Below, piece after piece: positions 1-64,000 of a stretch of 64,000 bases of DNA. The notes beneath the pieces are model-generated. The model was given only the letters and a program-made list of their open reading frames with translations. It was not told the origin of the DNA and ran no database searches. The translations under genes were made by a program, and so were the position numbers. The first letter of the stretch is position 1. The number at the start of each line of letters is the position of its first letter. This stretch comes from a virus, in the UHGV virus genome UHGV-1353844. One strand, 5' to 3'.

Positions 1-43
1 ATACGGTTTCCGTGACTACGACCAGTGGTCTTCTGAAGACGGT

Positions 44-2731
44 ATGAAAGCCCGTTATTTAGAAGACGCTTTGAAACCTTACGTCTCGTATACCGAAGGG
101 GGTGAAGCACAATTACGTGGCTTGTCTTCCGAGGACGTGAAGAAACTCGCAGAAGGGTTTGGTGTAAACTTAGAAGAACGTGGTGAGATGTTAGCATTTA
201 CTGCGTTTATGCTACAACGTTTCGCACCGATTTATCTCCGCTGGATTTCAGCACTGAAGTCGATGGACAACGATATCGCTTTAGCAGATGTCGGTGATCC
301 GAAGAAAGTGTCGAAAGCGGATATGATTACCCTCTACAACAAAATGAAGATGGGTAAAGATTCTGCGGAATTCCGTTCGTTGACTGACCCGCGTAAAGTT
401 AACCAGGGTTGGTTCTCTAAAGCGTGGGATTTCGTTACCTTTACTCCGGCAGAGTTCTTGTCAGGGGAAGAGGTTGTCGAAGCACAGGAACGTGCGTGGC
501 GGTCAATCAACATGCGTACTGACGACAAACGGAAACAACGTTCGGGTATGCGTGATGCCGTCGAAGGCCACAAGGTTGCGTCTGTTGCTGAAACCAGTCA
601 GGTACTGGCGAATGCAGACGCTGAACGTAACGAGAAAGTTGCAAAAGTTGAAGGTTGGGAAGACGGAACTGAACAGGTTCAAATCCAAGTTGACTGGCAT
701 TCGTTACCGAAGAAAAGCGATTTGGAAGACCTGGAATCGGTCAGGTGGAAAACCTACGGTGCGGTTACTATCAACCAAACAACGCGTAATCTTTTCACGC
801 TGTTAGAGAAGAACGTGTTGAAAGACATTGATGTGAAGAACTGTACCTATAAAGGCAACTGGAAAGAAGCCATTGCGGTTATCTCGCCTGACCTGATAGG
901 TGGCCCTAAAGAGGAGCGTTGTAAGAACTGGTTCTATAACCGTTTCTTACCGGCGTATATGACCTACGTCGTTGGTCTGAAACGTTACATTCCGCAAGCA
1001 GACCCTACCGAATTGAAAGTATCCGGTGGGTTCATGTACGAATTAGCGTTGATGATTCGTGGCGCTTACAACATGAAGGGCGGTATTCGTCAGTCCGTGT
1101 GGGAGATTCCATTCAACCCGCTGGGCGAGGAAGCAAACACCGACGCAGGTTCTGTTGCTACTGAACTTGCCAACCTGAAAGAACTGTCCAAAGAACCTGA
1201 CCTGGCTGTTCGTGATACCCTGCGGTCTACACCCGCAGCGGGTAAACGCGCGAAGTGGCAGAAAGCCGATCGTGCGACGAGAATGTATCAAACCGACGAA
1301 GACGCCAAAGATCGCTTTAAAGGTGTCGTTGATTGGGGTACGGCGTCTAACGATGGGTACTTGCCAAACGGTGGGTCGTCTTACGGTACACCGGGTGATC
1401 TGTCTCAAGTTGTCGGTGAGATGGGTATTAGCAATTACGCGAAGTTCTCTACGGGCCAATCCGGGATTAAACTCGGGGACGTCAAAGAAGGTGATTACAA
1501 AACCTTGGCTGAGAAGTATCCAATCAGCAAACTGGGTGATGGTAAATCACCTAACGTAGAAGGCGTTAAAGCGATGATTGCGGATGTCGCAAATACCTTA
1601 GGTGTTCCGCCTGCGGTCGCGATTGCGATGGCGAAAGCCGAATCTGATTTCAAATACGGTGTCAAGAACCCAGGTGCATCAGCAGCAGGGTTGTTCCAGT
1701 TCATTGACAAAACGTGGTCTGGAATGATGAAAGGGTATTCTCGTCGGTACGGTATACCGCAAGTAAACCAGTATGACCCGTGGGCAAATACCATCCTCGG
1801 GGTACAGTTTATTCGTGACAATATCATGCAGGCGCAGAAAGACCTGGGTGGTGTAGAACCGCCTCCGGCTGTTGCGTATCTGTATCACTTCTTGGGTCCA
1901 GGCGGTGGTAAGAAGTTCCTTAAAGCGTGGCGTCAGAATCCGAACATGCCAGCCGACAAAGCGGAAGGGATTACTCCTCAAATCCTTAGAGGTAATAAGG
2001 GAGTCTTCTACGAAATGCGAGGCAAACAGATTGTTCGTATTCGTACTGTTGGCGAAGTTATTAATGAACTGAACCGCCGTATGGGTGCTGTGGCGACAAA
2101 CGAAATTGCGGCTAATCCGGCTTCAACGAAAGACATGGTGAAAGGGCTAACGCCTGCGGTTGCCTCCTCTCCGGCGGTAGCAGCAGGGGCAGCTAACGAT
2201 CCATCAATTTCTGGAGCGACGGATAACTTACCCGCATCGAATGCTGCGCGTCGTGATGAAGCGTTAGCAGAGAAAGGTGCAATGGGTGCAGACAACGTCA
2301 AAGCCGCAACCAGTGGTGGCCCAGCAGTACCGTCACCTGGCGGTAGTAGTGCAGGCGGTGACGCCTCTACGATTGCAGAGACTGTTGCAACTGGAGCCAG
2401 AAATGAAGGGTTGCCTGAAGAAGATGTCGAGAAGGTGAAAGAAGGTGCTGTGCAGCGCGCAGCAGCGACGAGTAAACCGGCACCTGCGGTTACTTCTGAT
2501 GCACAAAACGGACCTACACTTAGCAGTGGCGATCCGATTAGTGTTCAGCAGTTGGCTGTTGCAAAAGAATCGGCGGGCTATCTCAAAGAGATTGTCACGA
2601 TCCTTAAACAACGACCACAGCCGGTACAAAGCACCGCATCGACTCAACCTATGGCACCAGCAGGTTCAGCATCACGACAAATGTCCGTTGAACAGCCAGC
2701 ACGACAGCTTAACGTTAGACGTGTAGGTTAA
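44..2731 (+). CDS. Large protein (895 aa in track) with internal lytic transglycosylase (SLT-like) domain and Ala/Pro/Ser/Gly-rich C-terminus; candidate virion-associated peptidoglycan hydrolase. Frame is open to the window edge, so the 5' end may be truncated
   Basis: SLT-type motifs in order: AESDF (catalytic Glu-Ser), AAGLFQF (GLMQ-like), AYLYHFLGPGGG (AYNxG-like). No in-frame stop between position 2 and the ATG at 44. Confidence 0.6.
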   Translation: MKARYLEDALKPYVSYTEGGEAQLRGLSSEDVKKLAEGFGVNLEERGEMLAFTAFMLQRFAPIYLRWISALKSMDNDIALADVGDPKKVSKADMITLYNKMKMGKDSAEFRSLTDPRKVNQGWFSKAWDFVTFTPAEFLSGEEVVEAQERAWRSINMRTDDKRKQRSGMRDAVEGHKVASVAETSQVLANADAERNEKVAKVEGWEDGTEQVQIQVDWHSLPKKSDLEDLESVRWKTYGAVTINQTTRNLFTLLEKNVLKDIDVKNCTYKGNWKEAIAVISPDLIGGPKEERCKNWFYNRFLPAYMTYVVGLKRYIPQADPTELKVSGGFMYELALMIRGAYNMKGGIRQSVWEIPFNPLGEEANTDAGSVATELANLKELSKEPDLAVRDTLRSTPAAGKRAKWQKADRATRMYQTDEDAKDRFKGVVDWGTASNDGYLPNGGSSYGTPGDLSQVVGEMGISNYAKFSTGQSGIKLGDVKEGDYKTLAEKYPISKLGDGKSPNVEGVKAMIADVANTLGVPPAVAIAMAKAESDFKYGVKNPGASAAGLFQFIDKTWSGMMKGYSRRYGIPQVNQYDPWANTILGVQFIRDNIMQAQKDLGGVEPPPAVAYLYHFLGPGGGKKFLKAWRQNPNMPADKAEGITPQILRGNKGVFYEMRGKQIVRIRTVGEVINELNRRMGAVATNEIAANPASTKDMVKGLTPAVASSPAVAAGAANDPSISGATDNLPASNAARRDEALAEKGAMGADNVKAATSGGPAVPSPGGSSAGGDASTIAETVATGARNEGLPEEDVEKVKEGAVQRAAATSKPAPAVTSDAQNGPTLSSGDPISVQQLAVAKESAGYLKEIVTILKQRPQPVQSTASTQPMAPAGSASRQMSVEQPARQLNVRRVG

Positions 2732-2738
2732 TAAACAC

Positions 2739-2758
2739 GGGGGTGGGAAACCACCCCC
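2739..2758 (+). terminator. GC-rich hairpin (GGGGGTGG-AAA-CCACCCCC) between two + genes; weak T-tract, possible attenuator
   Basis: Inverted repeat directly after the stop of the 895-aa gene; coordinates approximate. Confidence 0.3.
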
Positions 2759-2776
2759 ATCTTAAAGAGGTAGAAA

Positions 2777-4978
2777 GTGGACGCTAGAACAGTTAACGAC
2801 TCAAGCTGGGTCAAAAACCTATTTAATGGCGCAGTCGATGGCCGAGATGAACGTTTCCTGGCCTTGCGCCGCTATTCCGGTGGTATGATGTCGTTTGAAG
2901 ACACCACAGTTGGTGGCAGTAAAGCGATTAACACACCGCCCCAGTTTACACTTTTTGCAGACCCTTCCTCAACAGGCGCGTTTGCACAACCCGACGCGAC
3001 TAAGAGCGGTACCGAGTCCCTTTATAACTCCTCAGCCGCAGGGTCTTATCGCTTAGGGACGTATTACTACGAAAGTATCAGCCAGAACTCATTTTACGTT
3101 CATTGTCGTTTCGGTAAACCGAAGTATCTGGGTATGGCTTCGTTCTTTGCGAACATGTACGACTCTAACCTGGCGTATCTTGCACGTACAGGTGACTATC
3201 CAGGAATTATTCGAACAGCGGCATCGTATATCGGTGCGGCTGCTATTTGGGCGACGGTGGGTACTGTGGCATTCGCGGTGATTCTGATTACACCGAGGAT
3301 TCTTTCGGCAGCGCTGAATAAAGAAACGTCAAGATACTATTACGTTAAGCCCACAATGCATCTGTATTTGCGCGCGGTGCAAAACATCCTGAACACCCAG
3401 TTAATTTACCGTCGTTTGGTACCTACAGGGGTGTTAGGGACTTTTGCGTTGGGTTACGATACCGAAAGCAAAGAAAATAGTTACCATAAAGATCGTGAAG
3501 AGTGGTATAAATCCTTACCCGAAGTCTGGAAAGCGAACGGTGAGTTTGACATTTACCGAATGATTAACCGTTACCAGACCTTGGCGAACTATCAGGCTAA
3601 AACTATCGACGCGATTCGTGTAGAATCCGGTGACGATGAAGAATTGTTTGCCAGTCGCTTACGTGCGTTTTACTATAATGCTACTTACAGCGATAACGTA
3701 CGTCTAAAAGCAGAACAGTTCGAAGTCTCGCTATACGACTTGGAAAAAGTTGCCAGAAGTGAAAAGGGTGGTTATGCTTCTCCGATACAGGATATTGACA
3801 GTCAGGAAGACGAACTCATCGGACAGATGAGTAATAGCCTGGTGGTGGGTGGCACCGCTAATGAACTACAAGAGCAGGCTGCACAAATCCAATCTGAGCA
3901 GGAAAAAACCCGTCAGACCATGGAGAAACGTGCGGCAGCAGCTAAGCAGTTGAACTCTACGTTAGATGAAAAGAACCCAGAAGACCTTACCGAAGGAGAC
4001 ATCGTTCAAGTCCAAGATTGGATGAACAAAGGTAAAGATGAATCCAAAGTAGGAACGTTCTTTAAAGAGTTTACCGACATGGTTGCTGATGTTGGTGATA
4101 ACGTCTTGTCGGAGATTAAGAACGGTTCACAATGGGTTACTTGGCGTATTGACGGTAAAGACACCGTTTCGCGTTCGTTCTCTAACTCCACGAAAGAACC
4201 TGAGATTTCCGGGATGGTAAACTCCGCAACAGCAAAAGCGCGTTCGTTGGAGGTTAACCTGTCGGGTGGACAAACCGGTTTTAGTGCGGTCGATGCTTTA
4301 GTTTCCGGTATTAAGTCAGCGATGCGAGGCGTTGCAGACACCCTACATTTGACAGGGATAATGTCGTTGTACAACTCCTCGGTGATAGACTTCCCAGAAG
4401 TCTGGGATAGTTCTGACGCATCAGGAGACGACATTACTTTAACCATTCCTTTACGTTGTTGGTCGGGTAACGACCTGGATATTTTCCAGGATTTGTTAGT
4501 TCCGCTTTCGTTTTGGATTGCAGCAGTGTGTCCGCTCGCAACCGGTAAACAATCCTTTACCCACCCGTTCTACTTAGAGTGTTACTCTCAAGGACGTTTC
4601 TCGTTCCGTAATGCGATGGTAACGTCGATGTCGTTACAGTTCGGTGTGGGTGGTTTAGGTTGGCGGCCAGGCGATTCCGTCCCACTGTCTTGCGACATCT
4701 CTGTTACTATTCGTGATTTGACTCGCGTTATGTACATGCCCATTGTTACTGACACAGGTGTGTGGGATGATGATAACAAATTCAGTGAATTTATGGCGTG
4801 TCTAGGTGGTGCTACGTTGTACGAACGTACTAACGGTATTGCGCGTGCCAAGATTAATGCGAGCATCTGGGCACAAAACTGGGCGTCTGCATGGTCACAG
4901 GGTAGTTTTATTAACTCGGCACTGGATGTTATCCCAGCACGCCAGATCGCGAACATCTTCCTGCCGCAAGCACGTTAA
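2777..4978 (+). CDS. Hypothetical large protein (733 aa) with one hydrophobic segment (AAIWATVGTVAFAVILITP); possibly structural
   Basis: Long ORF, GTG start preceded by AAGAGG; co-oriented with the SLT-domain gene. Confidence 0.5.
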   Translation: MDARTVNDSSWVKNLFNGAVDGRDERFLALRRYSGGMMSFEDTTVGGSKAINTPPQFTLFADPSSTGAFAQPDATKSGTESLYNSSAAGSYRLGTYYYESISQNSFYVHCRFGKPKYLGMASFFANMYDSNLAYLARTGDYPGIIRTAASYIGAAAIWATVGTVAFAVILITPRILSAALNKETSRYYYVKPTMHLYLRAVQNILNTQLIYRRLVPTGVLGTFALGYDTESKENSYHKDREEWYKSLPEVWKANGEFDIYRMINRYQTLANYQAKTIDAIRVESGDDEELFASRLRAFYYNATYSDNVRLKAEQFEVSLYDLEKVARSEKGGYASPIQDIDSQEDELIGQMSNSLVVGGTANELQEQAAQIQSEQEKTRQTMEKRAAAAKQLNSTLDEKNPEDLTEGDIVQVQDWMNKGKDESKVGTFFKEFTDMVADVGDNVLSEIKNGSQWVTWRIDGKDTVSRSFSNSTKEPEISGMVNSATAKARSLEVNLSGGQTGFSAVDALVSGIKSAMRGVADTLHLTGIMSLYNSSVIDFPEVWDSSDASGDDITLTIPLRCWSGNDLDIFQDLLVPLSFWIAAVCPLATGKQSFTHPFYLECYSQGRFSFRNAMVTSMSLQFGVGGLGWRPGDSVPLSCDISVTIRDLTRVMYMPIVTDTGVWDDDNKFSEFMACLGGATLYERTNGIARAKINASIWAQNWASAWSQGSFINSALDVIPARQIANIFLPQAR

Positions 4979-4994
4979 TGTTTGAGAGGAAATA

Positions 4995-5558
4995 ATGGCT
5001 AATACGCTATTAGGTAAATCAGGAAAACAACTGGTTTATGAGTTATTAGTAAAAAAGAATCCAGGTTTGGTAGAGAAAGGTATTACAATCGATAAGTTGA
5101 GTTTTGGAACACCGTCACATATTGCTGCGGTGGAAACACCGGAAACTCAATACACACGATTAAATACCCAACTTACCGTTCAGGGAATTATCGAGCAGAA
5201 AACGTTTGGTAATATCGACGTGATTTATCGTCGGTTGGATTTGGAACATCTGTTAGGTGATTTCGTTGTCTCTGTCGCAGGTGTGAACGCTACTACCGTT
5301 TCTGAAGTATTGGAACTGTTCCGTACGAAGTATAACTTGCAGATTACGGACGACGAAGTTGAGAACCCAACGGCTGCACCAGACAGCAGAGATAAAACCA
5401 TTATTATCATGAACGGGAGATCTTTGGCCTGGACAGGTCAGTTGGAAGTGTACTTAACTGAACTGCCGTCTGACGGTAAGGATATTTCGAAACTGATTAA
5501 AGTCACCGAACTTGACGGTTTGACGTATATCTCTTCTGGGATTGTTCCTGGCGCTTAA
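4995..5558 (+). CDS. Hypothetical protein (187 aa)
   Basis: ORF with GAGAGGAAATA-ATG RBS; followed by bidirectional terminator. Confidence 0.5.
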   Translation: MANTLLGKSGKQLVYELLVKKNPGLVEKGITIDKLSFGTPSHIAAVETPETQYTRLNTQLTVQGIIEQKTFGNIDVIYRRLDLEHLLGDFVVSVAGVNATTVSEVLELFRTKYNLQITDDEVENPTAAPDSRDKTIIIMNGRSLAWTGQLEVYLTELPSDGKDISKLIKVTELDGLTYISSGIVPGA

Positions 5559-5577
5559 AAAAAGAAAAAATAAGAAA

Positions 5578-5612
5578 GTTTACCTACCTCCTTTCGGAGG
5601 TAGGTACTTTTA
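5578..5612. terminator. Bidirectional rho-independent terminator (TACCTACCTCC-TTTC-GGAGGTAGGTA) with A-tract upstream and T-tract downstream
   Basis: Perfect 11-bp stem between convergent genes (5558 + end, 5614 - end); coordinates approximate. Confidence 0.6.
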
Positions 5613-5613
5613 T

Positions 5614-6444
5614 TTATTTCGCCAGGTCTGCTTCTTTTACAAAGATGCCGTCGGCGTTCAGGTAACCTTTACGGTCTTTGATTTCGTGCCAGGCTAGAGA
5701 GAAACAATGACGAATGTCAAGACGATAGTAGAGAGCCAGTTTTGCAAGGCGGTACAAAGCCCAGTTAAGCTGGTCGAACCCAGCATCGGAGCGAATAAAT
5801 GCGGTAGCGAAGATTTCGGTAGCGTGGAGATACAAATGATGTGGATACCCGTTGTCATCAAAATGTTCTTCAACGTCAGCGACATCATCTACCTGCAATT
5901 GTAAACCGTGCTCGATGATTTCAGCGGTTGTCATTTCTCCAGACAGTTTGTCTTTACCCAGTTCCAGGATGTTTACCAGAACCACTAACGCATCACCGAT
6001 CCCATCCATGATCAGTTCAGGTTTGTTTTTACTGATACCTGTTGCGATTTCACCAAACTCTTCAAAGAATTTCGTGATTTGAGTTTCCAGTTTACCGTTA
6101 TCGAGGATGCCGCGTTCTTTAGACCAGCCTTTAACATGTTCTGCACAGTTCGCAATAGAATAGACCGGAACCGACACGGTGTGCATCACAGTACCGTTAT
6201 AAACGGCGTCGGTAAGTTTAATCGGTGCTTCAATCGTTTCGATGTCCAGTTCTTGAGTGCCGGTATGACGTTTACCTTCTACACGAATACGGTTGGTGCC
6301 AGGGTTTACACCGATTGTGTAAATGGCGTCGAACTGAATTGCCTTCTCATTCAGAGCACGCAGTTGTGCGTTAACTTCTTCCAGGTGCTGACCAGGATTA
6401 ACTACGATGTTGTAAATAGCGTTGATGTCAAAACGTTCGCCCAT
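5614..6444 (-). CDS. MazG-like nucleoside triphosphate pyrophosphohydrolase (276 aa) with N-terminal extension containing a short internal repeat (IYNIVVNPG / IYTIGVNPG)
   Basis: MazG-type motifs FFEEFGEIA (EExxE-like) and ELIMDGIGDALVVLVNILELG; C-terminal LAWHEIKDRKG. Motif-level call only. Confidence 0.45.
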   Translation of the reverse strand: MGERFDINAIYNIVVNPGQHLEEVNAQLRALNEKAIQFDAIYTIGVNPGTNRIRVEGKRHTGTQELDIETIEAPIKLTDAVYNGTVMHTVSVPVYSIANCAEHVKGWSKERGILDNGKLETQITKFFEEFGEIATGISKNKPELIMDGIGDALVVLVNILELGKDKLSGEMTTAEIIEHGLQLQVDDVADVEEHFDDNGYPHHLYLHATEIFATAFIRSDAGFDQLNWALYRLAKLALYYRLDIRHCFSLAWHEIKDRKGYLNADGIFVKEADLAK

Positions 6445-6485
6445 TCTAAAACTCCATTAGATTAACAAAAAAAGAATAAGGATTA

Positions 6486-6506
6486 GGGGTGCTACATAAG
6501 CACCCC
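6486..6506 (-). terminator. Hairpin (GGGGTGCT-ACATAA-GCACCCC) with adjacent A-tract on + strand; terminator for minus-strand small-gene unit
   Basis: Inverted repeat between 6515 and 6444; coordinates approximate. Confidence 0.4.
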
Positions 6507-6514
6507 GTGAACTG

Positions 6515-6658
6515 TTAAATTTTGCAAGCCCCGCCTGAGCAGTTATCGTCTTCCGTGGTTGGGTCAGCACCCTTTTCTACGGTCGCTTCCGGGTCTAAGC
6601 CAGGGATTGCAAATTCGTCAGTTTCTTTAACGGTTTCTACTTTAACTTCTTCAGTCAT
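6515..6658 (-). CDS. Small acidic protein (47 aa, MTEEVKVETVKETDEFAIPGLDPEATVEKGADPTTEDDNCSGGACKI), not in ORF track
   Basis: Hand translation; its ATG overlaps the TGA of the upstream 74-aa ORF (ATGA coupling). Weak own RBS. Confidence 0.25.
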   Translation of the reverse strand: MTEEVKVETVKETDEFAIPGLDPEATVEKGADPTTEDDNCSGGACKI

Positions 6659-6879
6659 TTTTTAGTTTCCAAATTTCTTACAAAGGGGTTAACAGTTTTG
6701 ATTTTAAGGTTAGCGAACGGCGACAGAAGTTTCGCCATCGGTGCTAGACCTGGTGGCGTCTCTTTATATCGCACGATGCGCATCTTCGATTTACCTGGAC
6801 CCTTACGTACACGGTTGTAGCCAATAAAATATAGAGTACCTGTAAAGAATCTAAGACTGTGAAAACGTGGTTTTTTCAT
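6655..6879 (-). CDS. Small basic protein (74 aa), hypothetical
   Basis: ORF with ATG start and GGGGA upstream; coupled to downstream 47-aa ORF. Could be non-coding. Confidence 0.25.
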   Translation of the reverse strand: MKKPRFHSLRFFTGTLYFIGYNRVRKGPGKSKMRIVRYKETPPGLAPMAKLLSPFANLKIKTVNPFVRNLETKK

Positions 6880-7049
6880 CAGACATCCCCAAAAGCCAGA
6901 AAGCGTTTACGACCCTTCTGTGGTCCTTTACGCCAGCGACTAGCGATAGTTTTACGATTTACTTTGCAACGGATTCTCTTATTCAGATTGATATACTTTA
7001 TAGTAACTTTAATGACATCATTCGTCATAAAGAATTCCCTCATCATTAA

Positions 7050-7496
7050 TTAACCCATTAAATGGATTACAACGTCTTTAGTTACTGAGTTTGCAAGTAA
7101 GCGGAAGAACTTCATGTAACGGAACATGCTAAAGAAAACCCCAGCGTCGTCTACAATAACAAGGCTGTATTTTTCCTTTTCTGTACCCATTTGGTAACCG
7201 CTGATTTGTGTGATATTCTCCGGTAATTCTTCGAGACCCAAACGGAATAGCACATCGTCCTCTAAGAACCCTTTTGGGTTAACGAACAACACTTTCCCTT
7301 TATGGTTCTTAGCTAACTCGACACCAAAGTCTGTAAGCCCCATCTGCCTACCTGTACCGTAGCGGATAGTACGAAATTCAGATAAAGCGTTGGGACCATA
7401 GCGTTCGGTAAACGGATTATCTTTAGAATCCAGATCGGTTAAACCTTTTGATAATTCTTCTACTACGATGTTATAGTTAACATGAGTTTTAGACAT
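7050..7496 (-). CDS. Hypothetical protein (148 aa)
   Basis: ORF immediately downstream of thymidylate synthase gene on same strand. Confidence 0.5.
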   Translation of the reverse strand: MSKTHVNYNIVVEELSKGLTDLDSKDNPFTERYGPNALSEFRTIRYGTGRQMGLTDFGVELAKNHKGKVLFVNPKGFLEDDVLFRLGLEELPENITQISGYQMGTEKEKYSLVIVDDAGVFFSMFRYMKFFRLLANSVTKDVVIHLMG

Positions 7497-7526
7497 TTTA
7501 TCATACCTTTTTAATTAGACGGTAAT

Positions 7527-8561
7527 TTATACTGCGACGGGGGCCGCAATATGTGGATGTGCTTGATAGCCGACTAATTCGAAGTCTTCGTATTTGTAAT
7601 CGAAGATAGAATCAGGTTTACGTTTGATAACCAGTTTAGGTAACGGGTATGGTTCGCGTGTAAGCTGAAGTTTTGCTTGCTCCAGATGGTTAGAGTACAG
7701 ATGAACGTCCACGCCACTGTAAACTAACTCGTCTGGAACCATATTCAATTGCTGTGCAATCATGTGGGTTAACAACGCGTAAGAAGCGACGTTAAATGGC
7801 GCGCCGAGTAGGTAATCGTTGCTCCGCATCATGTAAAAACATGAAAGCTTACGGCGTGGAATGCCCTCACGATCTAAAGTTTCATGAAGCCGCTCTTCAT
7901 CATCAATATCTTCGTGATTAATAAGCGGTGCGCTCGCAAATTTTTCCGGCTCGTTTACTTCGTACCAATCCAGTCGTTCAAGCAGTGTCATTTCTGTAGT
8001 GTAGAATTGGAAATAGTTGTGGCACGGGTTAAGTGCCATATCGTCCAGGTCGGCTACGTTCCAGGCACTAACGATAATGCGTCGGGAGTCAGGGTCTTCA
8101 CGAAGTTGTTGGATGACCTTACTGATCTGGTCATGTGGTTTTTCATAGACCAAATACGTCGTACCGTCTTCCTTTATGTTCCCAATATACTTGTAACCGC
8201 GCTGCATTAGTTGTTGTGTACGTCCTACATCGTGACATTCCACAACTTTACAGTCGCGCCATTCGCGCCATTGTTTACCATATACTGGCCCTAAGTTCCC
8301 CTCTTCATTCGCCCACTCGTTCCAAATTTTTACCCCATTCTCTTGCAGGTACTTCACGTTAGTGTCACCATTTAAGAACCACAGCAGTTCGTGAATGATA
8401 CTTTTCAGGTGAACCTTTTTCGTAGTAACTAATGGGAAACCTTCTTTCAGGTCAAAACGTAGTTGACGACCAAATACAGAAAGTGTCCCTACACCTGTAC
8501 GGTCTTTCTTGACAACACCGTTATCCAGAATGTCTTGCATTAACGCTAAATACTGTTTCAT
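7527..8561 (-). CDS. thyA: Thymidylate synthase family enzyme (344 aa) with two insertions relative to E. coli ThyA; canonical ThyA or dUMP hydroxymethylase cannot be distinguished by eye
   Basis: Near-identity to recalled E. coli ThyA blocks: MKQYLxLMQ, DRTGxGTLSxFG, [44 protein letters not shown] (catalytic Cys), PFNxASYALL, HLYSNH, PLPKLxIKRKP, DFExxGY. Confidence 0.85.
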
Positions 8562-8869
8562 CAGATTTTGTCCTTTTCTAGTTCAGTTAAAATTTCAAAC
8601 AGGTCTGCGTTGGATTGGAGAACGATTTCACTGCCTTCTGCTACAACGGTAATTGAAGGCTTCTTACCACGTAGCAAGAACTCCCAACGCATTGTTCTTA
8701 CGTGGTTGTCGAGTAACTGCTTTAATTTGTGGTTAACTTCGACTTCCAATTTGCCCAGTAACTGCGGTGTAATAGCTTCGCCTGAATTTTTGTTATAAAG
8801 TGTACGCACTAAAGAACGTAAAGAATAGCCAATGCACTGCGAAATTGCCCAACCCGAATAGTTTTCCAT
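8561..8869 (-). CDS. Hypothetical protein (102 aa)
   Basis: ORF overlapping by 1 nt with downstream ThyA-family gene. Confidence 0.45.
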
Positions 8870-8870
8870 G

Positions 8871-9416
8871 TTAATCCTTCAAAATGTCTTTAAGTTTTAG
8901 TTTTGTATAGAACGGAGAACTACTTAGTTCTTCTGTCCAACTTATACGTCCGTTCTGTAGAACCCGGTCGAAGATTAGGCCGTTCATCTTTACAATTCTG
9001 GTCAATTGATAAAAGAGCGTCGTGTGATGTAATCGACGCTCCATTTGTGCGCGAGCGGTACAACTGCGTACCGCTTTGATAGCAAGTACCGCTTCTGGCA
9101 TCAACGTAACCGCGATTGACTCAGGATGTTCATTTTTCCATTTCTTAATGGCCAGTAGTCTGTGTAATGATTTTTCAAGGGGACGTAAATCCCCGTTATT
9201 CATCACGTAAACTAATGCAGCAATATCCCACAAAGCAATACCTACTGCTTTAGCAACAAACAACCCGTCCTGTGTTGTCGTGGATTCACAGACTTTGCCG
9301 ATACTTCCGTAAACACGTGCAGTCCATGCGTCTGTCTGTTCGCCAGGTTTTATACCCGCGTTATCCAGAAAGTGTTTAAACGCATTAACGTGATCAGTTA
9401 ACTGTATTTGTTTCAT
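8871..9416 (-). CDS. Hypothetical protein (181 aa)
   Basis: ORF tightly packed in the same operon. Confidence 0.45.
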   Translation of the reverse strand: MKQIQLTDHVNAFKHFLDNAGIKPGEQTDAWTARVYGSIGKVCESTTTQDGLFVAKAVGIALWDIAALVYVMNNGDLRPLEKSLHRLLAIKKWKNEHPESIAVTLMPEAVLAIKAVRSCTARAQMERRLHHTTLFYQLTRIVKMNGLIFDRVLQNGRISWTEELSSSPFYTKLKLKDILKD

Positions 9417-9430
9417 TTCCGATACCCGAT

Positions 9431-9895
9431 TTAGTCACGAGACTTTATTTTAAGGTACGCAACCGCAGCTCCCACGATTGCAATCCCGGCACCCCAACCT
9501 ATCTTTTCTATTACACTCATATCGTCCCATCTTTTCTCTTCGTTACGTCGTTCGGCCTCTTCTGCCCGTTCTCTCCACATCGCTTCGCGTTCCAGACAGC
9601 TGGGATTTATTTCCTCTTCACAACGACGTTTCAGTTCTTCTTCCCCAATCAGTTCTTCTAAATAGAGCCTCGTTTCTTCCACAGCTTGTTCATAGACGTC
9701 TATGCGATCGGGAAGAACTCTCCTGTGAGCGGCTTTGTTGCGAACGGAAGCAATCATGTGGAGTTTCCGTTCGTATTTTGGTTCGAGAAGATGAGCTATG
9801 CTTTTGGTCTTCCCATGAAGCCCATGACCGGTACCGCCGAGTTTTTCCACAAGTTCTTCTACAGAAATTGCAAGATCGAGAATATATCCACGCAT
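9431..9895 (-). CDS. Hypothetical coiled-coil protein with C-terminal membrane anchor (154 aa from internal ATG; track starts at TTG 9946)
   Basis: Internal ATG (MRGYILDL) preceded by GGAG; C-terminus IGWGAGIAIVGAAVAYL hydrophobic. Confidence 0.45.
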   Translation of the reverse strand: MRGYILDLAISVEELVEKLGGTGHGLHGKTKSIAHLLEPKYERKLHMIASVRNKAAHRRVLPDRIDVYEQAVEETRLYLEELIGEEELKRRCEEEINPSCLEREAMWRERAEEAERRNEEKRWDDMSVIEKIGWGAGIAIVGAAVAYLKIKSRD

Positions 9896-9955
9896 AATTG
9901 TTTCTCCGCTTAAACGCAGTCTTGGGAGACATAAGTTTGTTCCCAACTGTAAAAA

Positions 9956-10324
9956 TCATTTCAACAAAACAAGATGAATTTGGTATTCGTCATCCGCAGG
10001 AGAAGAATAATCGCCGGTTTCAGGAAACGATAAATCCCCTAGTAGAGTGTGGAAGGATAATCCGTGTACAGCTTCAACTTTTCGTACAAGCGGAAAACCT
10101 GTTCTTTTAATCCAATTGTAATCGACAAACAAAACACCACCAGGACTTCCCGAACCTGACCACACGCGAATGTCCACAGTCTTTCCCGAAAAGTTGGCCA
10201 GTACGGTGCGTAGTTTTAATAGCACACCACGTGTGAGTGGTACTTCAATAACTTGTTTTGGTAAAACAAATTCGGGGAATCTAAAACCGAACCCGTTGGG
10301 GGTATTAAAAAACTGAGCTTGCAT
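9956..10324 (-). CDS. Hypothetical protein (122 aa)
   Basis: ORF with TAAAGGAG-type RBS. Confidence 0.45.
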   Translation of the reverse strand: MQAQFFNTPNGFGFRFPEFVLPKQVIEVPLTRGVLLKLRTVLANFSGKTVDIRVWSGSGSPGGVLFVDYNWIKRTGFPLVRKVEAVHGLSFHTLLGDLSFPETGDYSSPADDEYQIHLVLLK

Positions 10325-10357
10325 GGTAAATTCTCCTTTAGGGTAAAAAAATGAAAA

Positions 10358-10385
10358 TACCCTACTCCCAGACAGGAGTAGGGTA
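10358..10385 (-). terminator. Rho-independent terminator (TACCCTACTCC-loop-GGAGTAGGGTA) for the minus-strand gene ending at 10390
   Basis: 11-bp stem with A-tract on + strand at lower coordinates; coordinates approximate. Confidence 0.55.
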
Positions 10386-10389
10386 GGTG

Positions 10390-11049
10390 TTACATACGGG
10401 TAACTGAATCCCAGTAATCACGAAGATATTCTTGGTCTTCAGGATCTTTTGGCGTAGCCGGAATATGGCCGTCAAACTCAAACGGAATTACAGATAGCAC
10501 ATCCGCAATCTCGTAACGCTCGACTTCCAGTTCAACTTTCACCCAGTCACCAACGCTGGTGCTACTACGCATCTCAGTGATGAGATCGTTGAAGTCACCT
10601 GAAACTTCAATTGCAGGGTGTCCGGTGGTGATACTGAAAATATCAATATCCCAATGCTTAGCCCCTTTATCGGCTAATTCACCCGGCTCTAAGTGAATAC
10701 GTTTCACCAGGTGAGCCAAATAACCGTCTTTGTAAAAAGAGAGTGCGGAACTAATCCCGATATCCGAATTCTCTTCAACCTTTCCGTCTTGGAACTTACG
10801 CTTAAGCGTTAGCTGTGCCGTACCGTCTTCTTTAATACGGATACGACGACGTCCACCTTCTATCGGCATGAGAATGTCCATGAACATTTTGGCTTCTTGT
10901 GCGTGGAGCCAGTCCCATCCCGCTTGCGTCGGTTTTACCCAAACGCAGTATTCCTTTTCGACTTCGTGTTTAATGGACTCACCAGCAACACGAATGATTT
11001 CTTCTTCCTGCGCTTTATCCAGCCGCGCTAGGGTATCGAACAATCCCAT
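10390..11049 (-). CDS. Hypothetical protein (219 aa)
   Basis: ORF followed by terminator. Confidence 0.5.
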   Translation of the reverse strand: MGLFDTLARLDKAQEEEIIRVAGESIKHEVEKEYCVWVKPTQAGWDWLHAQEAKMFMDILMPIEGGRRRIRIKEDGTAQLTLKRKFQDGKVEENSDIGISSALSFYKDGYLAHLVKRIHLEPGELADKGAKHWDIDIFSITTGHPAIEVSGDFNDLITEMRSSTSVGDWVKVELEVERYEIADVLSVIPFEFDGHIPATPKDPEDQEYLRDYWDSVTRM

Positions 11050-11870
11050 TAGATTAATCCCATACGTTCACTGACGTCCGTAATATCGAACGTCGAGTCG
11101 TTATAGTCGATGTTTTCTACGATAGAAACCACCAGATTAGGAAGCCATTCAGAATGTGGTGGTGTAATCACCCGACCGTTCATGACGTAATAATGCAAGA
11201 ACGGAAGATTCATCGAATGGCAGTAAGACAGGGTATTACCTAAACAAGACCCGTCGTATTGCAACAGGTGCAACTTACGCAGCACTGCATTCTTAAATGC
11301 GCCAGTCGCGTAGCTACTAAACTCACCGGGACGGTAATCCGTTTTCCCGTAAATTGCCGCTTTTAATCGACGACCTAACTGAATACATTCCGTACCCGTT
11401 AACGTACGTAAACGAAGAATATCAGGAAATTCAGTCTCCAGACGTCCCATCGTTTTAATCGAGTAACCCATGTGTAACATGTAGTCAACGATACGCAAGT
11501 AGTGATAGTAACCTTCTAACGTCAGGAACTGACCGTGTATCGTGTCAAATTTTGACCCGTCGGGTTTCGCGTAGAAGTTGCTGATCATCTTACCCACGGT
11601 AGTACGACCGTTGGAGTAAAAGTTGATGTGGTTCACCCCATCGGTAAACGGGAGTTGTTCAGGTAAAGCACAAACATAGCCTAACCGTCTCAGGTATAGG
11701 ACATAAGCAAGGCGCTCATCGGGCGTGAGTACAATGCTTGACGCGTTCACGTAGGATTTAGAACGTAAATCGCCCGGCGCATAACCGAGCGTTAAAGCCA
11801 ATGATTGAATGTCTTCATGTTGACTTTTGATTTTCATTAATACGGAGCGCAGTAATTGTGGTTCGGACAT
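11049..11870 (-). CDS. Hypothetical protein (273 aa from internal ATG; track start 11912)
   Basis: Internal ATG (MSEPQLL) preceded by AAGAGG at 6 nt, which removes the overlap with the upstream gene. Confidence 0.5.
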   Translation of the reverse strand: MSEPQLLRSVLMKIKSQHEDIQSLALTLGYAPGDLRSKSYVNASSIVLTPDERLAYVLYLRRLGYVCALPEQLPFTDGVNHINFYSNGRTTVGKMISNFYAKPDGSKFDTIHGQFLTLEGYYHYLRIVDYMLHMGYSIKTMGRLETEFPDILRLRTLTGTECIQLGRRLKAAIYGKTDYRPGEFSSYATGAFKNAVLRKLHLLQYDGSCLGNTLSYCHSMNLPFLHYYVMNGRVITPPHSEWLPNLVVSIVENIDYNDSTFDITDVSERMGLI

Positions 11871-11880
11871 ATCCGGCCTC

Positions 11881-13155
11881 TTAGATTGCAAAGTAGTCTT
11901 CCACGATTTCATCGGTAGACTGATAACTTACACTACCTGCCGCTAAAACGTAGTTACGTTTTTCGGTGGTCATTAGCGCTTGTATCGCGTTAGCGCCTGC
12001 GTAAGTATAAAGTTTCAGTTCAGTGGTTTCAGGAGTAACGTTTTTCGTTTTATCCCATTTGGCATCCAGTGCTTTAAACAACGCTAACATTCGTGTACCG
12101 TACGTACTAAAACTCGTACCGGTTTCCACACGCAAGTTAGCCATGATGTTTTGAATCACGGTTTCCGCAATCTGTTTGCCCTGACCTTCCTGAAGTTTGC
12201 CCAGGTAATACTCTGTTGAGTCCAAGTTACCGGTAGCGGCAGCTTGAATCATCAACTCCCCGTAAAGTGCCTCTTTCGCTTGATCGTCAGTAATAGCCTG
12301 TATCATCGGGTCGATTTTTGCAGGCAGTCCGTAGCTGTTAAGTTTCGTAGACAAACCGTAGATCAGTGCAGACGATGTGTTAATGTCTAACGCTGAAAAA
12401 CTGTCGCTGCCTTTGAAACTGTTAATCAAGTTGTCGATGGCTAAGAAATCGTCAAGGTCTTTATAGCTGTCAAACGTGTGTTGTACGTCATCAATAACTG
12501 AGGTTATCTGGTAACGCATACTGTTGACTTCAGACATAAAGTTGTTGACTTCATGACTGATTTCTGAAGGAAGCTTAGCCAGTTGACCTGCGATATTCAG
12601 CGTTCCTTCGAGACGCTTCTTCACGGAGGAGAAGTCAGTACCGATTCCTGACAGAAGAGAATCACTAAGCGACGACAGACTGTTCCAACCTTTACCCAGT
12701 AAACTTCCTGAGTCACCGGGCGACAAATACCCCAGTGCTTTAAGCCCTTCCTCATTAACCTTTTTGAAAGGTTCTGAAACATCACGCTTCTGCGGATCGA
12801 GAACAGGTAGTGTCTCTTTAGTGTTAGAAGCAAACCCAGGAACTTTTTGTCCTGGGGAAACACCGGAGGTGGAGCTGCCTGCTGTTTTGGTACCTCCTAC
12901 GCTGGCAATGTCACTACCGCCGAATAGGTTACCGATTTTTGAGGTCAGTTCACTTCCACCGCTGATGAGTTTGTTAAAGGTTTCACCGGCACGATCGGAA
13001 AGCTGACTGACTTTATCTACGGTATTCTGGATGCCACGTTCGGCGTTCTCTACCGTAGACTGTACTCGGTTAACCGCATTCTTCGCGGTATTAACCGAGT
13101 TGTCGATAGCCGATTGACCTTTGTTAATCTGGCTGGTTATCTGATCGAGTTTCAT
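11881..13155 (-). CDS. Hypothetical protein (424 aa), Ser/Gly-rich with predicted coiled coil
   Basis: Long ORF; 4-nt overlap with upstream gene. Confidence 0.5.
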   Translation of the reverse strand: MKLDQITSQINKGQSAIDNSVNTAKNAVNRVQSTVENAERGIQNTVDKVSQLSDRAGETFNKLISGGSELTSKIGNLFGGSDIASVGGTKTAGSSTSGVSPGQKVPGFASNTKETLPVLDPQKRDVSEPFKKVNEEGLKALGYLSPGDSGSLLGKGWNSLSSLSDSLLSGIGTDFSSVKKRLEGTLNIAGQLAKLPSEISHEVNNFMSEVNSMRYQITSVIDDVQHTFDSYKDLDDFLAIDNLINSFKGSDSFSALDINTSSALIYGLSTKLNSYGLPAKIDPMIQAITDDQAKEALYGELMIQAAATGNLDSTEYYLGKLQEGQGKQIAETVIQNIMANLRVETGTSFSTYGTRMLALFKALDAKWDKTKNVTPETTELKLYTYAGANAIQALMTTEKRNYVLAAGSVSYQSTDEIVEDYFAI

Positions 13156-13967
13156 TCTGTACTCCGAAATTGATAAGCCTCGAGGTCAACCGTGTGAACG
13201 ACTTCGTAAATCTTGTTGTCGTTTTTGCGTTTTAACGTCAACAGAATATCGAATTTCTTCACATCAATCGCCTTGAGTATCCTCATAAACCATTTCCAAG
13301 ACAGCTTCTTTTTCAGTCGCATGTTGTGCTGCATATTGTGCCGCATGTCATTGCGTTTAGAAGCGATAGGAAGACAGTTCTCTGGATTATTAACATAGTT
13401 CGTTGAAAGTCGATGCCACCAATCCGAAGTCATTTTGATATTCGCAAAGATTGTCCACAGGAGTCTCGAAAGCGGGTGCTCCATCGTCTTTGCTGTCCCC
13501 GCACAATCTCGGAAGAAACGATTTAATTCCGTACTGGCACTGGCCGTCGGTTTCTCGTTACAGTCTTCAAAATCGTAACGGATAAGATCGTCACGCACTC
13601 GTGTGGTGACTTCAGAAATGGTTTTTGTCTGGAAACGTCCACGGTAAGTCGTTATACAGATTCTTAACGATTCTACCCCGGTAATCACTAACCCTTCCGT
13701 GAACCCTCGCCACGTAAGGTCAACCGGTAAGTCACGGTTGTTACCTGAGGTAAGTTTCGTTGAGATGCGTTGTACTCGATCTTCGAGAACGGCCTTCGAA
13801 CGTGTGCGGAAATCAGGGGACAGGATGTGTCTTGCAACTGCAAGCTTATAATCTTTAGGTTCCCACCCAATCTGAGTTTTATATTCCCAGTAAAGTTTTT
13901 GCAACGGTTTACCCGCACGTTCTTCTTCGTCTCGTTGCAGTTTTGCTTTTGCTTCGTTATCCATCAC
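13152..13967 (-). CDS. Hypothetical protein (271 aa)
   Basis: ORF in operon context. Confidence 0.5.
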   Translation of the reverse strand: MMDNEAKAKLQRDEEERAGKPLQKLYWEYKTQIGWEPKDYKLAVARHILSPDFRTRSKAVLEDRVQRISTKLTSGNNRDLPVDLTWRGFTEGLVITGVESLRICITTYRGRFQTKTISEVTTRVRDDLIRYDFEDCNEKPTASASTELNRFFRDCAGTAKTMEHPLSRLLWTIFANIKMTSDWWHRLSTNYVNNPENCLPIASKRNDMRHNMQHNMRLKKKLSWKWFMRILKAIDVKKFDILLTLKRKNDNKIYEVVHTVDLEAYQFRSTE

Positions 13968-13997
13968 TTCACCTTGTTACAAGGGGTTAACTGATTA

Positions 13998-14546
13998 TTA
14001 AACAGGTCGGTTTAAAAGGTAATGTTCGATGAGTACCTCCATTTCACGAAACAAATGTGCACAGTGATTTACCAATGCCCGATCTTCATCGGTCTTGGGC
14101 TTTAAGAAAATATCTTCGTAAGGTTCGATAAGCTCGAGTAACTGCGTTAGCTTATAATAGGCAACCGCCGGATTGGACGTCCCAAAATAAGTGTCTAACC
14201 AGCGGTTTTCTGATGAGTCTTTTTGTTTACTTAACGACTCTGGCAGCGATAACCACTCGATAGAGGTGCCGTTAATCGTGCGTTGGTATTCGTTGATATA
14301 AAAAGCAAGACGTTGGTAAAGAATATCGAGATTAGCGATGCGTAACTCGAGATTACCACGTAAGCTGGGGTGGTAGGGTTCAGTATCTACGTTTATAGGC
14401 AACGTAAGCAGCCGTAAGCCGCTAAACGTTCTCACGTAGGGGTTATGGATGTTCTTATGAAACTCCTGCCTTAGAGACTCTCTGAGAGCCTGTAAACGCT
14501 TTTGCTGTAGACGTTTCTTAAAACGTGTTATTAATCCCGTAAACAT
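13998..14546 (-). CDS. Hypothetical protein (182 aa)
   Basis: ORF. Confidence 0.5.
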   Translation of the reverse strand: MFTGLITRFKKRLQQKRLQALRESLRQEFHKNIHNPYVRTFSGLRLLTLPINVDTEPYHPSLRGNLELRIANLDILYQRLAFYINEYQRTINGTSIEWLSLPESLSKQKDSSENRWLDTYFGTSNPAVAYYKLTQLLELIEPYEDIFLKPKTDEDRALVNHCAHLFREMEVLIEHYLLNRPV

Positions 14547-14618
14547 AATTCACTCCGAAAGAATGTCTCACGTAAATAATATCTGTCTGACTTCTTTTTG
14601 AAAATGAGGTGGTTTTAA

Positions 14619-15083
14619 ATGGCTGAAGAAGAAGTGAAATACCAGGCGTTAGATGGTGAAGTAGACGACGAAGAATCGCTTCTCCGCCAAACGCAACAAG
14701 CCCGTGTCAGAATTGTCAATCTAATCTTAGACGATCCTAATGCTCACAAAGACTTAAAGACCGTGGATCGTATCGGGACGTTATTAAACGACCTAGATAA
14801 GCAAATCATTTCCAAACGTCGTGTCGCTGCTGCTCAGAAAAACAGTGAAGCGAACCAAGACTTGGCTAACGCGCTGAATACAATTCTGATGCAGCGTGGT
14901 AACGTGAAAATAAAACGTCACGACGAAGAACCTGATGAAAATAATGGTTACCAACCCACCCTTCCAGACATTCCTAACGTAGAAATCTCGGAAGGGGAGT
15001 TGGCTCCGGTTGGCGAACAAATTGACGTGAAGTCCATTATGACTGCGGCGTTTGCGCGTCCTTCTTCGGACGAGCCAGACTAA
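14619..15083 (+). CDS. Hypothetical acidic protein (154 aa) on the opposite strand within a minus-strand block; 3' end overlaps the convergent gene 15037-15759 by about 47 nt
   Basis: GAGGTGG RBS then ATG; fills an otherwise non-coding 490-bp gap. Confidence 0.4.
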   Translation: MAEEEVKYQALDGEVDDEESLLRQTQQARVRIVNLILDDPNAHKDLKTVDRIGTLLNDLDKQIISKRRVAAAQKNSEANQDLANALNTILMQRGNVKIKRHDEEPDENNGYQPTLPDIPNVEISEGELAPVGEQIDVKSIMTAAFARPSSDEPD

Positions 15084-15759
15084 ATAGCGCAGAATCACGT
15101 GGGTCGACACCGACCCACTCTGCCATAAACCGGATGTGTTCCTTGAACGGATTCACACCATCGCGTTTAAGCTGCTCTACCGTCTCTTTTGTAAGTTCCG
15201 GCGTTAGCAGGGCAGGGTGCGTAATGGTAAAGCTAGGGATAGGCTTTTTCAGATGTTTCGCATTGAGTTCAATCCAAGCGAACCAATCGTACATTATCCA
15301 ACAATCCCAAGCTGTCGCTAAACGACCCGGCGTAAGTTCCGAATGCGGCCACGACACTAACTCAACCTGCACCATATCGTAATAGATACGGAACATCTGC
15401 AAGAACATTTGCATTTCTTGGTCAGTAAGATCAGTATACGGCCAGGTGTTAATTGTCAGCGTCGGTTTTTCGATAGGCGAATGCATCTCGATTTCGAGTA
15501 ACATACATTCGAACTCGTTCTTCATCGTCAACAACAGTTCGGTGGGTTCCGCATTCATTAACGCGCGTTTATCGCGTTTCTGATATTCCTCTTTCCAATT
15601 CTCAAACCCCAAGACAGTCGCCCATTCCTCCGTAAAACGACGACGATAAACGTCGTAATCCATAATTTCCAATCTTTCAGGTTTGATGGCTTTGACCCAA
15701 CCGATTCGGGTGTCAAACAACGCATCGATATCAATCAAAAAACGTCGAGAAAATCTCAT
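15037..15759 (-). CDS. Hypothetical protein (240 aa)
   Basis: ORF; 4-nt overlap with upstream gene. Confidence 0.5.
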   Translation of the reverse strand: MRFSRRFLIDIDALFDTRIGWVKAIKPERLEIMDYDVYRRRFTEEWATVLGFENWKEEYQKRDKRALMNAEPTELLLTMKNEFECMLLEIEMHSPIEKPTLTINTWPYTDLTDQEMQMFLQMFRIYYDMVQVELVSWPHSELTPGRLATAWDCWIMYDWFAWIELNAKHLKKPIPSFTITHPALLTPELTKETVEQLKRDGVNPFKEHIRFMAEWVGVDPRDSALFSLARPKKDAQTPQS

Positions 15760-16424
15760 GACGGATGGCCTATGTTGTTACCAATGTGCATCGCTTTCAG
15801 ATACGCAGACCAGGTACGCGTTGCTTTCGAACTGGTACGTTCTGCTCCCGGCAGGTCAATACGTCCCTTACCGGTTTGACGTAACGATTGATAGAACGCA
15901 CGTTGTAAAGCTTCGTTACCTCCACGCGCCCACAGAAACTCTTTCAGTGTCCAGTCGTGACCATCGGAGTACATGATGTACGCTTCTGGGAAAGATACAC
16001 CAGATGCTTTAGAAGGACCAACAACTTGACCGGAGAGTTTATCACGAACTTTATCGTTCTTCGCTACTGCCATTTTCTTTTCTTGCATCTGCGTTTGACG
16101 ACGTGCAGGCAAGCGCAATACCAGATGTGGGTAGCGGGTACGATGGAAAACACCCGTTTTCGGCTCAGTTAACCACAACCGCTGTTCCAGGTTCAAACCT
16201 AAAACACGACAAAGCTCAACGTTTCGCATGTGGTCTATTTTAACTTTACTGCCGACCGGGTTGTAAATCGGTAAGCCTTCACGAAGACGATTAAACTGTT
16301 CGTCCGTCATTCGAGCAAAGGCTTTCTTTGCTGCCTCTGCGTTAATCCCAGAGGGGTCAACCAGGTTTAAGATTTGTAAGGCGTAAGCTTCTGCTTTTTT
16401 ACGCCGCGCTGGATCGAGTTTCAT
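15756..16424 (-). CDS. Hypothetical protein (222 aa)
   Basis: ORF. Confidence 0.5.
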   Translation of the reverse strand: MKLDPARRKKAEAYALQILNLVDPSGINAEAAKKAFARMTDEQFNRLREGLPIYNPVGSKVKIDHMRNVELCRVLGLNLEQRLWLTEPKTGVFHRTRYPHLVLRLPARRQTQMQEKKMAVAKNDKVRDKLSGQVVGPSKASGVSFPEAYIMYSDGHDWTLKEFLWARGGNEALQRAFYQSLRQTGKGRIDLPGAERTSSKATRTWSAYLKAMHIGNNIGHPS

Positions 16425-16698
16425 TTTCTACCGCCTTACGCAAGTTGGAAAGTGTCCCTGCTTCGAGGGTTTCAATCCAATAACTGATGTCGTCGGTGTT
16501 TTCAGGTACGTCGAATTTCACCGGCGGATAACCGTAGTGTTCGAGTAACTTGGAATAATATTCACCGACCTTTAAACAAAAAGATTCACGATCGGGAAAG
16601 AAAGTAGCGAAAGTCTCACGAAATGCCGCTGCTGTTTCCAGACTGACGCTGGCTAAACCTTCGCTTAAGCGTTCCACAATCTCCGTTTGATAACGCAT
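16399..16698 (-). CDS. Hypothetical protein (99 aa)
   Basis: ORF. Confidence 0.45.
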   Translation of the reverse strand: MRYQTEIVERLSEGLASVSLETAAAFRETFATFFPDRESFCLKVGEYYSKLLEHYGYPPVKFDVPENTDDISYWIETLEAGTLSNLRKAVENETRSSAA

Positions 16699-16713
16699 AA
16701 CGACTCCTTAGCT

Positions 16714-16736
16714 AGGGTAGGGGATTACCCTACCCT
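16714..16736. other. Perfect inverted repeat (AGGGTAGGG-GATTA-CCCTACCCT) between two minus-strand genes; T-tract is on the + side, so orientation and function are ambiguous
   Basis: 9-bp stem; same CCCTAC-based motif family as other hairpins in the window. Confidence 0.35.
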
Positions 16737-16743
16737 AACGCTT

Positions 16744-18240
16744 TTATTTCTTTTTGGTGAGGAACTTCGGTTCCAGGCCGTCCACGGCCATACCCAGAAT
16801 CGTACGGGCAGTTAACGTGCGTTTACCACCTTTCGTTTCTTGGTCTTTAAACATCCAATATTCTACGGTGTTCTCCAGAATCTCATTCCAATCCCATTTT
16901 TCATCAATGAGTTTGTAGATTTCTTCCATCGTGAGGTGGTATTTAACCTCTAAACGATGGTAGTTGTTCTGCATGTACGCAATCGCGGCCGTGATTTCTA
17001 ATGCCCGACGCAGTTTCGGGTTATCGTCGATCATGTCGCGAATCGTCGTACGCTGGAATTTAACACCAGGCAGAATCTGGAGTTCTTTAATGGAACCGCC
17101 GCTACCGCTGGACGTAAATCCAAATTCGGATTTTTTCAGGGTATCACTCAGGTAGTGCCACAGGCTCAGGTGGTACAGTAGACCCATCTCTTGCGAGAAG
17201 ATCATCTGGAACTTCACGCCCGTGTGACCGCCTTTAGCACGGTACTGCGTAAAGGTGATAACTTTCAGGTCGTTAACCGACGCGTTCATGGCTTTTGAAC
17301 GTGCGGTTGGGTAAAGTTCTTCGTTAACACCGGTCTGGGCGTTATAACTCTGGTCTTTTTTCAGCTCGCCTGATTTTGTCGCAACAATAAACGAGTTAGT
17401 CAAGAAGCTTAATTGACGACGAGGAATCCCTGCGAATTTGAGATCGTCGTTCGCATCGTCCAGCAGTTTCGCGTTTGCTTTCTGTCCTTGACGACCGCCC
17501 GCCATCGCCTTACCGGAGTCATCGGCCATCTGTGCAACAAAGCCCATGTAGAAACCACCACGGGCAAACGCAGACGGCCAACGGCTCATCATGTTCGATT
17601 TCTGTAAGGCATCGTGGGCGTTGAGGATGTTCTGATCGGAATCACCGATATCCGTTTTAGCGTGCTTGTCTTCCAGAGAAGACGAGTGCCACTCCGACAG
17701 GGAGTCGATAGAATACAGCCACGGGTCAAGGATTTCTTTTTGCTTACGACGAACCGGGTCAAGGAACGGCGTTACACGCGTTTTACCAGACATATACTGC
17801 TTGAAGCGTTTTTCCACTTCATCACGAATATAGTCACTGTAATATTGTTCCCCTGGCATCACGTCAGAACCAACGAGGTTATAACGACCTTCATGAATAA
17901 GTTCCAGTACCGAAGTTCCATCGTCAATACCGTTGGCGTGCATGGCAGAAATATAACCAGTCTCTAAGCGATCGAGGGCAGCAGACACCTCGGTATCGTA
18001 TTTCGAACCCCACTCCGCTTTATAGCGTTGCAGGATTTGGAAGATACAGAAATCCAACAGTGTGGATTTGAAGGTGTTACCACGACCCGCGAAACCCATG
18101 ATGTGGGCAAAACCACCGTTAAGGTAGTATAAACCATCTTCGCCTCTTTCGTAGTTGCCTAAGGCGTGGTCCATGATGGTATAAACGTTAAAACGAGGAC
18201 GAATTACTTCACCGATAACTTGCTTAGTTGGGCCTGCCAT
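16744..18240 (-). CDS. RecA-superfamily ATPase, possibly UvsX-like recombinase (498 aa)
   Basis: Deviant Walker A GRGNTFKST resembling recalled T4 UvsX GPSKSFKS; Walker B-like LYSIDSLSEW. Low-confidence motif match. Confidence 0.4.
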   Translation of the reverse strand: MAGPTKQVIGEVIRPRFNVYTIMDHALGNYERGEDGLYYLNGGFAHIMGFAGRGNTFKSTLLDFCIFQILQRYKAEWGSKYDTEVSAALDRLETGYISAMHANGIDDGTSVLELIHEGRYNLVGSDVMPGEQYYSDYIRDEVEKRFKQYMSGKTRVTPFLDPVRRKQKEILDPWLYSIDSLSEWHSSSLEDKHAKTDIGDSDQNILNAHDALQKSNMMSRWPSAFARGGFYMGFVAQMADDSGKAMAGGRQGQKANAKLLDDANDDLKFAGIPRRQLSFLTNSFIVATKSGELKKDQSYNAQTGVNEELYPTARSKAMNASVNDLKVITFTQYRAKGGHTGVKFQMIFSQEMGLLYHLSLWHYLSDTLKKSEFGFTSSGSGGSIKELQILPGVKFQRTTIRDMIDDNPKLRRALEITAAIAYMQNNYHRLEVKYHLTMEEIYKLIDEKWDWNEILENTVEYWMFKDQETKGGKRTLTARTILGMAVDGLEPKFLTKKK

Positions 18241-18255
18241 TTAGCGCTCCAATAA

Positions 18256-18555
18256 TTAACGATTCTTGGTCGGAAGAAGAAGACGGCGTTTGTGCCAGAA
18301 TTCAAAGTAGGTCTCTACCCACTCGGTGACTTCTTCCGATTTTTCAGGATAGGGGTTCTCAATAGACTCGAAACGACGTTTGTTGCGCTCGTCGATTTCT
18401 AATTCCATCACGCGCTTACCGTTAGGTAAAGAAGTCACGCTAAGAATCTTACCTACTTGAATAGGCTTACCTTCTTTGTCTTTTTTCACCGGGGTAAGAT
18501 AGATTTCCGGTTCCAGACGAGGCGTGGTGTTTCGAGTCAGTAATTTGATTTTCAT
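18256..18555 (-). CDS. Hypothetical protein (99 aa)
   Basis: ORF directly upstream of RecA-like gene. Confidence 0.45.
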   Translation of the reverse strand: MKIKLLTRNTTPRLEPEIYLTPVKKDKEGKPIQVGKILSVTSLPNGKRVMELEIDERNKRRFESIENPYPEKSEEVTEWVETYFEFWHKRRLLLPTKNR

Positions 18556-18652
18556 CGAGCTTTACCTTTATGAGATAATCTCGGTCATAAGTTCAGGATG
18601 AACTGTAAAAAGACTTTACTATGTAACCCTGACTTATAATCCGAGGTTTTAA

Positions 18653-19408
18653 ATGAACGTAAATCCACTTGCAGCGTTAACTAGCTTTGCCGCTAAAGCG
18701 TCTGCAATCTTACCCAAAGGGTTCAGTGGCCCTCAACAAGAGATTGCATTAACCACTTACGACGACATGTCAGACGTTTCCAAGTGGATGCAACAGGAAA
18801 AATTCTTACACTTTGCAGGCATGTTGGTCATTGTACCGCCAGGCTTCAATACCTACGTAATGGATCACATTAACCGCTTAGAATCGGTGTGGAGTTCATT
18901 ACAGAAGATCTACGACGGTGTCCTTTTACCTGTTGAGTTGCAACTTTCCGCCCTTACACATGATGTGGGCGTACTGTCATTACCTATCGGTTTCCGTTAT
19001 AAAAACGTTAACATTCCGTTACGTAACGTGAATCCGAAAGACCTGGTTAATCAGTTGGCTAAGTCCTACACCAACAACGTTATTGACCAGCGTCCGATTG
19101 AGAAAACGTACCACAGCGCGACGGAAATCGATATTGCGTTTAACCGTGCAAAAGCACTGAACGTTGAGATCACGAAGAAACTTCGTACGAACATTGACAA
19201 ATCCATCGAGTCTATTAAAGCCTCTGCAACGATTCTGTCTGAACAAAACATCCATCCTAACGTAGCAAAAGAACTGACAGCGATGTTAGACTTTGCATCC
19301 GATTGGGTTGAACTGTTTGGTTTGTTCATGAAACAAGTGAACGAATTGATTGAATGTCTGAACGTGACGGCTGAACGCCTGAAAGCGCTGAAGGCAAACA
19401 AAAAATAA
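18653..19408 (+). CDS. Hypothetical protein (251 aa)
   Basis: ORF with GAGG RBS; followed by terminator. Confidence 0.5.
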   Translation: MNVNPLAALTSFAAKASAILPKGFSGPQQEIALTTYDDMSDVSKWMQQEKFLHFAGMLVIVPPGFNTYVMDHINRLESVWSSLQKIYDGVLLPVELQLSALTHDVGVLSLPIGFRYKNVNIPLRNVNPKDLVNQLAKSYTNNVIDQRPIEKTYHSATEIDIAFNRAKALNVEITKKLRTNIDKSIESIKASATILSEQNIHPNVAKELTAMLDFASDWVELFGLFMKQVNELIECLNVTAERLKALKANKK

Positions 19409-19420
19409 AAAGTAAAAGCT

Positions 19421-19446
19421 ACCCCTAGACCACAAGGTCTAGGGGT
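19421..19446. terminator. Bidirectional terminator (ACCCCTAGACC-ACAA-GGTCTAGGGGT) flanked by A-tract and T-tract
   Basis: 11-bp stem between convergent genes; coordinates approximate. Confidence 0.6.
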
Positions 19447-19462
19447 AATCTTTATTTTCACG

Positions 19463-20347
19463 CTAAAAACCAGATATAAAGGTGGGTGCAATCCATCGCC
19501 ACTCCTGCCAGCGTGATCCTGTCATTGGTCCACACCAGACACGTTTCCAATGCGCCCTGCGTATGTGTGCTGCGCGATGTGGCGTTAAACAGATTCTCCT
19601 GCCTTCCCTGCGTTGTTTTTCTAAGTCTTCGCGTTGTACTGGACTTACGTCAACAACGACAGGTTCTCTGCGTGGGAGAATTTCTGTATCAGGTACGTAA
19701 CGTGTCGTTCTACCACGGTATTCCCGTCTCTCGCGTTCCGATTTCTTCACCCGCGAGGAAAGATATAAACCGATATGTACCTCATCCAGAAGTTCCTCGT
19801 CCTTTGACTCGTTAGCAAAGTAAGGCTCTAAACTAACAAAGTCATCTGCCTTTCTGTTGAACCGATAAATCTTGGTTGACCAACAGTGCCGCTGATTTAT
19901 CTCCACCCATCGTAAAACGAACAATACTTCCTCACCTTCGAATTTACGACGACCGATAAAGAGCGTAGCAGGAAGTTCGTTAATCTTGACAGTCACGGAA
20001 AAGGTGAATGAAGGGATGGCTTCAATCCACGCGTACGGAATGTCCGTTAAACGTTCTGTGTCTGCAAGTAACGCCATCAACTCGTTATCGGAGATAATTT
20101 CAATACCTGCGTATTGCCAACCCAAACCTAACGACTGGCGAATAGAATACGGCACCTGTTTGGTGGTGCCGAACTCACGGTACGTTGGGTCGTTAACGGG
20201 CAGAAAGGTTACGGGGAGTTGTCTCTTGTGTTCCCTGACAAACGTTAGAAACCGATCTTCTTTCAGACCAAACAAGTCTTTGTGTGCAGTCTCTATAGCT
20301 TCACTAATACGTCGAAGCGTGTCTCCATAAATTCTGCGTCTTAACAT
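19463..20347 (-). CDS. Hypothetical protein, paralogue A of a tandem pair (294 aa from internal ATG; track start is GTG at 20470)
   Basis: ATG (MLRRRIYGDTL) preceded by AGGAG at 7 nt. Shares LGxGWxYxG and C-terminal HIRRAHW motifs with 20358-21290. Confidence 0.5.
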   Translation of the reverse strand: MLRRRIYGDTLRRISEAIETAHKDLFGLKEDRFLTFVREHKRQLPVTFLPVNDPTYREFGTTKQVPYSIRQSLGLGWQYAGIEIISDNELMALLADTERLTDIPYAWIEAIPSFTFSVTVKINELPATLFIGRRKFEGEEVLFVLRWVEINQRHCWSTKIYRFNRKADDFVSLEPYFANESKDEELLDEVHIGLYLSSRVKKSERERREYRGRTTRYVPDTEILPRREPVVVDVSPVQREDLEKQRREGRRICLTPHRAAHIRRAHWKRVWCGPMTGSRWQEWRWIAPTFISGF

Positions 20348-20357
20348 TATAATTCTC

Positions 20358-21290
20358 CTAGTCTTGCGTGTGGGGTACGTAGCCTCGGACAAATGTCGGT
20401 GGAATCCAGCAAAGTTTTCTCTTCCTTTCCCCATCTCTTGGACCGACCCAATATCTACGCCAGTGCGCACGACGAATGTGCGCAGCTTTGGCGTGTTTGA
20501 TACCCTGCATGGCTTTCAAGTCGGTGTTAAATCCTTTTAGATATTTTACTTGTCCTGGTGTGATATCAACCTTAACATCACGTTCTCGCGGTTTAACGTC
20601 GTAACTAATACTACCGTTCTTTTTGATTTCCCTGAACTTAATATCATTAAAAGACTCCCTGTAATTAGGCGGGATTAGCGTGCACAGAAATATCATCGAA
20701 GTGGCGGCTTTGGCCAGAGATAACCATAACATCTTCTCTTCTTCGGTCTGTACGCCAGTTGTATAATCAATTTCAACAAGCCCGTTTCCTACACTACGAA
20801 GCTCTAACGAACAAGTGGCAATTGTGGTAACTCCTTCTGTTAACCCGTAATCAGTATTTGTAGCGATTATAATAAACCTTCTCTTCCCATTTTTTCGATA
20901 GCCGAGAAAGAAAGTCTCATCCTCTTTACCTACGTCGATTGCCACAGTCCATGCGGGTATAAAGTCCAACCATTCTTCAGGGAATTTACTGGGCATCTCA
21001 GTCTCGAAAACAAGTTCTCTAAGTGCTTGGTTGGATATTAAGGAAACCCCGCCATATAGCCACCCGATTGCCAACGTTTGTGCGTGAAGGGAACGTGGAT
21101 CTTTGAGACCTAACTCAGTGTCGTAGGGTATAAAGGAATTGGTTAAATGGTTACGATTCTTTTTTATCCATTTCGAGACAGGATTTTCTTTTGTTTGGTT
21201 TTCTTCCATGACATTTTCTAGATGCTGACTCCCCATTTGTCTAAGACAGTCTTTAATACCTTTTACTTTTTTACTTTTGTACAAATACAT
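20358..21290 (-). CDS. Hypothetical protein, paralogue B of a tandem pair (310 aa)
   Basis: C-terminal AAHIRRAHWRRYWVGP...WIPPTF matches AAHIRRAHWKRVWCGP...WIAPTF of neighbour. Confidence 0.5.
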   Translation of the reverse strand: MYLYKSKKVKGIKDCLRQMGSQHLENVMEENQTKENPVSKWIKKNRNHLTNSFIPYDTELGLKDPRSLHAQTLAIGWLYGGVSLISNQALRELVFETEMPSKFPEEWLDFIPAWTVAIDVGKEDETFFLGYRKNGKRRFIIIATNTDYGLTEGVTTIATCSLELRSVGNGLVEIDYTTGVQTEEEKMLWLSLAKAATSMIFLCTLIPPNYRESFNDIKFREIKKNGSISYDVKPRERDVKVDITPGQVKYLKGFNTDLKAMQGIKHAKAAHIRRAHWRRYWVGPRDGERKRKLCWIPPTFVRGYVPHTQD

Positions 21291-21323
21291 GGTATATACT
21301 CCTAAAATGGTTAAAATAAAGTA

Positions 21324-21343
21324 ACCCTAGCCGAGGCTAGGGT
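21324..21343 (-). terminator. Terminator hairpin (ACCCTAGCC-GAG-GCTAGGGT) with A-tract on + strand
   Basis: Follows end of minus-strand gene at 21349; coordinates approximate. Confidence 0.5.
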
Positions 21344-21348
21344 GTATA

Positions 21349-21837
21349 TTAGTCGATCTTGACGTAATTTGGATAGTTAGCTTTTAGCCATTCCCACAGG
21401 TGTAGTGCGAGCATACCTTGATCGTAGCTAATGATTTCCACAATACCGTGTGAGTGTGCTTCATTGCCCCAAATTTGACTATAGAAACGACGCCACTCAC
21501 CTTCTGCATAAGGCGGTACAATTGCTGGGATAAAACCATTATGGTATTCGTTAATTAGCGATTGTAATGTTTCAATACGGATTCCGTATAACCGTCTATC
21601 GATAAATGATTTTGTGATTCCGCCAAAGAAACCAACAAAGAAATCATCCAGATTCGTTATAAGTCGGGCTCTGTAACTATTTTCGATGTAGTCGGCGGCA
21701 ACGCCAGCCATCCAAGGAGTATCGACGACCATTGGTGCGAGTTTATTTCTGATCGTGGCATGTACACGGTCGGTATGGTTGAGGAATTCATGAATGATGT
21801 CTGAGTTTTTCAAAGCGATAATTTGATTTAAATTCAT
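21349..21837 (-). CDS. Hypothetical protein (162 aa)
   Basis: ORF, last gene of operon. Confidence 0.5.
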   Translation of the reverse strand: MNLNQIIALKNSDIIHEFLNHTDRVHATIRNKLAPMVVDTPWMAGVAADYIENSYRARLITNLDDFFVGFFGGITKSFIDRRLYGIRIETLQSLINEYHNGFIPAIVPPYAEGEWRRFYSQIWGNEAHSHGIVEIISYDQGMLALHLWEWLKANYPNYVKID

Positions 21838-21854
21838 GTTTTAATTTCCTTAAG

Positions 21855-22403
21855 TTAAACGGTGCTTGTCTTAGCGGGTTGAAGTTTTGATGACAAGTAA
21901 ATAATCTCAGAACTGCACACCCTTTTCACTAATGCCAGATTTTCAATAAAGATATCTCGAATACGAGACATGGTTTCATTAGTAAGGATATCACTCCAGC
22001 ACACAGTATCGACTATGTTGGTTTCAGCATTCTGTTGCTGTATAACACCAACGTAAATCGTTTCGAAATCGTCTGGGGAATGATTTTGTAAATAGTGTGC
22101 TGCGTCAACGAATGCTTTTTCCAGTATCGAATCTACCGTAGTGTCTGGGTCAGTTACACGAACCAGATAAGGTCGTTCTATCACTGCGTGAATCCGCCTT
22201 TCTAATACGTCTACCAGAAAATCCACCATCGCCTTAGCGTCTAAGATCACCACGGTTTCCCCGTTGTTCTCTTTTGTCAGCTTTCTCTCGTACACTGCTA
22301 TTGCGTCGTGCAGTTCTAACGTCACTTTACTTCGCATTTCAGTAAGTATTTTATTTAGCCTGTCGCGTGACGAACTCAGAGAAAAATCGATAAGTAATTT
22401 CAT
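21855..22403 (-). CDS. Hypothetical protein (182 aa)
   Basis: ORF. Confidence 0.5.
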   Translation of the reverse strand: MKLLIDFSLSSSRDRLNKILTEMRSKVTLELHDAIAVYERKLTKENNGETVVILDAKAMVDFLVDVLERRIHAVIERPYLVRVTDPDTTVDSILEKAFVDAAHYLQNHSPDDFETIYVGVIQQQNAETNIVDTVCWSDILTNETMSRIRDIFIENLALVKRVCSSEIIYLSSKLQPAKTSTV

Positions 22404-22404
22404 G

Positions 22405-23142
22405 TTAATAATCCTGATAAATGACGTCAGCCCGGTCTTTACGTAACTGGCAGTATGTTACATCAGCACCGTTAGGGATTCGCACACCGGTGTCTTCTAG
22501 ATAAATAACACCAGTCTGATTACAGAAATAAAAAGACCACAAATACGGATCGCCATGACACCCATTTTCGTAATGATTGAACGGCCAATAACCACGATGT
22601 AATTCATCAAAATCATCGCGCTCGATACCGTAAGCAATCATTTCTTTTTCCCACAACTTACATTCAGCATCATAAGTCGAATACCAGAAACCAACGAGAT
22701 TCTTTGTTCGTTTGACGTTCATTAAGTCGTTATAAATGGGAAAGAGTGCTTTATTGTAATTTTCTAACATGTTCGGGGAAAGTAGAAAATTCACGTAGTA
22801 TTCTAGCCATTGATAAACGGCCTCCCAGACATCTTCAGAGGAGAAATGTTCGAATACGGCGTCATCACAATCGTAGTTATCGAAGATCGCTGAGAGATCT
22901 ATTATGATGTCGCGAAGGTCAAAGTTTCGGTTGGTGTTAATAGCGTCAATAACCTCAGAGATGAGGTGAGTAAAGACATTTGTACAGGCTGTTTGTGCGG
23001 TGTAAAAGAATTCTCCTTGGACAGTTGACCATTTTGGGTCTTTCAGGCGTTCATTGAAGTATTGTGGCCAAATTTTATAAAATAATCCCTCGAACAACGA
23101 GGGATTGATACGTTGTAATTGAGGGACATAAACTTTCAACAT
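22405..23142 (-). CDS. Hypothetical protein (245 aa)
   Basis: ORF. Confidence 0.5.
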   Translation of the reverse strand: MLKVYVPQLQRINPSLFEGLFYKIWPQYFNERLKDPKWSTVQGEFFYTAQTACTNVFTHLISEVIDAINTNRNFDLRDIIIDLSAIFDNYDCDDAVFEHFSSEDVWEAVYQWLEYYVNFLLSPNMLENYNKALFPIYNDLMNVKRTKNLVGFWYSTYDAECKLWEKEMIAYGIERDDFDELHRGYWPFNHYENGCHGDPYLWSFYFCNQTGVIYLEDTGVRIPNGADVTYCQLRKDRADVIYQDY

Positions 23143-23179
23143 GGTGATTAACTCCGAGGGTTCTACACCTGAATAATAT

Positions 23180-23851
23180 CTATCTAAGAAAGTTTTTAGC
23201 GAAATAAGGTTCGATGTGAAACTCTTTTACGAGAGAATCATAGCCGGAGTGAATCTGATCGGAGTTGAGTAGGAAACGGCCTAGATCGTGTGGAAGTATC
23301 CAGGCGTCACCTTGTTTGAAAATAGTGTGACCTACAGTTTCTGGAGAAAGTCGAATTTCTTCCGGGAAGGGATACGTTTGTTTCAAATCAAGGTCGGTGG
23401 GTTTTAAGGTAACTAAACGAACGGGTCGTTTACTGGCCACCTCCTTAACGAACTGGTTACGATCAAACCAGATAATCTTTTCAGGGTAGCTTTCCAGCTC
23501 ACTCCAGACTTTGTTAATCACCAGATTAAAGTTGTGTTGCAGTTCCCCAGACTGGTTAGCGTAGCCTAAGCACTCTTCTACCAAAACAGGATTACCGTAA
23601 GTGTTCGTAGTACCCTGTGCAATCACACGTTGTGGGAAACAATCTTTCGGTATATCACAACCTGCATTGTACAATGCAATGATTTCCCACAATGAGCGTA
23701 AGGCAAGTTCAAGTGCTACTTCCCCGAGTGTATAGTGGTCGTCAGAATAGGGGGCTTTAAAGCCCCACTGCTGACGCGCAATTGCTGAAAAGCGTACCTG
23801 GATATAACTCGGTGCCATCGATAACGCTTGACTAAAAACAATCAGCATCAA
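23180..23851 (-). CDS. Hypothetical protein (223 aa)
   Basis: ORF; ATGA overlap with upstream RNase H gene. Confidence 0.5.
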   Translation of the reverse strand: MMLIVFSQALSMAPSYIQVRFSAIARQQWGFKAPYSDDHYTLGEVALELALRSLWEIIALYNAGCDIPKDCFPQRVIAQGTTNTYGNPVLVEECLGYANQSGELQHNFNLVINKVWSELESYPEKIIWFDRNQFVKEVASKRPVRLVTLKPTDLDLKQTYPFPEEIRLSPETVGHTIFKQGDAWILPHDLGRFLLNSDQIHSGYDSLVKEFHIEPYFAKNFLR

Positions 23852-25359
23852 AGTTCCTTATCGGTCAATATTCGTTTGTTTGAATAATAACCACACCACA
23901 GACCGTGATACTTCTCACCGATATACACTAACGCGTATTCAACGTACTGACGTTCTGGACGACGTACAGCGACGTAGAATCGTCCATTCGGTTCTTTGAT
24001 ACGGTTGATTTCCGTACGCGTCGGTAGGTCGATAGCGCGTGTCAAAATAGTTTTAACGCCAACCTTCCCGTTAGGGATTTTAATGGAAACGTCAAACCCT
24101 TTATCCACGTTTCGGTAAAAGTCTTTGGTGGGTTTACCTTTTTCGTCATAAAGCAAATCGGTAATGTCATTTAAGACAACGTTCGATTTGCCTTCCAAAC
24201 AGTCACGCAGCCACTCTGCCAGTTCATCACGAATGGTTACGCAGCGGTATGACAATAACGCGGGACGCAGAATACGACTGATAGACAAGTCTTCGTACAT
24301 CCACAGGTTTTTGTCTTCGCTAAAGTGCATTTTGTCAACTGGGATACCGTTAGCCGCTGCTTCCGCAAACTTCTTACGTTTTACGAACAGGTTGAACACA
24401 ACAGCGATAGGGTCAAACTGACGCAAACGTGGTACGCCCTCCCAGGCTTTAGCAGCGTGAGCGTTAACCAAATCGTAAACGTTCGTCCACGGCTCACGTG
24501 TAAACATCACACAAAACTGCGCATCAGGAATGTATTTTCCGACGAAGACAATATCGTCCTTCTGTTTTGCGTGGTTACCCCCGAACATGTAATAGAGATT
24601 TTCACCGTTTACTTTAACTGTAGGGTGCTGCTCATTTACCATCGGGTAACAGAACTTAGTTACGCAAATATCAGGAAACGCGGCAACGTTAACGCCTTCA
24701 CTGACGATTTCTTCCTGCTGTTCTTCCGGAATTTCGTCTGCCGACCAGTACGCCTGATAATCTAAGCCTTCTCCGTGTGCAGAGATGGACGATCCTTTTC
24801 GTGCCAGCCCGTCAGCCCGTTCGTTACCGTAGTGACCAGAGTGTCCTTTGATTTTAAGAACACGAATCCCTTTTCCTTCTTTCTTCAGACGTTTCTTAAT
24901 TTCCCACATCCGTTGAACCAGCTCAAGGTTTGCGATAGGGGTTCCATCAGCCCGTCGCCAGTCCCGCTTAGCCCAACCGTCAATCCAATCGTTAAACGTA
25001 TTCACAACGTAAGACGCATCGATATAGATAATGTAGTTCTTTGCAACGAACGGTGCTTTTTCGAAAACGGTTAAAAAAGCAACAATCTCTGCAACATCGG
25101 AGTGGTGGTGTTTCGGTACCGGAATAACACAGTCTACGAACTCAACAGAGTCTGGTAACGCAGGAAGTTTTTCCTCTTTGTTAATCTGGCGATAACCAGA
25201 GGTCGTAATCCCTTCGGGAATGGTAGGGTGGCGATAAACGCCACCGTCAACAATCTCTTCCTTGTTAAACAGGTAGCCGTGAATCCCACCGCCTGTTCCC
25301 ATCGGTGAGGTTAAATGGCTACCGTCGGTATAAAGTACAGCAACATCAACGTTCTTCAT
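23848..25359 (-). CDS. RNase HI-domain protein (503 aa): N-terminal type-1 RNase H domain fused to an uncharacterised C-terminal region of about 300 aa
   Basis: YTDGS at N-terminus; IDASYVVNTFNDWIDGWAKRDWRRADGTP...KIKGHSGHYGNERADGLARKG aligns with recalled E. coli RNase HI (TDSQYV...WKKRGWKTADKKP...[20 protein letters not shown]). Confidence 0.8.
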   Translation of the reverse strand: MKNVDVAVLYTDGSHLTSPMGTGGGIHGYLFNKEEIVDGGVYRHPTIPEGITTSGYRQINKEEKLPALPDSVEFVDCVIPVPKHHHSDVAEIVAFLTVFEKAPFVAKNYIIYIDASYVVNTFNDWIDGWAKRDWRRADGTPIANLELVQRMWEIKKRLKKEGKGIRVLKIKGHSGHYGNERADGLARKGSSISAHGEGLDYQAYWSADEIPEEQQEEIVSEGVNVAAFPDICVTKFCYPMVNEQHPTVKVNGENLYYMFGGNHAKQKDDIVFVGKYIPDAQFCVMFTREPWTNVYDLVNAHAAKAWEGVPRLRQFDPIAVVFNLFVKRKKFAEAAANGIPVDKMHFSEDKNLWMYEDLSISRILRPALLSYRCVTIRDELAEWLRDCLEGKSNVVLNDITDLLYDEKGKPTKDFYRNVDKGFDVSIKIPNGKVGVKTILTRAIDLPTRTEINRIKEPNGRFYVAVRRPERQYVEYALVYIGEKYHGLWCGYYSNKRILTDKEL

Positions 25360-25361
25360 TC

Positions 25362-26096
25362 TTAATCCCTGGTTAACTGATCACGAATCTGTGGTGGAAT
25401 ATACTCACCGGTTTTCAGTTCTTCGTGACAGGCTTTAGCACGTTCGTACCCGTACTCGCGGGTAATCAGTGCAAGGTGATAAATACGTGCGGTGGTGTAA
25501 GCTTCTTTCGCGGCATCCCACAAAGCATGGTGTTCAAATGCCGGTTTACCCCGCGTCCAGTAAACTTGCTCAACGGTCAAGTCAGGCTCAAAACCAAACG
25601 CCAGCGCTAAACGTTCTGCGGTGCGGTCACTGTCTAACGCGCTGAACTTACGGAATTTACCTGGAGGGACGTCACATTGTGCGAATGCGTTCATGAAAAT
25701 CGGAGAATCGAAATCTGGCCCACGCATGGTAATAACGAAATTGTGTTTGCCGGTGATTTCGTCTAACCACTTACGCATTGCCCACAGCGCTTCCGGCATA
25801 GGAGTTGTACCACCCCATGCTTCCGTGTAGGCTTCACGAGACGGTGCGTATTCAGGTTCTCCTTTACCTTCCCACCACCCCACGGTTTGCGGGTCTTCGT
25901 GGAACACAGCTTTTGCTTTAGGGTCGTTAGGATCAATACGCATATACGACGACCCTACCATTTTTAAAGTCGGTACGTCAAAGGCAACTAAGCCTGTGGT
26001 TAACAAATACGCATCAGGACGCAGTGATTTGGTTTCTGCGTCAGCACCAATTACCAGCGTCGGTAAGGTGGGTTGAATCGTTTTCGGGTATGTCAT
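25362..26096 (-). CDS. DEDDh-type 3'-5' exonuclease (244 aa), DnaQ/DexA-like
   Basis: Exo I-like motif VIGADAETK and C-terminal HHALWDA (H-x4-D); motif-level call. Confidence 0.5.
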   Translation of the reverse strand: MTYPKTIQPTLPTLVIGADAETKSLRPDAYLLTTGLVAFDVPTLKMVGSSYMRIDPNDPKAKAVFHEDPQTVGWWEGKGEPEYAPSREAYTEAWGGTTPMPEALWAMRKWLDEITGKHNFVITMRGPDFDSPIFMNAFAQCDVPPGKFRKFSALDSDRTAERLALAFGFEPDLTVEQVYWTRGKPAFEHHALWDAAKEAYTTARIYHLALITREYGYERAKACHEELKTGEYIPPQIRDQLTRD

Positions 26097-26183
26097 GTTA
26101 AGCTCCTTTCTCTATACATTAGAAGGGGGTTAAACGTTAAAAAGAAAATACCTCCTGTACCCCGAAGGATACAGGAGGCGTTG

Positions 26184-26639
26184 TCAGTTCAAACACGTTG
26201 TCAGATACTGATCGTAGGCGTCTAACAAAGCTTGCCGGTCAGAGCGATAATTCCACAGCAACGAATTCAGTTTACGTGACAAATCCAGACTGATTTCTTG
26301 TGGCGTTAACGCTTTATCGTCTAAAAACATCTTTTCTGGAACGGAATGTAATTTAGGAATTTCAAACCGTTCGCAGATAGGTGCTAACATCGGTGGATTC
26401 CACCCGCGTTTGACTGCTTGCTGATTTAAGTTTCGTGTGTAGAGATAAACGTAATAAGCGTATGTATTCACATCCGCAACATATTCCCGCATCGCGTCTT
26501 TATCAATTTTCCAATTTAGCATGATAGGCGGCGCTGGCGGAGGTTGTAATGCAGTATAGGATGACCGTTTACCGGGTTCTCCATAGCCATTACTCACCAA
26601 ACCCACGCACAAAATCATGATGAATAACAGCGATTTCAT
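26184..26639 (-). CDS. Secreted hypothetical protein (151 aa) with signal peptide and Pro-rich segment
   Basis: N-terminus MKSLLFIMILCVGLVSNGYG; QPPPAPP. Confidence 0.45.
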   Translation of the reverse strand: MKSLLFIMILCVGLVSNGYGEPGKRSSYTALQPPPAPPIMLNWKIDKDAMREYVADVNTYAYYVYLYTRNLNQQAVKRGWNPPMLAPICERFEIPKLHSVPEKMFLDDKALTPQEISLDLSRKLNSLLWNYRSDRQALLDAYDQYLTTCLN

Positions 26640-26642
26640 CAG

Positions 26643-27146
26643 TTACTCCTTAGGTGAGGATAACGTCTTTATGATCTCCTGACGGAAACTGTTAGCGTTC
26701 TGACTACCAACAGGTCGCGCCGAAGCTTCTTTGCGTTGTTCTGGTGTTGAAGCTGGGCTAACAGGAGTTTCTGGTTTCTTAGGTGTTAAATCTTTGGTAG
26801 AGTTGTCTTCTTTTACCGTGCTGTACCCGCTTTCATATGGCGGTTTCTGGCCGAGGCAAATAAAGAGCTTGTCGTATAATCTACCATTATCATCTTTCAG
26901 TTTGTCACGATCTTGCTTCATCTCTTGGTAAGATTGCGACATGTATTGATCATGAGATTGTACTGTAACGAGCTTGTGAAACTGCACTACGTACGCATAG
27001 GAGACGAAAGCCGAGTAGGATAACAAGACCGTGATGATTAAAGTCATTATCTTGTTTGCTCTTGATACGTTTTCTCCTTCTCCTGGTTTAAATGCTTCCA
27101 TCAACATCTGAATGAAGAACGGAAGCACTTTAAGAAATGAACCCAT
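26643..27146 (-). CDS. Membrane protein (167 aa): one TM helix then charged coiled-coil and Pro/Ser/Thr-rich tail
   Basis: Hydrophobic IMTLIITVLLSYSAFVSYAYVV; KQDRDKLKDDNGRLYDKL. Confidence 0.45.
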   Translation of the reverse strand: MGSFLKVLPFFIQMLMEAFKPGEGENVSRANKIMTLIITVLLSYSAFVSYAYVVQFHKLVTVQSHDQYMSQSYQEMKQDRDKLKDDNGRLYDKLFICLGQKPPYESGYSTVKEDNSTKDLTPKKPETPVSPASTPEQRKEASARPVGSQNANSFRQEIIKTLSSPKE

Positions 27147-27171
27147 TGCTCACCTCGGAGTATTTTTAATT

Positions 27172-28545
27172 ATGTTAGACTTACAAGGTTTTATTCAGAT
27201 ACCGGCTCTGTTTGACAATCAGGACGGCGTCACCGCTCCGGTAGGTGAGCTGTCTGATATGACCCTCTCGTACGCGAAGAGTAAACAGACGTTTACTAAA
27301 TCCAATCTGCAAGTGCAGTTGGTGACATTTACGTCTAAACGAGAAAAACAGACGGTTGTTGTTCCAGCCGAGTTTTCTGATCATATTCTAACCGTTTCTC
27401 AATGGATTTACCAGCAAGCCATCTTGGGGAATCTGAGAAATGACGAACTTGAATTCCAGCGCCTATTATTAGGTCAATTCCAAACAACCATTTCCGGTGT
27501 TCAGTCCGGTGCGATGATCCAGACGAACAGTAACTGGTTCCCACGTTGGGTGAGCTGGAAATATGAAGCAACAGCAGATCAAGTACAAGATGACACTGAT
27601 GTAGATAACCAAATCATAGTTTGGTTCTCGGATGAAGACTTCGACCAGGACTACACGGGTTTTGAAATCGAAGTACAGATGCCGATTGAGCCAATCGACA
27701 CATTCTTGGCCACAAAGTCAGTCGTTGAAAAAGCGATGGAAGGGTTTAACCTTACCGAACACCATAAGAAAATCAACGAGTTAATGGCAGGGTTCCCGTA
27801 TACTGCCATCCAAACTAACTACTACACCTGGCATGACCAAGAAAACTACGAGTCAACACTGGTTATTCCAATGTCGGTTATCATTTACGGACGTGCAGGA
27901 AAAAACCCAACGAAAATAAAGCAAGCGTTGCGTGAACATATTCTTGCAAACTCCAGCTTTACGGTTCCGATTGGGGTGAAGGTATTCCCTGAGATCTTTA
28001 CCACTACGAAATTCACAATGGTTCCGGGGTGGAAAATCCGTGGTATACCGAATGAGGAAGACGTGGCGGCTCTCTATTCCCCCATCCTTCCATATGATTT
28101 CTGGGTCAAAGCCATTACAAAGTTTGGGGAATGGTCTGATCAGTCTGTTGCAGAAAGAAATAGTAATACGGTAAGCAAACCGACGACGGATGTTACCGAT
28201 TTACCGACCGTGTATAAATCACTGAACATGGTGGTTATCAGTGGTCCTGAGAACGACACTCGTAAGAATACCTTACACGAAACGTTACCAGACTACGCAC
28301 TGATTGCAACAACAAACCCAGACATTGCACGAATGTCGAAATCCACCACCGAGTGGTTAGCGTTGTTCTTCCAGGCGCTAATAGCAGCGGAAGAATACCA
28401 TCCGTATCAGACCAGTCTGGATGTCGTGAAACTCGTTGATGAAGCCGATCCAGATAACTATTTCTGGGTGTTCGAATACGATAACGTCGAATATCGCATA
28501 CTGTCTCGTAAATCGAAATGGTACACTGAAATCGACGAGGAGTAA
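27172..28545 (+). CDS. Hypothetical protein (457 aa from ATG at 27172; track start 27112 overlaps the divergent gene)
   Basis: ATG (MLDLQGF) preceded by GGAG. Confidence 0.5.
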   Translation: MLDLQGFIQIPALFDNQDGVTAPVGELSDMTLSYAKSKQTFTKSNLQVQLVTFTSKREKQTVVVPAEFSDHILTVSQWIYQQAILGNLRNDELEFQRLLLGQFQTTISGVQSGAMIQTNSNWFPRWVSWKYEATADQVQDDTDVDNQIIVWFSDEDFDQDYTGFEIEVQMPIEPIDTFLATKSVVEKAMEGFNLTEHHKKINELMAGFPYTAIQTNYYTWHDQENYESTLVIPMSVIIYGRAGKNPTKIKQALREHILANSSFTVPIGVKVFPEIFTTTKFTMVPGWKIRGIPNEEDVAALYSPILPYDFWVKAITKFGEWSDQSVAERNSNTVSKPTTDVTDLPTVYKSLNMVVISGPENDTRKNTLHETLPDYALIATTNPDIARMSKSTTEWLALFFQALIAAEEYHPYQTSLDVVKLVDEADPDNYFWVFEYDNVEYRILSRKSKWYTEIDEE

Positions 28546-28548
28546 TGA

Positions 28549-29172
28549 ATGGCTACGCGTTTACCTCTTTTGGTTCCCGTTAACACAACGGGTTTATTTA
28601 AGGTAAAAACACCGTTTACGTTAGCCGAAACGGTTATCTTCACGGTGGAGGCATCACGTACCTTCCCAGATTTAGTACGTCAGAATATTGATGTTTACAA
28701 CGAGTATTACAAGCCCGTCGGGTTGGAGCGAGAAGAATATCTTGCTGATGCTACCGTTAACGCGTCAATACTTACGTTTAAATCACGCGATGGCCAAGTC
28801 GTTTATATCCCTGACACTTACGTAGAATCGTGTCCAGGTTTATCAGGAATCGCGTACCAGCGCAATGTGATGGTGGTGGACTTATCGTTTGTACCGGATT
28901 ATGTCGATGTGTCGGTGATGACTAAAGACGTTTCGGATATTCTTACCCGTACGTTGGGCATCGACCCGAAAGTCGAAATCACGACCATGGAGTATGAAGG
29001 GAAAGTGACGGAGGAGCAACACCTGCAAATGGAAGCAGCTCGGAAAAGGAAAATTCGGGAGGCTATTCCGTTGTCAGAACAGGTTACTTCGTTGACAAAC
29101 GAAAACAAAAAATTAAAAGAGTTAAACAACCAGATGTTAGAGATTCTTAAAGCTAACGGGTTAGTTAACTAA
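28549..29172 (+). CDS. Hypothetical protein (207 aa)
   Basis: ORF 4 nt after previous gene; followed by bidirectional terminator. Confidence 0.5.
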   Translation: MATRLPLLVPVNTTGLFKVKTPFTLAETVIFTVEASRTFPDLVRQNIDVYNEYYKPVGLEREEYLADATVNASILTFKSRDGQVVYIPDTYVESCPGLSGIAYQRNVMVVDLSFVPDYVDVSVMTKDVSDILTRTLGIDPKVEITTMEYEGKVTEEQHLQMEAARKRKIREAIPLSEQVTSLTNENKKLKELNNQMLEILKANGLVN

Positions 29173-29180
29173 AAGAAATT

Positions 29181-29206
29181 ACCCTACTCCTTTTCGGGAG
29201 TAGGGT
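29181..29206. terminator. Bidirectional terminator (ACCCTACTCC-TTTTCG-GGAGTAGGGT)
   Basis: 10-bp stem with A-tract before and T-tract after; coordinates approximate. Confidence 0.6.
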
Positions 29207-29216
29207 AGCTTTTATT

Positions 29217-29765
29217 TTAAATGTCGACTTCTAGTTTACGGTAATCGATGACGCCTTGAGCAATCATACCAGCAACATCGTTCCAGGTACGAAAAATGAA
29301 GTAAACGGTATTCCCGTTTAAAAAGATATTGGATTCTTTATCCGGGAATTCATCTTCGTTGAGGTAATAGTAGGGTTTGTCGAATGGGAAGTCACGTTCA
29401 TCAGAGGAACCAAGTACCGCATAACGATTGCCACAGTCGAACAGAATCTTCCAACCTGATACTTCGCTATTAATGTCAACGCGATCGACGATTTCAACGG
29501 TAATCGGAGAATGATCAAGAAAACTGATTGTAATTTCCTCGCAATACCGTTTGAATCGCCAAATATCTGTGGGTACAATTTCGGACGCTGCTATAAGGGA
29601 ATAAAGTTGTGTTGTGGTGATCTTTTTGTAAACGCTATTGCCGTCACCCAAACGGTCGAATAAGAAATTAGCCAGGAAATTTATATCCTTTAAACGTGTA
29701 CGGAAAACAGAACCACGGCGAATACCGTAAGCCAGGTGGGTTAAATATTCGGATGATGGAAACAT
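29217..29765 (-). CDS. Hypothetical protein (182 aa); N-terminal domain paralogous to 29826-30770
   Basis: Shared pattern MFPSSEYLTHLAYGIRRGSVFRTRLKDINFLANFLFDRLG vs MTFPSEVIYTLANIFRRGHNFPQFRKSADVTADFLFNYLIG. Confidence 0.5.
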   Translation of the reverse strand: MFPSSEYLTHLAYGIRRGSVFRTRLKDINFLANFLFDRLGDGNSVYKKITTTQLYSLIAASEIVPTDIWRFKRYCEEITISFLDHSPITVEIVDRVDINSEVSGWKILFDCGNRYAVLGSSDERDFPFDKPYYYLNEDEFPDKESNIFLNGNTVYFIFRTWNDVAGMIAQGVIDYRKLEVDI

Positions 29766-29795
29766 TTAATACTCCTAAGATGGAAAAAAGAATAA

Positions 29796-29817
29796 CCCTA
29801 CTCCCGGAGGAGTAGGG
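29796..29817 (-). terminator. Terminator hairpin (CCCTACTCC-CGGA-GGAGTAGGG) with A-tract on + strand
   Basis: Between the two paralogous genes; coordinates approximate. Confidence 0.55.
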
Positions 29818-29825
29818 GACTTATA

Positions 29826-30770
29826 TTACTTTTTGGCTTGACCCAGATTTTTAAGAACCAGTTCACGAATGTACTTTTGAGTGCGTTTCTTCGCTGGTAA
29901 AGCCATAAGGGTGTCAACGATTTCCTGTCCGCCGATAACCTTGCTGACGAGTTGTTGAACTTGGAAGAGTTCCGCTTCTTCGTCACTGATCTCATTAGCT
30001 TGGTCTTTCTGACACAATGCTTCTACCAGGTCAGCTACGGATATTTCTTTTTCGTCACCAGGGAAATCCAGGTTTAACGATTCGAAAACATCACGTTTAA
30101 CGAGCACAGATTTCAGATCATCGTAGTTTTCACAGACAGCGACTTCTGTACCAGGGACTGGTAGTTCGTCGTCGGCAGCAAACAAATCACCCAGCACTTT
30201 ATGACTGTGCTCTATTTTTAAAGTGTGGAATGTTTTGGAGGCGTTGGTTAAGACGTAACCAATATGCGGCCAGCTGCTTAGAATGAAACAAACCGTACTT
30301 CCAGTTACACCGATATTGCCCTGACGTGCATTAAAAAAGATTTCTTCAGTACGAGAAATCTGACCCAGGTCGAAATAGGTTTCTTCTTTAGCCGCGACGA
30401 CTTCATACTGATTCTTACCCTGCTCTACAACAACTAACCAGTTACCGTGAGCTTCGTGATTGTAGTTTGCTACTGGAAGGGATTCGTTACTCGTGCGTGG
30501 CTTAATGTCAATGGAAGCTCGACGCATACCCATTGCAAAGTTGAACTTAGCACCGTCTTGATACCCAGAGGCGTAGTCGATCGGGATGATTTCTGAGACA
30601 CGTTCAATATCCATAATTGTTTCCTGCGTAACGCTTGCAGGATCGGTACCAATTAGATAATTAAACAGAAAGTCGGCTGTAACATCTGCCGATTTCCGGA
30701 ACTGTGGGAAATTATGGCCACGGCGAAAAATATTAGCCAGTGTGTAGATTACTTCAGATGGAAAAGTCAT
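29826..30770 (-). CDS. Hypothetical protein (314 aa), N-terminal domain paralogous to 29217-29765, acidic C-terminal extension
   Basis: See paralogue alignment above. Confidence 0.5.
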   Translation of the reverse strand: MTFPSEVIYTLANIFRRGHNFPQFRKSADVTADFLFNYLIGTDPASVTQETIMDIERVSEIIPIDYASGYQDGAKFNFAMGMRRASIDIKPRTSNESLPVANYNHEAHGNWLVVVEQGKNQYEVVAAKEETYFDLGQISRTEEIFFNARQGNIGVTGSTVCFILSSWPHIGYVLTNASKTFHTLKIEHSHKVLGDLFAADDELPVPGTEVAVCENYDDLKSVLVKRDVFESLNLDFPGDEKEISVADLVEALCQKDQANEISDEEAELFQVQQLVSKVIGGQEIVDTLMALPAKKRTQKYIRELVLKNLGQAKK

Positions 30771-30822
30771 TTTAATAGTCCTCTTTAGGTTTGTTCAAAT
30801 CAACTAAGGGTTTTGTAAAAAG

Positions 30823-31302
30823 TTAGAAAAGTGGGAGGTTACGCCATTGACCTACGGAATAGAAAGCTTTCGGGTGCTTACGAATATAGTCTTTCGCTTC
30901 TTCCGGTAACCAGCGCTCACCCGCACGTTTCTGCTGAGCAACAATAACAGCCAGCAACAAATAAGGATTCTTTGACCCAGGGAATTTTGCATTCGTTTCT
31001 AGCGCAATATCCAACATCGATTCCCAGCCCAGTGTTTTAGACTGAGCGGGTAAACGGTCTTCGATATACATCAGCCAATTCATGATTTCTCTGGGTTTAA
31101 ATGGACAGGTGTAGTTCGCCCAGCTTATCATGCAAAACTTAATAATCTTTGCAAACACCCACAGCGGTATAGCCACGAATACGCAGAAAATCACCATTTG
31201 TTTCGTAGGGACGTTTACGAACGTCACTAACAGTAGAACGGTGACTACCTCTAATACCACGAACCAAAAGCGGGTTGGGTAACGCCAGATAAACTTCAAC
31301 AT
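30823..31302 (-). CDS. Membrane protein (159 aa) with about 2-3 N-terminal TM helices; possible holin-like or other membrane function
   Basis: FWFVVLEVVTVLLLVTFV and IFCVFVAIPLWVFAKII hydrophobic segments. Confidence 0.45.
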   Translation of the reverse strand: MLKFIWRYPTRFWFVVLEVVTVLLLVTFVNVPTKQMVIFCVFVAIPLWVFAKIIKFCMISWANYTCPFKPREIMNWLMYIEDRLPAQSKTLGWESMLDIALETNAKFPGSKNPYLLLAVIVAQQKRAGERWLPEEAKDYIRKHPKAFYSVGQWRNLPLF

Positions 31303-31335
31303 ACCTTTGCTCCTTTAGGGGAATAAATAAAAGTA

Positions 31336-31359
31336 CCCCTAATCCAATCGGATTAGGGG
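31336..31359 (-). terminator. Terminator hairpin (CCCCTAATCC-AATC-GGATTAGGGG) with A-tract on + strand
   Basis: 10-bp stem after end of gene at 31366; coordinates approximate. Confidence 0.5.
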
Positions 31360-31365
31360 CAAGTA

Positions 31366-31875
31366 TTAAAAGAACGGCTGGTTTGGAATCACGGCAAATT
31401 CCAGAACGAAGATGTGTTCAGGGGCATCTGCCTGACGCCAGATTTTGTGCGTAGTCGCCAGTTTCTCCAGAATCGTCAGGAAGCTACGCTGGCAGTAGGT
31501 GTTCTCACCCAACAGCAGATTCTGTAACTCTACAGTGGCTTCCATATACGCTTCTTTAAAGACCTGGTTTGGATTGTATTTACCGGTGTAGTGCCACAAC
31601 AGAACTTTCCCTTGCTCCGTGTCTTTCACACTCGGACGTAATCCGCAAATCCACAACAAGGCAAGGTTGACGTTCCAGTCAAACTCTAAACCTTCTTCTT
31701 CGTCATCACCGAAAGCCGTTTTAAGGGCATCGTAAAACTCATGACGCGTTGCAAAGTCTTCGTCGGACTTTATCTGGTCTTCGCTACTGCTACGAACGAT
31801 GCTATATACGTCCTGGGCAGTAAGTTGGGTAGCCTTAGTGATACCTTTATACCAATCGGTTACAACGATGCTCAA
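31366..31875 (-). CDS. Hypothetical protein (169 aa)
   Basis: ORF; ATGA overlap with upstream gene. Confidence 0.5.
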   Translation of the reverse strand: MSIVVTDWYKGITKATQLTAQDVYSIVRSSSEDQIKSDEDFATRHEFYDALKTAFGDDEEEGLEFDWNVNLALLWICGLRPSVKDTEQGKVLLWHYTGKYNPNQVFKEAYMEATVELQNLLLGENTYCQRSFLTILEKLATTHKIWRQADAPEHIFVLEFAVIPNQPFF

Positions 31876-32585
31876 AGGGTGACTCCTTGTTTAAATGGAA
31901 AACTGGTGTTTATCGTATCCCAAATTCGGTTAACTTCCGCTAACTGAATCTGGCGTTCTGGTTTCTTCGCAAACGCAAGCTGACGAGATGCTACAGGCTT
32001 GTCGATTTTCGCACTGTAGAACGTTGCATCTTTCATAAAGCTCGCCATTTCTCGTTGTGCTGCCCGAGACTTGCTTTTAATCCTGGCGTGTGCACCACTT
32101 TCACCCCAGTGATAAGCCAATGCAATTTCTGCAATAGTGGGCTTGCGTTTGAGTCGTTTAGTCAACCCCTTTTCTAAATGTTTAACGTAGACGGAAGCCA
32201 ATAGCACCGCATTACGAGGATTGTACAAATCCGCATTGCGACTAAGTCCGATTTCGGCACCGTAGAGTTTTAGCAAATTGCGCTTTGTGCTCGGTAGCAT
32301 CTGAACCAGACTGTGCGCTTTAGACGTTCGATTATACGCCTTCGGATTAAACCGTGACTCTCGATAGATTAGCGTGGTCATCAAATTAGGATCGACACCC
32401 TGCTTTCGAGAGATTTCCACAATCAACGGTTTTACCCGTTCGAAACGGTCTTGAATCATTTCGAATTCACGATGGTGTTTGGCATTGGGCGCGGATTTGG
32501 ATGCGTATGCGTTAAACGCGAAAAGTGTTACCAGTAAAAGAAAGAAAATACGAAACATACTAGTTCTCCAGTTGGATTTATACAT
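31872..32585 (-). CDS. Secreted lytic transglycosylase (SLT domain) with N-terminal signal peptide (237 aa); candidate endolysin or periplasmic muralytic enzyme
   Basis: Signal peptide MFRIFFLLLVTLFAFNAYA; SLT motifs YRESRFNPKA (ES motif), SLVQML (GLMQ-like), AYHWGESG (AYNxG-like). Confidence 0.6.
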   Translation of the reverse strand: MYKSNWRTSMFRIFFLLLVTLFAFNAYASKSAPNAKHHREFEMIQDRFERVKPLIVEISRKQGVDPNLMTTLIYRESRFNPKAYNRTSKAHSLVQMLPSTKRNLLKLYGAEIGLSRNADLYNPRNAVLLASVYVKHLEKGLTKRLKRKPTIAEIALAYHWGESGAHARIKSKSRAAQREMASFMKDATFYSAKIDKPVASRQLAFAKKPERQIQLAEVNRIWDTINTSFPFKQGVTL

Positions 32586-32658
32586 TTCCGTGTTCCGTAG
32601 AACGAAATCACGGCGCGGACAGCTGGAACTCCTTTGTTGTGTGCCCTAATGATAATAT

Positions 32659-33183
32659 CTATTTAAAAAGGTTTGGAATTAAAGGTTTTGCTTCTTGGTA
32701 AAGCGTATCGGGTAAATAGAAACAGTATTGTTGTCTCCTTGGTACGAGTTTCTTTTCGATAAACAAAAAGATTTGTTGACGTTCAGCTTTTGTCAACCAA
32801 CCGTTAGCCATCCCTAACGGCGGTAAAGCCACCCCACCCTCTAAGTTTTCTGCGGCATCTGCCAACGCGGTGATACCCGCGATAACATAAGAAACCTGGG
32901 ATTTCAGTTTCCAATGTGTTTTTGTTGGTAAGAGAATGCAGTTTTCCTCGGGATAAACGTACACATTCCCTATTCGTATTTCGTTAGCGAAGCAACGTTC
33001 TCGGTAGTCCTGATAAAGCTCAGGATAGCGTTCTCTGCACGCTAAAGCGATACCCCGACCCATTGCCCCTACGCAATTTATCGTAACGACCTTGAAGCGC
33101 TCAGGGGCGTTAAACAGGTCGTTGTCAATAACCGATTCTGGAAGTATCGTTAGCATAACGGTCTTACCGAGTGAGGTAAGCAT
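32659..33183 (-). CDS. Stand-alone macrodomain protein of the DarG/TARG1-type ADP-ribosyl hydrolase clade (174 aa)
   Basis: Motifs VVTINCVGAMGRGIALACRERYPELY, LPTKTHWKLKS and GVALPPLGMANGWL match recalled DarG macrodomain blocks ([50 protein letters not shown]). From memory, not a search. Confidence 0.55.
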   Translation of the reverse strand: MLTSLGKTVMLTILPESVIDNDLFNAPERFKVVTINCVGAMGRGIALACRERYPELYQDYRERCFANEIRIGNVYVYPEENCILLPTKTHWKLKSQVSYVIAGITALADAAENLEGGVALPPLGMANGWLTKAERQQIFLFIEKKLVPRRQQYCFYLPDTLYQEAKPLIPNLFK

Positions 33184-33256
33184 AATTGATGCACAGGGAT
33201 AAACCGCGTTCCGCCAATCGCTAACTCAACCAAAATCGCTATATACGTTTTAGACA

Positions 33257-33631
33257 TTAACGATTCCTTTTCACCCATTGACTGATAACGGACTCTAGCC
33301 CTTCATGCTCGAGACCGAGGCGTTTCATGGCAAGGTGCAATTCCAGCGTGTGCGTAATCTGTTCTCGGGTTTGGGCGTCGTTCATCTTCTCCCAGACCTT
33401 CTCCAGATTAATGTTAAATCTTGACAGCATATACGCTTCACGACACGCACCACGACGCCACAAACTCGGTTTAACGAACGGTAATTCGATTTCTGGAATC
33501 AGCCACAGTAGTTTATTAACCCGCGTAAGTTCACTGCCACCGATTTCGTGACACTGATAACAGATTTGTAAGATGTCGCTGTTATCCAGTGGTTCACTAA
33601 ATAGGTACGGGGTTTGGGTTCCTGGTAACAT
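33257..33631 (-). CDS. Hypothetical protein (124 aa)
   Basis: ORF downstream of macrodomain gene region. Confidence 0.45.
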   Translation of the reverse strand: MLPGTQTPYLFSEPLDNSDILQICYQCHEIGGSELTRVNKLLWLIPEIELPFVKPSLWRRGACREAYMLSRFNINLEKVWEKMNDAQTREQITHTLELHLAMKRLGLEHEGLESVISQWVKRNR

Positions 33632-33833
33632 CTGGATTCTCCTTAGGCTCGAAAGGTGATTCAGGTGGCAGCGTTCCTAACGCGCCTTGAATACAGGCCG
33701 TCAGTTCAGGTTTACCAAAACACACCTGACCGATCTTGCCCACGTTGGGATGCTGGAGAAATGCTTTTGCGCGTTCGTATTCTTTCCAGCAAATGCTTGT
33801 ATCCATTCCACCTACACCGAAACTGTTTAACAT
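33597..33833 (-). CDS. Possible small protein (78 aa); overlaps start of 33257-33631 by 35 nt
   Basis: ORF only; no strong RBS seen. Confidence 0.25.
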   Translation of the reverse strand: MLNSFGVGGMDTSICWKEYERAKAFLQHPNVGKIGQVCFGKPELTACIQGALGTLPPESPFEPKENPDVTRNPNPVPI

Positions 33834-33899
33834 AAGTAGCTCTCCTGACGTAAAAATCTCACACTCATAGTGAGGAACGTCAAGAGAGCCTTTATTGTT

Positions 33900-34343
33900 T
33901 TAGAAAGTTTTGCTGAAATCCACCCATTCTTTATCGTGAGAATAGGTTGCTTTGTAGCCACGACGAATGAAATACTCTTTCGCTTCTTTGCACTTCGTGT
34001 ACATCCCAATGGCAATTTCACCGAATGCTTCATCAGCGGCTATCGCTTTGAAGATTTCTTTCATTACCCCGCGCTGACGGTAATCAGGCAGCACGTATAA
34101 CGAACGAATTTTGAGTACCCCGTTGCGATTACGGTAACTGCAATAACCTACCGCAACATCGTCGATATAAATCAGAACAACACAGTTGCCTTCGATCAGT
34201 TGACGCACGTTTAATTTCGGTACAGCGGTTTTGATTTTCAGCATCGTTGCTTGGTGATCTAAGTAACGGTAATGGAGTGCGAGTAAATCTTTCGCTTGTT
34301 CTTCACCGATTTTAGAAAGTGCGTTCAACAAATAAATTTCCAT
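33900..34343 (-). CDS. GNAT-family N-acetyltransferase (147 aa)
   Basis: GNAT motif A region LYVLPDYRQRGVMKEIFKAI. Confidence 0.55.
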   Translation of the reverse strand: MEIYLLNALSKIGEEQAKDLLALHYRYLDHQATMLKIKTAVPKLNVRQLIEGNCVVLIYIDDVAVGYCSYRNRNGVLKIRSLYVLPDYRQRGVMKEIFKAIAADEAFGEIAIGMYTKCKEAKEYFIRRGYKATYSHDKEWVDFSKTF

Positions 34344-34375
34344 TTATCAGACCTTACAGACGCAAAAAGATGAAA

Positions 34376-34504
34376 TTAAAACCAACGTCCAATGATAAAA
34401 GCGGCTGCGGCGAGAAGCAGTACGGTAATAAAACCCGCACCCCATGTTAGTTCCGCGTTATATAAAGCGCCGATTGCAGCATTGGTAGTATTGACAACAG
34501 TCAT
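34376..34504 (-). CDS. Small hydrophobic peptide (42 aa, MTVVNTTNAAIGALYNAELTWGAGFITVLLLAAAAFIIGRWF), not in ORF track
   Basis: Hand translation; GAGGG RBS 6 nt upstream of ATG; one predicted TM helix. Confidence 0.3.
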   Translation of the reverse strand: MTVVNTTNAAIGALYNAELTWGAGFITVLLLAAAAFIIGRWF

Positions 34505-34554
34505 GGTTTTCCCTCGTAAAACGCCCTCCCAGTTACCCAGGAGGGGGTTCTAAC

Positions 34555-34665
34555 TTAACTGTGCGTAGAGCCTTTGAAAGCCCATCCGTACTTATTAATC
34601 AGCCAGTTGAGAGATTTCCCAATAACCCACAACGACCCAAGTGTTAACAGAATACCCTCAATCAT
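34555..34665 (-). CDS. Small membrane-associated peptide (36 aa, MIEGILLTLGSLWVIGKSLNWLINKYGWAFKGSTHS), not in ORF track
   Basis: Hand translation; ATG overlaps TGA of the upstream 66-aa ORF (ATGA coupling); GGAGGG upstream. Confidence 0.3.
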   Translation of the reverse strand: MIEGILLTLGSLWVIGKSLNWLINKYGWAFKGSTHS

Positions 34666-34862
34666 GACTTCCCTCCAACACACCGCCACTCACATTCGCG
34701 TTGGTGCCAAATTGAACCCCAGGCGAGTCTAATCGCGTACGCTAAGACCACCCATAAAATCGCCGTTATACAAAATAGCACGTACAGAATGGCAACCAGC
34801 ACCATGACGCTAAACCCTAAAACGCTTAGTAACTGACGCCACCAATCAGTTTGCGTAGACAA
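34662..34862 (-). CDS. Small membrane protein (66 aa) with two hydrophobic segments; overlaps 3' end of the SbcC-like gene
   Basis: LLSVLGFSVMVLVAILYVLFCITAILWVVLAYAI; 17-nt overlap with upstream gene. Confidence 0.4.
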   Translation of the reverse strand: MSTQTDWWRQLLSVLGFSVMVLVAILYVLFCITAILWVVLAYAIRLAWGSIWHQRECEWRCVGGKS

Positions 34863-37350
34863 TTTTTACTCCTTCGTTGTAAACCGCAGGCAGTGTTACG
34901 CCTTCAGGTTCAATAACACAGTATGCGGCTTCGTTAAGTTTTGAATGAATTTCTGCTTCGTGAGATACCACCAGTAACTGAGAGAACTCACCGGAATTCG
35001 CCAGGGTTTTAATAAACCCGACAAGATTATTTCGGTGTTCCTCATCCATCCCTTCTGACGGTTCATCCAACAGTAGCGGATACTGATGAAGTTTCAGGGC
35101 TTTGTAAGCGGTTAAACGAAACATCAAATTAAAGATGGCCCGCTGCGCTTTCGACCCTTTCCGCACGTCAGGTACCGGTTCAGGATGAGTTTTCAACTGC
35201 ACTGGGAACGTGTAGTCTAAGTCACCGTCGGTTAAGTCACACGGCATGACCCGCATAGGGTAGGTCCAGACTTGTTCGATATATCGCGTCATTAATTCTG
35301 TGATTCTCACGATAGCGTTGTAGAAGTATTTGCGTAATACCCCTTTCTCGGGCGAGAACGCTTGAATCATCAGCTTGTTATTAAATTGCTGCGCTTGTAA
35401 ATCCGATAACTCCTTTTCTAACGCAGTAAGTTGGTTGAGTTCGTTTTCCATCTGACGGTACCTTTCCCGTGCTGTGGTGAACGCATCCAACTTGTTTTCT
35501 CGGGCGTTTAATAACGTTTCGACCACCGTGTTGGTTAATGTTACCTTAACGTCGTTCTCTAAACGCTCAAAAACCGCATTAAAATTGTCTACAGTGACTT
35601 TAAGTTCGTTTAGATAACAAAAGGTATCATTAGCAACTGCGTGCTCTCTACGGCGCTCTGAGAGCGTTTCTGTTGCCTTACCCAAACGTTCCTGCTGGAA
35701 GGCAATTTTCTGCTGTAGTGCACCGTCAACGTTACCTACCGCTGCAACCGCATTTTCCCACTCTTTTTCCGCTTTAGCAAAACGCTGTTTCGTTTCGTGG
35801 TACTCAATTGCGGAATAAAGTTCACGATCGAACTCTGCGCACAGACTGCCAAACTGACTGCGGTTATCCGTAAAGACATTCCGCTCCTGGAGACGTTTAA
35901 AGAACAAACTCAATACCGGGTCTTTCGAGTATGTTAAAACGATTTCCCGTACTTGACGCATGTAATTAACGTCCGACTCTAATTCCGTACGGTCTCGCAA
36001 TACGGAATCAAGTTGAGTCTGTAACGTATTACGTTGCTCCATTTGTCCACGAATGGCTTCTTCCAATTCAGGCAAAGAACGACGGACACCCGGACGGAAT
36101 TTAAATTGACACTGCGGACAATCAACCTCGGCGGTTTCCAAATAGTGATTCCGTTCGTGGTTGAGATTCTGCAATACATTTTCAACACGCTGTAACCTGT
36201 CACGCAACCCAGATGAGTTTTGGTCTAAGGTCAACAGTTTCTCTTCCAGTACGTTCAACCGCTCCGTTGACTTAATAGCATCCAGTGTTGTTCCTAAACG
36301 TTGTCCCCAGACACGCGCATCGGTTGCTGCTTTAAGCTGGTCGATGTTAACGGTCTCTGCAAACAGTTCAGGGAAAAGGTGCTCAGTGTCCCACTGCTTT
36401 ATTAACTCGCGTAGTTTCGCAACCGTGTTTTTTAACCCCTCGTGATTCCGCATCAGGTAATCTTGGCGAGTGGACTCGTCCATCAACAAAGACAAATCTT
36501 TGTTTAGCATGGATAGTTCTGTTTCAGCAGAGACCACCGCTTCACGGGCAGTGGCTTCAATCCGTCGTGCTTCCTCTACTTGTTCTTCCGTAGGTAATCC
36601 GCCACGGTGTTCCAAGATAGCATTAATCGGTGCTTCGATTTTAAGCAATAGCGATTGAATCGTTGCCACCGTAACGTCACGATTCAGACCAGGCAGTTGT
36701 TCAATCTGTTTGTTGAGTTCACGTAAATCCGCTTCTAACGCTTTTAACCGCGTTGCTAATTGCTGACGTTCCTCTTCGTTATCAATTACGCGGGTACGCA
36801 ACTCTGCAATCTTGCGGCTGGTGATTTCAATACCACCGTTTAGCATCGTCAGGTTTTTTCGTAAACGTTGATAAAAACCTAACGCGTAAGTTAAGTCTGA
36901 CGTACTTAAACGGTAGAACCACTTACGGCGCAGTTCCGTTCCTGCATCCGTTAAAAGCACTTCCCCGTTCAGTAACTCTTTAATCTCTTTTGTAATGCCC
37001 GTGATTTCTTCTACGCGAGAGTTATACACTTTCGCATTACCTTGCTCGACGATTTTGGTACCCGTCGTCAGGTTCTCGATATCGCAAACCAATGAGTTGC
37101 CTTTACGTGCAACCTTAAATTTGTAACGATGGTCGTTAACCAAACAGATATTGGTGTAAGAACCCCCGTCACGGAATTCGGATTTCGAAGGTGCGATAGG
37201 TAGAAACACGGACAGTAAGCTGGTCTTACCGCAGCCGTTACCACCGAGGATAATGGTGGTTGGGGAATGGATAGTAAAATCGAAGGTTTCGATTTCGTGT
37301 AACCCCATTCCGGTAAATCCTTTAAGTACAATACGTTCAACTTTTAACAT
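34846..37350 (-). CDS. SbcC/Rad50-like SMC-family ABC ATPase with long coiled coil and CxxC zinc hook (about 834 aa from ATG at 37350; track start GTG 37368)
   Basis: Walker A GGNGCGKTS; central CPQC hook; C-terminal LLLDEPSEGMD (Walker B/D-loop) and VVSHEAE (H-loop); GGAGG RBS before ATG at 37350. Confidence 0.7.
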   Translation of the reverse strand: MLKVERIVLKGFTGMGLHEIETFDFTIHSPTTIILGGNGCGKTSLLSVFLPIAPSKSEFRDGGSYTNICLVNDHRYKFKVARKGNSLVCDIENLTTGTKIVEQGNAKVYNSRVEEITGITKEIKELLNGEVLLTDAGTELRRKWFYRLSTSDLTYALGFYQRLRKNLTMLNGGIEITSRKIAELRTRVIDNEEERQQLATRLKALEADLRELNKQIEQLPGLNRDVTVATIQSLLLKIEAPINAILEHRGGLPTEEQVEEARRIEATAREAVVSAETELSMLNKDLSLLMDESTRQDYLMRNHEGLKNTVAKLRELIKQWDTEHLFPELFAETVNIDQLKAATDARVWGQRLGTTLDAIKSTERLNVLEEKLLTLDQNSSGLRDRLQRVENVLQNLNHERNHYLETAEVDCPQCQFKFRPGVRRSLPELEEAIRGQMEQRNTLQTQLDSVLRDRTELESDVNYMRQVREIVLTYSKDPVLSLFFKRLQERNVFTDNRSQFGSLCAEFDRELYSAIEYHETKQRFAKAEKEWENAVAAVGNVDGALQQKIAFQQERLGKATETLSERRREHAVANDTFCYLNELKVTVDNFNAVFERLENDVKVTLTNTVVETLLNARENKLDAFTTARERYRQMENELNQLTALEKELSDLQAQQFNNKLMIQAFSPEKGVLRKYFYNAIVRITELMTRYIEQVWTYPMRVMPCDLTDGDLDYTFPVQLKTHPEPVPDVRKGSKAQRAIFNLMFRLTAYKALKLHQYPLLLDEPSEGMDEEHRNNLVGFIKTLANSGEFSQLLVVSHEAEIHSKLNEAAYCVIEPEGVTLPAVYNEGVKIVYAN

Positions 37351-37406
37351 GTCCACCTCCATATTCACGGAGCGTGGTGTAAAAAGAAAAAAAATAAAAG
37401 AGAAGG

Positions 37407-37428
37407 GAGAGAACCCGAAGGTTCTCTC
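37407..37428 (-). terminator. Terminator hairpin (GAGAGAACC-CGAA-GGTTCTCTC) preceded on + strand by a long A-tract
   Basis: After end of gene at 37435; coordinates approximate. Confidence 0.55.
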
Positions 37429-37434
37429 GCGGTA

Positions 37435-38043
37435 TTACGGCTGGTAGAGTTTGTAACCCATCTCCTGCCAGTTTTGGATATTTTTCGATTGCTCAACCCA
37501 AGCCTGGCCTGCATCTGACGCAACAACTTCCATCGTCAGTAAACAAATCAGATTGGTAACGGGAACACATTTCCCTGGTGTAACGTCATCCAAATACACC
37601 GGATACAGATATGGCGATTTGATGCTTTGGTACGGATAGGAATAATGTGTTCCTGCAACCCAACCTTCTTCCACTGGGCAGAGGTTAAAGGTACGCGTTT
37701 CTGGGATTTCCCCTTCAGAGATCCAATTTACAACGTCGGCCTTAATACGCCCGTTGTCGATGTAGTAGAACACAACACGTTGTGGGATACCTGCACCCCC
37801 GGTAGGGTCTATTGCTTCCAGCGCTTTAAACGGTGTGGTGTTCAACGTAGTACGGTTATCTAACGCGTACATTAGCTTTTCGTAAGCGGTTGGTGTTTTA
37901 CGTTCAAAATATGCTTTCAAACGCGGGTACGCTAAGAACCCTTCTACTTCTTCTTCCATCAAATCAATAAATAACGGAGAGTGTGGATTAGCTTCGTTTT
38001 GACGCATCGCTTCAATAAAACGAACCAAAGTAATTTCGTTCAT
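37435..38043 (-). CDS. Hypothetical protein (202 aa), monocistronic unit between two terminators
   Basis: ORF. Confidence 0.5.
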   Translation of the reverse strand: MNEITLVRFIEAMRQNEANPHSPLFIDLMEEEVEGFLAYPRLKAYFERKTPTAYEKLMYALDNRTTLNTTPFKALEAIDPTGGAGIPQRVVFYYIDNGRIKADVVNWISEGEIPETRTFNLCPVEEGWVAGTHYSYPYQSIKSPYLYPVYLDDVTPGKCVPVTNLICLLTMEVVASDAGQAWVEQSKNIQNWQEMGYKLYQP

Positions 38044-38070
38044 GTTTCAGTTTCCTTGGGCAAAAAAGAA

Positions 38071-38089
38071 GCCCCGTACACAGCGGGGC
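38071..38089 (-). terminator. Terminator hairpin (GCCCCG-loop-CGGGGC) with A-tract
   Basis: After end of gene at 38098; coordinates approximate. Confidence 0.5.
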
Positions 38090-38097
38090 CGGGCTAA

Positions 38098-38574
38098 TCA
38101 CAGCCCTAAGTGCGTGAGTGATAAGATAGGCTGTGAGACACCCTGGATAGTAGCGTGGGAACGATACATTTCAGCGTTGGTTGAGAATACCTCGTTAGCG
38201 ATAATGCATTCACCCGTCTCTAAAGATAGGAGATAAATGTAATCGCTCCATACGCTTTGTACCAAGACCCACTCTAAGGATGGACCACAGTCTGATGTTG
38301 CTTGCAAATAGTGGAAATAAGGACGTATCGCATCCACCGCCGCATTAAAGCGACGATGATAAATTCGAGTTAAGTCAAACGACCAAATTGTTTCCAGATC
38401 AATAGGGCGTAAAGTACGCACGGTTTTGATAATAGTTTCCTGGTCGTTGTGTCGTGCTGCATCAGCAATCAATAACAGTTTCCAAGCCACCGTTAAGTTG
38501 TGGCGAATATACTCAGGCTTAGCCGTCAGTTCGTGATGGAATTGGGCCGCTTGATAAACATTAGATAAACGCAT
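38098..38574 (-). CDS. Hypothetical protein (158 aa), monocistronic unit between two terminators
   Basis: ORF with TAAAGGAG RBS. Confidence 0.5.
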   Translation of the reverse strand: MRLSNVYQAAQFHHELTAKPEYIRHNLTVAWKLLLIADAARHNDQETIIKTVRTLRPIDLETIWSFDLTRIYHRRFNAAVDAIRPYFHYLQATSDCGPSLEWVLVQSVWSDYIYLLSLETGECIIANEVFSTNAEMYRSHATIQGVSQPILSLTHLGL

Positions 38575-38611
38575 TTTTAATTCTCCTTTAGGTAAAACAG
38601 GTCGTAAAAAG

Positions 38612-38642
38612 GACCCCGGACGAATCGGAACGAACCGGGGTC
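38612..38642 (-). terminator. Terminator hairpin (GACCCCGG-loop-CCGGGGTC) with A-tract
   Basis: After end of gene at 38654; coordinates approximate. Confidence 0.5.
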
Positions 38643-38653
38643 AAGACTACACA

Positions 38654-39043
38654 TCAGTAATCTAATTCGATAGCGCCTAGCATCTCACCGCGTTCTTCGA
38701 TGACGATAAGATGACGGTCACGTGATTTGCTTTTCGCAAGCGTTAGTACAACTGTGGGGTCACACGTTTTGGTCGTTACAGGAAGCACCTCTTTTGCTAC
38801 AGCGTCAAGTACGAAATAATAACCCGCAGGGCAGGTTGTTCCGCCGTCTGCTTTTACGAGTATATAGCGTCCATCTGCGCCAACTTCTTGGCACTCGCCT
38901 GCATCGCCTTCGCAGACTTCAAAACCCGGTGGGTTGTAGTGATAGTCTGTGTTCGTTGCCGGGGTAAGTAATAAATCGTCGATGTGTGTAGAAGCCATAA
39001 CTCCGATTGAGAAAAACGCCAACAAAGCGCAGATAAGACGCAT
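38654..39043 (-). CDS. Secreted small protein (129 aa) with signal peptide and several Cys
   Basis: MRLICALLAFFSIGVMAS signal-like N-terminus; CEGDAGECQ, CPAGYY, KTCDP. Confidence 0.5.
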   Translation of the reverse strand: MRLICALLAFFSIGVMASTHIDDLLLTPATNTDYHYNPPGFEVCEGDAGECQEVGADGRYILVKADGGTTCPAGYYFVLDAVAKEVLPVTTKTCDPTVVLTLAKSKSRDRHLIVIEERGEMLGAIELDY

Positions 39044-39053
39044 GGTTTACTCC

Positions 39054-39464
39054 TTAGATTTTAAGTTTGTCCTGAGCGACAACGATGGGTGCTCCAGAGG
39101 TGTCGATAACACCTACAGTCGGCACACCATTTTTGATTTTGAAGAACGGTTTGTTTTCGCCTGAACACAGTTGGTTGTCTTTGTATTCAATTTTCTGTGC
39201 TTTCCAAGTTTCCAGATTGAGCACCGACATAGGGCTGTCGTAGCACCAGGCACCGCCTTGCTCAACAACGAAAACATACCTGTTACCTTTGTATTCAAAC
39301 AAATTCTTTGTCTGGCAATACAGACCGTCAATTTCTGTGCAGTAGAATTCGTCGGTACTGTTGACGTATTTGATACCCGCCGGTAGTTTTACTGTTTTTG
39401 CTGCTACGTTAAGAGAGAACAGAACAGTTACAGCAACGAGTAAAGTTTTGATAAACGTTTTCAT
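39054..39464 (-). CDS. Secreted small protein (136 aa) with signal peptide and 4 Cys
   Basis: MKTFIKTLLVAVTVLFSLNVAA. Confidence 0.5.
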   Translation of the reverse strand: MKTFIKTLLVAVTVLFSLNVAAKTVKLPAGIKYVNSTDEFYCTEIDGLYCQTKNLFEYKGNRYVFVVEQGGAWCYDSPMSVLNLETWKAQKIEYKDNQLCSGENKPFFKIKNGVPTVGVIDTSGAPIVVAQDKLKI

Positions 39465-39479
39465 GACAGACTCCTTAAA

Positions 39480-39962
39480 TTAGTTAACCGCAGCTACGTA
39501 TTTCTTAACCAGATAGGCGAATTCATTAACGCCGATATCGCCAAACCAAACCAGATAACCTGGGTCGACGTTGTAATAGTAACCTACTACGACATGGGTC
39601 TGAGGGTTATAAAGCGTCGTGATGTATTCCCAACCACAAGCATTGCTTTTGCAAGCGGTAGACTCAAGCCAGACTTTGCCGTTGATTTGCACGGGAATAA
39701 CATCGCCGCCAGGACCATTCATTACACCATCTTTACCGAATAATCCGTCTAGTCCGACCGGTTTCAACGCTTTATCGATTGCGGCTTTATAAGTCGCATC
39801 GTCAGTATAGAGTGTGTTGATATCAGGACACGCTCCAGGTTGTTCAGCCCAGGCTTCCGGGTTACAGCTAAGTGCTTGTTTTACGGTAGCCGCTTCTGCG
39901 TTAAAGGTAAAGCCTGTGAACAGAATAGCCACGAAGAACATCAGGGTATGTAAACGTTTCAT
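39480..39962 (-). CDS. Secreted small protein (160 aa) with signal peptide and 4 Cys
   Basis: MKRLHTLMFFVAILFTGFTFNAEA. Confidence 0.5.
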   Translation of the reverse strand: MKRLHTLMFFVAILFTGFTFNAEAATVKQALSCNPEAWAEQPGACPDINTLYTDDATYKAAIDKALKPVGLDGLFGKDGVMNGPGGDVIPVQINGKVWLESTACKSNACGWEYITTLYNPQTHVVVGYYYNVDPGYLVWFGDIGVNEFAYLVKKYVAAVN

Positions 39963-39980
39963 TGTAAATTCTCCATTAAA

Positions 39981-40373
39981 TTATTCAGCGCTACGATTTA
40001 AAGTAATACGGCCAATCAGTTCTGCATTATGGAAGAAGTCCACAGCAGTATAGTTTCCGACCTCTAACGGATGAATACTGACCGACATGACTTTTGGTTG
40101 TTCGCAGGCGATATCCGTCAGACGTTGGTAGACTTGTGCACGGGTGTCGGCAATGAGTAATCCGGTACACGTTTCACCGCGTACTAAGCGATAAACTTGC
40201 AGTTTACCGAAACTGCGCATTAACGTAGGTGACTCGTCCGGGTTGATAATGGGTGAGTCAGGAGCCGGTTCGTAATGGCGGACGTCCGAATCGCCGAAAG
40301 CATAAGTGCCAGTAATACCGATTGCACAGAAAATAATGATGGTATAAAGTATAGTTCTGATATTCATTTTCAC
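39981..40373 (-). CDS. Secreted small protein (130 aa) with signal peptide
   Basis: MKMNIRTILYTIIIFCAIGITGTYA. Confidence 0.5.
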   Translation of the reverse strand: MKMNIRTILYTIIIFCAIGITGTYAFGDSDVRHYEPAPDSPIINPDESPTLMRSFGKLQVYRLVRGETCTGLLIADTRAQVYQRLTDIACEQPKVMSVSIHPLEVGNYTAVDFFHNAELIGRITLNRSAE

Positions 40374-40395
40374 GCACTCTAAAAAAGATTATTAG

Positions 40396-40857
40396 TTATT
40401 TGTTAGGACGGGTGTGTCCACAGTTCTGGAAGAAAGTTTCAGATAAACGATCGCCTTCTACGGTAAAGTTAGCGGCATCGTTACCATTGATACTCACACT
40501 GAAAGTTTTGGCATTACCGATAGCATTAACGAAAGCAACCCAAGCGAGTTCTGCTTTGTCACTACCGTCCACGGTAGGGATGTTATAGGTTTTGCCGTTT
40601 ACGACAATATCCATCGTGTTATCTTCAGCGTTAGTTGCACCTACGGGTTCCCCGTAATACCAAACCATCCGACCGTAAAATTTGCGATTCGCAGTTTCAG
40701 TGTCACAGTTGATAGACAGTCCGTTTCCGGCGGTGTCTTCGATTTCGTAAACTACCTGGCCAGGGTTTTGTATTTGTTCCCAGCTATTGATAGCGGCGTG
40801 TGCGCTATTGAGGCCGAAAGTTAAAATGGTTATTAAGAATGTGGTAAAGGTTTTCAT
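40396..40857 (-). CDS. Secreted small protein (153 aa from ATG at 40857; track start 40899)
   Basis: MKTFTTFLITILTFGLNSAHA signal-like N-terminus; AGGAG RBS 7 nt upstream. Confidence 0.5.
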   Translation of the reverse strand: MKTFTTFLITILTFGLNSAHAAINSWEQIQNPGQVVYEIEDTAGNGLSINCDTETANRKFYGRMVWYYGEPVGATNAEDNTMDIVVNGKTYNIPTVDGSDKAELAWVAFVNAIGNAKTFSVSINGNDAANFTVEGDRLSETFFQNCGHTRPNK

Positions 40858-40903
40858 TGAAATGCTCCTTCGGGTTATGGGGAAGTTCCCACAAAACATG
40901 AAA

Positions 40904-41275
40904 TTAAATAACTGTGTTGGGGAATGCTTTAATCTGCGTATAGCTATCTCCGATACCTCTTATCATCTCCAGACGTTCTTCTGTAGAAAGGCTTTGGTTA
41001 ATGTCTTTGTCAAGATTGAACAGTGTCAAGAGTTTTGCAATTGCAACCGTCAGGTTGTCGGACAGCTGGTTGTTTTTACGCCATTCTTCGTTACGGAAAA
41101 TAGAGATAAGGTCTTTCACCTGGCCTTCAGCGTGTGGTTTGGCTAACTGCGCGTCACGCTGTTCGATAAGGTATGCTTCGTTGGCAAGTAAACGTTTCAG
41201 GTCTTCTGGGTTAGTGGCAGCGCGAGTAACGATCAGTAATACAACAAACGGGTCTTTGAACAATTCGCTTTTCAT
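40904..41275 (-). CDS. Hypothetical cytoplasmic protein (123 aa), first gene of the secreted-protein operon
   Basis: ORF with TTTTAGGAG RBS. Confidence 0.5.
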   Translation of the reverse strand: MKSELFKDPFVVLLIVTRAATNPEDLKRLLANEAYLIEQRDAQLAKPHAEGQVKDLISIFRNEEWRKNNQLSDNLTVAIAKLLTLFNLDKDINQSLSTEERLEMIRGIGDSYTQIKAFPNTVI

Positions 41276-41377
41276 CGTTAATACTCCTAAAATGGTTTTA
41301 GTTAAGTGAGAGCTTTTGTACTCTCACCTAAGTAATATATATCTGAGATTATTTTTAATGTTAGAGAACAAAAAAAA

Positions 41378-41397
41378 GGTGGGGTTTACACCCCACC
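41378..41397 (-). terminator. Terminator hairpin (GGTGGGGT-TTACA-CCCCACC) after an A8 tract
   Basis: After end of gene at 41402; coordinates approximate. Confidence 0.55.
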
Positions 41398-41401
41398 GTT
41401 G

Positions 41402-41980
41402 TTAAACGTCGAATCGATACTGACGAGAATTGATTAAGAATTCTGTATTCAGTTCGATCCATTCGAGCAGGTCACCCAATTGTAAACGGCTTGGGTTTTC
41501 TATCTCGATAGTGGCAACCGGATAAGAGTTTACTAATTCCGTAATTGCCTCGATACCTTCTTGCGTTCCATCGTCTTCTAAGGTAATTATAAACGGCATA
41601 TCGGTACGCTCTGCGTTCGGGTTATACAGACTGACTTTCGTTGCCTGTACAAACGCCGAGTAATCGTCACGTATGATCCTAACGTCAGGCGATAACGTTA
41701 CCCAGAGGTGTTGTCCCGGTTGGAGTTTACGTTTTGCGTAGTTTAAGAACGGATTAGCCGGTAAGTTTTCCAAACCACTGCAAATGTTCCGTAAATGAAT
41801 TCCTCGCGGATCTTTATAGTCCACAGTGAAAATTCCTACCGGCTCACGGTCTGCCTGTTTTACCAGAAAGGCCAATACCGTGTCCGCTCTCTCTGGTAAG
41901 GAAAGCTCTATTCCCTCAAGCTCCCCATCGACGAGGTTTTCCAACCAAACGTCTTTTCTCATTTCTATTAATCGGTACAC
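41402..41980 (-). CDS. Hypothetical protein (192 aa)
   Basis: ORF. Confidence 0.5.
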   Translation of the reverse strand: MYRLIEMRKDVWLENLVDGELEGIELSLPERADTVLAFLVKQADREPVGIFTVDYKDPRGIHLRNICSGLENLPANPFLNYAKRKLQPGQHLWVTLSPDVRIIRDDYSAFVQATKVSLYNPNAERTDMPFIITLEDDGTQEGIEAITELVNSYPVATIEIENPSRLQLGDLLEWIELNTEFLINSRQYRFDV

Positions 41981-41992
41981 GGTACCACCTCT

Positions 41993-42766
41993 TTAGTTAT
42001 TGAGATTTACATCTGCGATAAACAGCAATTGTTTGCCGTGCTGCTGTACTTCTTTCCAACCTAACTTCATAGCAGTATCAACAACATCAACCATGCTGTA
42101 ACGGGACATCAAAGATTCTGATTTTGTTCCTGACATTAAGTAAAGTGGCTCATTAGGGCTACGGTCACGTGCGTCAGGAAGTTCACGTACGACTGCCGAG
42201 CCTTCGGGTGCGGTAACAACATGAATCACGGTAAATGGCCTCTTGTGCGTTAAATAGATACGAAATCCAACGTGTTCAGATTCATGAAAGATTTTCTTCA
42301 CAATCACATCTTTCAGTGTTGTTTGAACATCAGCCCCAGGCGATATCATAGACTTGCTGGAAACGAAGCAACGACTATTTTCAATCGTGGAGAAATAATT
42401 ACGTATCGGCAAACTGGCGTTATGATCGCGCAGTTTTTTGCTCAGTAGATCGAAGTTCAGTTCTTTAACTTTTTCTAACCACTCTTTGGCCTGTTGAATG
42501 TAATAACTACCAACAGCGCGATAAGTTAATACTTTACCTGTGCTCACTTTCCAAAGCTTGATGGTTAGTGAGTTTGGCTTATAGCGACGATACTCACCCC
42601 GCGTATGGTTGATGCGCTCGTAGCGCTCTACATCGTTAATCGGTGCAGATTCGACCGATTGTAATTGCAACGTTCGATCTAGTCTATCGGCAAATAGTAG
42701 CGACGTTAGCGGGCCTTCGATCATATACGGTTCGGTTTTAAAGATATCGTCTAAATGGACTTTCAT
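41993..42766 (-). CDS. Hypothetical protein (257 aa); member of a family with conserved C-terminal GWKxV...GxQLLFxAD motif
   Basis: C-terminus KLGWKEVQQHGKQLLFIADVNLNN. Confidence 0.5.
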   Translation of the reverse strand: MKVHLDDIFKTEPYMIEGPLTSLLFADRLDRTLQLQSVESAPINDVERYERINHTRGEYRRYKPNSLTIKLWKVSTGKVLTYRAVGSYYIQQAKEWLEKVKELNFDLLSKKLRDHNASLPIRNYFSTIENSRCFVSSKSMISPGADVQTTLKDVIVKKIFHESEHVGFRIYLTHKRPFTVIHVVTAPEGSAVVRELPDARDRSPNEPLYLMSGTKSESLMSRYSMVDVVDTAMKLGWKEVQQHGKQLLFIADVNLNN

Positions 42767-42788
42767 TTCTATTTCCTTCTTAACAAAA

Positions 42789-42807
42789 GCCGCGACTAAA
42801 GCGCGGC
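42789..42807 (-). terminator. Terminator hairpin (GCCGCG-ACTAAA-GCGCGGC)
   Basis: After end of gene at 42834; coordinates approximate. Confidence 0.45.
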
Positions 42808-42833
42808 AGTTAGAGAAAGTGTATTTTCACTTA

Positions 42834-43985
42834 TTAAAGGTCAGCAACAAACAGCAGCTGACTGCCGTACGGTTCGACAGATTTCCAACCGTAATCTTTA
42901 CCGATCGTCGTTAAATGGCCGGTATTTAACTTTTTGTCAACCATCCGCAGACGCATCATTAGCGTATTGGATTCTGCCGCATCGAGTAACAACGCAGGTT
43001 CTTTTTCAGTGCGGTCATCCGCTTTCGGGAAGAAACTGTAATATTGACTTTTGGGCAGATCGATTGACAACGTATAATTTTTCTTTGTAACGAATAACGC
43101 CATCCCTTCGAAATTGCAATCGAAACGATATTCCCAACCCGCTTCTGCTAAAACGTCTTTTAGCATTTCCATGACTTTAAGCTGGTTAACGCTGGGCAGT
43201 CGGTAGATTGCAAGACCACTTGGGAAAATGCGTATACCGTCGACGACACTATCGGTGGTCTCGTCAATAAGTTCAGGATAGCGTTGTGAGAAAATGTGTT
43301 CGCTCTTGCTTTTCTCTTCGACGTCACGAATGAATTGGGCTAATTCGTCTCTTAAGGCAGACATTTGATTTTCTCCTTTGTCTTCAATAATCAGGTGGGG
43401 TTCGCCGCTAATTAAAATGTGGTAAACGAGATCGTCGGTAGAACGGTAAGTGAGCTTGATAGCTTTATCACTTAACATTTCGTAGCGGAAGAAACTTTCG
43501 TACCAGGTCGAGCCGAAATCGTTTCGTGTGAGTTCCTGCTCAACTTTGATGGTTTTTGCTTCAAAACCAATTAACCCACTTAATAACGCGAGTTCTGGTT
43601 TAGTTAAAATAGCTGCACCGTGAAAGGACACTTGCTCAAGCTGAAAACATAAACTACTGACTTTACCGCTTGGGAAGACCTTAAACATAATCTTCCGGCC
43701 GCTACTCTTTTCTCTAACAACGAGTTTACGGTAATTTAGTCCAGAATTTGTGTAAACCTCGAACTGGTAACCTTCAATTTCTTCATCGTAAGTACAGACA
43801 TCGACAGGCGCGATAATCTCATCGTATTCACTCAGTACACAGCAGCCCAAGTTATAACCAAACAACTCGCGTTGTAATGAAGACTCGATGGTTAAGCTTG
43901 GCAGAGGCCAAGTCTGATTATAGCATCTGTCCATCAGTTCTTTTAGGATCTTGACATGTCCTGGTTTAGAAATAATATTTCGCAT
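42834..43985 (-). CDS. Hypothetical protein (383 aa); same C-terminal motif family
   Basis: C-terminus KDYGWKSVEPYGSQLLFVADL. Confidence 0.5.
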   Translation of the reverse strand: MRNIISKPGHVKILKELMDRCYNQTWPLPSLTIESSLQRELFGYNLGCCVLSEYDEIIAPVDVCTYDEEIEGYQFEVYTNSGLNYRKLVVREKSSGRKIMFKVFPSGKVSSLCFQLEQVSFHGAAILTKPELALLSGLIGFEAKTIKVEQELTRNDFGSTWYESFFRYEMLSDKAIKLTYRSTDDLVYHILISGEPHLIIEDKGENQMSALRDELAQFIRDVEEKSKSEHIFSQRYPELIDETTDSVVDGIRIFPSGLAIYRLPSVNQLKVMEMLKDVLAEAGWEYRFDCNFEGMALFVTKKNYTLSIDLPKSQYYSFFPKADDRTEKEPALLLDAAESNTLMMRLRMVDKKLNTGHLTTIGKDYGWKSVEPYGSQLLFVADL

Positions 43986-44014
43986 TTTTACTCTCCTTTA
44001 GGGTTGTTCGTTAC

Positions 44015-44572
44015 TTAAACGTTATAAGCTAAGAACAACAGTTGCTGACCGAGTTTGCGCACTGTATGCCAACCGTGTGCTTTTGCTGTCCCTACCAATG
44101 TTTCCCAGTCATCAATATCACAACCGTCCTTTTTCAGTTCTGTAAGTAGTGCCTCTGCTTCTTTATCTGTTAGTAGTATTCCTGGGTTACTTAACGTACA
44201 CGTAAGTGGGTTAGGGAAATATGCGTAGCGTCTTGCGAAAGTAAAGTTCACGAGATAACGTGCATCTCCTCTGTCTAGAAGGGTAATAACATTGCCACCG
44301 TAGAACGCACTCGTTACTTTCCATCCGGTACCGGAAAACAGATGACGGAATATTTCGGTAAAACTATCTCCGACACTATGATAATTAAGTCGTGAGAAAC
44401 GGCGTTCCCAAACCACAGCATCTCCATCAAATTCTTCAACTTGAAGACCGGTAATCATTGTACCTGGCCGGATAACGTTAGACTGTATAACGCAAGGATA
44501 ATCAAGTTGGTGTTTACCTGCACCCAGCTTAACAAACTCAATAGCTTGTTGTTTCATTTCGATAGTAATCAT
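44015..44572 (-). CDS. Hypothetical protein (185 aa); same C-terminal motif family
   Basis: C-terminus KAHGWHTVRKLGQQLLFLAYNV. Confidence 0.5.
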   Translation of the reverse strand: MITIEMKQQAIEFVKLGAGKHQLDYPCVIQSNVIRPGTMITGLQVEEFDGDAVVWERRFSRLNYHSVGDSFTEIFRHLFSGTGWKVTSAFYGGNVITLLDRGDARYLVNFTFARRYAYFPNPLTCTLSNPGILLTDKEAEALLTELKKDGCDIDDWETLVGTAKAHGWHTVRKLGQQLLFLAYNV

Positions 44573-44748
44573 GATATATTCTCCTAAAATGGAATAAGGG
44601 AGTCACTACGTTCCTCTGGGAAGAGTATGTCGGTATACTACGTATACCTCCGCTATTTATATCCGTATACATATTGCCCCCTACCCCCTACCGGTATCCC
44701 GAGTAGCAGAATAAAGGGACAATCTGTAAATTTTAAGTAATACTATGA

Positions 44749-44826
44749 TTACCGAGGAATAGCCGGGTTGTAGCGTTTGAACAGTACGATGACTTCGTCC
44801 AATCCGCTTTTCTTCTCAGTAGACAT
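44749..44826 (-). CDS. Possible tiny ORF (25 aa, MSTEKKSGLDEVIVLFKRYNPAIPR) in a long intergenic region
   Basis: AGGAG RBS 8 nt upstream of ATG; otherwise unsupported. Confidence 0.15.
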   Translation of the reverse strand: MSTEKKSGLDEVIVLFKRYNPAIPR

Positions 44827-44878
44827 TGGTCTGTCTCCTAATCACATGGTAACTCCGTTTCGAAAGAAACGTGCCCAT

Positions 44879-44905
44879 AGGGGCTGAAGTGCGAGTTCAG
44901 CCCCT
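44879..44905. other. Perfect 10-bp inverted repeat (AGGGGCTGAA-GTGCGAG-TTCAGCCCCT) in divergent intergenic region
   Basis: Seen directly; function unknown (terminator or regulatory stem-loop); coordinates approximate. Confidence 0.4.
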
Positions 44906-44958
44906 ATTCACTTAAGTAAAATATATCTGAATTCATTTCCGATCTAAGGAACGACCTA

Positions 44959-45924
44959 ATGGAGAAATCCAGCGTTGACTTTTTCTCGATTGGTATCGTC
45001 GCGGAAGACAAACCCCGTGGTACAGATCGGGTAAAAGTGATACCAATTGAAACCAACTTTGCGAACCCTACCGTTGTACAATCAGTTTCCTCAACCGCTG
45101 AAAAGGTACACGATACTGGGGGTGCTATCGACAACCTAACGATTAAAACCGGTAACACGATTACTGCAAAGTGGTGGAAATTTAATTCCAACCGAATTAA
45201 TTCCCCAGACGTTAAGCGAGAAGATTACGTTATCTTGCTACGTCTAGGGCAAACTGATATTTATTTTTGGATTGATTTGAATTTCGCTAACGTTAAGCGA
45301 TTAGAGGATGCGGTTTACGCGTGGTCGGCTGACCCGGAAAACCAGATGGCGGATGACTTGTCGAACGCGTATGTGTTAAACGTCTCAACGATTGACAAAC
45401 ACGTTACCCTAAGAACAAGTATGGTGAATGGGGAGAAAGCGGCGTGGTTATTCCAATTCGATAACGCTAACGGGTCGTGGCAGTGCGTTGACCATAAAGG
45501 GAATAAGTATTACATTAACTCGGTGGAAGACGATTTAGGTTTTGAGAACGCGATGCTCTCGAAAGTGAACATCAACAAAGAAGATGCGTTCATTTACGCA
45601 AAACGTTCGATTAACCTGGAAACGAAAACGATTAATGAGAAATGCGAAGTTCGGAATACCGAAGCGTCGAAATCGGTTACCTTTAAAACAGAAACCTGGC
45701 TAACTGAAGCTTCTGGTTCAACAACGTATAAAACGCCGAACTTTAAGCAAGAAGGTAACGAAGCGATGTTCACCGGTAATTTGGAAGTTGCTAAGAACTT
45801 CAAATACGGTGGTACGGGCGAAGGCGTGGGTATCTTTACGGTTAAGGATGCGGTGATTTCCGGTATTACCTTCAGCGTACACATCCACGACGGCGTCCAT
45901 GGCCCAACTTCAGGCCCACGCTGA
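44959..45924 (+). CDS. Hypothetical protein (321 aa) with C-terminal His-rich SVHIHDGVHGP segment; possibly a tail or spike-associated protein
   Basis: ORF with AAGGA RBS, first gene of the + strand block. Confidence 0.5.
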   Translation: MEKSSVDFFSIGIVAEDKPRGTDRVKVIPIETNFANPTVVQSVSSTAEKVHDTGGAIDNLTIKTGNTITAKWWKFNSNRINSPDVKREDYVILLRLGQTDIYFWIDLNFANVKRLEDAVYAWSADPENQMADDLSNAYVLNVSTIDKHVTLRTSMVNGEKAAWLFQFDNANGSWQCVDHKGNKYYINSVEDDLGFENAMLSKVNINKEDAFIYAKRSINLETKTINEKCEVRNTEASKSVTFKTETWLTEASGSTTYKTPNFKQEGNEAMFTGNLEVAKNFKYGGTGEGVGIFTVKDAVISGITFSVHIHDGVHGPTSGPR

Positions 45925-46043
45925 TTTCCCCTTTTTCTTACGCTGGTATTATATATTGTGACCTGACGTTGGTAAGCTTCTTATCAACACTTTTCTTAAA
46001 CCTCATCGTTTAGTTAAGCAGGCCACTTTTTTCGCGCACTCAC

Positions 46044-46063
46044 TCCTCCCTTCGGGGAGGAGC
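46044..46063 (+). terminator. Hairpin (CTCCTCCC-TTCG-GGGAGGAG) about 120 nt downstream of the 321-aa gene
   Basis: GNRA-like TTCG loop; weak T-tract; coordinates approximate. Confidence 0.35.
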
Positions 46064-46123
46064 TATCTTATGCTTTGGTTGTAACACGATACAGTCCTTC
46101 CTTTCTTTAACTGGAGAGTAGCT

Positions 46124-46333
46124 ATGGCTATTAAAGAATTCTCTTCTGCTGAACACATTCCTGAAGAGTTCAAGAAAATTGGTAACGTAAGCGCTTTCGG
46201 TGATACCGTAGACGACGTTACTGCTAAGCTGGCTGTCGAAGCTGAAAAGATCGGCGGTGAAGCGTTTAAAGTTATCGGTATTTCCGGTAACAACAAACTG
46301 CACGGTAACGCGATTGTCTACAAAAAAGACTAA
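46124..46333 (+). CDS. BhsA/YcfR-like DUF1471 domain protein (69 aa) lacking a signal peptide
   Basis: GNVSAFGDTVDDVTAKLAVEAEKIGGEAFKVIGISGNNKLHGNAIVYK aligns with recalled mature BhsA (GTISANAGTNLGSLEEQLAQKADEMGAKSFRITSVTGPNTLHGTAVIYK). GGAGA RBS; no upstream in-frame start. Confidence 0.6.
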   Translation: MAIKEFSSAEHIPEEFKKIGNVSAFGDTVDDVTAKLAVEAEKIGGEAFKVIGISGNNKLHGNAIVYKKD

Positions 46334-46350
46334 GTGAAAAAAACGTGCTA

Positions 46351-46375
46351 CTCCTACCCTCTTAGAGGGTAGGAG
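46351..46375. terminator. Bidirectional terminator (CTCCTACCCTC-TTAG-AGGGTAGGAG) flanked by A-tract and T7 tract
   Basis: Between convergent genes 46333 (+) and 46381 (-); coordinates approximate. Confidence 0.6.
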
Positions 46376-46380
46376 GTTAC

Positions 46381-47859
46381 TTATTTTTTTCTTGCACGGA
46401 AACGATGCATTTCCAAATAGACTTTTTCCCAGGGACCGAAAGGTCCTACGATTGCCTGTGCATCGTTAATTTTCTTCTGGTTATACCAACGGGCCTCACG
46501 GAACACGTAGTTTTGACTGTCGAATTCCGTGGTGTTAAATACCCATTCCCCTTCTTCCCACGTCGGCCAATAAGCAACGGTTTTACCGAAGCGGTTTAAC
46601 AGATAGCCCAGCTGTTTTTCCCCATCAGGGTCATTAGGATCTTTAAGGTATAAACGTCCCCAGATAGCGTTGTGAGAAACCCCCACAACTTCTTCTTCCA
46701 GATACGGATTATCCACCGTAAAGATAAACGACGACTCGTGGGTTAAAAGCGCCTTTAATGTTTCTGGGTTGCGGATACGCTGTACGCTGGTCGGGGATGA
46801 CAGATCGCCAACACCGATGCTATCCCAGTCGTAATAACGTCGGGTTTCTAACACAGTACGCGCAACGTCAAAGTTCGGTAACGAGACCATAATGGCTTTG
46901 TCGGAGAAGTACCCAGTAACCGGTAACCAGTGTATCAGACCCCCGATAACAAACCCCACGGTTTTACCCGTAATAGATTCCGGTAAAGAAATCATTAACG
47001 TGGAATAATAGTCACGGGTGGTGTCGAGTTTGTTTAGGGTCAAGTTAGCAATGGGGTACGTTTTAACATTCCCCAATTTACTAAAGACCATGCAGCCGAT
47101 ATCCGGTGTCCCTGCACGACGTACTATCTTACCCGCGCCCGGTAAACGTACACCAACTGTATCCGACTGATGTGGTACCCATTGACCGTTGATGTTGTAC
47201 AACACCCCGTTACGGTATTTGTCTTTCCATTTATCTTCGCAAACAATCACAACGTCGTCAGCATCGTCTATACTGAAATCTTGACTGTAATGGTAACCGG
47301 GAGGACACAGGTAGGTTTCTACTGGAACATCGGCATTAATCGATTGGTAGTGTGCCCAATCAAACTCTAACGTCGGTAAACCGTCTTTCAACGCAGAGAT
47401 AACCACACCGGCTTTTTCATTCAGCCAGTCTTGTAACGTATCGGTACGGTTTTGTAAGTCAGCGAGGTGATATTGGCTAATTAACGTATAGTCTTTACCA
47501 AGCGCACTCAGACCGACTTCGAAAATATGGTAATCAGAACACAAGGTTTCTAAGGGTTGCGTGACGTCGATGGCTCCCCAGGTACGGGTCTCTCGAGAGA
47601 AGCCAAAAGCGCTGTCAGGCCGCACTTGATAAGCAGTAGTCACAGCTCTTTTCCTCAATAGATTCAAGTCATAGTATGAACTCGACGCCCACGGACTATA
47701 GGAGTAGATAATGGCTGTCGTCCTAGACCCACACTTCAAAGAACCGGGGAATAAAATAACCGGTGAAGCGGTCGCCGTCATTGGTACGAAGTACCGAATG
47801 TTGGTACCTGCCCACGCCCCTTTTTTCACCACATCCCTGGTGGTCAAGAGCGGCGGCAA
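46381..47859 (-). CDS. Hypothetical protein (up to 492 aa) on the minus strand at the head of the tail-fibre block; start uncertain (track start is TTG; first ATG at 47781 has no clear RBS)
   Basis: Long ORF filling 46381-47710 where no + strand ORF exists; 5' end overlaps the divergent start of the 1440-aa gene. Confidence 0.45.
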   Translation of the reverse strand: MPPLLTTRDVVKKGAWAGTNIRYFVPMTATASPVILFPGSLKCGSRTTAIIYSYSPWASSSYYDLNLLRKRAVTTAYQVRPDSAFGFSRETRTWGAIDVTQPLETLCSDYHIFEVGLSALGKDYTLISQYHLADLQNRTDTLQDWLNEKAGVVISALKDGLPTLEFDWAHYQSINADVPVETYLCPPGYHYSQDFSIDDADDVVIVCEDKWKDKYRNGVLYNINGQWVPHQSDTVGVRLPGAGKIVRRAGTPDIGCMVFSKLGNVKTYPIANLTLNKLDTTRDYYSTLMISLPESITGKTVGFVIGGLIHWLPVTGYFSDKAIMVSLPNFDVARTVLETRRYYDWDSIGVGDLSSPTSVQRIRNPETLKALLTHESSFIFTVDNPYLEEEVVGVSHNAIWGRLYLKDPNDPDGEKQLGYLLNRFGKTVAYWPTWEEGEWVFNTTEFDSQNYVFREARWYNQKKINDAQAIVGPFGPWEKVYLEMHRFRARKK

Positions 47860-50800
47860 AATACTGACCTTAGGCGACGATTACGTTATTACACACCCGT
47901 ACGAGACCGGTATGTTGCGCACAGCCTATCTCGTGCACGGGATGATTTGGATTGTTAATGACAAATACAAATCGAATTTCACGGTAGATTACCACGCCGT
48001 AGGTTGTGGTGAAGCGACCCAAGAACAGATTACCGCAGAACGCGAACTCAATAAAGATAAATACCCGTCTGCGTGTCAATGGGATACCGTTATCGGCGAA
48101 GTTTACTTTCCACCGGTCGATATTCAGTTCGACTGGGAAAACTGGAAAGGTGAACTGGAATTAATGCAGGCCATTGCAGGCTTAGGTGATTCGTTAGGTA
48201 ACGTGGTGAATCGGGTAGACCCGATTGCACGTAACACGTTAGATATCGAGCATCGTGCTAATGGTACGGTTATCACGTCTGAACAGTACGCAACGTACGA
48301 CAACAAAGGTGGGTATACTTACAATACCGCTAAACGCCGTTTCTCCGTTACGTACAAAACCACCACGTTAAATGAATATTCCCTGTCGATGAAATACCGT
48401 ATTCCGGCTATTTTTCCGAATATGGGGAGTATTAATCCGAACGAACAAATCGATTGGATGTTGTGCTACGCGAACGGTGGCGCAAGTATCCTTCGTCTCC
48501 AATTAAAACAACGTAAAATCAGCCTACGACTGACAGTTGCGTTAGGCAGTGGTTCGACCGATTATGATTATACGTTAATCAACGGTTTGACCGACGATGA
48601 ATTAAAAGGCGAATTAACGTTTAGCGTTGTTCGTCAACCGGGTAACGGTGTATACGTTATCGAGGTGACGACTAACAAACAGTCCATGGACTACACCTTT
48701 AACGTTGACACACCGCCAGACGAATTCTCAGCAGGTTACACCAAAACGGATGTTGCGAAGTGGCTGAAGTACAAAACCAACGTTAACTTAAACTGGTGGG
48801 CGGCTGAGAACGATTATGCTCAATTCCTTGCGTTACCTGGTGCGCCAGAAGCAGACGTAAGTAACGACGTTTATCAGTTAATCGTTAAGTACCATCAGTT
48901 AGTAGAACAGCTCTATCGCAACGCGCCTGCGCACGAACACGTCACCCGTAAGGATAACCCACACGCTGACACCTGGGGTCCGATTCGTGCGTTAGAATTA
49001 AACGGCATTGCATCCGACGCAGCATTAGCCTACGGGAAAACTAAGGAGCAATTAACCGATTACGTAAACGCTAAGTACCCAACGCAGGCAACGTTAACCG
49101 CCCAGAAAAAACTGCTTCGTGAATCAGCGAGCAAGAACGTTAACGGCACGATTACAACGCTCCCCGGCTTTACGTCATTTACTACTGAAGTCGACCCAGT
49201 GTCGATGTCGAAGTACGTGAGTCCTTATTTTAGTGAAAGCTATGTTAGTAGTGGCCACAGATATCACGGTGCGCTTCGTTATACAGGAACGAAAAGCGGT
49301 TTCAGTGCTAACTTTAATGCGGTACCTGCCAACCTGCAAGATATTGACTTTATTGTTACCGGACGTAAAACAGCGTCTGGTAATGAAGCGGTCGGTAGGG
49401 TTGGTTTTCGTTTCTACGAAAATCCCGGTAGTAACTCCGGTAAGTACGTAGAGATTACCGGTGAAGTCTGGTCCGGTACTCTTACTATCGAACTGGCGTT
49501 GCACGGTTACGGTAGTCCTGTACCGGCAGTTCGGTATATTTCGCAAGCTCCTAATCCGGCAATACCGGATGGGGATTTTACGCTACGTTTTCAACTGAAG
49601 CGTACAGGGAATGTGTTTGACGTCGTTATTACCGTAAACAGTAAAACGTATAGCGGTCGGATTAACTTCAATAACATGGACGCTGCGTTAGAAGCATTAG
49701 AGAATCAGCACCACTTTAAATCGCTGATCAATAATGTTGCTGACGGCGTCAATATTAGTTCGCAAAACAAAGGTAACACGGTTACCATTAAGAAAGCACC
49801 TGGCGTTGTTGACGAGAGACGTTTAGGTGCTCAGTTTGTCGTTGATCCGAAATCCATTAAGTTCATCGGTCAAGGTTCTACTGACGTTAACGTGGGTAAC
49901 AACCCGGTAACGTTGCAAGCGGGAGATAACCAGCTTGTGCTATATCCTGATGACCGTGGATTACTGTGGCGCGGTAAGAAACTCTTAGACCCCACTACGG
50001 TAGCGCCGTATTTGCCGGGCAATACCGCAGGCGGTACGGGATTATTCTACGGTGCAACTACAGCTACAGTGGAACTTACGGGTAGCGGGATTAAAGCGTC
50101 GCCGTTTGTCGCAACGTTTATTCTTCCGGTTGCCGAAGACGTTACTACGTTAGCGTGTTGGCAGTTAACGGACGAATTCGGTACGGCTGAAAACCTCGCA
50201 GCAACCCCTGCGTTAATTGAAAAACTGGACGCAGAGTTTACCGGTAAGTTAGTTGCCGCCAAGTCGTACATCAACGACATGCAGCTTACCAGTTCGGTTA
50301 CTATCGACAAAATTACCTTTGGTTTAGGTAACGTTGCGAATACCCCGGACGTTGACTTACCGATTTCTGTTGCACAGCAGACCGAGCTGGACAAATACTC
50401 ACCGAAGGTTCACCAACACCCGTCTTCCGTATTCGGTGTTGCGAACGCAGACACCACGAAACGGGGCCTGATTAAATTCGGTCTGGAAGTGGATGATGCC
50501 ACTTTAGCGCTCGACGGTAGTGTGGTGATGGCGCAGACTTCCCAGATTGAAGATTTGGAGAATACCGTCGGCGGGGTTGACTCGGGTGCGCGCGTTGACA
50601 TTATTCGCTTTGGTAAGTCCGGTAACGACCTAATTGACGTTACGGTTAAAGACAAAATCCTAGTGACACTTCCTGCTTCCACGTATTTCGTTGGCGGCGA
50701 AACGTACGACGTGCCGTTGATGTCGGTTAACGTCACTGAACGTTTCCCGAATCTGAATAAGGAAATTTACGCAGGGATTTTTGTTGACATTGTCGATAAC

Positions 50801-52033
50801 AAAGCGAAGTACATTATTCACGACAGCTACAGTCAGGCTGAAACGGATACCATGACGCGCGTGGGTCTAATCGGTATTAACGACCTTTCTGAAGTGTTCG
50901 TTACTGAACTACGTAACGTGACACGGTTAGGCGATTTCCGTGAGCTGAAAGACCACGTCGCCAATGATAACGCACACATTCAGCGTTCTGCTTCACGTGC
51001 AGTGCTGGGGTTAAGCAATTTAACAGTAGGTGCGCCCTGCTGGGCTTCTGGACTTCAAGCGGTTGTGCGTGGCGAAGCAGACTGGCGTTATGTGGTTGGC
51101 GGTGGATATAAAGCACTCGATGGTGTGAAATACGACCAGCTTGCGTCGAAGTGGGTGTTTGATGCAAAAGGGGTAAGTGATAACGTTCACGGGTTTATCC
51201 ACAACCTGTTCCCGGTATTTAACAATGCGGGGATGCGAGTCAGTTGGGAAACCGAAAGCAACGCAAAAACCGGAACGGTGCTAGAAACCATCCTGGCTTG
51301 CTGGAAAAATACCGAAGACGAGTTTATGCGGTTGTCGTTACTTATCACCCGTGGTTATCGTTTAACCGACAGTAACGGTGAGTATTGTTACGCCGGGTTT
51401 GGTTTAAACTTCGGTAACGGGAAATCCGTGGTGTTAGGTTTCACGCCGACCAAACGCGTTACCCCAGCACCGTGGAGTACGTTACATCCTGACGTATCAT
51501 TTACCCACACGCGTGGTGCGAATAACGAATTAACGTTTAACGCAACGCTGACCTTAGCAGGTACTGTTTACACTATTGTGGTGTATTTGTCTGCGGCAGA
51601 TAAATACGTAAGCTGTACGGCGGCAGGTGGTACTACGCAGAAAATCTCGCTGACCGACCGTTTAACTGGGTTCAACCTCGCGCCTATCGTTAACGATCCG
51701 TACACCCCTATTTACTACGGTTTAGGGGGACTTTATGAGGACGAAGTGCGTGCTAATATCCGTTCTACGACAGACAGCATAACCGGGAACAAACTCTACG
51801 GTACGCTGTTGGATTATATCAGCAACTACTCCTCGTTAAATCGTGTACGCGTCATGGAATTGGCCGGGACAAGCTCAGACCCTGAAACGCTTAATGCGCT
51901 AGTGGCAACCGAGTTTAATAACAGCCTGGCGGATTACGCTGCGTTACCGATACCTCCTTATCTTAACAAGGAGCGCGTAATGTCGTTTATCGACACCAAC
52001 AATAAAGTGCAGGCGGTAATCATTCGCGATTAA
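47711..52033 (+). CDS. Tail fibre protein (1440 aa) with T7 gp17-like N-terminal attachment domain
   Basis: N-terminal pattern RMLVPAHAPFFTTSLVV...LGDDYVI shared with the three following genes and resembling recalled T7 gp17 (NIPFEYLARKFVVVTL...TDYRF); AGGAG RBS. Confidence 0.6.
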   Translation: MAVVLDPHFKEPGNKITGEAVAVIGTKYRMLVPAHAPFFTTSLVVKSGGKILTLGDDYVITHPYETGMLRTAYLVHGMIWIVNDKYKSNFTVDYHAVGCGEATQEQITAERELNKDKYPSACQWDTVIGEVYFPPVDIQFDWENWKGELELMQAIAGLGDSLGNVVNRVDPIARNTLDIEHRANGTVITSEQYATYDNKGGYTYNTAKRRFSVTYKTTTLNEYSLSMKYRIPAIFPNMGSINPNEQIDWMLCYANGGASILRLQLKQRKISLRLTVALGSGSTDYDYTLINGLTDDELKGELTFSVVRQPGNGVYVIEVTTNKQSMDYTFNVDTPPDEFSAGYTKTDVAKWLKYKTNVNLNWWAAENDYAQFLALPGAPEADVSNDVYQLIVKYHQLVEQLYRNAPAHEHVTRKDNPHADTWGPIRALELNGIASDAALAYGKTKEQLTDYVNAKYPTQATLTAQKKLLRESASKNVNGTITTLPGFTSFTTEVDPVSMSKYVSPYFSESYVSSGHRYHGALRYTGTKSGFSANFNAVPANLQDIDFIVTGRKTASGNEAVGRVGFRFYENPGSNSGKYVEITGEVWSGTLTIELALHGYGSPVPAVRYISQAPNPAIPDGDFTLRFQLKRTGNVFDVVITVNSKTYSGRINFNNMDAALEALENQHHFKSLINNVADGVNISSQNKGNTVTIKKAPGVVDERRLGAQFVVDPKSIKFIGQGSTDVNVGNNPVTLQAGDNQLVLYPDDRGLLWRGKKLLDPTTVAPYLPGNTAGGTGLFYGATTATVELTGSGIKASPFVATFILPVAEDVTTLACWQLTDEFGTAENLAATPALIEKLDAEFTGKLVAAKSYINDMQLTSSVTIDKITFGLGNVANTPDVDLPISVAQQTELDKYSPKVHQHPSSVFGVANADTTKRGLIKFGLEVDDATLALDGSVVMAQTSQIEDLENTVGGVDSGARVDIIRFGKSGNDLIDVTVKDKILVTLPASTYFVGGETYDVPLMSVNVTERFPNLNKEIYAGIFVDIVDNKAKYIIHDSYSQAETDTMTRVGLIGINDLSEVFVTELRNVTRLGDFRELKDHVANDNAHIQRSASRAVLGLSNLTVGAPCWASGLQAVVRGEADWRYVVGGGYKALDGVKYDQLASKWVFDAKGVSDNVHGFIHNLFPVFNNAGMRVSWETESNAKTGTVLETILACWKNTEDEFMRLSLLITRGYRLTDSNGEYCYAGFGLNFGNGKSVVLGFTPTKRVTPAPWSTLHPDVSFTHTRGANNELTFNATLTLAGTVYTIVVYLSAADKYVSCTAAGGTTQKISLTDRLTGFNLAPIVNDPYTPIYYGLGGLYEDEVRANIRSTTDSITGNKLYGTLLDYISNYSSLNRVRVMELAGTSSDPETLNALVATEFNNSLADYAALPIPPYLNKERVMSFIDTNNKVQAVIIRD

Positions 52034-52043
52034 GGAGAATTTT

Positions 52044-55000
52044 TTGATGAAAGCGTATCCTTACGATCCTCGGGGGACGAAAACCGAGAATCACTTCTTA
52101 GAGGAGCGTATCATCGGGTCAGAAAACAACAACGACCGGGTGGTGATTTTAGACCATCGCCCGTTCTTTGAAGACTTAGTCGTCAGACAACCAGGTTCAA
52201 CCACCCCACTGAGCCGTGGGGTGGATTACGAACTGCAATATCAGCTGACGGAACTGGATGACTCGGTAGCAGCCAACGTGTATTGTGGGGTACACCTTAT
52301 CAACCCATCCATCAAAGGCATTGTAACCTTTGAAGGGCAAATGCTCGGCGGTACGTTCTACGACCCGTTCGTTGACATGCTCGACGAGCTGGTGAAATAT
52401 TTGAATAACCCGGTCAGTGCAGACTGGCTGTTGTTAGACGGTAGACCGTCGTTATACCCGGCTACGCCAGCGGCAACGTCCTGGGCGGACTTGCTGAACA
52501 AAAAATATTTAGCGTCAGCGATTCACGATATCGAGCTGAAAACCGATGATGCTAACCAGCTAATTAAAGATAAATTAGCCGAAGTTAAAGCGCTAGTGGC
52601 TGCGTTGGGGAAAGAAATCGAAGCGTTTAACTACCCAGCACATATCGCCGCGACGAACCCGCACGAAACCACGAGCGCACAAATTAATGCCCATCCCGTT
52701 AACCTGAAAACACCTGACACCTTTATGGCGTACGGGTTAAAATTAAAAGCGTTAACGGAAGAACTGAAAGCGTTTCGTTTACCACAGTCAGTTATTGACA
52801 CGTATATCTCCCACTGGATTTCTTCGGAAGTACGGGGCGTGTTTAACTGTACGGTGTCTGGAAACCGCGCACAGTTCCGTTCGAAAAATGGTGAGTCCGA
52901 AATCATTTTTGCGAATGATGGCTTTACGTTAAAATCCAACGGTTCTGTGGTATTGGCGGTAGGGCATCTGGAAGGCACAGGTGCGGGACGTTACATTAAC
53001 TGGCGTGCGGGTAAAAACACCTTACGTATCGAGTCAACCGGTGACGCTTTAGGGATGAACAAACTCACTCTGAACGGTAACCCGTTGTTGACCACCACAG
53101 CGCTGATGGAGTATCAGCAAGACCCTGATGCTGGCGGGAGTGGCGGTAGCGATCCTGATGACTCCAAAGTGTATATCGAAGGCCGTAACGGGATTAGTTT
53201 TACCGGTAAAGGTTCTCGTGCCGATCCTATCGTGGGGACTATCGACCCGACGAAAGCGACCACCGCTGAAAAAGGTGTTGTTAAACTTAAAACCGGTAAA
53301 GGCACAGAAACGGTTGGGGTTGCTGCAACCCCTGCGTCATTAACGCCGTATTCAACCGACTTATCAGGGTACGTGACTAAAACGACCATGATTAACGGTA
53401 AACCGATGAACGACGGTTCCAGGACAATCACAAAAGCTGACCTGGGATTAGGGCAAGCGGATAACACCGCAGACCTCGACAAACCGTTGTCAACCGCACT
53501 GAATGCTTCGGTTAGTGGTTTAGCAGACGTCGGACACCATCACGACTGGTCAGAGTTAGGCATTTATAAAGCCTCGCAGTCGATTTACGGCATCGGTCGT
53601 TACGCAACTAACCAGAACGGCTTAGTTGAAAACCGTGCGGTGGTACCGAACATCTTAAAAGAGCTTTCAGCCCGTTTAGATGTGGTGGCTGCTGCAATTG
53701 CAAACGCGAAAGAAGGCACGGTAACTGATTTTGCTGCTGTGAAAGGTGCAGACTGGCGCTTTAATAGCCAGGGTACGTCAATCTCCGTTCAGGATTTGAA
53801 ATATTTCTATTTGCTGGACGGGACGAAAGGCGACAGCACCGTTACTGGTGCGATTGACCTGCAAACCACCCCGATGTTTAACTGGTTCTCACCGAATAAC
53901 CAGCTTGAACTGACCTGGCCTACGGGTAAGGTGAGTAACGGTACGGGAATCAACTGGACGGGTATTGAAGAACCGCCGTTGATGGGGTTCCAGTCTGTCC
54001 CGGTAGGTAAAACTGCTACACAGATGGGTGACCAGTCAGTCGTTACGGTTCTGGCAAAAACGCGTGTAAGGGCGTACCAATCGAAGCTCTGGGTTTATGC
54101 CGCAGGGGGCGGACCGGTAACCGTTTATATCAACGGTAACCTAGCAGCTTCAGGCGAATCTCCACTCGTTGCAGTGTATGAAACGTCAGCAGACGTTGAA
54201 AACTACACGATTGCGGTTAAAGCTGAATGTAGTGACACGGCTAAGTCCGCAGCGGTACAGTTTGAAGTTTACGATGGGGATTACCCTGTTTACTTCAGTG
54301 GCCCTGAAACGCGCGTAGAGCTTCTCCAGGAGTTTGTTACCACGCACGTAGGGATTCGTCACTATCTGTACGTTAACATGCTCACAGGCTCTCTGTATTC
54401 GCGTGCTGAACCGATTCAGAGCATCGCAGTTGATCCTGAACGTGGTTATATCGGTTACGTTGATATTGTTGCTGGTGAGAATTACGCGAATAAAACGGTA
54501 GGGTTCGAAACCACGTTTGATTTCGGGAAAAGTGCCGAGGTTAGTGAACACATCGACACGCGTAAAGCACACGGACTCAGTTCTGTGGACTGGGCGTTAA
54601 CGGATAACCCACGTTTGCCGTTATTAAACCGTGCTATTGCCGAACCAAGAGCGTGTATCTTTAGGAAAGCGTTAACAGCCGGAACAGGTGATGTTTTCCA
54701 TCTTGTCAGTCGCGGTCTTTATACTTACGCACACAACCAAAACGTGAAGTCCAGTCTTCAGTACGTTGTGATGCCTGAAGGTGCTACACCGTATTGCTGG
54801 TTTACACCGTTTAACCCGAAAGAAAACAACGCACCGACGTTCGAAGGTTCGTTTGCATTCGATGTTGACGACGTCGGTGGAACACAAGCACTTACTGCCG
54901 CACCAGATTTGGTGCTATGTACGTCAACGCAAGGGGCGAGTGTTAAACGTCGTTATGTACGTATTGACCTGACGGACAAAGCGTGTAAGTTGGGGATTGG

Positions 55001-56228
55001 TTCCCGTTCAGTTTCAGACGTTACTGACATTCCGTTGGTAATGGAAGAGTCTGGGGAAACAGCGGTGAATGCAACGTTTAAGGACGTGTTGTTCAACGGT
55101 GAAGAAACCAACCCCGCGATTCTCGATTTGATTGGCTGGGGTGCCACCCGAGATAAAATCTCTGCAAACCATGCACCTCGTGGGATGATTCGTTACCGTT
55201 ATAACGTAAGTACGCGTGTGTTACGTTTAGCGTTGTCGTTCTCGCAGTTTGGGACGACGACAGTTAAACAACGTCAATTGGAGATTCAATTCCCGTTTGA
55301 CTTGGTGGATTATTTCACCGGTGACGGAATAGGGTTGTCGTTTAAAGAACTGAGCGCGAAATGCCGAGTAACAATTAGCCACGCACTGATTGATCCGGTT
55401 ACGAACAACATCGACATTGATAAGTATCATTACTTACGTTCGTTGTTTGAGTCGTATTTGGATTCATCCGTTGGGTATTTGGCTGATAACAAAGACGCTG
55501 ATTATAGTCAGTCTGTGATTGACCCTGCGACTTATGAGATTAGTCAAAAATACCGTGCCACGGAGAGCATTGCCTTGCCAACTGGTCAGGGAAACGTTGC
55601 GGTTTCTCACGATGGGCAGTTACCTGCGCAGTTCTTTGATCGTAAGCTGTCTCGCGGTGCGCTGATGGCGAAGAAAAACGAACTGCATACTTCCTGGAAC
55701 AACGAGTGGAGTACGACTAAGGCTGCTGCAAGTCGTTATCGTCACAAACTCATTCTCCGTTTTGCACAAGGTGCCGATAAACAACAGTACCGAATTGCAA
55801 AAGTGTCAGGAACGATAAAAAGTAACTGGCCAGGTAAGGTGATTATCGGCGACGCAGGGAAAGACCCATTCTTAGCGTCTACTGATAGCGCAGAGTTTGC
55901 TCTGTCAACCAGTGCTGACGTAGGTAAAGCGATTAGTATCACGGCCACCGACTTACGTGTAGGTCAGGACATCTATATTGTCTTAGACCCGCCGGGTGAT
56001 AATCCCGAAGGTTACGAGCTTAACTTTACCTGTTCGTTAGACGTGACTGATGAGCAAAGCACTCGTCAGGATCAGCTTAATGCGCAGAGCTTCGAACTGC
56101 GTAGCGGTGAAAAGCAGTTCTTAATGGAGAAACGCAATCCGTACCATATCACGAGTAAAGCGTGGAAATGGATACTTTCTGTACTGAAACGTGAACTTAA
56201 CGGGAAGCAGTTAGGGGATCGTACTTAG
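52044..56228 (+). CDS. Tail fibre protein (1394 aa; probable ATG start at 52047) with T7 gp17-like N-terminal domain
   Basis: RVVILDHRPFFEDLVV...RGVDYEL; TAAGGAG RBS; fibre-like TKATTAEKGVVKLKTG and HHH motifs. Confidence 0.6.
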   Translation: MMKAYPYDPRGTKTENHFLEERIIGSENNNDRVVILDHRPFFEDLVVRQPGSTTPLSRGVDYELQYQLTELDDSVAANVYCGVHLINPSIKGIVTFEGQMLGGTFYDPFVDMLDELVKYLNNPVSADWLLLDGRPSLYPATPAATSWADLLNKKYLASAIHDIELKTDDANQLIKDKLAEVKALVAALGKEIEAFNYPAHIAATNPHETTSAQINAHPVNLKTPDTFMAYGLKLKALTEELKAFRLPQSVIDTYISHWISSEVRGVFNCTVSGNRAQFRSKNGESEIIFANDGFTLKSNGSVVLAVGHLEGTGAGRYINWRAGKNTLRIESTGDALGMNKLTLNGNPLLTTTALMEYQQDPDAGGSGGSDPDDSKVYIEGRNGISFTGKGSRADPIVGTIDPTKATTAEKGVVKLKTGKGTETVGVAATPASLTPYSTDLSGYVTKTTMINGKPMNDGSRTITKADLGLGQADNTADLDKPLSTALNASVSGLADVGHHHDWSELGIYKASQSIYGIGRYATNQNGLVENRAVVPNILKELSARLDVVAAAIANAKEGTVTDFAAVKGADWRFNSQGTSISVQDLKYFYLLDGTKGDSTVTGAIDLQTTPMFNWFSPNNQLELTWPTGKVSNGTGINWTGIEEPPLMGFQSVPVGKTATQMGDQSVVTVLAKTRVRAYQSKLWVYAAGGGPVTVYINGNLAASGESPLVAVYETSADVENYTIAVKAECSDTAKSAAVQFEVYDGDYPVYFSGPETRVELLQEFVTTHVGIRHYLYVNMLTGSLYSRAEPIQSIAVDPERGYIGYVDIVAGENYANKTVGFETTFDFGKSAEVSEHIDTRKAHGLSSVDWALTDNPRLPLLNRAIAEPRACIFRKALTAGTGDVFHLVSRGLYTYAHNQNVKSSLQYVVMPEGATPYCWFTPFNPKENNAPTFEGSFAFDVDDVGGTQALTAAPDLVLCTSTQGASVKRRYVRIDLTDKACKLGIGSRSVSDVTDIPLVMEESGETAVNATFKDVLFNGEETNPAILDLIGWGATRDKISANHAPRGMIRYRYNVSTRVLRLALSFSQFGTTTVKQRQLEIQFPFDLVDYFTGDGIGLSFKELSAKCRVTISHALIDPVTNNIDIDKYHYLRSLFESYLDSSVGYLADNKDADYSQSVIDPATYEISQKYRATESIALPTGQGNVAVSHDGQLPAQFFDRKLSRGALMAKKNELHTSWNNEWSTTKAAASRYRHKLILRFAQGADKQQYRIAKVSGTIKSNWPGKVIIGDAGKDPFLASTDSAEFALSTSADVGKAISITATDLRVGQDIYIVLDPPGDNPEGYELNFTCSLDVTDEQSTRQDQLNAQSFELRSGEKQFLMEKRNPYHITSKAWKWILSVLKRELNGKQLGDRT

Positions 56229-56267
56229 GACAGGCTGCCTGCGGGCAGTTGTGTGTCCGTAGGTAAC

Positions 56268-56290
56268 CCCTCCCTGTAATGGGGAGGGGT
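56268..56290 (+). terminator. Terminator hairpin (CCCCTCCC-loop-GGGGAGGGG) followed by T-rich tract
   Basis: After stop of 1394-aa gene; coordinates approximate. Confidence 0.5.
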
Positions 56291-56322
56291 ATCCATTTTA
56301 TTTAAAAGTAGGAGTCTTTACG

Positions 56323-59300
56323 ATGCCGAGAGAAGACGCGGCGCAGTTTAACGGTACGCTAAGCACAGCGACGTACCCTAACCGATTTAACGTGGTCATT
56401 CCGCCTGAAGGACCTTTTTATCGTATCGGATTAAAACTCACAGTAGCCGACGATACCGCGCCTAACGGACGTCGTACTCTGATTGAGGGGTTGGACTACT
56501 ATTTAGGCTATTACTTTAAAGAACTCGCAGAAGCTGAACAAGATCAGATTTACGGCGGGTTTATGTTGCTTACTGCAACAGAAATCGAATATGAGATTTT
56601 AGGGGTAGCACGTCAATACCGTGTACCGCAATCTGAAATCGGGAAGTTCTTAGTTCGTACTGACCTGAAAGACCCACGTAACGTGGACTGGTCTGAACTA
56701 ATGGCGTATGCGCCGGTTATTCAGCCTATCGACCCGCCTGCTAACTTAGAAGAAGCGATTCTGAGGGATGAGGTTGTTAAGGCGTTAGAAGACATTCGCA
56801 AGAAAATCATCAAACGTTCTACGGAATTAGATGCTGCGTTCAGTGAAGTCACTAACTTGATTTACGAGAACGGTAAAAAGGTTTTCGACGAAGAGTTATA
56901 CCAGCATCACCGTAACCCTAACGCGCATCATTATACCACTGATGACATTGCTGCTCTCCCGGTATTAGGTCGTGCTGTTGACGCTACAAAAGCGTTTGGG
57001 TTGACGATTGACGAGTTGGCTACGCTGATGGGTTCAGCGGGTATTGAGCAATCGGACGTTGACCAGTTAATGGGTGAAGCCCTCGGCACCGTTTACGGTC
57101 GATGGGGTACCACGAACGGTAATGAATTAACGTTTAAAACGTCAGGTGGCCACATCATCAGTATTCGTGGTGATAAGTGGTTAATTACCTCGCCACAACC
57201 GTTGGTGATTAAAGCAGACCAGGACAACAACGAATCGGGTTTAGCGGTTGAATTCAGTGCGGGTCTGAATACGCTTTGGGTTCACTCGGGGTCGGAACAG
57301 GACGTATTAGCGCCAGTTTATAACTCCGTGTACCTGGTTACACCAGAAATGGTGAACATGTATCTGACGTCAGTAACGTTGCTTGAAGCAAACGCGTATT
57401 TCAAAGCGTCAGACACTGTAAAACCGTACGGTACCGCAAAACAGACTAACCCGGTTACGTTAAACGCGAATATTCCCACGGCGTCCGAATCAGTTTATGG
57501 GTTGTTCTCGATTACGAATATCTCTACGTCTGCGGCGTTAGGTACTGCTATCTCCCAGAAAGCTGTAACAGAATTAAAAGACCGCTTGGACTTGTACGTT
57601 GACGATGACTATACCGTTAACGGTAAAGGGTTTGTTAAAACAGGCGACAATATGGTGTTAACCTTAACGAAAACCGATTTCGGTATCGATAAGATGGATA
57701 ACACCATACCGAGTGATAAGCCTGTGACAAAAGCGTTAACGAACGTGTTGAAAAACAAGAGTTTGAAAACGCACACCCACACCACTGCTGACTTGGATAA
57801 CGTCCCGATTGGTAGTGCAACGGTTGACGGTATCTTACAGCTCTGGGATGCAATTGACACCACTAACGATAAAGCTGTCACGTCGCGTCAAGGCTGGTTG
57901 TTCGCAAAAGAGATTAAGAAGGTCTCTGATAAACTGAATACCATCTTACCGGCGTGGACGGTAGGTGGAGCGAAATTCGGTAACAAGAACTTCTTACCTA
58001 TCCCAGCGTTAGGTAACTACGCAGGCTATACCAAAAACCAGTCCTACCAGAAAGGGGTTGTTGGGTATCAGCAGGGTAAGGTTTATTCGCTCCGTAACGG
58101 TTCTAACGGCGTGCCGGGTACGGAAGCTATTTATTACGGCTATGCTGACATTGACACGTCAAACGCGTTTGTAAATCCGCAGCAGACCTCAGTGAAATAT
58201 CACCCTGCCGGGATGAGTAAATATCCTGGGGTGACCCTAATAGCGATATTGATCGGTGGCCAGGAAGCGATTATTTGCCTGGGTTCTGACAATAACCGTT
58301 ATTTGGTGCTGTTTAATGGCTCGATGGACCACACTAAGCACACGGTGGTATGTCGCGTTACGATGCCCGTGTACCGTAACGGCAACCCCAGTGGTACTGT
58401 GGAACAAACCTGGAACCCGTGGCCGGAAGCTGACGATGTCGTGTTGGTTGAGGACTACGTTTATCTTCTCCGTTCAACGGTAAATAACTCCGCTTACGCC
58501 GTAGCAGCTTGGCGTCTACGTAAGGCCGATTTGTCTACTAACACTACGTTAGAATTTGAACGTGTAACTCTAACCGGCGAGATGGGACAATTCGGAGATA
58601 ACCTCTGCTTGCGTATTGGTCAGAAAACCGAAGAGTCGCAAACGGGTCAATTCTTTACATATCTCACACCGGAGGGTCGTGCTAAATGGACGATCGGGCG
58701 TAACTTTGTTCACGGTCCAGAATGTAACCACGCGTGTGCTGTGCGCGATAGCGTGATTCGTGTGAACCATATGCCTACCGTGTGGTTTGCAGCGGCCGAC
58801 GGTACGACGATTAATTTCCTTCAATGGGCAACAAGTTTTACAATCGATACGTTGACGGGCAAGGTTACGTTAGAAGGCCGCGAACGCTTCCCCATCAAGG
58901 CTGATGCTACTACTACACTCTCGTTCGCAGATGGTTCAACTGTAGGAACCAATCGTAAGTGGGGTGGTGGCCAGGCAAACAACCGTTGTTTCGCGACGTA
59001 TGCTAAACCCAACGGTACAGGAATGATGCTTTCCTGTTGGCAAATTGCCGATGCGGACCAAATGCCTAATGTTTCTATTAAGAGTACACAAGGCAGAGAG
59101 CTTTTCGATTATCTGCGTTACGATAACCCAAACAACACCTCGGGCGAAGGAACGTTTACCTGGGATAAAGGCCGTGGCTCCATTTACACCATCGGTTTGT
59201 CTTATCCAGTAGGGATTGGTGGTTCGAATAAGGTCTGGTTATCGAACCCTCGTAACCGTTACACGATCGAAGTGGAAGTTGATCCGAACAAACCTTACGA

Positions 59301-61509
59301 TGTTTCTGGGTATAGTGGGTACGGTCCGAACAACAACCGTCGTGAAGTCGATCCAACGCTTTACGAGCAGCTTAGCTGTATGGCTGCGTGCATGATCCCT
59401 GAGGAGCGTCATGGACAGTTGAACGGCTGGTATTTGACCAAAGCAGAAACGTTCCCGTATCGTAACATCTACGGTAACTTCGCATTGTCTTCCGAACGCT
59501 TAACGCTAGAAGAAGCCGATCGGCAGAAAATGATTCGGATGATCGTTGACGGTGCGCCATCTGGTCAAGCAAATGGTTACGCGAACGAACGTATTAGTGC
59601 TGCACATCAAACCGGTAATGCATTGTTTGCTCTTTGGATGTTGGGTATCAACACCGTGTGCGAATTTGACTTGTTGCAAGTTTCGTGCATGAAAACCTCA
59701 AGTAACGGACGTCGAATTCTTGACATCTATTACTTCATGGTGAGCCCATCTAAAGAGAACGGCTACTTACGTTTCAACTCAGCCACCTTTAAGTTGGTGG
59801 ACTGGTTCTTAGACCTCGATTATGGTTTAAGTTATCAGTCACTAAATGGGGGAGCGGGAGGTAAAACGAGGCGCGTGGGGCAGCCTATTTTTGCATCTGC
59901 GGATGGAACTAACTTCGGTATCTGGTTACCTTATACGTTAACTACCCGAAATATCGGGGACTTAAACGCCCTGGGCTACGCTGCTAAATATACCTTCGAC
60001 CCTGGTTCAGGTTGGACACGCGTTGCAGGTAAATCACAGTTACGGCAGATGGCCCCTGAACATAGACCAGAATCTGGGTGCTATATGGGTGCCGGTGATT
60101 GGGACAAGATGGCGTTGATTTACTCTAAAGCTGACCGTGTTTTCTGTTCAGGTAACGCGTATACAGCCGCAGAGTTCGTTAACGACACGACGTTCTCAAC
60201 CGGAGGTCAGGCGGTTATTATTGCCGGTGTGGAAACAGCGGAAGGTTGGATTCTGTATTTGACAGAAGAAGTCAAATTAGATTTCGGTAGCAGCAGTTAC
60301 ACACTCCCAACGTGGTCTGTGGATTTAAGCAGTGAGTTCCCATCCAATCACGCTAACCAGACGTTCTACGTGCACGCTGAGGTGTCGGGTTCTACCGCGC
60401 AATACCGCATCGGTTTGGAGCAGTTAGCCGATACCTCAACAAGACTGTTCGTTGGGACAGTAACCACCGATTCCAGCCGTATTACTGGTATCAGTATCGA
60501 CAAAGTAAAACGTTTGGGTCGTGTGAAAGAACTGGAAGACCACGCAGCAATTATCGACCAACACGATGTAGCAGCAGCGTTTGACAGAAAGACGGGTCCT
60601 CTATTAACACTGGTTAACAAGCCCGTTAAAGCACCTACGGCGTCTGCGTCGAAAGGTGAAGGGTATGTTGACGGTCAGAAATGGGGTTCACTGTCCGGCA
60701 TTACGACGCGTCCTAAGTTACCAATTCAGGAAACGTATTCGGGTTATAAGAGCGTGGCCAGGGTAGCGTATGAGAACTGCGCTGACCAATTCTGGCAGAA
60801 AGCGGTAGCTGCTAACATTGCGACAGCCACTGCTTCTGAGAACATGCAGGCAGCGTCTGCGAACATGAAATGGATTGGTGCGTATACGAAACCGACTACC
60901 GGAACGAATGCTTACTTAGCATTGAGTTTGCGTGTTCAGGTGCCAGGTAATCCAGGAACGGCGAATCGTGCTCTGAAACTACGACTTGCTGCACCAACCG
61001 GTATTGTTGAAGCTCGGTATGCATTAAACCAGGCCGGTGGTACGATGACTGAACAAACGGTAACGTTAACCGCCAACCAGTACCTGGAAAAAGAGCACAG
61101 TGGGTTTAAACCTGCCGAGGAGGTTCGTGTTCATGTCACGTTCGTTATTCCGAAGAACGAGTATGAAAGTTATCGTACGAAGTTTGGGGCGGTACAGTTG
61201 ATTGACGTTGAATCGAACACCATCGTCAAGCAGGCTGATATCGACACACCGTTCTTTGTCTTTACGGACACTGAACTGGCTGCGCAATCTGGTTTGGTGT
61301 ATAAAGCGGTCAAGGGTCAGTTTGACAATCTCCCGAGTGAACCTACGCTCATTGTCCGAGATGGTCAGACCGGAACTAACCCACCGGTGAAATCGTCTTA
61401 CGCTAACGGTACGCTAACCGTTTACGTAGCGACCGCGTACGATGCCGTGAATCCGGCGGAAACTCGCGATATCGACAAACTCCAGTTCAATCTTATGTTT
61501 ACATCTTAA
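56323..61509 (+). CDS. Tail fibre protein (1728 aa) with T7 gp17-like N-terminal domain
   Basis: NRFNVVIPPEGPFYRIGLKLTV...EGLDYYL; AGGAG RBS. Confidence 0.6.
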   Translation: MPREDAAQFNGTLSTATYPNRFNVVIPPEGPFYRIGLKLTVADDTAPNGRRTLIEGLDYYLGYYFKELAEAEQDQIYGGFMLLTATEIEYEILGVARQYRVPQSEIGKFLVRTDLKDPRNVDWSELMAYAPVIQPIDPPANLEEAILRDEVVKALEDIRKKIIKRSTELDAAFSEVTNLIYENGKKVFDEELYQHHRNPNAHHYTTDDIAALPVLGRAVDATKAFGLTIDELATLMGSAGIEQSDVDQLMGEALGTVYGRWGTTNGNELTFKTSGGHIISIRGDKWLITSPQPLVIKADQDNNESGLAVEFSAGLNTLWVHSGSEQDVLAPVYNSVYLVTPEMVNMYLTSVTLLEANAYFKASDTVKPYGTAKQTNPVTLNANIPTASESVYGLFSITNISTSAALGTAISQKAVTELKDRLDLYVDDDYTVNGKGFVKTGDNMVLTLTKTDFGIDKMDNTIPSDKPVTKALTNVLKNKSLKTHTHTTADLDNVPIGSATVDGILQLWDAIDTTNDKAVTSRQGWLFAKEIKKVSDKLNTILPAWTVGGAKFGNKNFLPIPALGNYAGYTKNQSYQKGVVGYQQGKVYSLRNGSNGVPGTEAIYYGYADIDTSNAFVNPQQTSVKYHPAGMSKYPGVTLIAILIGGQEAIICLGSDNNRYLVLFNGSMDHTKHTVVCRVTMPVYRNGNPSGTVEQTWNPWPEADDVVLVEDYVYLLRSTVNNSAYAVAAWRLRKADLSTNTTLEFERVTLTGEMGQFGDNLCLRIGQKTEESQTGQFFTYLTPEGRAKWTIGRNFVHGPECNHACAVRDSVIRVNHMPTVWFAAADGTTINFLQWATSFTIDTLTGKVTLEGRERFPIKADATTTLSFADGSTVGTNRKWGGGQANNRCFATYAKPNGTGMMLSCWQIADADQMPNVSIKSTQGRELFDYLRYDNPNNTSGEGTFTWDKGRGSIYTIGLSYPVGIGGSNKVWLSNPRNRYTIEVEVDPNKPYDVSGYSGYGPNNNRREVDPTLYEQLSCMAACMIPEERHGQLNGWYLTKAETFPYRNIYGNFALSSERLTLEEADRQKMIRMIVDGAPSGQANGYANERISAAHQTGNALFALWMLGINTVCEFDLLQVSCMKTSSNGRRILDIYYFMVSPSKENGYLRFNSATFKLVDWFLDLDYGLSYQSLNGGAGGKTRRVGQPIFASADGTNFGIWLPYTLTTRNIGDLNALGYAAKYTFDPGSGWTRVAGKSQLRQMAPEHRPESGCYMGAGDWDKMALIYSKADRVFCSGNAYTAAEFVNDTTFSTGGQAVIIAGVETAEGWILYLTEEVKLDFGSSSYTLPTWSVDLSSEFPSNHANQTFYVHAEVSGSTAQYRIGLEQLADTSTRLFVGTVTTDSSRITGISIDKVKRLGRVKELEDHAAIIDQHDVAAAFDRKTGPLLTLVNKPVKAPTASASKGEGYVDGQKWGSLSGITTRPKLPIQETYSGYKSVARVAYENCADQFWQKAVAANIATATASENMQAASANMKWIGAYTKPTTGTNAYLALSLRVQVPGNPGTANRALKLRLAAPTGIVEARYALNQAGGTMTEQTVTLTANQYLEKEHSGFKPAEEVRVHVTFVIPKNEYESYRTKFGAVQLIDVESNTIVKQADIDTPFFVFTDTELAAQSGLVYKAVKGQFDNLPSEPTLIVRDGQTGTNPPVKSSYANGTLTVYVATAYDAVNPAETRDIDKLQFNLMFTS

Positions 61510-61549
61510 TGACTCGAGACAAGGACGTCTCGAATAAAGGAGAGTGGCC

Positions 61550-62749
61550 ATGGCCTCCATTGTTTATCAATATCCTTTAGATTTAACGGGCTCGCTAACG
61601 TCTAACGCTGTAGAGCGTCAGATTACGTTAGGTACAGGTAAAGTAAACCGTGCTTTTGCTTTTCCTGACGGCCCGTTCTTTGCGGACACGTTCCGTTTAC
61701 GTGTTGCTAACCGACCGGATGCAACCTACGAACGTGGTACCGATTATGAGTTGATTTTTGCACACCCGACTTATGAAAAGCTGACTAAAAACCGCGAGAT
61801 TGTTATGGCGGTGGTGGTCACTAACACAGCGATTCCAACAGATATTACGGTATCTGCGCAGGTCGTTGGTGGTCCACAGTCTGCGAACATTGTGGCTATC
61901 GAACAGGCGATTGCTGAATTAAACCTCGATAACCGTACGATTGCGTTTAAAGACCTGCGTAACGTACCGGATACATTCCCATCTGCACCGACGTATAAAG
62001 ACGTGGGTGACATCTACGGTTTTGAATATATCATTACCGTATTGGCGGGTATTAAAGATGCGATCAGTTCCGGTGACGCGGTACAGTTAGAGAACATTAA
62101 AGCGATTTTAGAAAGCCTGAAAAATGACTTCTTAGACGCTTTAAATGCACACATCAACGCAACCGGTAACGTTCACCATCTTGATATTCATCAGGTTAAC
62201 GGGTTAACAGAAACTGAAATCCGTGCGCTTATTCGTGACGTCCAGTCTGCCATCGACGCAACGATTACGGAAATCAATGCACTGAAGAAAGCGGACGAAG
62301 CTTTAGGTAAGCGTATTGACGCTGTTGTCAACTCTCTGGAAGCGTGGAACGACCAACTTAACGTGGTTGCTCAAAACTACCAGAAAATGGCCTTAGCGTT
62401 AGCGAACCTGAACTCGTTAGTGTTACAACTGCAAAAGAGCATCAACGATTTAAACACAAAACTGAATCAGGTTATTCAGCGTGTTGCCGCGTTAGAGCAA
62501 CAGGGTCAAGAAACCGATCAGAAAATCGATCAGGTACAACAGAACCTGGATGCGCTTAAACAGCAAGTTAACAATAACACGAACGCAATCAGTCAAGCGA
62601 ACCAGAACCTACAAAACCACATCGCGGCAGATAACCCGCACACCGGTTATCTCCACAAGAGATACGGTGGTGTGGTTCAGGCCCCAGTACACGTTAACGC
62701 TAACCTGACGTCTCGTGATGACGTACAGGCGGAAGCGGGTACGAAATAA
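61550..62749 (+). CDS. Short tail fibre-like protein (399 aa from ATG at 61550; track start GTG 61544) with T7 gp17-like N-terminal domain and Gln/Asn-rich coiled coil
   Basis: NRAFAFPDGPFFADTFRLRV...RGTDYELI; heptad-like LNQVIQRVAALEQQGQETDQKIDQVQQNLDALKQQV. Confidence 0.55.
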   Translation: MASIVYQYPLDLTGSLTSNAVERQITLGTGKVNRAFAFPDGPFFADTFRLRVANRPDATYERGTDYELIFAHPTYEKLTKNREIVMAVVVTNTAIPTDITVSAQVVGGPQSANIVAIEQAIAELNLDNRTIAFKDLRNVPDTFPSAPTYKDVGDIYGFEYIITVLAGIKDAISSGDAVQLENIKAILESLKNDFLDALNAHINATGNVHHLDIHQVNGLTETEIRALIRDVQSAIDATITEINALKKADEALGKRIDAVVNSLEAWNDQLNVVAQNYQKMALALANLNSLVLQLQKSINDLNTKLNQVIQRVAALEQQGQETDQKIDQVQQNLDALKQQVNNNTNAISQANQNLQNHIAADNPHTGYLHKRYGGVVQAPVHVNANLTSRDDVQAEAGTK

Positions 62750-62758
62750 TTTAATTAC

Positions 62759-62790
62759 AGGAGGAACTATGCTTATGGCTGGTTCCTCCT
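62759..62790 (+). terminator. Terminator hairpin (AGGAGGAAC-loop-GTTCCTCCT) followed by T-rich tract
   Basis: Immediately after stop of the 399-aa fibre gene; coordinates approximate. Confidence 0.55.
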
Positions 62791-62814
62791 CTATTTTAAT
62801 TTTAAGGAAGCGTA

Positions 62815-63207
62815 ATGGCGATTAGTGTTAAACAAATGCGCGATCGGTTAACCACAGTAGAAAATACAGTCGCTACCGGCCCTCGTGTCAATGCGCAGGT
62901 CGCATCGAAAGCGCATAACGCGGCAGATTCGTTTTCCGGTTGGACGCCTTCGCGTTTAGACTGCGGAGGAGCGTGTTCGTGGACATGTTCTAACGGATGT
63001 ACTCACGGTTGCTCGAGCTGTTCAGGAAACTGTTCAGCGTCGTGCGTGGGTAGCTGCTCTTCGTCCTGTGGGGGCAACTGTTCGGGATGCTCTGGCTGCT
63101 CGGGGGCTTGTTCTAGCAGTTGTACAAGTACCTGTACTGGAAGTTGTACTGGGCGTTGTTCGCATAACTGTTCGGGTGCTTGCTCCGGCGGTTGCTCTGG
63201 TCGATAG
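62815..63207 (+). CDS. Cys/Ser/Gly/Thr-rich repeat protein 1 (130 aa): about 49-aa conserved N-terminal region then about 80 aa with about 21 Cys mostly spaced C-x3-C
   Basis: MAISVKQMRDRLTTVENTV...LDCGGACSWTCSNGCTHGCSSCSGNC...CSGGCSGR; AAGGAAG RBS. Confidence 0.6.
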   Translation: MAISVKQMRDRLTTVENTVATGPRVNAQVASKAHNAADSFSGWTPSRLDCGGACSWTCSNGCTHGCSSCSGNCSASCVGSCSSSCGGNCSGCSGCSGACSSSCTSTCTGSCTGRCSHNCSGACSGGCSGR

Positions 63208-63609
63208 GGGGAAGAAATGGCGGTTGGATTAGCTGAATTAGTAAGACGTCTTAATAACGTCGATAGTATCGCGCTGAAAAACACCACAGGTGTACAGAAC
63301 TACATCCGCAATAAGGCCACGAATAACGCGGACCTGTTCGGTGGTCGGAATCGTGCGCATTATGACTGTGCGGGCACGTGTTCCTTTACCTGCTCGAGTT
63401 GCTCTGGTGGCTGTACAGGGAACGCGTCTGGTGGTTGCGGTTCTTCATGCTCTGCAAACTGTACGTCAGGGTGTTCAAGTAGCTGTTCAGGGTGTTCGGG
63501 GAGTTGTTCGGGTGGGTGCGCTAATGCGTGCTCGGGCACTTGTACGGGCGGCTGTACAGCATCGTGCTCCAGTAGCTGTACCGGTGGCTGCTCGTCGTGC
63601 ACAGGACGA
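62962..63609 (+). repeat. Degenerate 12-bp-period coding repeat (TGY-TCN-GGN-NNN type) underlying the Cys-rich proteins
   Basis: Seen directly in the nucleotide sequence; it also generates long antisense ORFs rich in PEQ. Confidence 0.5.
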
Positions 63610-63612
63610 TAG
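63217..63612 (+). CDS. Cys/Ser/Gly/Thr-rich repeat protein 2 (131 aa), paralogue of protein 1
   Basis: MAVGLAELVRRLNNVDSI...YDCAGTCSFTCSSCSGGC...CSSCTGR; GGGGAAGAA RBS 9 nt after stop of protein 1. Confidence 0.6.
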   Translation: MAVGLAELVRRLNNVDSIALKNTTGVQNYIRNKATNNADLFGGRNRAHYDCAGTCSFTCSSCSGGCTGNASGGCGSSCSANCTSGCSSSCSGCSGSCSGGCANACSGTCTGGCTASCSSSCTGGCSSCTGR

Positions 63613-63622
63613 GAGGTGAGAA

Positions 63623-63832
63623 GTGATTTCCCTCAAAAATATTCGAGACAGAATCGGTCAGGTTGAAGGCTACATTAAAACCACAGATGCGAATAACTAT
63701 ATTGCTAATCAGGGTACGGTGTCCTCAACGAATAACTTGGCAGGATTACCGTTAACTCACTATAACTGTAATGGGAGTTGTAGCTGGGCGTGCAGTGGTA
63801 GCTGTAGTAAAGGTGCAGGGGGAGGCAGGTAA
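63623..63832 (+). CDS. Cys-rich repeat protein 3 (69 aa), short paralogue with only 4 Cys; GTG start
   Basis: MISLKNIRDRIGQVEGYIKT...YNCNGSCSWACSGSCSKGAGGGR; AGGAGG RBS 6 nt before GTG. Confidence 0.55.
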   Translation: MISLKNIRDRIGQVEGYIKTTDANNYIANQGTVSSTNNLAGLPLTHYNCNGSCSWACSGSCSKGAGGGR

Positions 63833-63953
63833 GTCTTCTGGTGGTGGTTCCATACCAAGCCCTTCGAAACCATCCTTGATAACAAAGCTGCTGTTTATGT
63901 TGGGTCTGAGCTAGACGCTAAAGATACTACCCGTGAAATAATTGGAGTAATCA

Positions 63954-64000
63954 ATGAAGAACGATCTACATCTTGCATATACGACAACGTTCAATCATCC
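63954..64000 (+). CDS. 5' end of a further + strand gene (MKNDLHLAYTTTFNH...), truncated by window end
   Basis: GGAG RBS 6 nt upstream of ATG; approximate start. Confidence 0.3.
   Translation, partial: MKNDLHLAYTTTFNH

What the first reader, a model, noticed from the sequence alone, without database searches (positions are those of the whole stretch)
5614..9416. Thymidylate synthase homologue with two large insertions and altered active-site neighbours, co-operonic with a MazG-like pyrophosphohydrolase
The ThyA-family protein (7527-8561) is near-identical to E. coli ThyA at both ends. It has an insertion of about 30 aa after GKQWREW and one of about 45 aa between FQFYT and LSC. The near-invariant YQRSCD becomes MMRSND (Gln to Met, Cys to Asn), while catalytic PCH and the dUMP-specifying Asn of PFNxASY are kept. 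In phages, TS homologues serve either as genuine TS or as dUMP hydroxymethylases feeding thymidine hypermodification. A MazG-like NTP pyrophosphohydrolase (5614-6444) and three small unknown proteins share the operon. This may be a dTTP-supply or base-modification module.
Basis: partly seen in the sequence, partly recalled or inferred. Interest (0 to 1): 0.6.

Follow-up and report, generated by a model that had tools for sequence, protein, structure and literature searches.

The report
Jumbo-phage thymidylate synthase with insertions
This is most likely an ordinary thymidine-making enzyme of the form carried by giant nucleus-forming phages, not a DNA-modification enzyme, but a 47-residue neighbour copies the tail of the host's ribonucleotide reductase and deserves a look.

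Summary
ORF 7527-8561(-) encodes a 344-aa ThyA that is 65% identical to E. coli ThyA over 264 aligned positions. It has two insertions (aa 103-142 and 190-236) and reads MMRSND where E. coli has YQRSCD.

The base-modification reading is not supported.
- Every catalytic, dUMP-binding and folate-binding residue is in the TS state, and so is the C-terminus. T4 dCMP hydroxymethylase and SPO1 dUMP hydroxymethylase differ at W83, L143, H147 and F176.
- The protein passes three NCBIfam thymidylate synthase equivalog cut-offs.
- "RSND" without Gln165 also occurs in B. subtilis ThyA (PDB 1BKO) and in 30% of the closest representatives.
- A DHFR gene is annotated in a complete relative that is 95-98% identical at DNA level.

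Both insertions are shared with SPN3US, Goslar, phiKZ and Xoo-sp14. The window comes from the recently proposed genus "Bapsvirus".

The MazG-like assignment holds through PHROGs, and the acidic motif is present. Co-transcription with thyA is uncertain.

The most unusual item is the 47-aa ORF 6515-6658(-). It ends ...DDNCSGGACKI, like E. coli NrdA (...DDGCESGACKI). It belongs to an undescribed small-protein family found in phage thymidylate gene clusters and in Neisseria isc operons.

The parts
7527..8561 (-). thyA: 344-aa ThyA-type thymidylate synthase
   Evidence: Pfam PF00303 E=1e-110. NCBIfam equivalogs NF002499 (413.4 bits, cut-off 405), NF002497 and TIGR03284 are passed. 65% identical to E. 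coli ThyA over 264 positions. AF2 model pLDDT 94.3. Foldseek TM 0.96, normalised to the target, against E. coli TS.
8136..8255 (-). Insertion 1 (aa 103-142): a strand-helix-strand-strand mini-domain replacing the Ec103-108 loop
   Evidence: Located. Secondary structure is from the AF2 model, where it extends over about aa 101-143. Homologous in SPN3US, Goslar, phiKZ and Xoo-sp14. Two divergent alleles exist within the genus; DNA identity falls to 47-57% here against 95-100% in the flanks.
7854..7994 (-). Insertion 2 (aa 190-236): four short helices inserted at the Ec155-158 beta-hairpin
   Evidence: Located. AF2 helices 193-203, 205-210, 216-220 and 222-231. Present in about 120 of 153 aligned sequences, with E195, R196 (86%), D230 and P235 (93%) conserved. 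Present in phiKZ gp235.
7815..7832 (-). MMRSND motif (aa 244-249 = Ec164-169)
   Evidence: The same RSND with a non-Gln at Ec165 occurs in B. subtilis ThyA, PDB 1BKO. Positions 165 and 168 co-vary: Asn168 in 17/45 non-Gln165 sequences against 1/104 Gln165 sequences.
8561..8869 (-). 102-aa ORF, translationally coupled to thyA (TGATG). It matches the C-terminal part of the SPN3US gp038 family.
   Evidence: phrog_10269 positions 201-298, E=4e-12. 34% identical to the gp038 C-terminus. Sequence read.
8871..9416 (-). 181-aa ORF matching the N-terminal part of the same family (one gene in SPN3US, two here). Its link to MazG is distant, and the acidic metal-binding motif is not visible.
   Evidence: phrog_10269 positions 31-163, E=3e-10; the MazG-like protein also hits the phrog_10269 N-terminus at E=5e-6. 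The split is conserved in the E. coli relative. Direct BLASTP against the window's MazG is not significant.
7050..7496 (-). 148-aa single RecA1-like (SF2 helicase domain 1) protein with a degenerate Walker A (GTGRQMGLT) and a Walker B-like VIVDDAG. Function unknown.
6879..7046 (-). 55-aa very basic ORF, coupled by TGATG to the next ORF
   Evidence: Conserved within the genus. No Pfam or PHROG match. Not annotated in the E. coli relative.
6655..6879 (-). 74-aa basic ORF, coupled by ATGA to the 47-aa ORF
   Evidence: No family match.
6515..6658 (-). 47-aa acidic peptide ending ...TTEDDNCSGGACKI, which resembles the C-terminal redox tail of class Ia RNR alpha (E. coli NrdA ...IQDDGCESGACKI)
   Evidence: NrdA tail verified against PDB 2r1r and others. 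phrog_14561, phrog_38753 and phrog_24014. 56 jumbo-phage records, all stand-alone. Family of 219 proteins of 41-82 aa. Genomic contexts.
6486..6506 (-). 8-bp GC-rich hairpin (GGGGUGCU/AGCACCCC) followed by a U-rich tract, between the 47-aa ORF and MazG. Possible terminator or attenuator.
   Evidence: region MFE -18.4 kcal/mol, z=-2.75.
5614..6444 (-). 276-aa MazG-like NTP pyrophosphohydrolase: an N-terminal extension of about 95 aa plus an all-alpha MazG domain with an internal insertion
   Evidence: phrog_7855 E=7e-72, phrog_1992 and phrog_715 E=5e-26. Pfam MazG is sub-threshold at aa 120-168. Acidic motif FFEEFGE...MDGIGDALV is read from the sequence. 42% identical to SPN3US gp031 'mazG'. 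No solved relative by sequence.
5581..5606 (.). Bidirectional intrinsic terminator closing the converging transcription units
   Evidence: 11-bp stem, 6 GC pairs, T tracts on both strands.
10358..10385 (-). Terminator-like hairpin upstream of the gene string. It marks the likely 5' boundary of the unit that contains thyA.
   Evidence: 12-bp stem followed by a T tract.

Best explanation
ORF 7527-8561(-) is most likely a genuine ThyA-type thymidylate synthase (dUMP + 5,10-methylene-THF -> dTMP + dihydrofolate). It belongs to the TS subfamily carried by phiKZ-like nucleus-forming jumbo phages (family Chimalliviridae). The window comes from the recently proposed genus 'Bapsvirus'.

**Insertions.** The two insertions are conserved, folded additions at two loop positions of an otherwise E. 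coli-like core. They are inherited features of this subfamily. Insertion 1 is exchanged between alleles within the genus. They are most likely docking or stability elements and do not change the chemistry; this last point is inference.

**MMRSND.** This motif is one of two co-varying natural states of the strand that carries R166, S167 and D169. It is compatible with TS activity.

**Folate recycling.** The dihydrofolate produced is probably recycled by the phage DHFR, which is encoded elsewhere in the genome.

**Downstream genes.** The MazG-like protein is probably an active (d)NTP pyrophosphohydrolase. The lineage has no recognisable dUTPase, so its most economical role is dUTP (or dCTP) -> dNMP + PPi, which would both clean the pool and feed dUMP to TS. 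This is inferred, and its substrate is unknown. The 47-aa NrdA-tail-like peptide in the same gene string suggests that the block as a whole serves deoxynucleotide supply.
For: **Shown**
- Pfam PF00303 matches over the full length.
- Three NCBIfam thymidylate synthase equivalog cut-offs are passed.
- Identity is 65% to E. coli ThyA, against 26% to T4 gp42 and 23% to SPO1 gp29.
- R21, K48, E58, W80, W83, Y94, R126, R127, L143, C146, H147, R166, S167, D169, F176, N177, H207, Y209 and the C-terminal ...APVAV are all conserved.
- The two hydroxymethylases differ: T4 gp42 has W83V, L143D, H147T, F176N and N177D; SPO1 gp29 has W80G, W83F, R127Q, L143D, H147N and F176A. Both differ at the TS C-terminus: gp42 lacks the last residue in the alignment and gp29 lacks both of the last two.
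- Positions 147 and 177 are the published discriminators of uracil versus cytosine substrates (PMC8670742).
- B. subtilis ThyA (PDB 1BKO) reads ...EVRARSND....
- 45 of 149 closest representatives lack Gln165. Of these, 26 keep all 17 key residues checked.
- The AF2 model has pLDDT 94.3, and its core superposes on E. coli TS with TM 0.96.
- The same insertions are present in SPN3US, Goslar, phiKZ gp235 and Xoo-sp14.
- DHFR is annotated in the complete relative NZ_CP173450.1, which is 95-98% identical at DNA level.
- Genus identity follows from PMC12768965.
- MazG-like assignment: PHROG hits, 42% identity to SPN3US 'mazG', and the acidic motif read in the sequence.
- No Dut, T4 gp56 or Tmk homologue was found by tblastn in the relative or the window, and none is annotated.

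**Inferred**
- The roles of the insertions, the MazG substrate, and the functional unity of the block.
Against: - No enzymology or DNA composition data exist for this phage.
- Gln165, which is thought to orient Asn177 (recollection of the L. casei Gln217/Asn229 literature, not checked here), is replaced by Met. An altered specificity cannot be excluded from sequence alone.
- 'RSND' is also the state found in T4 gp42 (NMRSND) and SPO1 gp29 (YNRSND).
- An NT5C-type 5'-nucleotidase is annotated in the relative's genome. Nucleotidases that deplete dTMP are part of hydroxymethyl-U pathways (PMC8989533).
- The hairpin before MazG weakens the 'one operon' picture.
- The Pfam MazG match is below the gathering score.
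- The 148-aa RecA1-like protein in the same block has no obvious link to nucleotide supply.
Confidence: 0.85

Rival explanations
1. The protein is a dUMP hydroxymethylase. It makes 5-hmdUMP for incorporation and later thymidine hypermodification, and MazG removes dTTP or dUTP from the pool.
For: - The RSND motif with a non-Gln at Ec165 is shared with T4 gp42 and SPO1 gp29.
- A MazG-like protein lies nearby, and an NT5C-type nucleotidase is annotated in the relative's genome. Enzymes that deplete the canonical nucleotide belong to such pathways (PMC8989533).
- MazG-like triphosphatases have been proposed to degrade unmodified NTPs in jumbo phages (PMC7824862).
Against: - All positions at which both known hydroxymethylases depart from TS (W83, L143, H147, F176, and the C-terminus: last residue absent in T4 gp42, last two in SPO1 gp29) are in the TS state.
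- Identity to the hydroxymethylases is 23-26%, against 65% to E. coli ThyA.
- The NCBIfam TS equivalog cut-offs are passed.
- RSND occurs in B. subtilis ThyA, deposited as thymidylate synthase A.
- DHFR is encoded in the relative's genome. By the stoichiometry of the two reactions (established knowledge, not checked here), TS yields dihydrofolate and a hydroxymethylase yields THF, so DHFR is needed only in the first case.
- SPN3US carries the canonical LYQRSAD in the same insertion-bearing scaffold.
- No kinase- or glycosylase-like hypermodification genes are recognisable in the neighbourhood.
- Goslar DNA is cut by restriction enzymes.
Confidence: 0.05
2. The enzyme is a TS with relaxed pyrimidine specificity. 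Loss of Gln165 frees Asn177, so the enzyme also methylates dCMP and gives partly 5-methyl-C DNA.
For: - Q165M removes the side chain that, by recollection of the L. casei literature, fixes the orientation of the specificity-determining Asn.
- N177D variants (dCMP-type) do occur among the closest representatives: P0171 and P0205, which lack Gln165, and P0144, which keeps it.
Against: - N177 and H147, the two positions that discriminate cytosine-modifying homologues (PMC8670742), are both in the uracil state.
- B. subtilis ThyA has Ala at Ec165 and Asn at Ec168 and is deposited as thymidylate synthase A. That it is a normal TS is recalled, not checked here.
- No pathway for 5mdCMP phosphorylation or dCTP depletion is evident in the annotation.
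Confidence: 0.03
3. The insertions are neutral decorations or remnants of mobile-element traffic (introns, inteins or homing-endonuclease-driven gene conversion) and have no function of their own.
For: - The insertion 1 site is hypervariable in length (0-272 aa) across representatives.
- Within the genus, insertion 1 exists as two alleles with sharply bounded recombination tracts.
- Variable sites make up 47-49% of the insertions against 17-31% of the core among 120 variants.
- An extra 106-aa ORF sits next to thyA in the E. coli relative.
Against: - Insertion 2 keeps conserved anchor residues (E195, R196 86%, D230, P235 93%) across very distant phages.
- Both insertions fold with high confidence.
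- Both alleles of insertion 1 keep the same pattern of predicted elements and the RGY motif.
- No intein or endonuclease domain was detected in the protein.
Confidence: 0.25

Closest known systems
E. coli ThyA (PDB 2TSC, 1TYS and others)
   Same: 65% identical over all 264 positions. Every catalytic, dUMP-binding and folate-binding residue checked is identical, and the C-terminus is conserved (...APVAV for E. coli ...APVAI). The core superposes with TM 0.96.
   Different: Two insertions (a net gain of 34 and 46 aa), and the strand carrying R166 reads FYMMRSND instead of LYQRSCD.
TS of Chimalliviridae / phiKZ-like jumbo phages (SPN3US gp037, Goslar gp141, phiKZ gp235, Xoo-sp14)
   Same: Both insertions lie at the same sites with homologous sequence. 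Identity is 58-65% over the full length for SPN3US, Goslar and the Erwinia phages. SPN3US-like and Erwinia phages also share the gene order TS ... RecA1-like protein - peptide - MazG.
   Different: - SPN3US keeps the canonical LYQRSAD and Goslar has LLARSQD.
- phiKZ and Xoo-sp14 have a third insertion between W83 and GDLGP.
- Goslar shows neither the peptide nor MazG next to its TS.
B. subtilis ThyA (TS A, PDB 1BKO/1BKP)
   Same: It is deposited as thymidylate synthase A and carries ...RARSND..., that is, a non-Gln at Ec165 and Asn at Ec168.
   Different: It has Val in place of His147. That it has no insertion 2 and belongs to a different TS lineage is recalled, not checked.
T4 gp42 dCMP hydroxymethylase and SPO1 gp29 dUMP hydroxymethylase
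   Same: Same fold family (PF00303). They share the catalytic Cys, E58, Y94 and the RSND motif.
   Different: - Only 23-26% identical.
- Both differ at W83, L143, H147 and F176 and at the TS C-terminus (gp42 lacks the last residue, gp29 the last two). T4 gp42 also has N177D.
- The window protein is in the TS state at all of these positions.
Phage MazG-like pyrophosphatases (PHROG 7855 / 1992 / 715; SPN3US gp031)
   Same: All-alpha MazG domain with an EExxE ... DxxD acidic motif and the C-terminal W..IKDRKG...FVK motif.
   Different: It has an N-terminal extension of about 95 aa and an insertion of about 60 aa inside the domain. The Pfam MazG score is below the cut-off. The substrate is unknown.
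C-terminal redox tail of class Ia RNR alpha (E. coli NrdA residues about 745-761; the peptide in PDB 1QFN)
   Same: The 47-aa ORF is acidic and ends DDNCSGGACKI-stop, against DDGCESGACKI-stop in NrdA. Cys spacing, the KI end and the terminal position are the same.
   Different: It is a free-standing gene with no RNR body. No RNR is annotated in the phage relative. The free-standing family has an extra conserved V-E-G-G-[VF]-D motif that is absent from NrdA.

Membership tests
ThyA-type thymidylate synthase (EC 2.1.1.45; PF00303 / TIGR03284) | Whole-protein match above curated family cut-offs | tested here: met
   PF00303 369.5 bits (cut-off 24.3). NF002499 413.4 (405), NF002497 398.6 (327) and TIGR03284 343.3 (108.35), all equivalogs.
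ThyA-type thymidylate synthase (EC 2.1.1.45; PF00303 / TIGR03284) | Catalytic Cys146, phosphate-binding R21, R126', R127', R166 and S167, general acid/base network E58, H147 and Y94 | tested here: met
   All are conserved in the alignment to E. coli ThyA.
ThyA-type thymidylate synthase (EC 2.1.1.45; PF00303 / TIGR03284) | Uracil specificity: Asn177 (with His147) | tested here: met
   N257 and H181 are present. These positions are the published discriminators (PMC8670742).
ThyA-type thymidylate synthase (EC 2.1.1.45; PF00303 / TIGR03284) | Folate-binding and hydride-transfer environment: W80, W83, L143, D169, F176, Y209 and the C-terminal ...APVA(I/V) carboxylate | tested here: met
   All are conserved, and the C-terminus is ...AAPVAV.
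ThyA-type thymidylate synthase (EC 2.1.1.45; PF00303 / TIGR03284) | Gln165 supporting Asn177 | tested here: not met
   Met at this position. The feature is not universal: 45/149 representatives and B. subtilis ThyA lack it.
ThyA-type thymidylate synthase (EC 2.1.1.45; PF00303 / TIGR03284) | Products are dTMP and dihydrofolate; the gene complements thyA | not testable with these tools
   Needs enzymology or genetics. Indirect support: DHFR is encoded in the complete relative.
Pyrimidine hydroxymethylases (T4 gp42 dCMP-HMase; SPO1 gp29 dUMP-HMase) | Departure from the TS residues at W83, L143, H147 and F176, and a truncated or missing TS C-terminal tail. These features are shared by the two characterised enzymes and were derived here from the alignment. 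| tested here: not met
   The window protein has the TS residue at each position and a full C-terminus. Identity is 23-26%.
Thymidine hypermodification module (dUMP-HMase + 5-HMUDK kinase + aGPT-Pplase and others; PMC8989533) | A 5-hmdU DNA kinase and transferase genes in the vicinity of the TS homologue | tested here: inconclusive
   Pfam and PHROG scans of the ORFs from 5614 to 13967 name nothing of this kind. Most of these ORFs are of unknown function, and no query with known 5-HMUDK sequences was run.
MazG / all-alpha NTP pyrophosphohydrolase superfamily | Family profile match | tested here: inconclusive
   Pfam MazG 19.5 bits, below the cut-off of 22. The PHROG MazG families match strongly (7e-72, 9e-40, 5e-26). 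No structure prediction was run for this protein.
MazG / all-alpha NTP pyrophosphohydrolase superfamily | Acidic metal-binding motifs (EExxE ... [ED]xxD) | tested here: met
   FFEEFGE (aa about 126-132) and MDGIGDALV (aa about 146-154) are read in the sequence within the Pfam-aligned stretch 120-168.
Class Ia RNR alpha C-terminal tail | C-x4-C dithiol at the extreme C-terminus in an acidic, disordered segment (...DDxCxxGACKI-stop) | tested here: met
   The 47-aa ORF ends DDNCSGGACKI-stop. The E. coli NrdA tail was verified. The same DNA pattern finds NrdA ends in at least 98 bacterial genomes.
Class Ia RNR alpha C-terminal tail | Attachment to an RNR catalytic body | tested here: not met
   It is a free-standing 47-aa ORF. 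No nrdA or nrdB is annotated in the complete relative.

The most novel reading that the evidence does not exclude
The gene string is a phage deoxynucleotide-supply block, and its unrecognised key part is the 47-aa peptide. The peptide would be a free-standing copy of the host RNR alpha C-terminal dithiol tail. It would be reduced by host glutaredoxin or thioredoxin and would act in trans on host NrdA, or as a decoy or adaptor for those reductases. A phage with no RNR of its own could in this way tune host dNTP production. The conserved TS insertions would then be docking surfaces that hold TS together with its partners.

The peptide belongs to an undescribed small-protein family.
- In Enterobacterales jumbo phages it lies next to the MazG-like gene and about 1-3 kb from ThyA.
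- In an unrelated group of phage contigs of about 57 kb it lies next to a dNMP kinase, ThyX and dUTPase.
- In Neisseria and Eikenella it lies between iscS and iscU.
Probability: 0.2. Interest if true: 0.7.

Novelty: new member of a known kind. Interest (0 to 1): 0.3.

Why it matters
For the finding as stated, the result is mainly a caution. A TS homologue with large insertions and a changed YQRSCD motif is the normal form in phiKZ-like jumbo phages. It should not be read as a marker of thymidine hypermodification. The positions that separate TS from hydroxymethylases are W83, L143, H147, F176, N177 and the C-terminus, not Gln165 or residue 168.

Three smaller points could be of use.
- Insertion 2, with its conserved Glu-Arg and Pro anchors, defines a large TS subfamily. 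No solved structure in the Foldseek search of the PDB covers both insertions.
- Within 'Bapsvirus', thyA is a recombination mosaic. Insertion 1 and the MMRSND strand are swapped as cassettes.
- The NrdA-tail-like peptide family links phage thymidylate gene clusters and bacterial Fe-S assembly operons. It gives a directly testable idea about how phages that lack RNR deal with the host's dNTP supply.

Tried and rejected
**Searches that found nothing or little**
- Megablast of the region against INPHARED phages gave no hit. The lineage was found only through bacterial assemblies and 'plasmids'.
- Pfam and NCBIfam gave nothing for any small ORF.
- Rfam on 5400-9700 gave only sub-threshold chance matches.
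- The sigma-70 promoter scan found fewer sites than the shuffled controls. It is not informative for a phage family that uses its own RNA polymerases (recollection).
- PDB sequence searches with MazG and with the 47-aa peptide gave nothing meaningful. The NrdA link had to be verified in the reverse direction.
- Two cluster-member look-ups for names of TS representatives were almost uninformative. They named only Xoo-sp14.
- Literature searches found no description of the TS insertions, of SPN3US DNA modification, or of the peptide family.

**Ideas considered and rejected**
- I suspected that the roughly 390-nt stretch left unannotated in the E. coli relative was an RNA or an intron. It is filled by two translationally coupled small basic ORFs.
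- I tested whether the 148-aa protein is a thymidylate or dNMP kinase. It has a RecA1/helicase-like fold and lacks the Walker A lysine.
- I tested whether the 181-aa upstream ORF is a second active MazG. Direct similarity is not significant and the acidic motif is missing.

- I could not obtain model coordinates. The positions of the insertions relative to the active site and the dimer interface were therefore not computed.

Full report
**1. What is there**

The minus strand between a terminator-like hairpin at 10385-10358 and a strong bidirectional terminator at 5581-5606 carries a tight string of ORFs. In transcription order they are:

| Coordinates | Size | Identity |
|---|---|---|
| 9956-10324 | 122 aa | unknown |
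| 9431-9946 | 171 aa | unknown |
| 8871-9416 | 181 aa | N-part of the SPN3US gp038 family |
| 8561-8869 | 102 aa | C-part of the same family |
| 7527-8561 | 344 aa | thyA |
| 7050-7496 | 148 aa | RecA1-like protein |
| 6879-7046 | 55 aa | basic, unknown |
| 6655-6879 | 74 aa | basic, unknown |
| 6515-6658 | 47 aa | NrdA-tail-like peptide |
| 5614-6444 | 276 aa | MazG-like |

Stop and start codons overlap between the 102-aa ORF and thyA (TGATG). They also overlap along the 55-, 74- and 47-aa ORFs (TGATG and ATGA). An 8-bp GC-rich hairpin followed by a U-rich tract separates the 47-aa ORF from MazG (z=-2.75). Co-transcription of MazG with thyA is therefore plausible but not shown.

**2. Where the window comes from**

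The region has no nucleotide match among 50,697 phage records.
- The ThyA protein is 95-100% identical to more than 120 entries from Salmonella, E. coli and Shigella isolate assemblies, on contigs of about 222-226 kb.
- The DNA is 95% identical to a 221,873-bp circular 'plasmid' of E. coli 98232 and 94% identical to a 222,441-bp 'plasmid' of Enterobacter ludwigii.
- This fits the jumbo-phage genus 'Bapsvirus' (family Chimalliviridae). That genus was proposed in 2025 from phage genomes hidden in bacterial assemblies (PMC12768965).
- Gene order is shared with SPN3US: gp041, gp038, gp037 (TS), gp033, gp032 and gp031 (mazG).

**3. The observation**

- phmmer aligns the protein to E. coli ThyA in three blocks: 1-102/1-102, 143-189/109-155 and 237-344/157-264.
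- Insertion 1 is aa 103-142 (net +34 aa). Insertion 2 is aa 190-236 (net +46 aa).
- Core identity is 65% (172/264). That is high, but not 'near-identical'.
- The strand carrying R166, S167 and D169 reads FYMMRSND instead of LYQRSCD.

**4. TS or hydroxymethylase?**

I aligned the protein with E. coli ThyA, SPN3US and Goslar TS, T4 gp42 (dCMP hydroxymethylase), SPO1 gp29 (dUMP hydroxymethylase) and the 150 closest representatives from a full HMMER scan.

- *Residues kept.* The window protein keeps R21, K48, E58, W80, W83, Y94, R126, R127, L143, C146, H147, R166, S167, D169, F176, N177, H207, Y209 and the C-terminal APVAV.
- *How the hydroxymethylases differ.* Both depart from TS at W83, L143, H147 and F176. 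In the alignment gp42 lacks the last residue of the TS C-terminus and gp29 lacks the last two. gp42 also has N177D.
- *Published discriminators.* Positions 147 and 177 are the published discriminators of uracil versus cytosine substrates (PMC8670742).
- *Identity.* Identity to the hydroxymethylases is 23-26%.
- *Curated cut-offs.* The protein passes three curated NCBIfam thymidylate synthase equivalog cut-offs.

Both hydroxymethylases also carry RSND (T4 NMRSND, SPO1 YNRSND). This state is not diagnostic, for three reasons.
- B. subtilis ThyA, deposited as thymidylate synthase A (PDB 1BKO), reads ...EVRARSND....
- 45 of 149 representatives lack Gln165, and 26 of those keep every one of the 17 key residues checked.
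- Asn168 accompanies a non-Gln165 in 17/45 cases against 1/104 with Gln165. The two positions therefore form a co-varying pair.

Within the same insertion-bearing scaffold, SPN3US has the canonical LYQRSAD and Goslar has LLARSQD. The complete E. coli relative encodes DHFR. By reaction stoichiometry (established knowledge), TS yields dihydrofolate and a hydroxymethylase yields THF, so DHFR is needed only in the first case. DNA of Goslar was analysed with restriction enzymes, and the paper does not mention resistance (PMC6563267).

I conclude that this is a genuine TS, with confidence 0.85.

**5. The insertions**

An AF2 model built on a 50-sequence alignment is confident (pLDDT 94.3, pTM 0.92).
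- The core superposes on E. coli TS. TM is 0.96 normalised to the target and 0.74 normalised to the query.
- Insertion 1 folds as strand-helix-strand-strand.
- Insertion 2 folds as four short helices, with one lower-confidence loop.
- No solved TS covers both insertions.
- I could not obtain model coordinates, so the positions of the insertions relative to the active site and the dimer interface were not measured.

Neither insertion is peculiar to this gene.
- Full-length homologues are annotated as TS in SPN3US-like, Goslar and many Erwinia jumbo phages.
- phiKZ gp235 (488 aa) and Xoo-sp14 TS (407 aa) carry both insertions plus a third one.
- Insertion 2 is present in about 120 of 153 aligned sequences. 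E195, R196 (86%), D230 and P235 (93%) are conserved.
- The insertion 1 site varies from 0 to 272 aa among representatives.

Within Bapsvirus the gene is a mosaic. Against another member, DNA identity falls from 95-100% to 47-57% in codons of about 94-150 (insertion 1). It falls to 70-73% in codons of about 232-270 (the MMRSND strand and the following helix). The boundaries are sharp.

What the insertions do is not known. Docking to partner proteins is my inference.

**6. The neighbours**

*MazG-like protein.* It matches PHROG MazG families strongly and is 42% identical to SPN3US gp031 'mazG'. It shows the acidic motifs FFEEFGE and MDGIGDALV. It scores below the Pfam cut-off and has no solved relative by sequence. 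The relative has no recognisable Dut, T4 gp56-type dCTPase/dUTPase or Tmk, either by annotation or by tblastn. A role in making dUMP from dUTP is therefore attractive, but it is untested.

*The 181- and 102-aa ORFs.* They correspond to the two halves of one SPN3US gene, gp038. The split is conserved in the E. coli relative. The family is distantly MazG-like, but the acidic motif is not visible.

**7. The item I find most interesting**

The 47-aa ORF ends ...TTEDDNCSGGACKI. E. coli NrdA ends ...IQDDGCESGACKI. I verified the NrdA sequence against PDB entries, and one of these, 1QFN chain B, is the isolated 25-residue tail peptide. By recollection, 1QFN is the glutaredoxin-1 mixed-disulfide complex.

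*Distribution in phages*
- The C-terminal 30 residues are conserved in 56 jumbo-phage records of Enterobacterales. The ORF is always free-standing; in the records where both positions are listed it lies 2.3-3.4 kb from the TS gene.
- In every fetched jumbo-phage locus where those genes are matched it is adjacent to the RecA1-like and MazG-like genes.
- No RNR is annotated in the complete relative.
- A DNA pattern for DDxCxxGACKI-stop finds two classes in IMG/VR. One class is the ends of long NrdA ORFs. The other is 26 short ORFs, of which 23 have 36-78 aa, and most of these share an extra V-E-G-G-[VF]-D motif.

*The wider family*
- A profile search finds 219 proteins of 41-82 aa, none with a Pfam domain.
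- In an unrelated group of phage contigs of about 57 kb, the peptide lies next to a DNMK-type dNMP kinase, ThyX and dUTPase.
- In Neisseria and Eikenella it lies between iscS and iscU.
- In Alishewanella it lies next to an amidohydrolase gene that resembles dihydroorotase (pyrC) in size and family; the family match is and the pyrC reading is my impression.
- In Pasteurella testudinis it stands alone.

I found no description of this family in the searched literature.

A trans-acting or decoy dithiol arm recognised by glutaredoxin or thioredoxin, or by IscS, is a reasonable hypothesis. It remains speculative.

**8. Verdict**

The finding is real but ordinary. It is a new member of the jumbo-phage ThyA subfamily, most likely a normal TS in a deoxynucleotide-supply context. 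The base-modification reading is not supported. The region's novelty lies in the unexplained conserved insertions, the cassette-like allelic exchange inside thyA, and the NrdA-tail-like peptide family.

Noticed in passing
window 6515-6658 (-); also L086 5001-5210, L090 4001-4147, L091 4710-4856, L117 4212-4406: A 47-aa acidic ORF ends DDNCSGGACKI, like the redox-active C-terminal tail of E. coli NrdA (DDGCESGACKI). It belongs to a family of 219 free-standing proteins of 41-82 aa with no Pfam domain, and I found no description of it in the literature. Members lie next to MazG and ThyA in Enterobacterales jumbo phages, next to a dNMP kinase, ThyX and dUTPase in phage contigs of about 57 kb, and between iscS and iscU in Neisseria and Eikenella.
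   Followed up: partly
window 8109-8282 and 7749-7868 (inside thyA): Against another member of the genus (L018), DNA identity drops from 95-100% to 47-57% over insertion 1. It drops to 70-73% over the MMRSND strand and the following helix. The boundaries are sharp, so thyA is a recombination mosaic with at least two allele types.
   Followed up: partly
whole window; relatives NZ_CP173450.1 and NZ_CP134650.1: The window belongs to a jumbo phage of about 222 kb that is absent from the phage collection. It is deposited as a circular 'plasmid' in E. coli and Enterobacter ludwigii, and it is present in many Salmonella, E. coli and Shigella assemblies. It matches the proposed genus 'Bapsvirus', family Chimalliviridae.
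   Followed up: yes
   Followed up: partly
window 8561-9416 (-): The gene upstream of thyA is one ORF of 289 aa in SPN3US (gp038). Here it is two ORFs in different frames (181 and 102 aa), separated by TAA-C-ATG. The split is conserved in the E. coli relative. The family is distantly MazG-like, but the acidic catalytic motif is missing.
   Followed up: partly
window 6655-7046 (-): Two very basic small ORFs (55 and 74 aa) have overlapping stop and start codons. They fill a stretch that is left unannotated in the RefSeq relative. They are conserved within the genus and match no family.
   Followed up: partly
L003 7158-7478 (E. coli relative): The relative carries an extra 106-aa ORF between thyA and the 102-aa ORF. 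It is absent from the window and matches no family.
   Followed up: partly
representatives P0128, P0143, P0145, P0147, P0156, P0167, P0174 and others: Many TS representatives carry 160-270 extra residues at the insertion 1 site. These could be inteins, endonucleases or added domains. They were not examined.
   Followed up: no
NZ_CP173450.1 28603-30724, 97030-97566 and 169521-170072: Annotated elsewhere in the relative's genome are two adjacent radical SAM proteins, DHFR and an NT5C-type 5'-nucleotidase. No RNR, dUTPase or thymidylate kinase is annotated.
   Followed up: no

Follow-up and report, generated by a model that had tools for sequence, protein, structure and literature searches.

The window analysed in this work, a stretch of 64,000 nucleotides from the virus genome UHGV-1353844, carries on its minus strand a gene for a solo DarG-type macrodomain protein. 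Because this protein is 62% identical to and syntenic with gp217 of Erwinia phage Asesino (YP_009290835.1) and homologous to gp104 of phage PhiKZ, we identify its gene, on sequence grounds, as an orthologue of AdfM, the "anti-DarT factor macro" named by Morgan et al. (Cell Rep 2026; PMC13309987). The protein family was already known and was published under that name in 2026, so that the assignment is correct but not new. With high probability the protein represents an orphan macrodomain half of DarG2 that would be imported into the phage nucleus and there remove DarT2-derived ADP-ribose from phage DNA, properties that we transfer to it from the published work on AdfM of PhiKZ, PhiPA3 and Asesino.

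Results

Gene and start codon

The open reading frame extends from an ATG to a stop codon on the minus strand (32659..33183) and encodes 174 amino acids. This was the protein length given in the preliminary description; the ORF exists, but the real product is probably a protein of 165 residues that starts at Met10 (ATG at 33156). The shorter form is favoured because homologues mostly comprise 161-166 residues and their alignments begin at residue 10 or 11 of the long ORF, and because an identical 165-aa product is recorded in an ENA metagenome contig (ERZ27295778, contig k119_2122) and in a Logan contig (SRR29133893), whereas a look-up of the exact 174-aa product in public records yielded no entry. 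The 174-aa call was seen in a single homologue (98% identical), the remaining ones having 161-166 aa. The nine-codon extension is probably not translated. All features are listed in Table 1, and residues are numbered according to the 165-aa form throughout; nine has to be added for the 174-aa ORF.

Table 1. Features of the 64,000-nucleotide window; positions count from its first nucleotide.
Feature	Position	Strand	Basis or remark
adfM-like gene, stand-alone DarG2-type macrodomain, 165 aa + stop	32659..33156	-	ORF, profile matches, model, homologues
Possible nine-codon N-terminal extension MLTSLGKTV	33157..33183	-	only with the upstream ATG (33183)
Asn27 codon (Asn36 in the 174-aa ORF); equals Taq DarG N22, PhiKZ AdfM N23	33076..33078	-	invariant alignment column
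First glycine-rich loop GAMGRG, residues 30-35	33052..33069	-	aligned with DarG GVMGKG
Catalytic Lys79 codon (Lys88 in the 174-aa ORF), PTKTHW motif; equals Taq K80, PhiKZ K78, TARG1 catalytic Lys	32920..32922	-	alignment
Second ADP-ribose-binding loop PPLGMANGWL, residues 112-121	32794..32823	-	alignments
SLT lytic transglycosylase	31872-32585	-	neighbour
Small unknown ORFs	33257-33631, 33597-33833	-	neighbours
GNAT acetyltransferase	33900-34343	-	neighbour; Pfam Acetyltransf_1, 2e-8
840-aa SMC/SbcC-like ATPase	34846-37368	-	Pfam SMC_N, 1.3e-8; 69% identical to Asesino gp207
Thymidylate synthase	7527-8561		61% identity to Asesino gp251
RNase H-domain protein	23848-25359		homology to GCA_014613015.1 and Asesino genes
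Rv2179c-like 3'-5' exoribonuclease	25362-26096		homology to GCA_014613015.1 and Asesino genes

A strong Shine-Dalgarno sequence was not found upstream of either candidate ATG (33183 and 33156); the Asesino adfM gene, by contrast, is preceded by AGGAGA. The nine residues encoded before the probable start loosely resemble the first nine of the gene, MLTILPESV, with 15 of 27 nucleotides identical. Considered as a duplication, this similarity between the first and second 27 nucleotides of the long ORF is not significant and may go back to an old short duplication or to chance. A scan for sigma-70 promoters and terminators around the gene gave nothing beyond shuffled expectation, which says little because these jumbo phages transcribe with their own RNA polymerases. 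Compared with a 77%-identical homologue, the gene exhibits a dN/dS ratio of 0.126 (range 0.10-0.16). It is real and under purifying selection, and its product is most likely an active enzyme.

Fold and family assignment

In the preliminary description the protein had been taken for a DarG/TARG1-type macrodomain on account of three motif blocks, all of which are present in the given order in the translation of 32659-33183 (NCVGAMGRGIALACRERYPE, PTKTHW and PPLGMANGWL). Profile searches and structural comparison bear out this assignment. The similarity lies well above chance level. The NCBIfam profile antitoxin_DarG (NF048014) matches with an E value of 1.7e-31 at positions 7-154 of 338, its score of 109.7 bits falling short of the equivalog cut-off of 250, and the PADLOC DarG profile matches with an E value of 6.8e-32 at positions 6-150 of 329, both matches covering only the N-terminal macro half. 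Against about 109 bits for these two DarG profiles, the generic Pfam profile Macro (PF01661) gives just 20.1 bits (E 6e-4), below its gathering threshold of 22; a precomputed PF01661 match is present on some close homologues. The generic profile is weak for the DarG/TARG1 subclass. PHROG 335, labelled "phosphatase", is matched with an E value of 2e-30.

When the PDB was searched by sequence, the DarG macrodomains of Mycobacterium tuberculosis (5M3I, E 2.6e-21) and Thermus aquaticus (Taq; 5M31/5M3E, E 2.3e-18) were retrieved, the sole other match being the DarTG fusion from Thermosipho (7OMU). An AlphaFold2 model built from 40 homologues (pLDDT 94.8, pTM 0.90) displays the alpha/beta/alpha fold of macrodomains with its ADP-ribose-binding cleft. 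The same four entries, all DarG or DarTG, are the best Foldseek matches of this model in the PDB. They are led by the Taq DarG macrodomain (E 5.7e-13, TM 0.84), with identities of 30-33% for the three DarG macrodomains, and are followed by TARG1 and then by viral and other macrodomains. Foldseek returned 210 PDB matches at E≤1e-3, and those listed are macrodomains or constructs derived from them, save for a few engineered or fusion proteins.

Profile coverage, model and Foldseek alignment agree that the protein stops after the macrodomain and that the C-terminal DarT-binding domain of DarG is absent, as had been proposed. The 25 C-terminal residues were considered as an extra domain or import tag and proved to form the final strand and helix of the macrodomain (model; 155 of 165 columns aligned by Foldseek). 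The second expectation, that darT is not adjacent, held as well: DarT or other ADP-ribosyltransferases were found neither among the ten neighbouring proteins, which comprise the SLT transglycosylase, the GNAT protein, the SMC-like ATPase and unknowns, nor, in Pfam and PADLOC scans for these families, among the window's 60 remaining ORFs with a length of 100 aa or more. Since both the DarT-binding domain and an adjacent darT gene were sought and neither was found, the protein is not a DarG antitoxin. It is a solo DarG-type macrodomain and would act like the enzymatic half of DarG.

PhiKZ gp104, with the sequence taken from the methods of the AdfM study (PMC13309987), aligns with the window protein at 35% identity (E 4e-28), and 64% identity is shared with SPN3US gp070. 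A solo DarG2-like macrodomain homologous to both PhiKZ gp104 and Asesino gp217 is thus present. The wider family is architecturally diverse and encompasses 4518 representatives at E≤1e-3 (1312 at E≤1e-10), many of them DarG-like with an N-terminal macrodomain and a C-terminal domain. Solo DarG-like macrodomains about 41% identical to PhiKZ AdfM also occur in Escherichia and Shigella phages of about 76 kb (SkaterBoy_Bas90, EcoN5, KM01, ShigP1) and in Proteus phage phiP4-3; no nucleus is formed by any of these phages. In the AdfM study the family is described for chimalliviruses only (PMC13309987). Actinophages likewise carry such solo proteins.

Active site and ligand loops

Asn27 and Lys79 of the window protein are equivalent to the catalytic residues N23 and K78 of PhiKZ AdfM, and the DarG-type N-terminal macrodomain is complete with its catalytic lysine and asparagine. 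In Taq DarG, exchange of K80 for alanine abolishes activity, and the catalytic lysine is common to TARG1 and DarG (PMC5179494); a role of the asparagine is documented for N22 of Taq DarG (PMC5179494) and for N23 of PhiKZ AdfM (PMC13309987). Among 40 homologues, the columns of N27, G30, M32, G33, G35, T78, P112, G115 and G119 show no variation, and conservation at K79 and W120 is at least 90%. The preliminary description had made conservation of the catalytic lysine and the glycine-rich loops a touchstone of its assignment, and both are conserved.

Residue by residue, Taq DarG and the window protein agree at N22/N27, K80/K79, T20/T25, T79/T78, H82/H81 and W83/W82 as well as at the loop positions G117/G115, N120/N118 and G121/G119. 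K29/R34 and G119/A117 are conservative changes, and the active PhiKZ AdfM likewise has alanine at the latter position. Real differences are confined to Q34/A39 and G122/W120. The ADP-ribose contacts of Taq DarG include the loop residues G117, G119, N120 and G121, and for the aromatic residue W83 a stacking interaction with thymine has been proposed (PMC5179494).

Trp120 takes the place of the second glycine in the NGG motif of DarG and PhiKZ AdfM and is near-invariant in a clade formed by the proteins from SPN3US, Asesino and the window, in which the loop reads PPLGMA(N/H)GWL; Asesino has histidine for asparagine (MAHGWL). In one alignment, the window protein is 38-40% identical to bacterial DarG macrodomains versus 32% to PhiKZ AdfM. 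Since similarity to DarG equals or exceeds that to PhiKZ AdfM and gene neighbourhoods differ between the clades, AdfM may have entered the chimalliviruses in one event or in more than one. It appears doubtful that this clade is a functional variant rather than plain AdfM, with an altered substrate range or an origin by independent capture of a DarG macrodomain. Were it one, the bulky tryptophan could shift the range towards other base-linked or RNA-linked ADP-ribose or towards divergent enterobacterial DarT toxins; alternatively, enterobacterial jumbo phages could have captured a DarG macrodomain on their own.

Genomic context

The gene is phage-borne, as had been assumed. At the protein level the window is collinear, in reverse orientation, with the region 144-212 kb of jumbo phage Asesino (26-84% amino acid identity), the matched genes including those for tail and virion proteins, UvsX, thymidylate synthase and the SMC-like ATPase. 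The window homologue of a gene annotated as RNA polymerase beta subunit is 84% identical to its Asesino counterpart. Asesino is reported to be a nucleus-forming chimallivirus. From the collinearity with it we infer that the source phage may also belong to the nucleus-forming chimalliviruses; the chimallin and PicA genes are not contained in the 64-kb window. A megablast search of the phage collection with positions 31000-35000 did not return a near-identical DNA match.

The gene order SMC, GNAT, macro, transglycosylase is common to SPN3US, Asesino and a 226-kb phage contig in a Salmonella enterica assembly. Because this local order is conserved in relatives and the GC content of the gene equals that of its flanks, the gene is a long-standing resident of this jumbo-phage lineage, and recent horizontal acquisition is rejected on the same observations. 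Local synteny with PhiKZ-like phages and Goslar was looked for and not found. In every relative examined, the GNAT gene is found upstream of adfM at a distance of two to three genes, and the SMC-like ATPase keeps its place near both in SPN3US, Asesino and the Salmonella-assembly contig. The PADLOC matches obtained in the search for a partner toxin, to LmuB and JetC, reflect only weak SMC-type similarity of the 840-aa ATPase and of coiled-coil proteins taken together, without assignment to single ORFs.

Several further observations concern the surroundings of the locus. The Salmonella-assembly contig (AAWEAX010000007.1 in GCA_014613015.1) is a related jumbo-phage genome, with 77% identity between its AdfM and the window protein. 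Ahead of the conserved block it has a tandem pair of YfjT-family (PF27224) genes (240-1192 of the locus). In the window, the adjacent minus-strand ORFs 19463-20470 and 20358-21290 have overlapping ends and are both 26-28% identical to Asesino gp235, which suggests that a gene of unknown function has been duplicated in tandem. The ORFs 46381-47859 (minus strand) and 47711-52033 (plus strand) overlap head to head by about 150 nucleotides. The former encodes a conserved protein of 492 aa (80% identical to Asesino gp191) and the latter a virion-protein homologue of 1440 aa that aligns to Asesino gp190 over about 800 residues only; the true starts of both are probably located further in. ARAGORN detected no tRNA genes in the 64-kb window.

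Discussion

Our analysis places the window protein in a family whose biological role has been established in other jumbo phages. In PhiKZ, PicA brings the macrodomain protein gp104 into the phage nucleus, and homologues occur in about half of the chimalliviruses, among them the proteins designated AdfM in PhiPA3 (gp108) and Goslar (gp83) as well as Asesino gp217, which bears this name in Figure 1 of that study (PMC13309987). Purified PhiKZ AdfM strips ADP-ribose from an oligonucleotide modified by DarT2 at a TNTC motif, the exchange N23A lowers this activity, and the protein rescues E. coli from DarT2 toxicity. PhiKZ requires gp104 for plating on DarTG2 hosts; AdfM deletion mutants of PhiKZ and PhiPA3 are sensitive to DarTG2, replicate less DNA and are blocked in packaging, and the proteins from PhiKZ, PhiPA3 and Asesino, when fused to GFP, localize to the phage nucleus (PMC13309987).

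The window protein resembles these proteins as a solo macrodomain of the DarG2 type, with about 165 aa and with catalytic asparagine and lysine, from a jumbo phage that is probably of the chimallivirus type, and it shares gene order in addition to high sequence identity with the Asesino protein. It differs from PhiKZ AdfM by its NGW instead of NGG second loop and from the PhiKZ and Goslar proteins by its gene neighbourhood, and its genome is one for which the phage collection holds no near-identical DNA. The published enzyme assays pertain to PhiKZ AdfM, just 32-35% identical to the window protein, and for the enterobacterial clade the published data consist of the GFP localization of Asesino AdfM only.

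On this basis the following course of events can be envisaged. Host DarT2, released upon infection, would attach ADP-ribose to thymidine within TNTC motifs of single-stranded phage DNA, and some of the toxin would get to the DNA despite the chimallin shell. AdfM of the window phage would be imported into and concentrated in the phage nucleus, where it would hydrolyse the bond between ADP-ribose and thymidine via Lys79, as in DarG and TARG1. Removal of this bond would restore replication and packaging, and the phage would be able to grow on hosts carrying DarTG2. AdfM would thereby act enzymatically on the damage in the manner of a type IV antitoxin, without binding the toxin. Reversal of DarT-dependent thymidine ADP-ribosylation as a counter-defence is the function that the preliminary description had put forward; the reaction has been demonstrated for PhiKZ AdfM (PMC13309987), and by analogy the window protein can be expected to catalyse it as well.

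Activity on a different substrate would mean that the protein counters another defence instead of or besides DarT2. Protein-bound Glu/Asp-ADP-ribose as for TARG1, phosphate- or base-linked ADP-ribose on RNA (CmdT-type mRNA, for example) and other base linkages come into consideration. Human TARG1 (C6orf130; 4J5Q, 4J5S), which removes protein-linked ADP-ribose, belongs to the same macrodomain subclass, has its catalytic lysine at the same position (PMC5179494) and is the next-best structural match after DarG (Foldseek TM 0.68-0.81). The location of the clade-specific Trp120 in a ligand loop, the replacement of Taq Q34 by Ala39 and the sheer size and architectural diversity of the family with its 4518 representatives point in the same direction. 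However, the protein is much closer to DarG (30-40% identity, E 1e-21) than to TARG1 (16-18%), and the aromatic residue of DarG for which thymine stacking has been proposed, replaced by alanine in TARG1, is retained as W82. Moreover, DarTG2 alone explains the phenotypes of the PhiKZ and PhiPA3 AdfM deletions (PMC13309987). We therefore regard another substrate as unlikely.

A housekeeping enzyme, that is an ADP-ribose-1''-phosphate phosphatase or O-acetyl-ADP-ribose deacetylase serving nucleotide or NAD metabolism of the phage, is a reading that we judge highly improbable. The "phosphatase" label of PHROG 335 and the annotation of several GenBank homologues as "Appr-1-p processing protein" would suit such a role, but both are generic names carried over within the macrodomain superfamily. 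Furthermore, the Pfam Macro score is far below those of the DarG profiles (20 versus about 109 bits), the catalytic lysine of the TARG1/DarG class is present, and DNA de-ADP-ribosylase activity has been shown for the PhiKZ homologue (PMC13309987). More remote still is the idea that the protein is the eraser partner of an ADP-ribosyltransferase encoded elsewhere in the phage genome, and that it regulates or limits the modification of host or phage targets by this transferase. Some phages do encode such transferases, one homologue from a Streptomyces phage lies under a feature annotated "ADP-ribosyltransferase", and the window's 64 kb represent only part of a genome of about 240 kb. Against this stand the failure to detect an ADP-ribosyltransferase or DarT in 60 window ORFs, the lack of any annotated one in the 140-240 kb region of Asesino and the dependence of the published AdfM phenotypes on host DarTG2 (PMC13309987).

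The protein can be compared with other known players in DarTG biology. With the DarG2 antitoxins of T. aquaticus, M. tuberculosis and EPEC (5M31, 5M3E, 5M3I) it shares the fold (TM 0.80-0.84), 38-40% identity over the domain, catalytic asparagine and lysine and the ligand loops. DarG2, though, is part of a bacterial toxin-antitoxin operon and possesses the DarT-binding domain, while the window gene is phage-encoded and lacks both this domain and an adjacent darT. AdfN (T4 gp30.3 and other phage NADAR proteins) embodies the same strategy, being an orphan ADP-ribosylglycohydrolase that resembles an antitoxin and clears phage DNA of the modification. Its NADAR fold is, however, unrelated to the macro fold; its target is guanine-ADP-ribose, the product of DarT1, and it gives no protection from DarTG2 (Nat Commun 2025; PMC11825919). 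The anti-DarT factors AdfA (RB69/T4 gp61.2) and AdfB (ICP1 Gp145) are also phage proteins, but they are small and non-enzymatic, bind DarT directly and are not homologous to the window protein.

As already shown experimentally, the phage nucleus provides an incomplete shield against defences that modify DNA, and a repair-type counter-defence enzyme is still carried (PMC13309987). The window adds one member to the AdfM family, from a lineage of which the phage collection contains no genome, and reveals that the NGW loop variant extends across the whole enterobacterial clade. In practice, adfM is a suitable annotation for the gene, and resistance to DarTG2 is predicted for the phage, a trait that matters when jumbo phages are chosen for therapy against DarTG2-carrying Enterobacteriaceae.

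Follow-up and report, generated by a model that had tools for sequence, protein, structure and literature searches.

The 64-kb window analyzed here (the whole stretch of DNA, 64,000 nucleotides) encodes a Rad50/SbcC-like ATPase that lacks an adjacent nuclease gene and is followed by three small ORFs, p66, p36, and p42, of 66, 36, and 42 aa. What is such an ATPase for, and with which partner would it act? A sequence-only reading of this DNA had regarded the arrangement as unusual and offered two answers: a recombination factor whose partner lies elsewhere, or part of an exclusion or abortive-infection-like module. We weighed these and other readings by comparing the locus with related phages, and the features that we recognize are listed in Table 1.

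The sequence of the 834-aa product identifies it as a Rad50/SbcC-type ATPase and as the ortholog of gp186 of Salmonella phage SPN3US and gp165 of Pseudomonas phage phiKZ. It matches the "SbcC-like" family phrog_77 over residues 1 to 833 (E = 1.8e-91, 309 bits), and a profile built from six orthologs retrieved Rad50 as each of its top 11 PDB matches (best E = 9.2e-9), with ABC transporters ranking behind. The Pfam SMC_N model scored 35.1 bits, under its gathering cutoff of 40. Identity is 69% to Asesino gp207, 58% to SPN3US gp186, and, in a six-phage alignment, 24% to phiKZ gp165, and among phiKZ-like phages it ranges from 69% to approximately 22% at a query coverage of at least 98%. GenBank entries for the SbcC orthologs say only "SMC domain-containing protein." A tblastn search with SbcC recovered 274 records, all of which are jumbo-sized (approximately 197 to 310 kb among the matches listed), and those relatives that carry annotation are phiKZ-like. 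At the DNA level, the region had no megablast match among 50,697 phage records, and no record was found with a protein identical to the 834-aa product. The order of the genes for the 202-aa upstream protein, the small ORFs, and the GNAT, macro-domain, and SLT endolysin proteins is shared with Asesino and SPN3US, and we place the window in the SPN3US/Asesino clade of the Chimalliviridae, as DNA of an uncultivated phiKZ-like phage.

Table 1. Features of the SbcC locus and its surroundings in the 64-kb window
Feature	Position	Strand	Description or evidence
UvsX-like gene	16744..18240
p42	34376..34504	minus	Small single-pass membrane peptide, SPN3US gp189 family, MT.VNT.NA...WLF
GC-rich hairpin and short U-run	34517..34552	minus	In the p36-p42 gap; -21.5 kcal/mol, z = -2.1
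p36	34555..34665	minus	Small peptide, phrog_13448 (1.2e-12), MIEG...GWAF.G family
p66	34662..34862	minus	Small hydrophobic membrane protein, phrog_16515; Asesino gp208/SPN3US gp187 family
SbcC/Rad50-like ABC ATPase	34846..37350	minus	834 aa; phrog_77, Rad50 PDB matches, six-phage alignment
SbcC C-terminal head motifs	34960..35157	minus
CPQC zinc-hook motif	36109..36120	minus	Residues 411-414, approximately mid-protein, between the helical arms
Walker A/P-loop GGNGCGKT	37222..37245	minus	Residues 36-43; alignment
5' leader of SbcC	37351..37368	minus	TATG motif and GGAGG Shine-Dalgarno before the ATG
Intrinsic-terminator-like hairpin and T-run	37386..37428	minus	9 bp, UUCG loop (37428..37407); -15.2 kcal/mol, z = -4.1
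202-aa ORF	37435..38043	minus	phrog_9964 (function unknown)

The ATPase motifs named in the sequence-only reading were all confirmed. Residues G36, N38, G39, G41, and K42 of Walker A are invariant across the six phages, down to 24% identity, as are D762 and E763 within Walker B (LLLDE, residues 759 to 763) and H797 of the H-loop (SH, residues 796 and 797). The D-loop aspartate is D769, and GSKAQ at residues 732 to 736 is a degenerate, signature-like motif. In the middle of the protein, C411, C414, F418, P420, and G421 are invariant, phiKZ included. A single-sequence AlphaFold2 model of low overall confidence (mean pLDDT of 44) predicts a nearly unbroken helix over residues 151 to 405 and 420 to 694, in which two arms of similar length, approximately 250 residues each, are interrupted only at the CPQC loop. 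This loop (residues 406 to 419) sits between helices 362 to 405 and 420 to 474, and pLDDT reaches 82 to 89 near the hook only, while the head domains are of low confidence. Heptad Fourier analysis was uninformative. The invariant cysteines and the model together indicate that CPQC is the zinc hook, with a predicted position at the apex of the SbcC arms. Escherichia coli SbcCD and archaeal and eukaryotic Rad50-Mre11 likewise have a split ABC head and a CxxC zinc hook, together with the antiparallel coiled coil that is predicted here, although sequence similarity of these systems to the phage SbcC is limited to the head motifs. The start codon is the ATG at 37350, 5 nt downstream of the GGAGG Shine-Dalgarno sequence; starting from a GTG another 18 nt upstream would lengthen the product to 840 aa. 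The 5' leader could serve as a promoter.

A tblastn search of the 64-kb window with the SbcD-like SPN3US gp27 found no match at E <= 1, in agreement with the earlier remark that no SbcD gene adjoins the ATPase. Bacteria have sbcD and sbcC together in a single operon (PMC5105663). Within the phiKZ-like phages, their separation is the rule: the two genes lie 86 to 147 kb apart in every complete relative examined, including phiKZ, whose SbcD-like orf065 is approximately 113 kb from orf165. The most informative relative is contig IMGVR_UViG_3300045988_078609 (224,831 bp), which shares 97% DNA identity with the window across the 5.5 kb compared and encodes an SbcC that is 99.4% identical. Its SbcD gene lies at approximately 43.7 to 44.8 kb and its SbcC gene at approximately 130.8 to 133.3 kb, some 86 kb apart. 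Judged by these homologs, the seemingly missing partner is very probably not missing; it would be encoded far off, as it is in the near-identical contig. The suggestion of a recombination factor with its partner elsewhere is borne out, and SbcD and SbcC have the same distribution among phages: there are 290 records with SbcD and 274 with SbcC, and the counts per host genus agree for most genera. IMG/VR contig 3300014543_000002, a 107-kb fragment, is the only contig with an exact 41-mer match, but at 96.6% identity to the window it is a further close relative and not the source; an SbcD profile scan of IMG/VR and metagenome contigs recovered no SbcD from metagenome 3300014543.

The SbcD of IMGVR_UViG_3300045988_078609 matches phrog_100 at 2e-63, and SPN3US gp27 matches the same family, named "SbcD-like," at 8.5e-64. 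The phosphoesterase motifs DxH, GDxxD, HD, H, and HxH are invariant among the members aligned, with motif III reading GTPSHD in place of the canonical GNHD of SbcCD and Rad50-Mre11 systems. Pfam Metallophos matched weakly in 6/6 SbcD members when searched at E <= 10, SPN3US gp27 matched nothing in Pfam at E <= 0.01, and the NCBIfam SbcD and Mre11 models gave weak matches. Single-sequence and profile searches of the PDB returned no significant match, so the identification as SbcD relies on PHROG 100, on the motifs, on the weak NCBIfam matches, and on the literature.

Since SbcC and SbcD are never adjacent in the phiKZ-like family, the ATPase could instead be pictured as a nuclease-independent, SMC-like organizer that bridges or condenses the phage chromosome, the distant SbcD-like gene being unrelated in function. 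The GenBank product name and the Pfam match to SMC_N would suit such a role. We regard it as highly improbable, because the protein has a zinc hook and not an SMC hinge domain, its best solved-structure matches are to Rad50 and not to SMC, the SbcC and SbcD record counts agree for most host genera, and knock-down of either gene has an effect in phiKZ (PMC12571901).

The arrangement is in fact ordinary and already known. Thomas et al. (2016, J Virol; PMC5105663) described for SPN3US the separation of SbcC and SbcD, the essentiality of gp186, and a small transmembrane gene downstream, so the claim that the arrangement is unusual does not hold. SPN3US gp186 equals the window SbcC in length, has the same motifs, and aligns over its full length, with the SbcD gene (gp27) far away; the upstream neighbor belongs to the same family, and the small transmembrane gp187 overlaps the SbcC end. 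In phiKZ orf165, the Walker A, CxxC, Walker B, and H-loop residues are equally invariant, but no small membrane ORF follows, and the gene that comes next lies on the other strand.

The SbcC-like gene is listed as core in the Chimalliviridae and is required in SPN3US and phiKZ. Two independent amber mutants of SPN3US, am39 and am50, both map to gene 186 and define gp186 as essential (PMC5105663). In phiKZ, orf165 received zero transposon insertions (bioRxiv 10.1101/2025.11.23.690004), and orf165 and the nuclease orf065 both precede the "Non-core genome" heading in the table of an antisense-oligomer (ASO) screen, each with a knock-down effect (PMC12571901).

These data bear directly on the proposed exclusion or abortive-infection module, in which an LmuB- or AbiL-type SMC-like sensor would act with small membrane-disrupting peptides. 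The PADLOC LmuB profile does match SbcC (E = 2.1e-16, 58 bits), AbiLi, AriA, and PtuA match more weakly, small hydrophobic peptides lie directly downstream, and Lamassu LmuB shares the general ABC ATPase and predicted coiled-coil architecture. However, ABC/SMC-type ATPases all cross-match such profiles, and HMM classification places the protein with Rad50/SbcC, its PHROG score of 309 bits standing well over that of LmuB. The CxxC hook is invariant, Rad50 provides the best PDB matches, and none of the four neighboring proteins checked matched a PADLOC model. Unlike a Lamassu component, the gene is also listed among the core genes, is necessary for the lytic growth of SPN3US and phiKZ, and co-occurs with SbcD across the family. 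We consider the defense reading close to refuted.

The surroundings of the gene were described correctly in one respect and in part in another. The upstream neighbor is an unrelated 202-aa protein, and the terminator-like hairpin that follows its gene closes a separate upstream unit; a hairpin of this type occurs in every relative examined. The three downstream ORFs had been described as linked hydrophobic peptides, which is accurate for the coupling of p66 and p36 by overlap and for the strong hydrophobicity of p66 and p42 (Kyte-Doolittle 17-residue maxima of 2.97 and 2.48, respectively), but p42 is only closely spaced and p36 only weakly hydrophobic. Specifically, p66 has a C-terminal CEWR motif and starts at a TTG preceded by AAGGAG, overlapping the 3' end of SbcC by 17 nt, and the overlap, Shine-Dalgarno sequence, and TTG are all conserved; SPN3US gp187 differs from p66 in its ATG start and 11-nt overlap. 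The start of p36 overlaps the p66 stop (ATGA). A 50-nt spacer with no overlap separates p42 from p36, and the hairpin within it is possibly a weak terminator or attenuator.

Sequence conservation indicates that p66, p36, and p42 are genuine genes. Relatives with 87% SbcC identity have all three intact and in unchanged order, and purifying selection is evident from dN/dS values of 0.25 to 0.28 for p66, 0.34 to 0.42 for p36, and 0.08 to 0.16 for p42. A tblastn search with p42 against all phages gave no significant match; what supports its homology to gp189 is local comparison together with its conserved position and dN/dS. Within the SPN3US/Asesino clade, the cassette between SbcC and the GNAT acetyltransferase gene consists of small membrane-protein genes and varies in make-up. 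The version in the window is shorter than that of SPN3US and Asesino, without the ~68-aa "...PPLLRDPAYD," ~35-aa "...ALTQGWF," and ~85-aa genes before GNAT. The GenBank records of Asesino and SPN3US leave one of the small-ORF families without annotation.

The position of these ORFs leaves room for a functional link. A small hydrophobic ORF starting -17 to +9 nt from the SbcC stop is present in 16/17 relatives (SbcC identity of at least 44%) and at 2/204 control positions, and the sequence family of this peptide differs between genera. Together with the conserved overlap, Shine-Dalgarno sequence, and TTG start of p66, this could speak for p66 and the SPN3US gp187 family as a dedicated partner that anchors or regulates SbcCD at a membrane, a role once suggested for T4 gp47.1 in relation to gp46/gp47; Thomas et al. 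raised this idea (PMC5105663). T4 also has this small transmembrane gene near the genes of its complex, as in the window (PMC5105663), homology to p66 not being claimed. In contrast, a linked small membrane ORF follows SbcC in only 1/47 distant chimalliviruses, the other 46 lacking it, and it is absent from phiKZ and pVa-21, which means that the core SbcCD function does not need a small membrane protein. Synteny is general among these genomes, and gene junctions that overlap or nearly abut are frequent across the window, so that coupling by itself is little evidence of a common function. Replication and recombination of the phage DNA, moreover, take place in a protein-shelled nucleus and not at a lipid membrane (PMC11724907). 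We therefore consider p66 an unlikely partner. The more specific proposal, that in the SPN3US/Asesino/Derbicus clade of nucleus-forming jumbo phages the ORF abutting or overlapping the SbcC stop encodes a dedicated subunit that tethers or gates Mre11-Rad50 at a membrane while the other peptides tune it, appears slightly less probable again. Such a tether might act early in infection, at a stage bounded by lipid, or at the cell envelope, and so ahead of the protein-shelled nucleus or outside it.

We put at about 87% the probability that the phage has an SbcCD complex of its own, of the Mre11-Rad50 type, with the 834-aa protein as the SbcC/Rad50 subunit, and that the small ORFs are linked to it most likely through inherited, compact gene order and not through a shared biochemical function. 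In this complex, SbcC would dimerize via its zinc hook, and SbcD would bind the base of the coiled coil. ATP-driven closure of the heads may then allow SbcCD to resect or open DNA ends. By analogy with T4 gp46/gp47, such end processing would serve UvsX-dependent recombination and replication in a genome of approximately 225 to 245 kb, and the window carries a UvsX-like gene. The T4 proteins are likewise a phage Rad50/Mre11-type pair needed for recombination-dependent replication, although genes 46 and 47 are clustered, whereas the window has no SbcD, and the region between the two head halves of gp46 is approximately 300 residues shorter than that of SPN3US gp186 (PMC5105663). The arrangement of the junctions suggests that p66 and p36 would be cotranscribed with SbcC and translationally coupled, with p42 coming after the hairpin.

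The ATPase is thus the expected core recombination/repair ATPase of a phiKZ-like phage. The puzzle of the absent nuclease is answered by a near-identical genome that carries SbcD, and the three small ORFs prove to be real, selected genes. The small membrane ORF after SbcC is a clade-specific trait, now quantified at 16/17 close relatives versus 1/47 distant chimalliviruses.

The best-supported reading of the 834-aa ATPase gene is that it encodes the SbcC/Rad50 member of an SbcCD complex belonging to the phage itself, and all features of this finding lie on the minus strand (see the table). A GGAGG Shine-Dalgarno sequence stands 5 nt before the SbcC ATG. The architecture of the protein and its orthology to phage SbcC are shown by the analysis. 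In an alignment of six orthologues reaching from the window phage to phiKZ, the residues of the P-loop and of Walker B, the two cysteines of the hook, and the histidine of the H-loop do not vary. The match to the PHROG family "SbcC-like subunit of palindrome specific endonuclease" spans the full length (1.8e-91, 309 bits). When a profile of the six orthologues is searched against solved structures, the 11 best hits are all archaeal Rad50 (top, 9.2e-9), with generic ABC transporters ranking behind. Pfam SMC_N reaches 35.1 bits, under its gathering score of 40. The HMM classification thus agrees with the sequence-only reading, which had recognized a Rad50/SbcC-like ATPase with a hook. A single-sequence AlphaFold2 model, poor overall (mean pLDDT, 44), predicts near-unbroken helix for residues 151-405 and 420-694, with the CPQC loop as the sole break and a pLDDT of 82-89 flanking it on both sides. 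The model fits two arms of ~250 residues that would fold back on each other as a predicted coiled coil, with the hook at the apex.

Positions of features in the window and of motifs in SbcC
Feature	Position	Strand	Details
SLT-domain endolysin	31872..32585	-	downstream of peptide cassette
Macro-domain (Appr-1-p processing-like) protein	32659..33183	-	3' of GNAT gene
GNAT acetyltransferase	33900..34343	-	downstream of peptide cassette
p42 (small ORF)	34376..34504	-	after 50-nt spacer
p36 (small ORF)	34555..34665	-	overlaps p66 stop by ATGA
p66 (small ORF)	34662..34862	-	TTG start after AAGGAG; 17-nt overlap with SbcC 3' end
SbcC	34846..37350	-	ATG at 37350, TGA at 34846-34848; 834 aa
202-aa ORF	37435..38043		upstream of SbcC; phrog_9964, function unknown
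UvsX-like recombinase	16744..18240	-	phrog_97, 1e-54; 17-20 kb from SbcC
RNase H-domain ribonuclease	23848..25359	-	phrog_3265, 2.3e-167; 9-11 kb from SbcC
Giant ORF, first of three consecutive	47711..52033	+	1440 aa
Giant ORF, second	52044..56228	+	1394 aa
Giant ORF, third	56323..61509	+	1728 aa
Walker A (SbcC)	residues 36-43		GGNGCGKT
Hook (SbcC)	residues 411-414		CPQC
Degenerate signature motif (SbcC)	residues 732-736		GSKAQ
Walker B (SbcC)	residues 759-763		LLLDE
D-loop aspartate (SbcC)	residue 769		D769
H-loop (SbcC)	residues 796-797		SH

An exclusion or abortive-infection module had also been proposed for this locus. The PADLOC profile of the defense ATPase LmuB does score on SbcC, at only 58 bits, which is the cross-match level to be expected among ABC/SMC-type ATPases, and no defense model in PADLOC matches any of the four neighbor proteins checked. 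A defense or abortive-infection role is therefore very unlikely, and no exclusion module is supported.

Megablast of the region against 50,697 phage records gave no match. With the 834-aa protein as the query, tblastn returned 274 records, which are of jumbo size among the matches listed and phiKZ-like wherever annotated. The best full-length match is gp207 of Erwinia phage Asesino (69%), a nucleus-forming chimallivirus as shown experimentally (PMC11724907), followed by phiEaH2 and Stratton (68%), Salmonella phage SPN3US gp186 (58%), Derbicus (45%), Vibrio phage pVa-21 (31%), and phiKZ gp165 (24% in the six-phage alignment). Gene order at the locus agrees with that in Asesino and SPN3US, comprising the 202-aa gene, the small ORFs, and the genes for the GNAT acetyltransferase, macro-domain protein, and SLT endolysin, and the window shares 96.6-97.0% DNA identity over the SbcC locus with IMG/VR contigs 3300045988_078609 (224,831 bp) and 3300014543_000002 (107,349 bp). 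It follows that the phage of the window is an uncultivated member of the SPN3US/Asesino clade. The order GNAT, macro-domain, SLT also occurs in Asesino and pVa-21. Across 33350..44585, near-identical contigs (loci L011, L042, and L043) come from two metagenomes (3300014543 and 3300045988), neither identical to the window, and the phage species thus recurs in environmental data.

In the relatives examined, the SbcD partner is encoded far from SbcC. SPN3US gp27, annotated as the D subunit of SbcCD, matches PHROG 100 "SbcD-like" (8.5e-64), and six SbcD orthologues share the invariant phosphoesterase motifs DxH (22-24), GDxxD (57-62), HD (101-102), H180, and HDH (212-214). Pfam Metallophos matches all six weakly, staying under threshold, and these chimallivirus proteins are too divergent for a sequence match in the PDB. 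At phosphoesterase motif III, where Mre11/SbcD proteins normally have GNHD, chimallivirus SbcD has an invariant GTPSHD (alignment A5, loci L012-L030). By tblastn, the gp27-type SbcD is present in 290 phage records and co-occurs with SbcC, the record counts of the two being equal in most host genera (81 each for Pseudomonas, 21 for Serratia, 19 for Aeromonas, 16 for Klebsiella, and 13 for Ralstonia), with the exception of Erwinia (62 SbcD, 46 SbcC). SbcD and SbcC never adjoin in the relatives examined, lying at 21.0 and 168.9 kb in SPN3US, 21.9 and 170.2 kb in Stratton, and 55.1 and 169.1 kb in phiKZ. No SbcD was found within the 64-kb window, while contig 3300045988_078609, with an SbcC 99.4% identical to that of the window, encodes an SbcD orthologue (phrog_100, 2e-63) ~86 kb off on the same strand. 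The sequence-only reading is thus confirmed in its observation and partly supported in its interpretation: of its two alternatives, a partner encoded elsewhere is favored, and an exclusion module is not supported. We also regard a nuclease-independent SMC-like organizer as very unlikely.

The arrangement of SbcC with a distant SbcD is already known for orthologues. Thomas et al. (2016; PMC5105663) assigned SPN3US gp186 to SbcC and gp27 to SbcD and described the separation of the two genes, and their two independent mutants with single amber mutations (am39, Q115; am50, Q549) show that gp186 is essential. In phiKZ, orf165 tolerates no transposon insertion (bioRxiv 10.1101/2025.11.23.690004), and an antisense-oligomer screen places "SbcC-like nuclease 165" and "Nuclease 065" above its "Non-core genome" heading, both with a knock-down effect (PMC12571901). 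According to this literature, SbcC is required in both phages, and our finding is therefore the published arrangement seen again in a new relative.

Upstream, a 9-bp hairpin (UUCG loop; -15.2 kcal/mol, z = -4.1) and then a T-run stand at the end of the 202-aa ORF. Every relative (L001, L002, and L007-L010; window 37351..37435, minus strand) shares a layout 5' of SbcC consisting of a cUUCGg-loop hairpin, a T-run, a TTTTTACGC-like sequence, and a (G)ATATG motif, which may be a candidate phage-RNA-polymerase promoter. The TATG of the window lies only ~12 nt ahead of the SbcC ATG. A small 5'-leader hairpin, ACTAATACTTTTTCATTAGAAGG, precedes SbcC in Asesino, SPN3US, pEa_29, and SPAsTU and is missing from the window.

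Downstream, overlapping or closely spaced starts had been taken to link all three small ORFs; p66 and p36 are indeed overlap-coupled, but p42 is not overlapping, and the p36-p42 spacer folds into a hairpin (-21.5 kcal/mol) with a short U-run. Judging from this layout, the small ORFs would share a transcript with SbcC, and translation of p66 and p36 would be coupled to that of SbcC. Hydrophobic segments are strong in p66 and p42, and p36 is weakly hydrophobic. p66 belongs to phrog_16515 (3e-06) and is 40% identical to Asesino gp208 and SPN3US gp187, the latter a 63-aa predicted transmembrane protein immediately 3' of gp186 that has been likened to T4 gp47.1 (PMC5105663). p36 belongs to phrog_13448 (1.2e-12), and clear homologues occupy the equivalent position in Stratton, phiEaH2, Asesino, pEa_SNUABM_29, SaP7, and SPAsTU; p42 resembles SPN3US gp189 and its relatives (N-terminal MT.VNT.NA, C-terminal WLF). 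In two contigs with an 87% identical SbcC, p66, p36, and p42 are all intact and keep their order, with the TTG start and 17-nt overlap retained, at 58-68% amino acid identity and dN/dS values of 0.25-0.28 (p66), 0.34-0.42 (p36), and 0.08-0.16 (p42). All three are real genes maintained by purifying selection, and their sequences change faster than those of SbcC or the GNAT gene. Despite its conservation and purifying selection, the p36-type gene (36 aa, MIEG...GWAF.G; L001:7689-7796, L002:7680-7790) is unannotated in the GenBank entries of Asesino and SPN3US, as is a ~35-aa "...ALTQGWF" peptide in SPN3US and pEa_SNUABM_29.

The cassette itself varies. In Asesino, SPN3US, and SPAsTU it includes two or three extra small genes that the window lacks (~68 aa ending ...PPLLRDPAYD, ~35 aa ending ...ALTQGWF, and ~85 aa), and Machinavirus and Wellingtonvirus phages have other peptide families. 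We surveyed 64 IMG/VR loci, counting a relative as close when its SbcC shows 44% identity or more. Among the close relatives, 16 of 17 have a small, strongly hydrophobic ORF whose start falls -17 to +9 nt from the SbcC stop (control positions, 2/204), as against 1 of 47 distant chimalliviruses (control positions, 15/474); phiKZ and pVa-21 have no such ORF tightly linked downstream of SbcC. This clade-wide positional conservation would favor a membrane partner of SbcC, an idea already raised by Thomas et al. (PMC5105663), but the linkage is missing from most of the family, where SbcCD persists, and we consider such a partnership improbable. We argue instead that the linkage reflects an inherited compact gene order and not a shared function, because many gene junctions across the window overlap or nearly abut, the cassette is variable, and most of the family keeps SbcCD without the linkage. 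In other distant chimallivirus contigs (L074, L084, L086, L088, L100, L105, L107, and L110), SbcC is followed at -4 to +9 nt by another conserved gene, whose 112-124-aa product ("...FFIGAATMGEGKGKWSAPGRDLPYLYRRQW...") is not a membrane protein; close linkage of a downstream gene thus occurs in that group too, with a gene of a different kind.

Elsewhere in the window, the three giant ORFs cross-match shared PHROG families of virion structural proteins (7557, 8078, 7449, and 2163) and look like a paralogous array. The UvsX-like recombinase and the RNase H-domain ribonuclease are likely functional companions of SbcC in recombination and replication. By analogy with T4 gp46/gp47 and Rad50-Mre11, we infer that SbcC would interact with SbcD, that their complex would have nuclease activity, and that it would be tied to the UvsX-like recombinase. 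Within such an SbcCD complex of the phage, SbcC would partner with a distantly encoded SbcD and process DNA ends for recombination-dependent replication.
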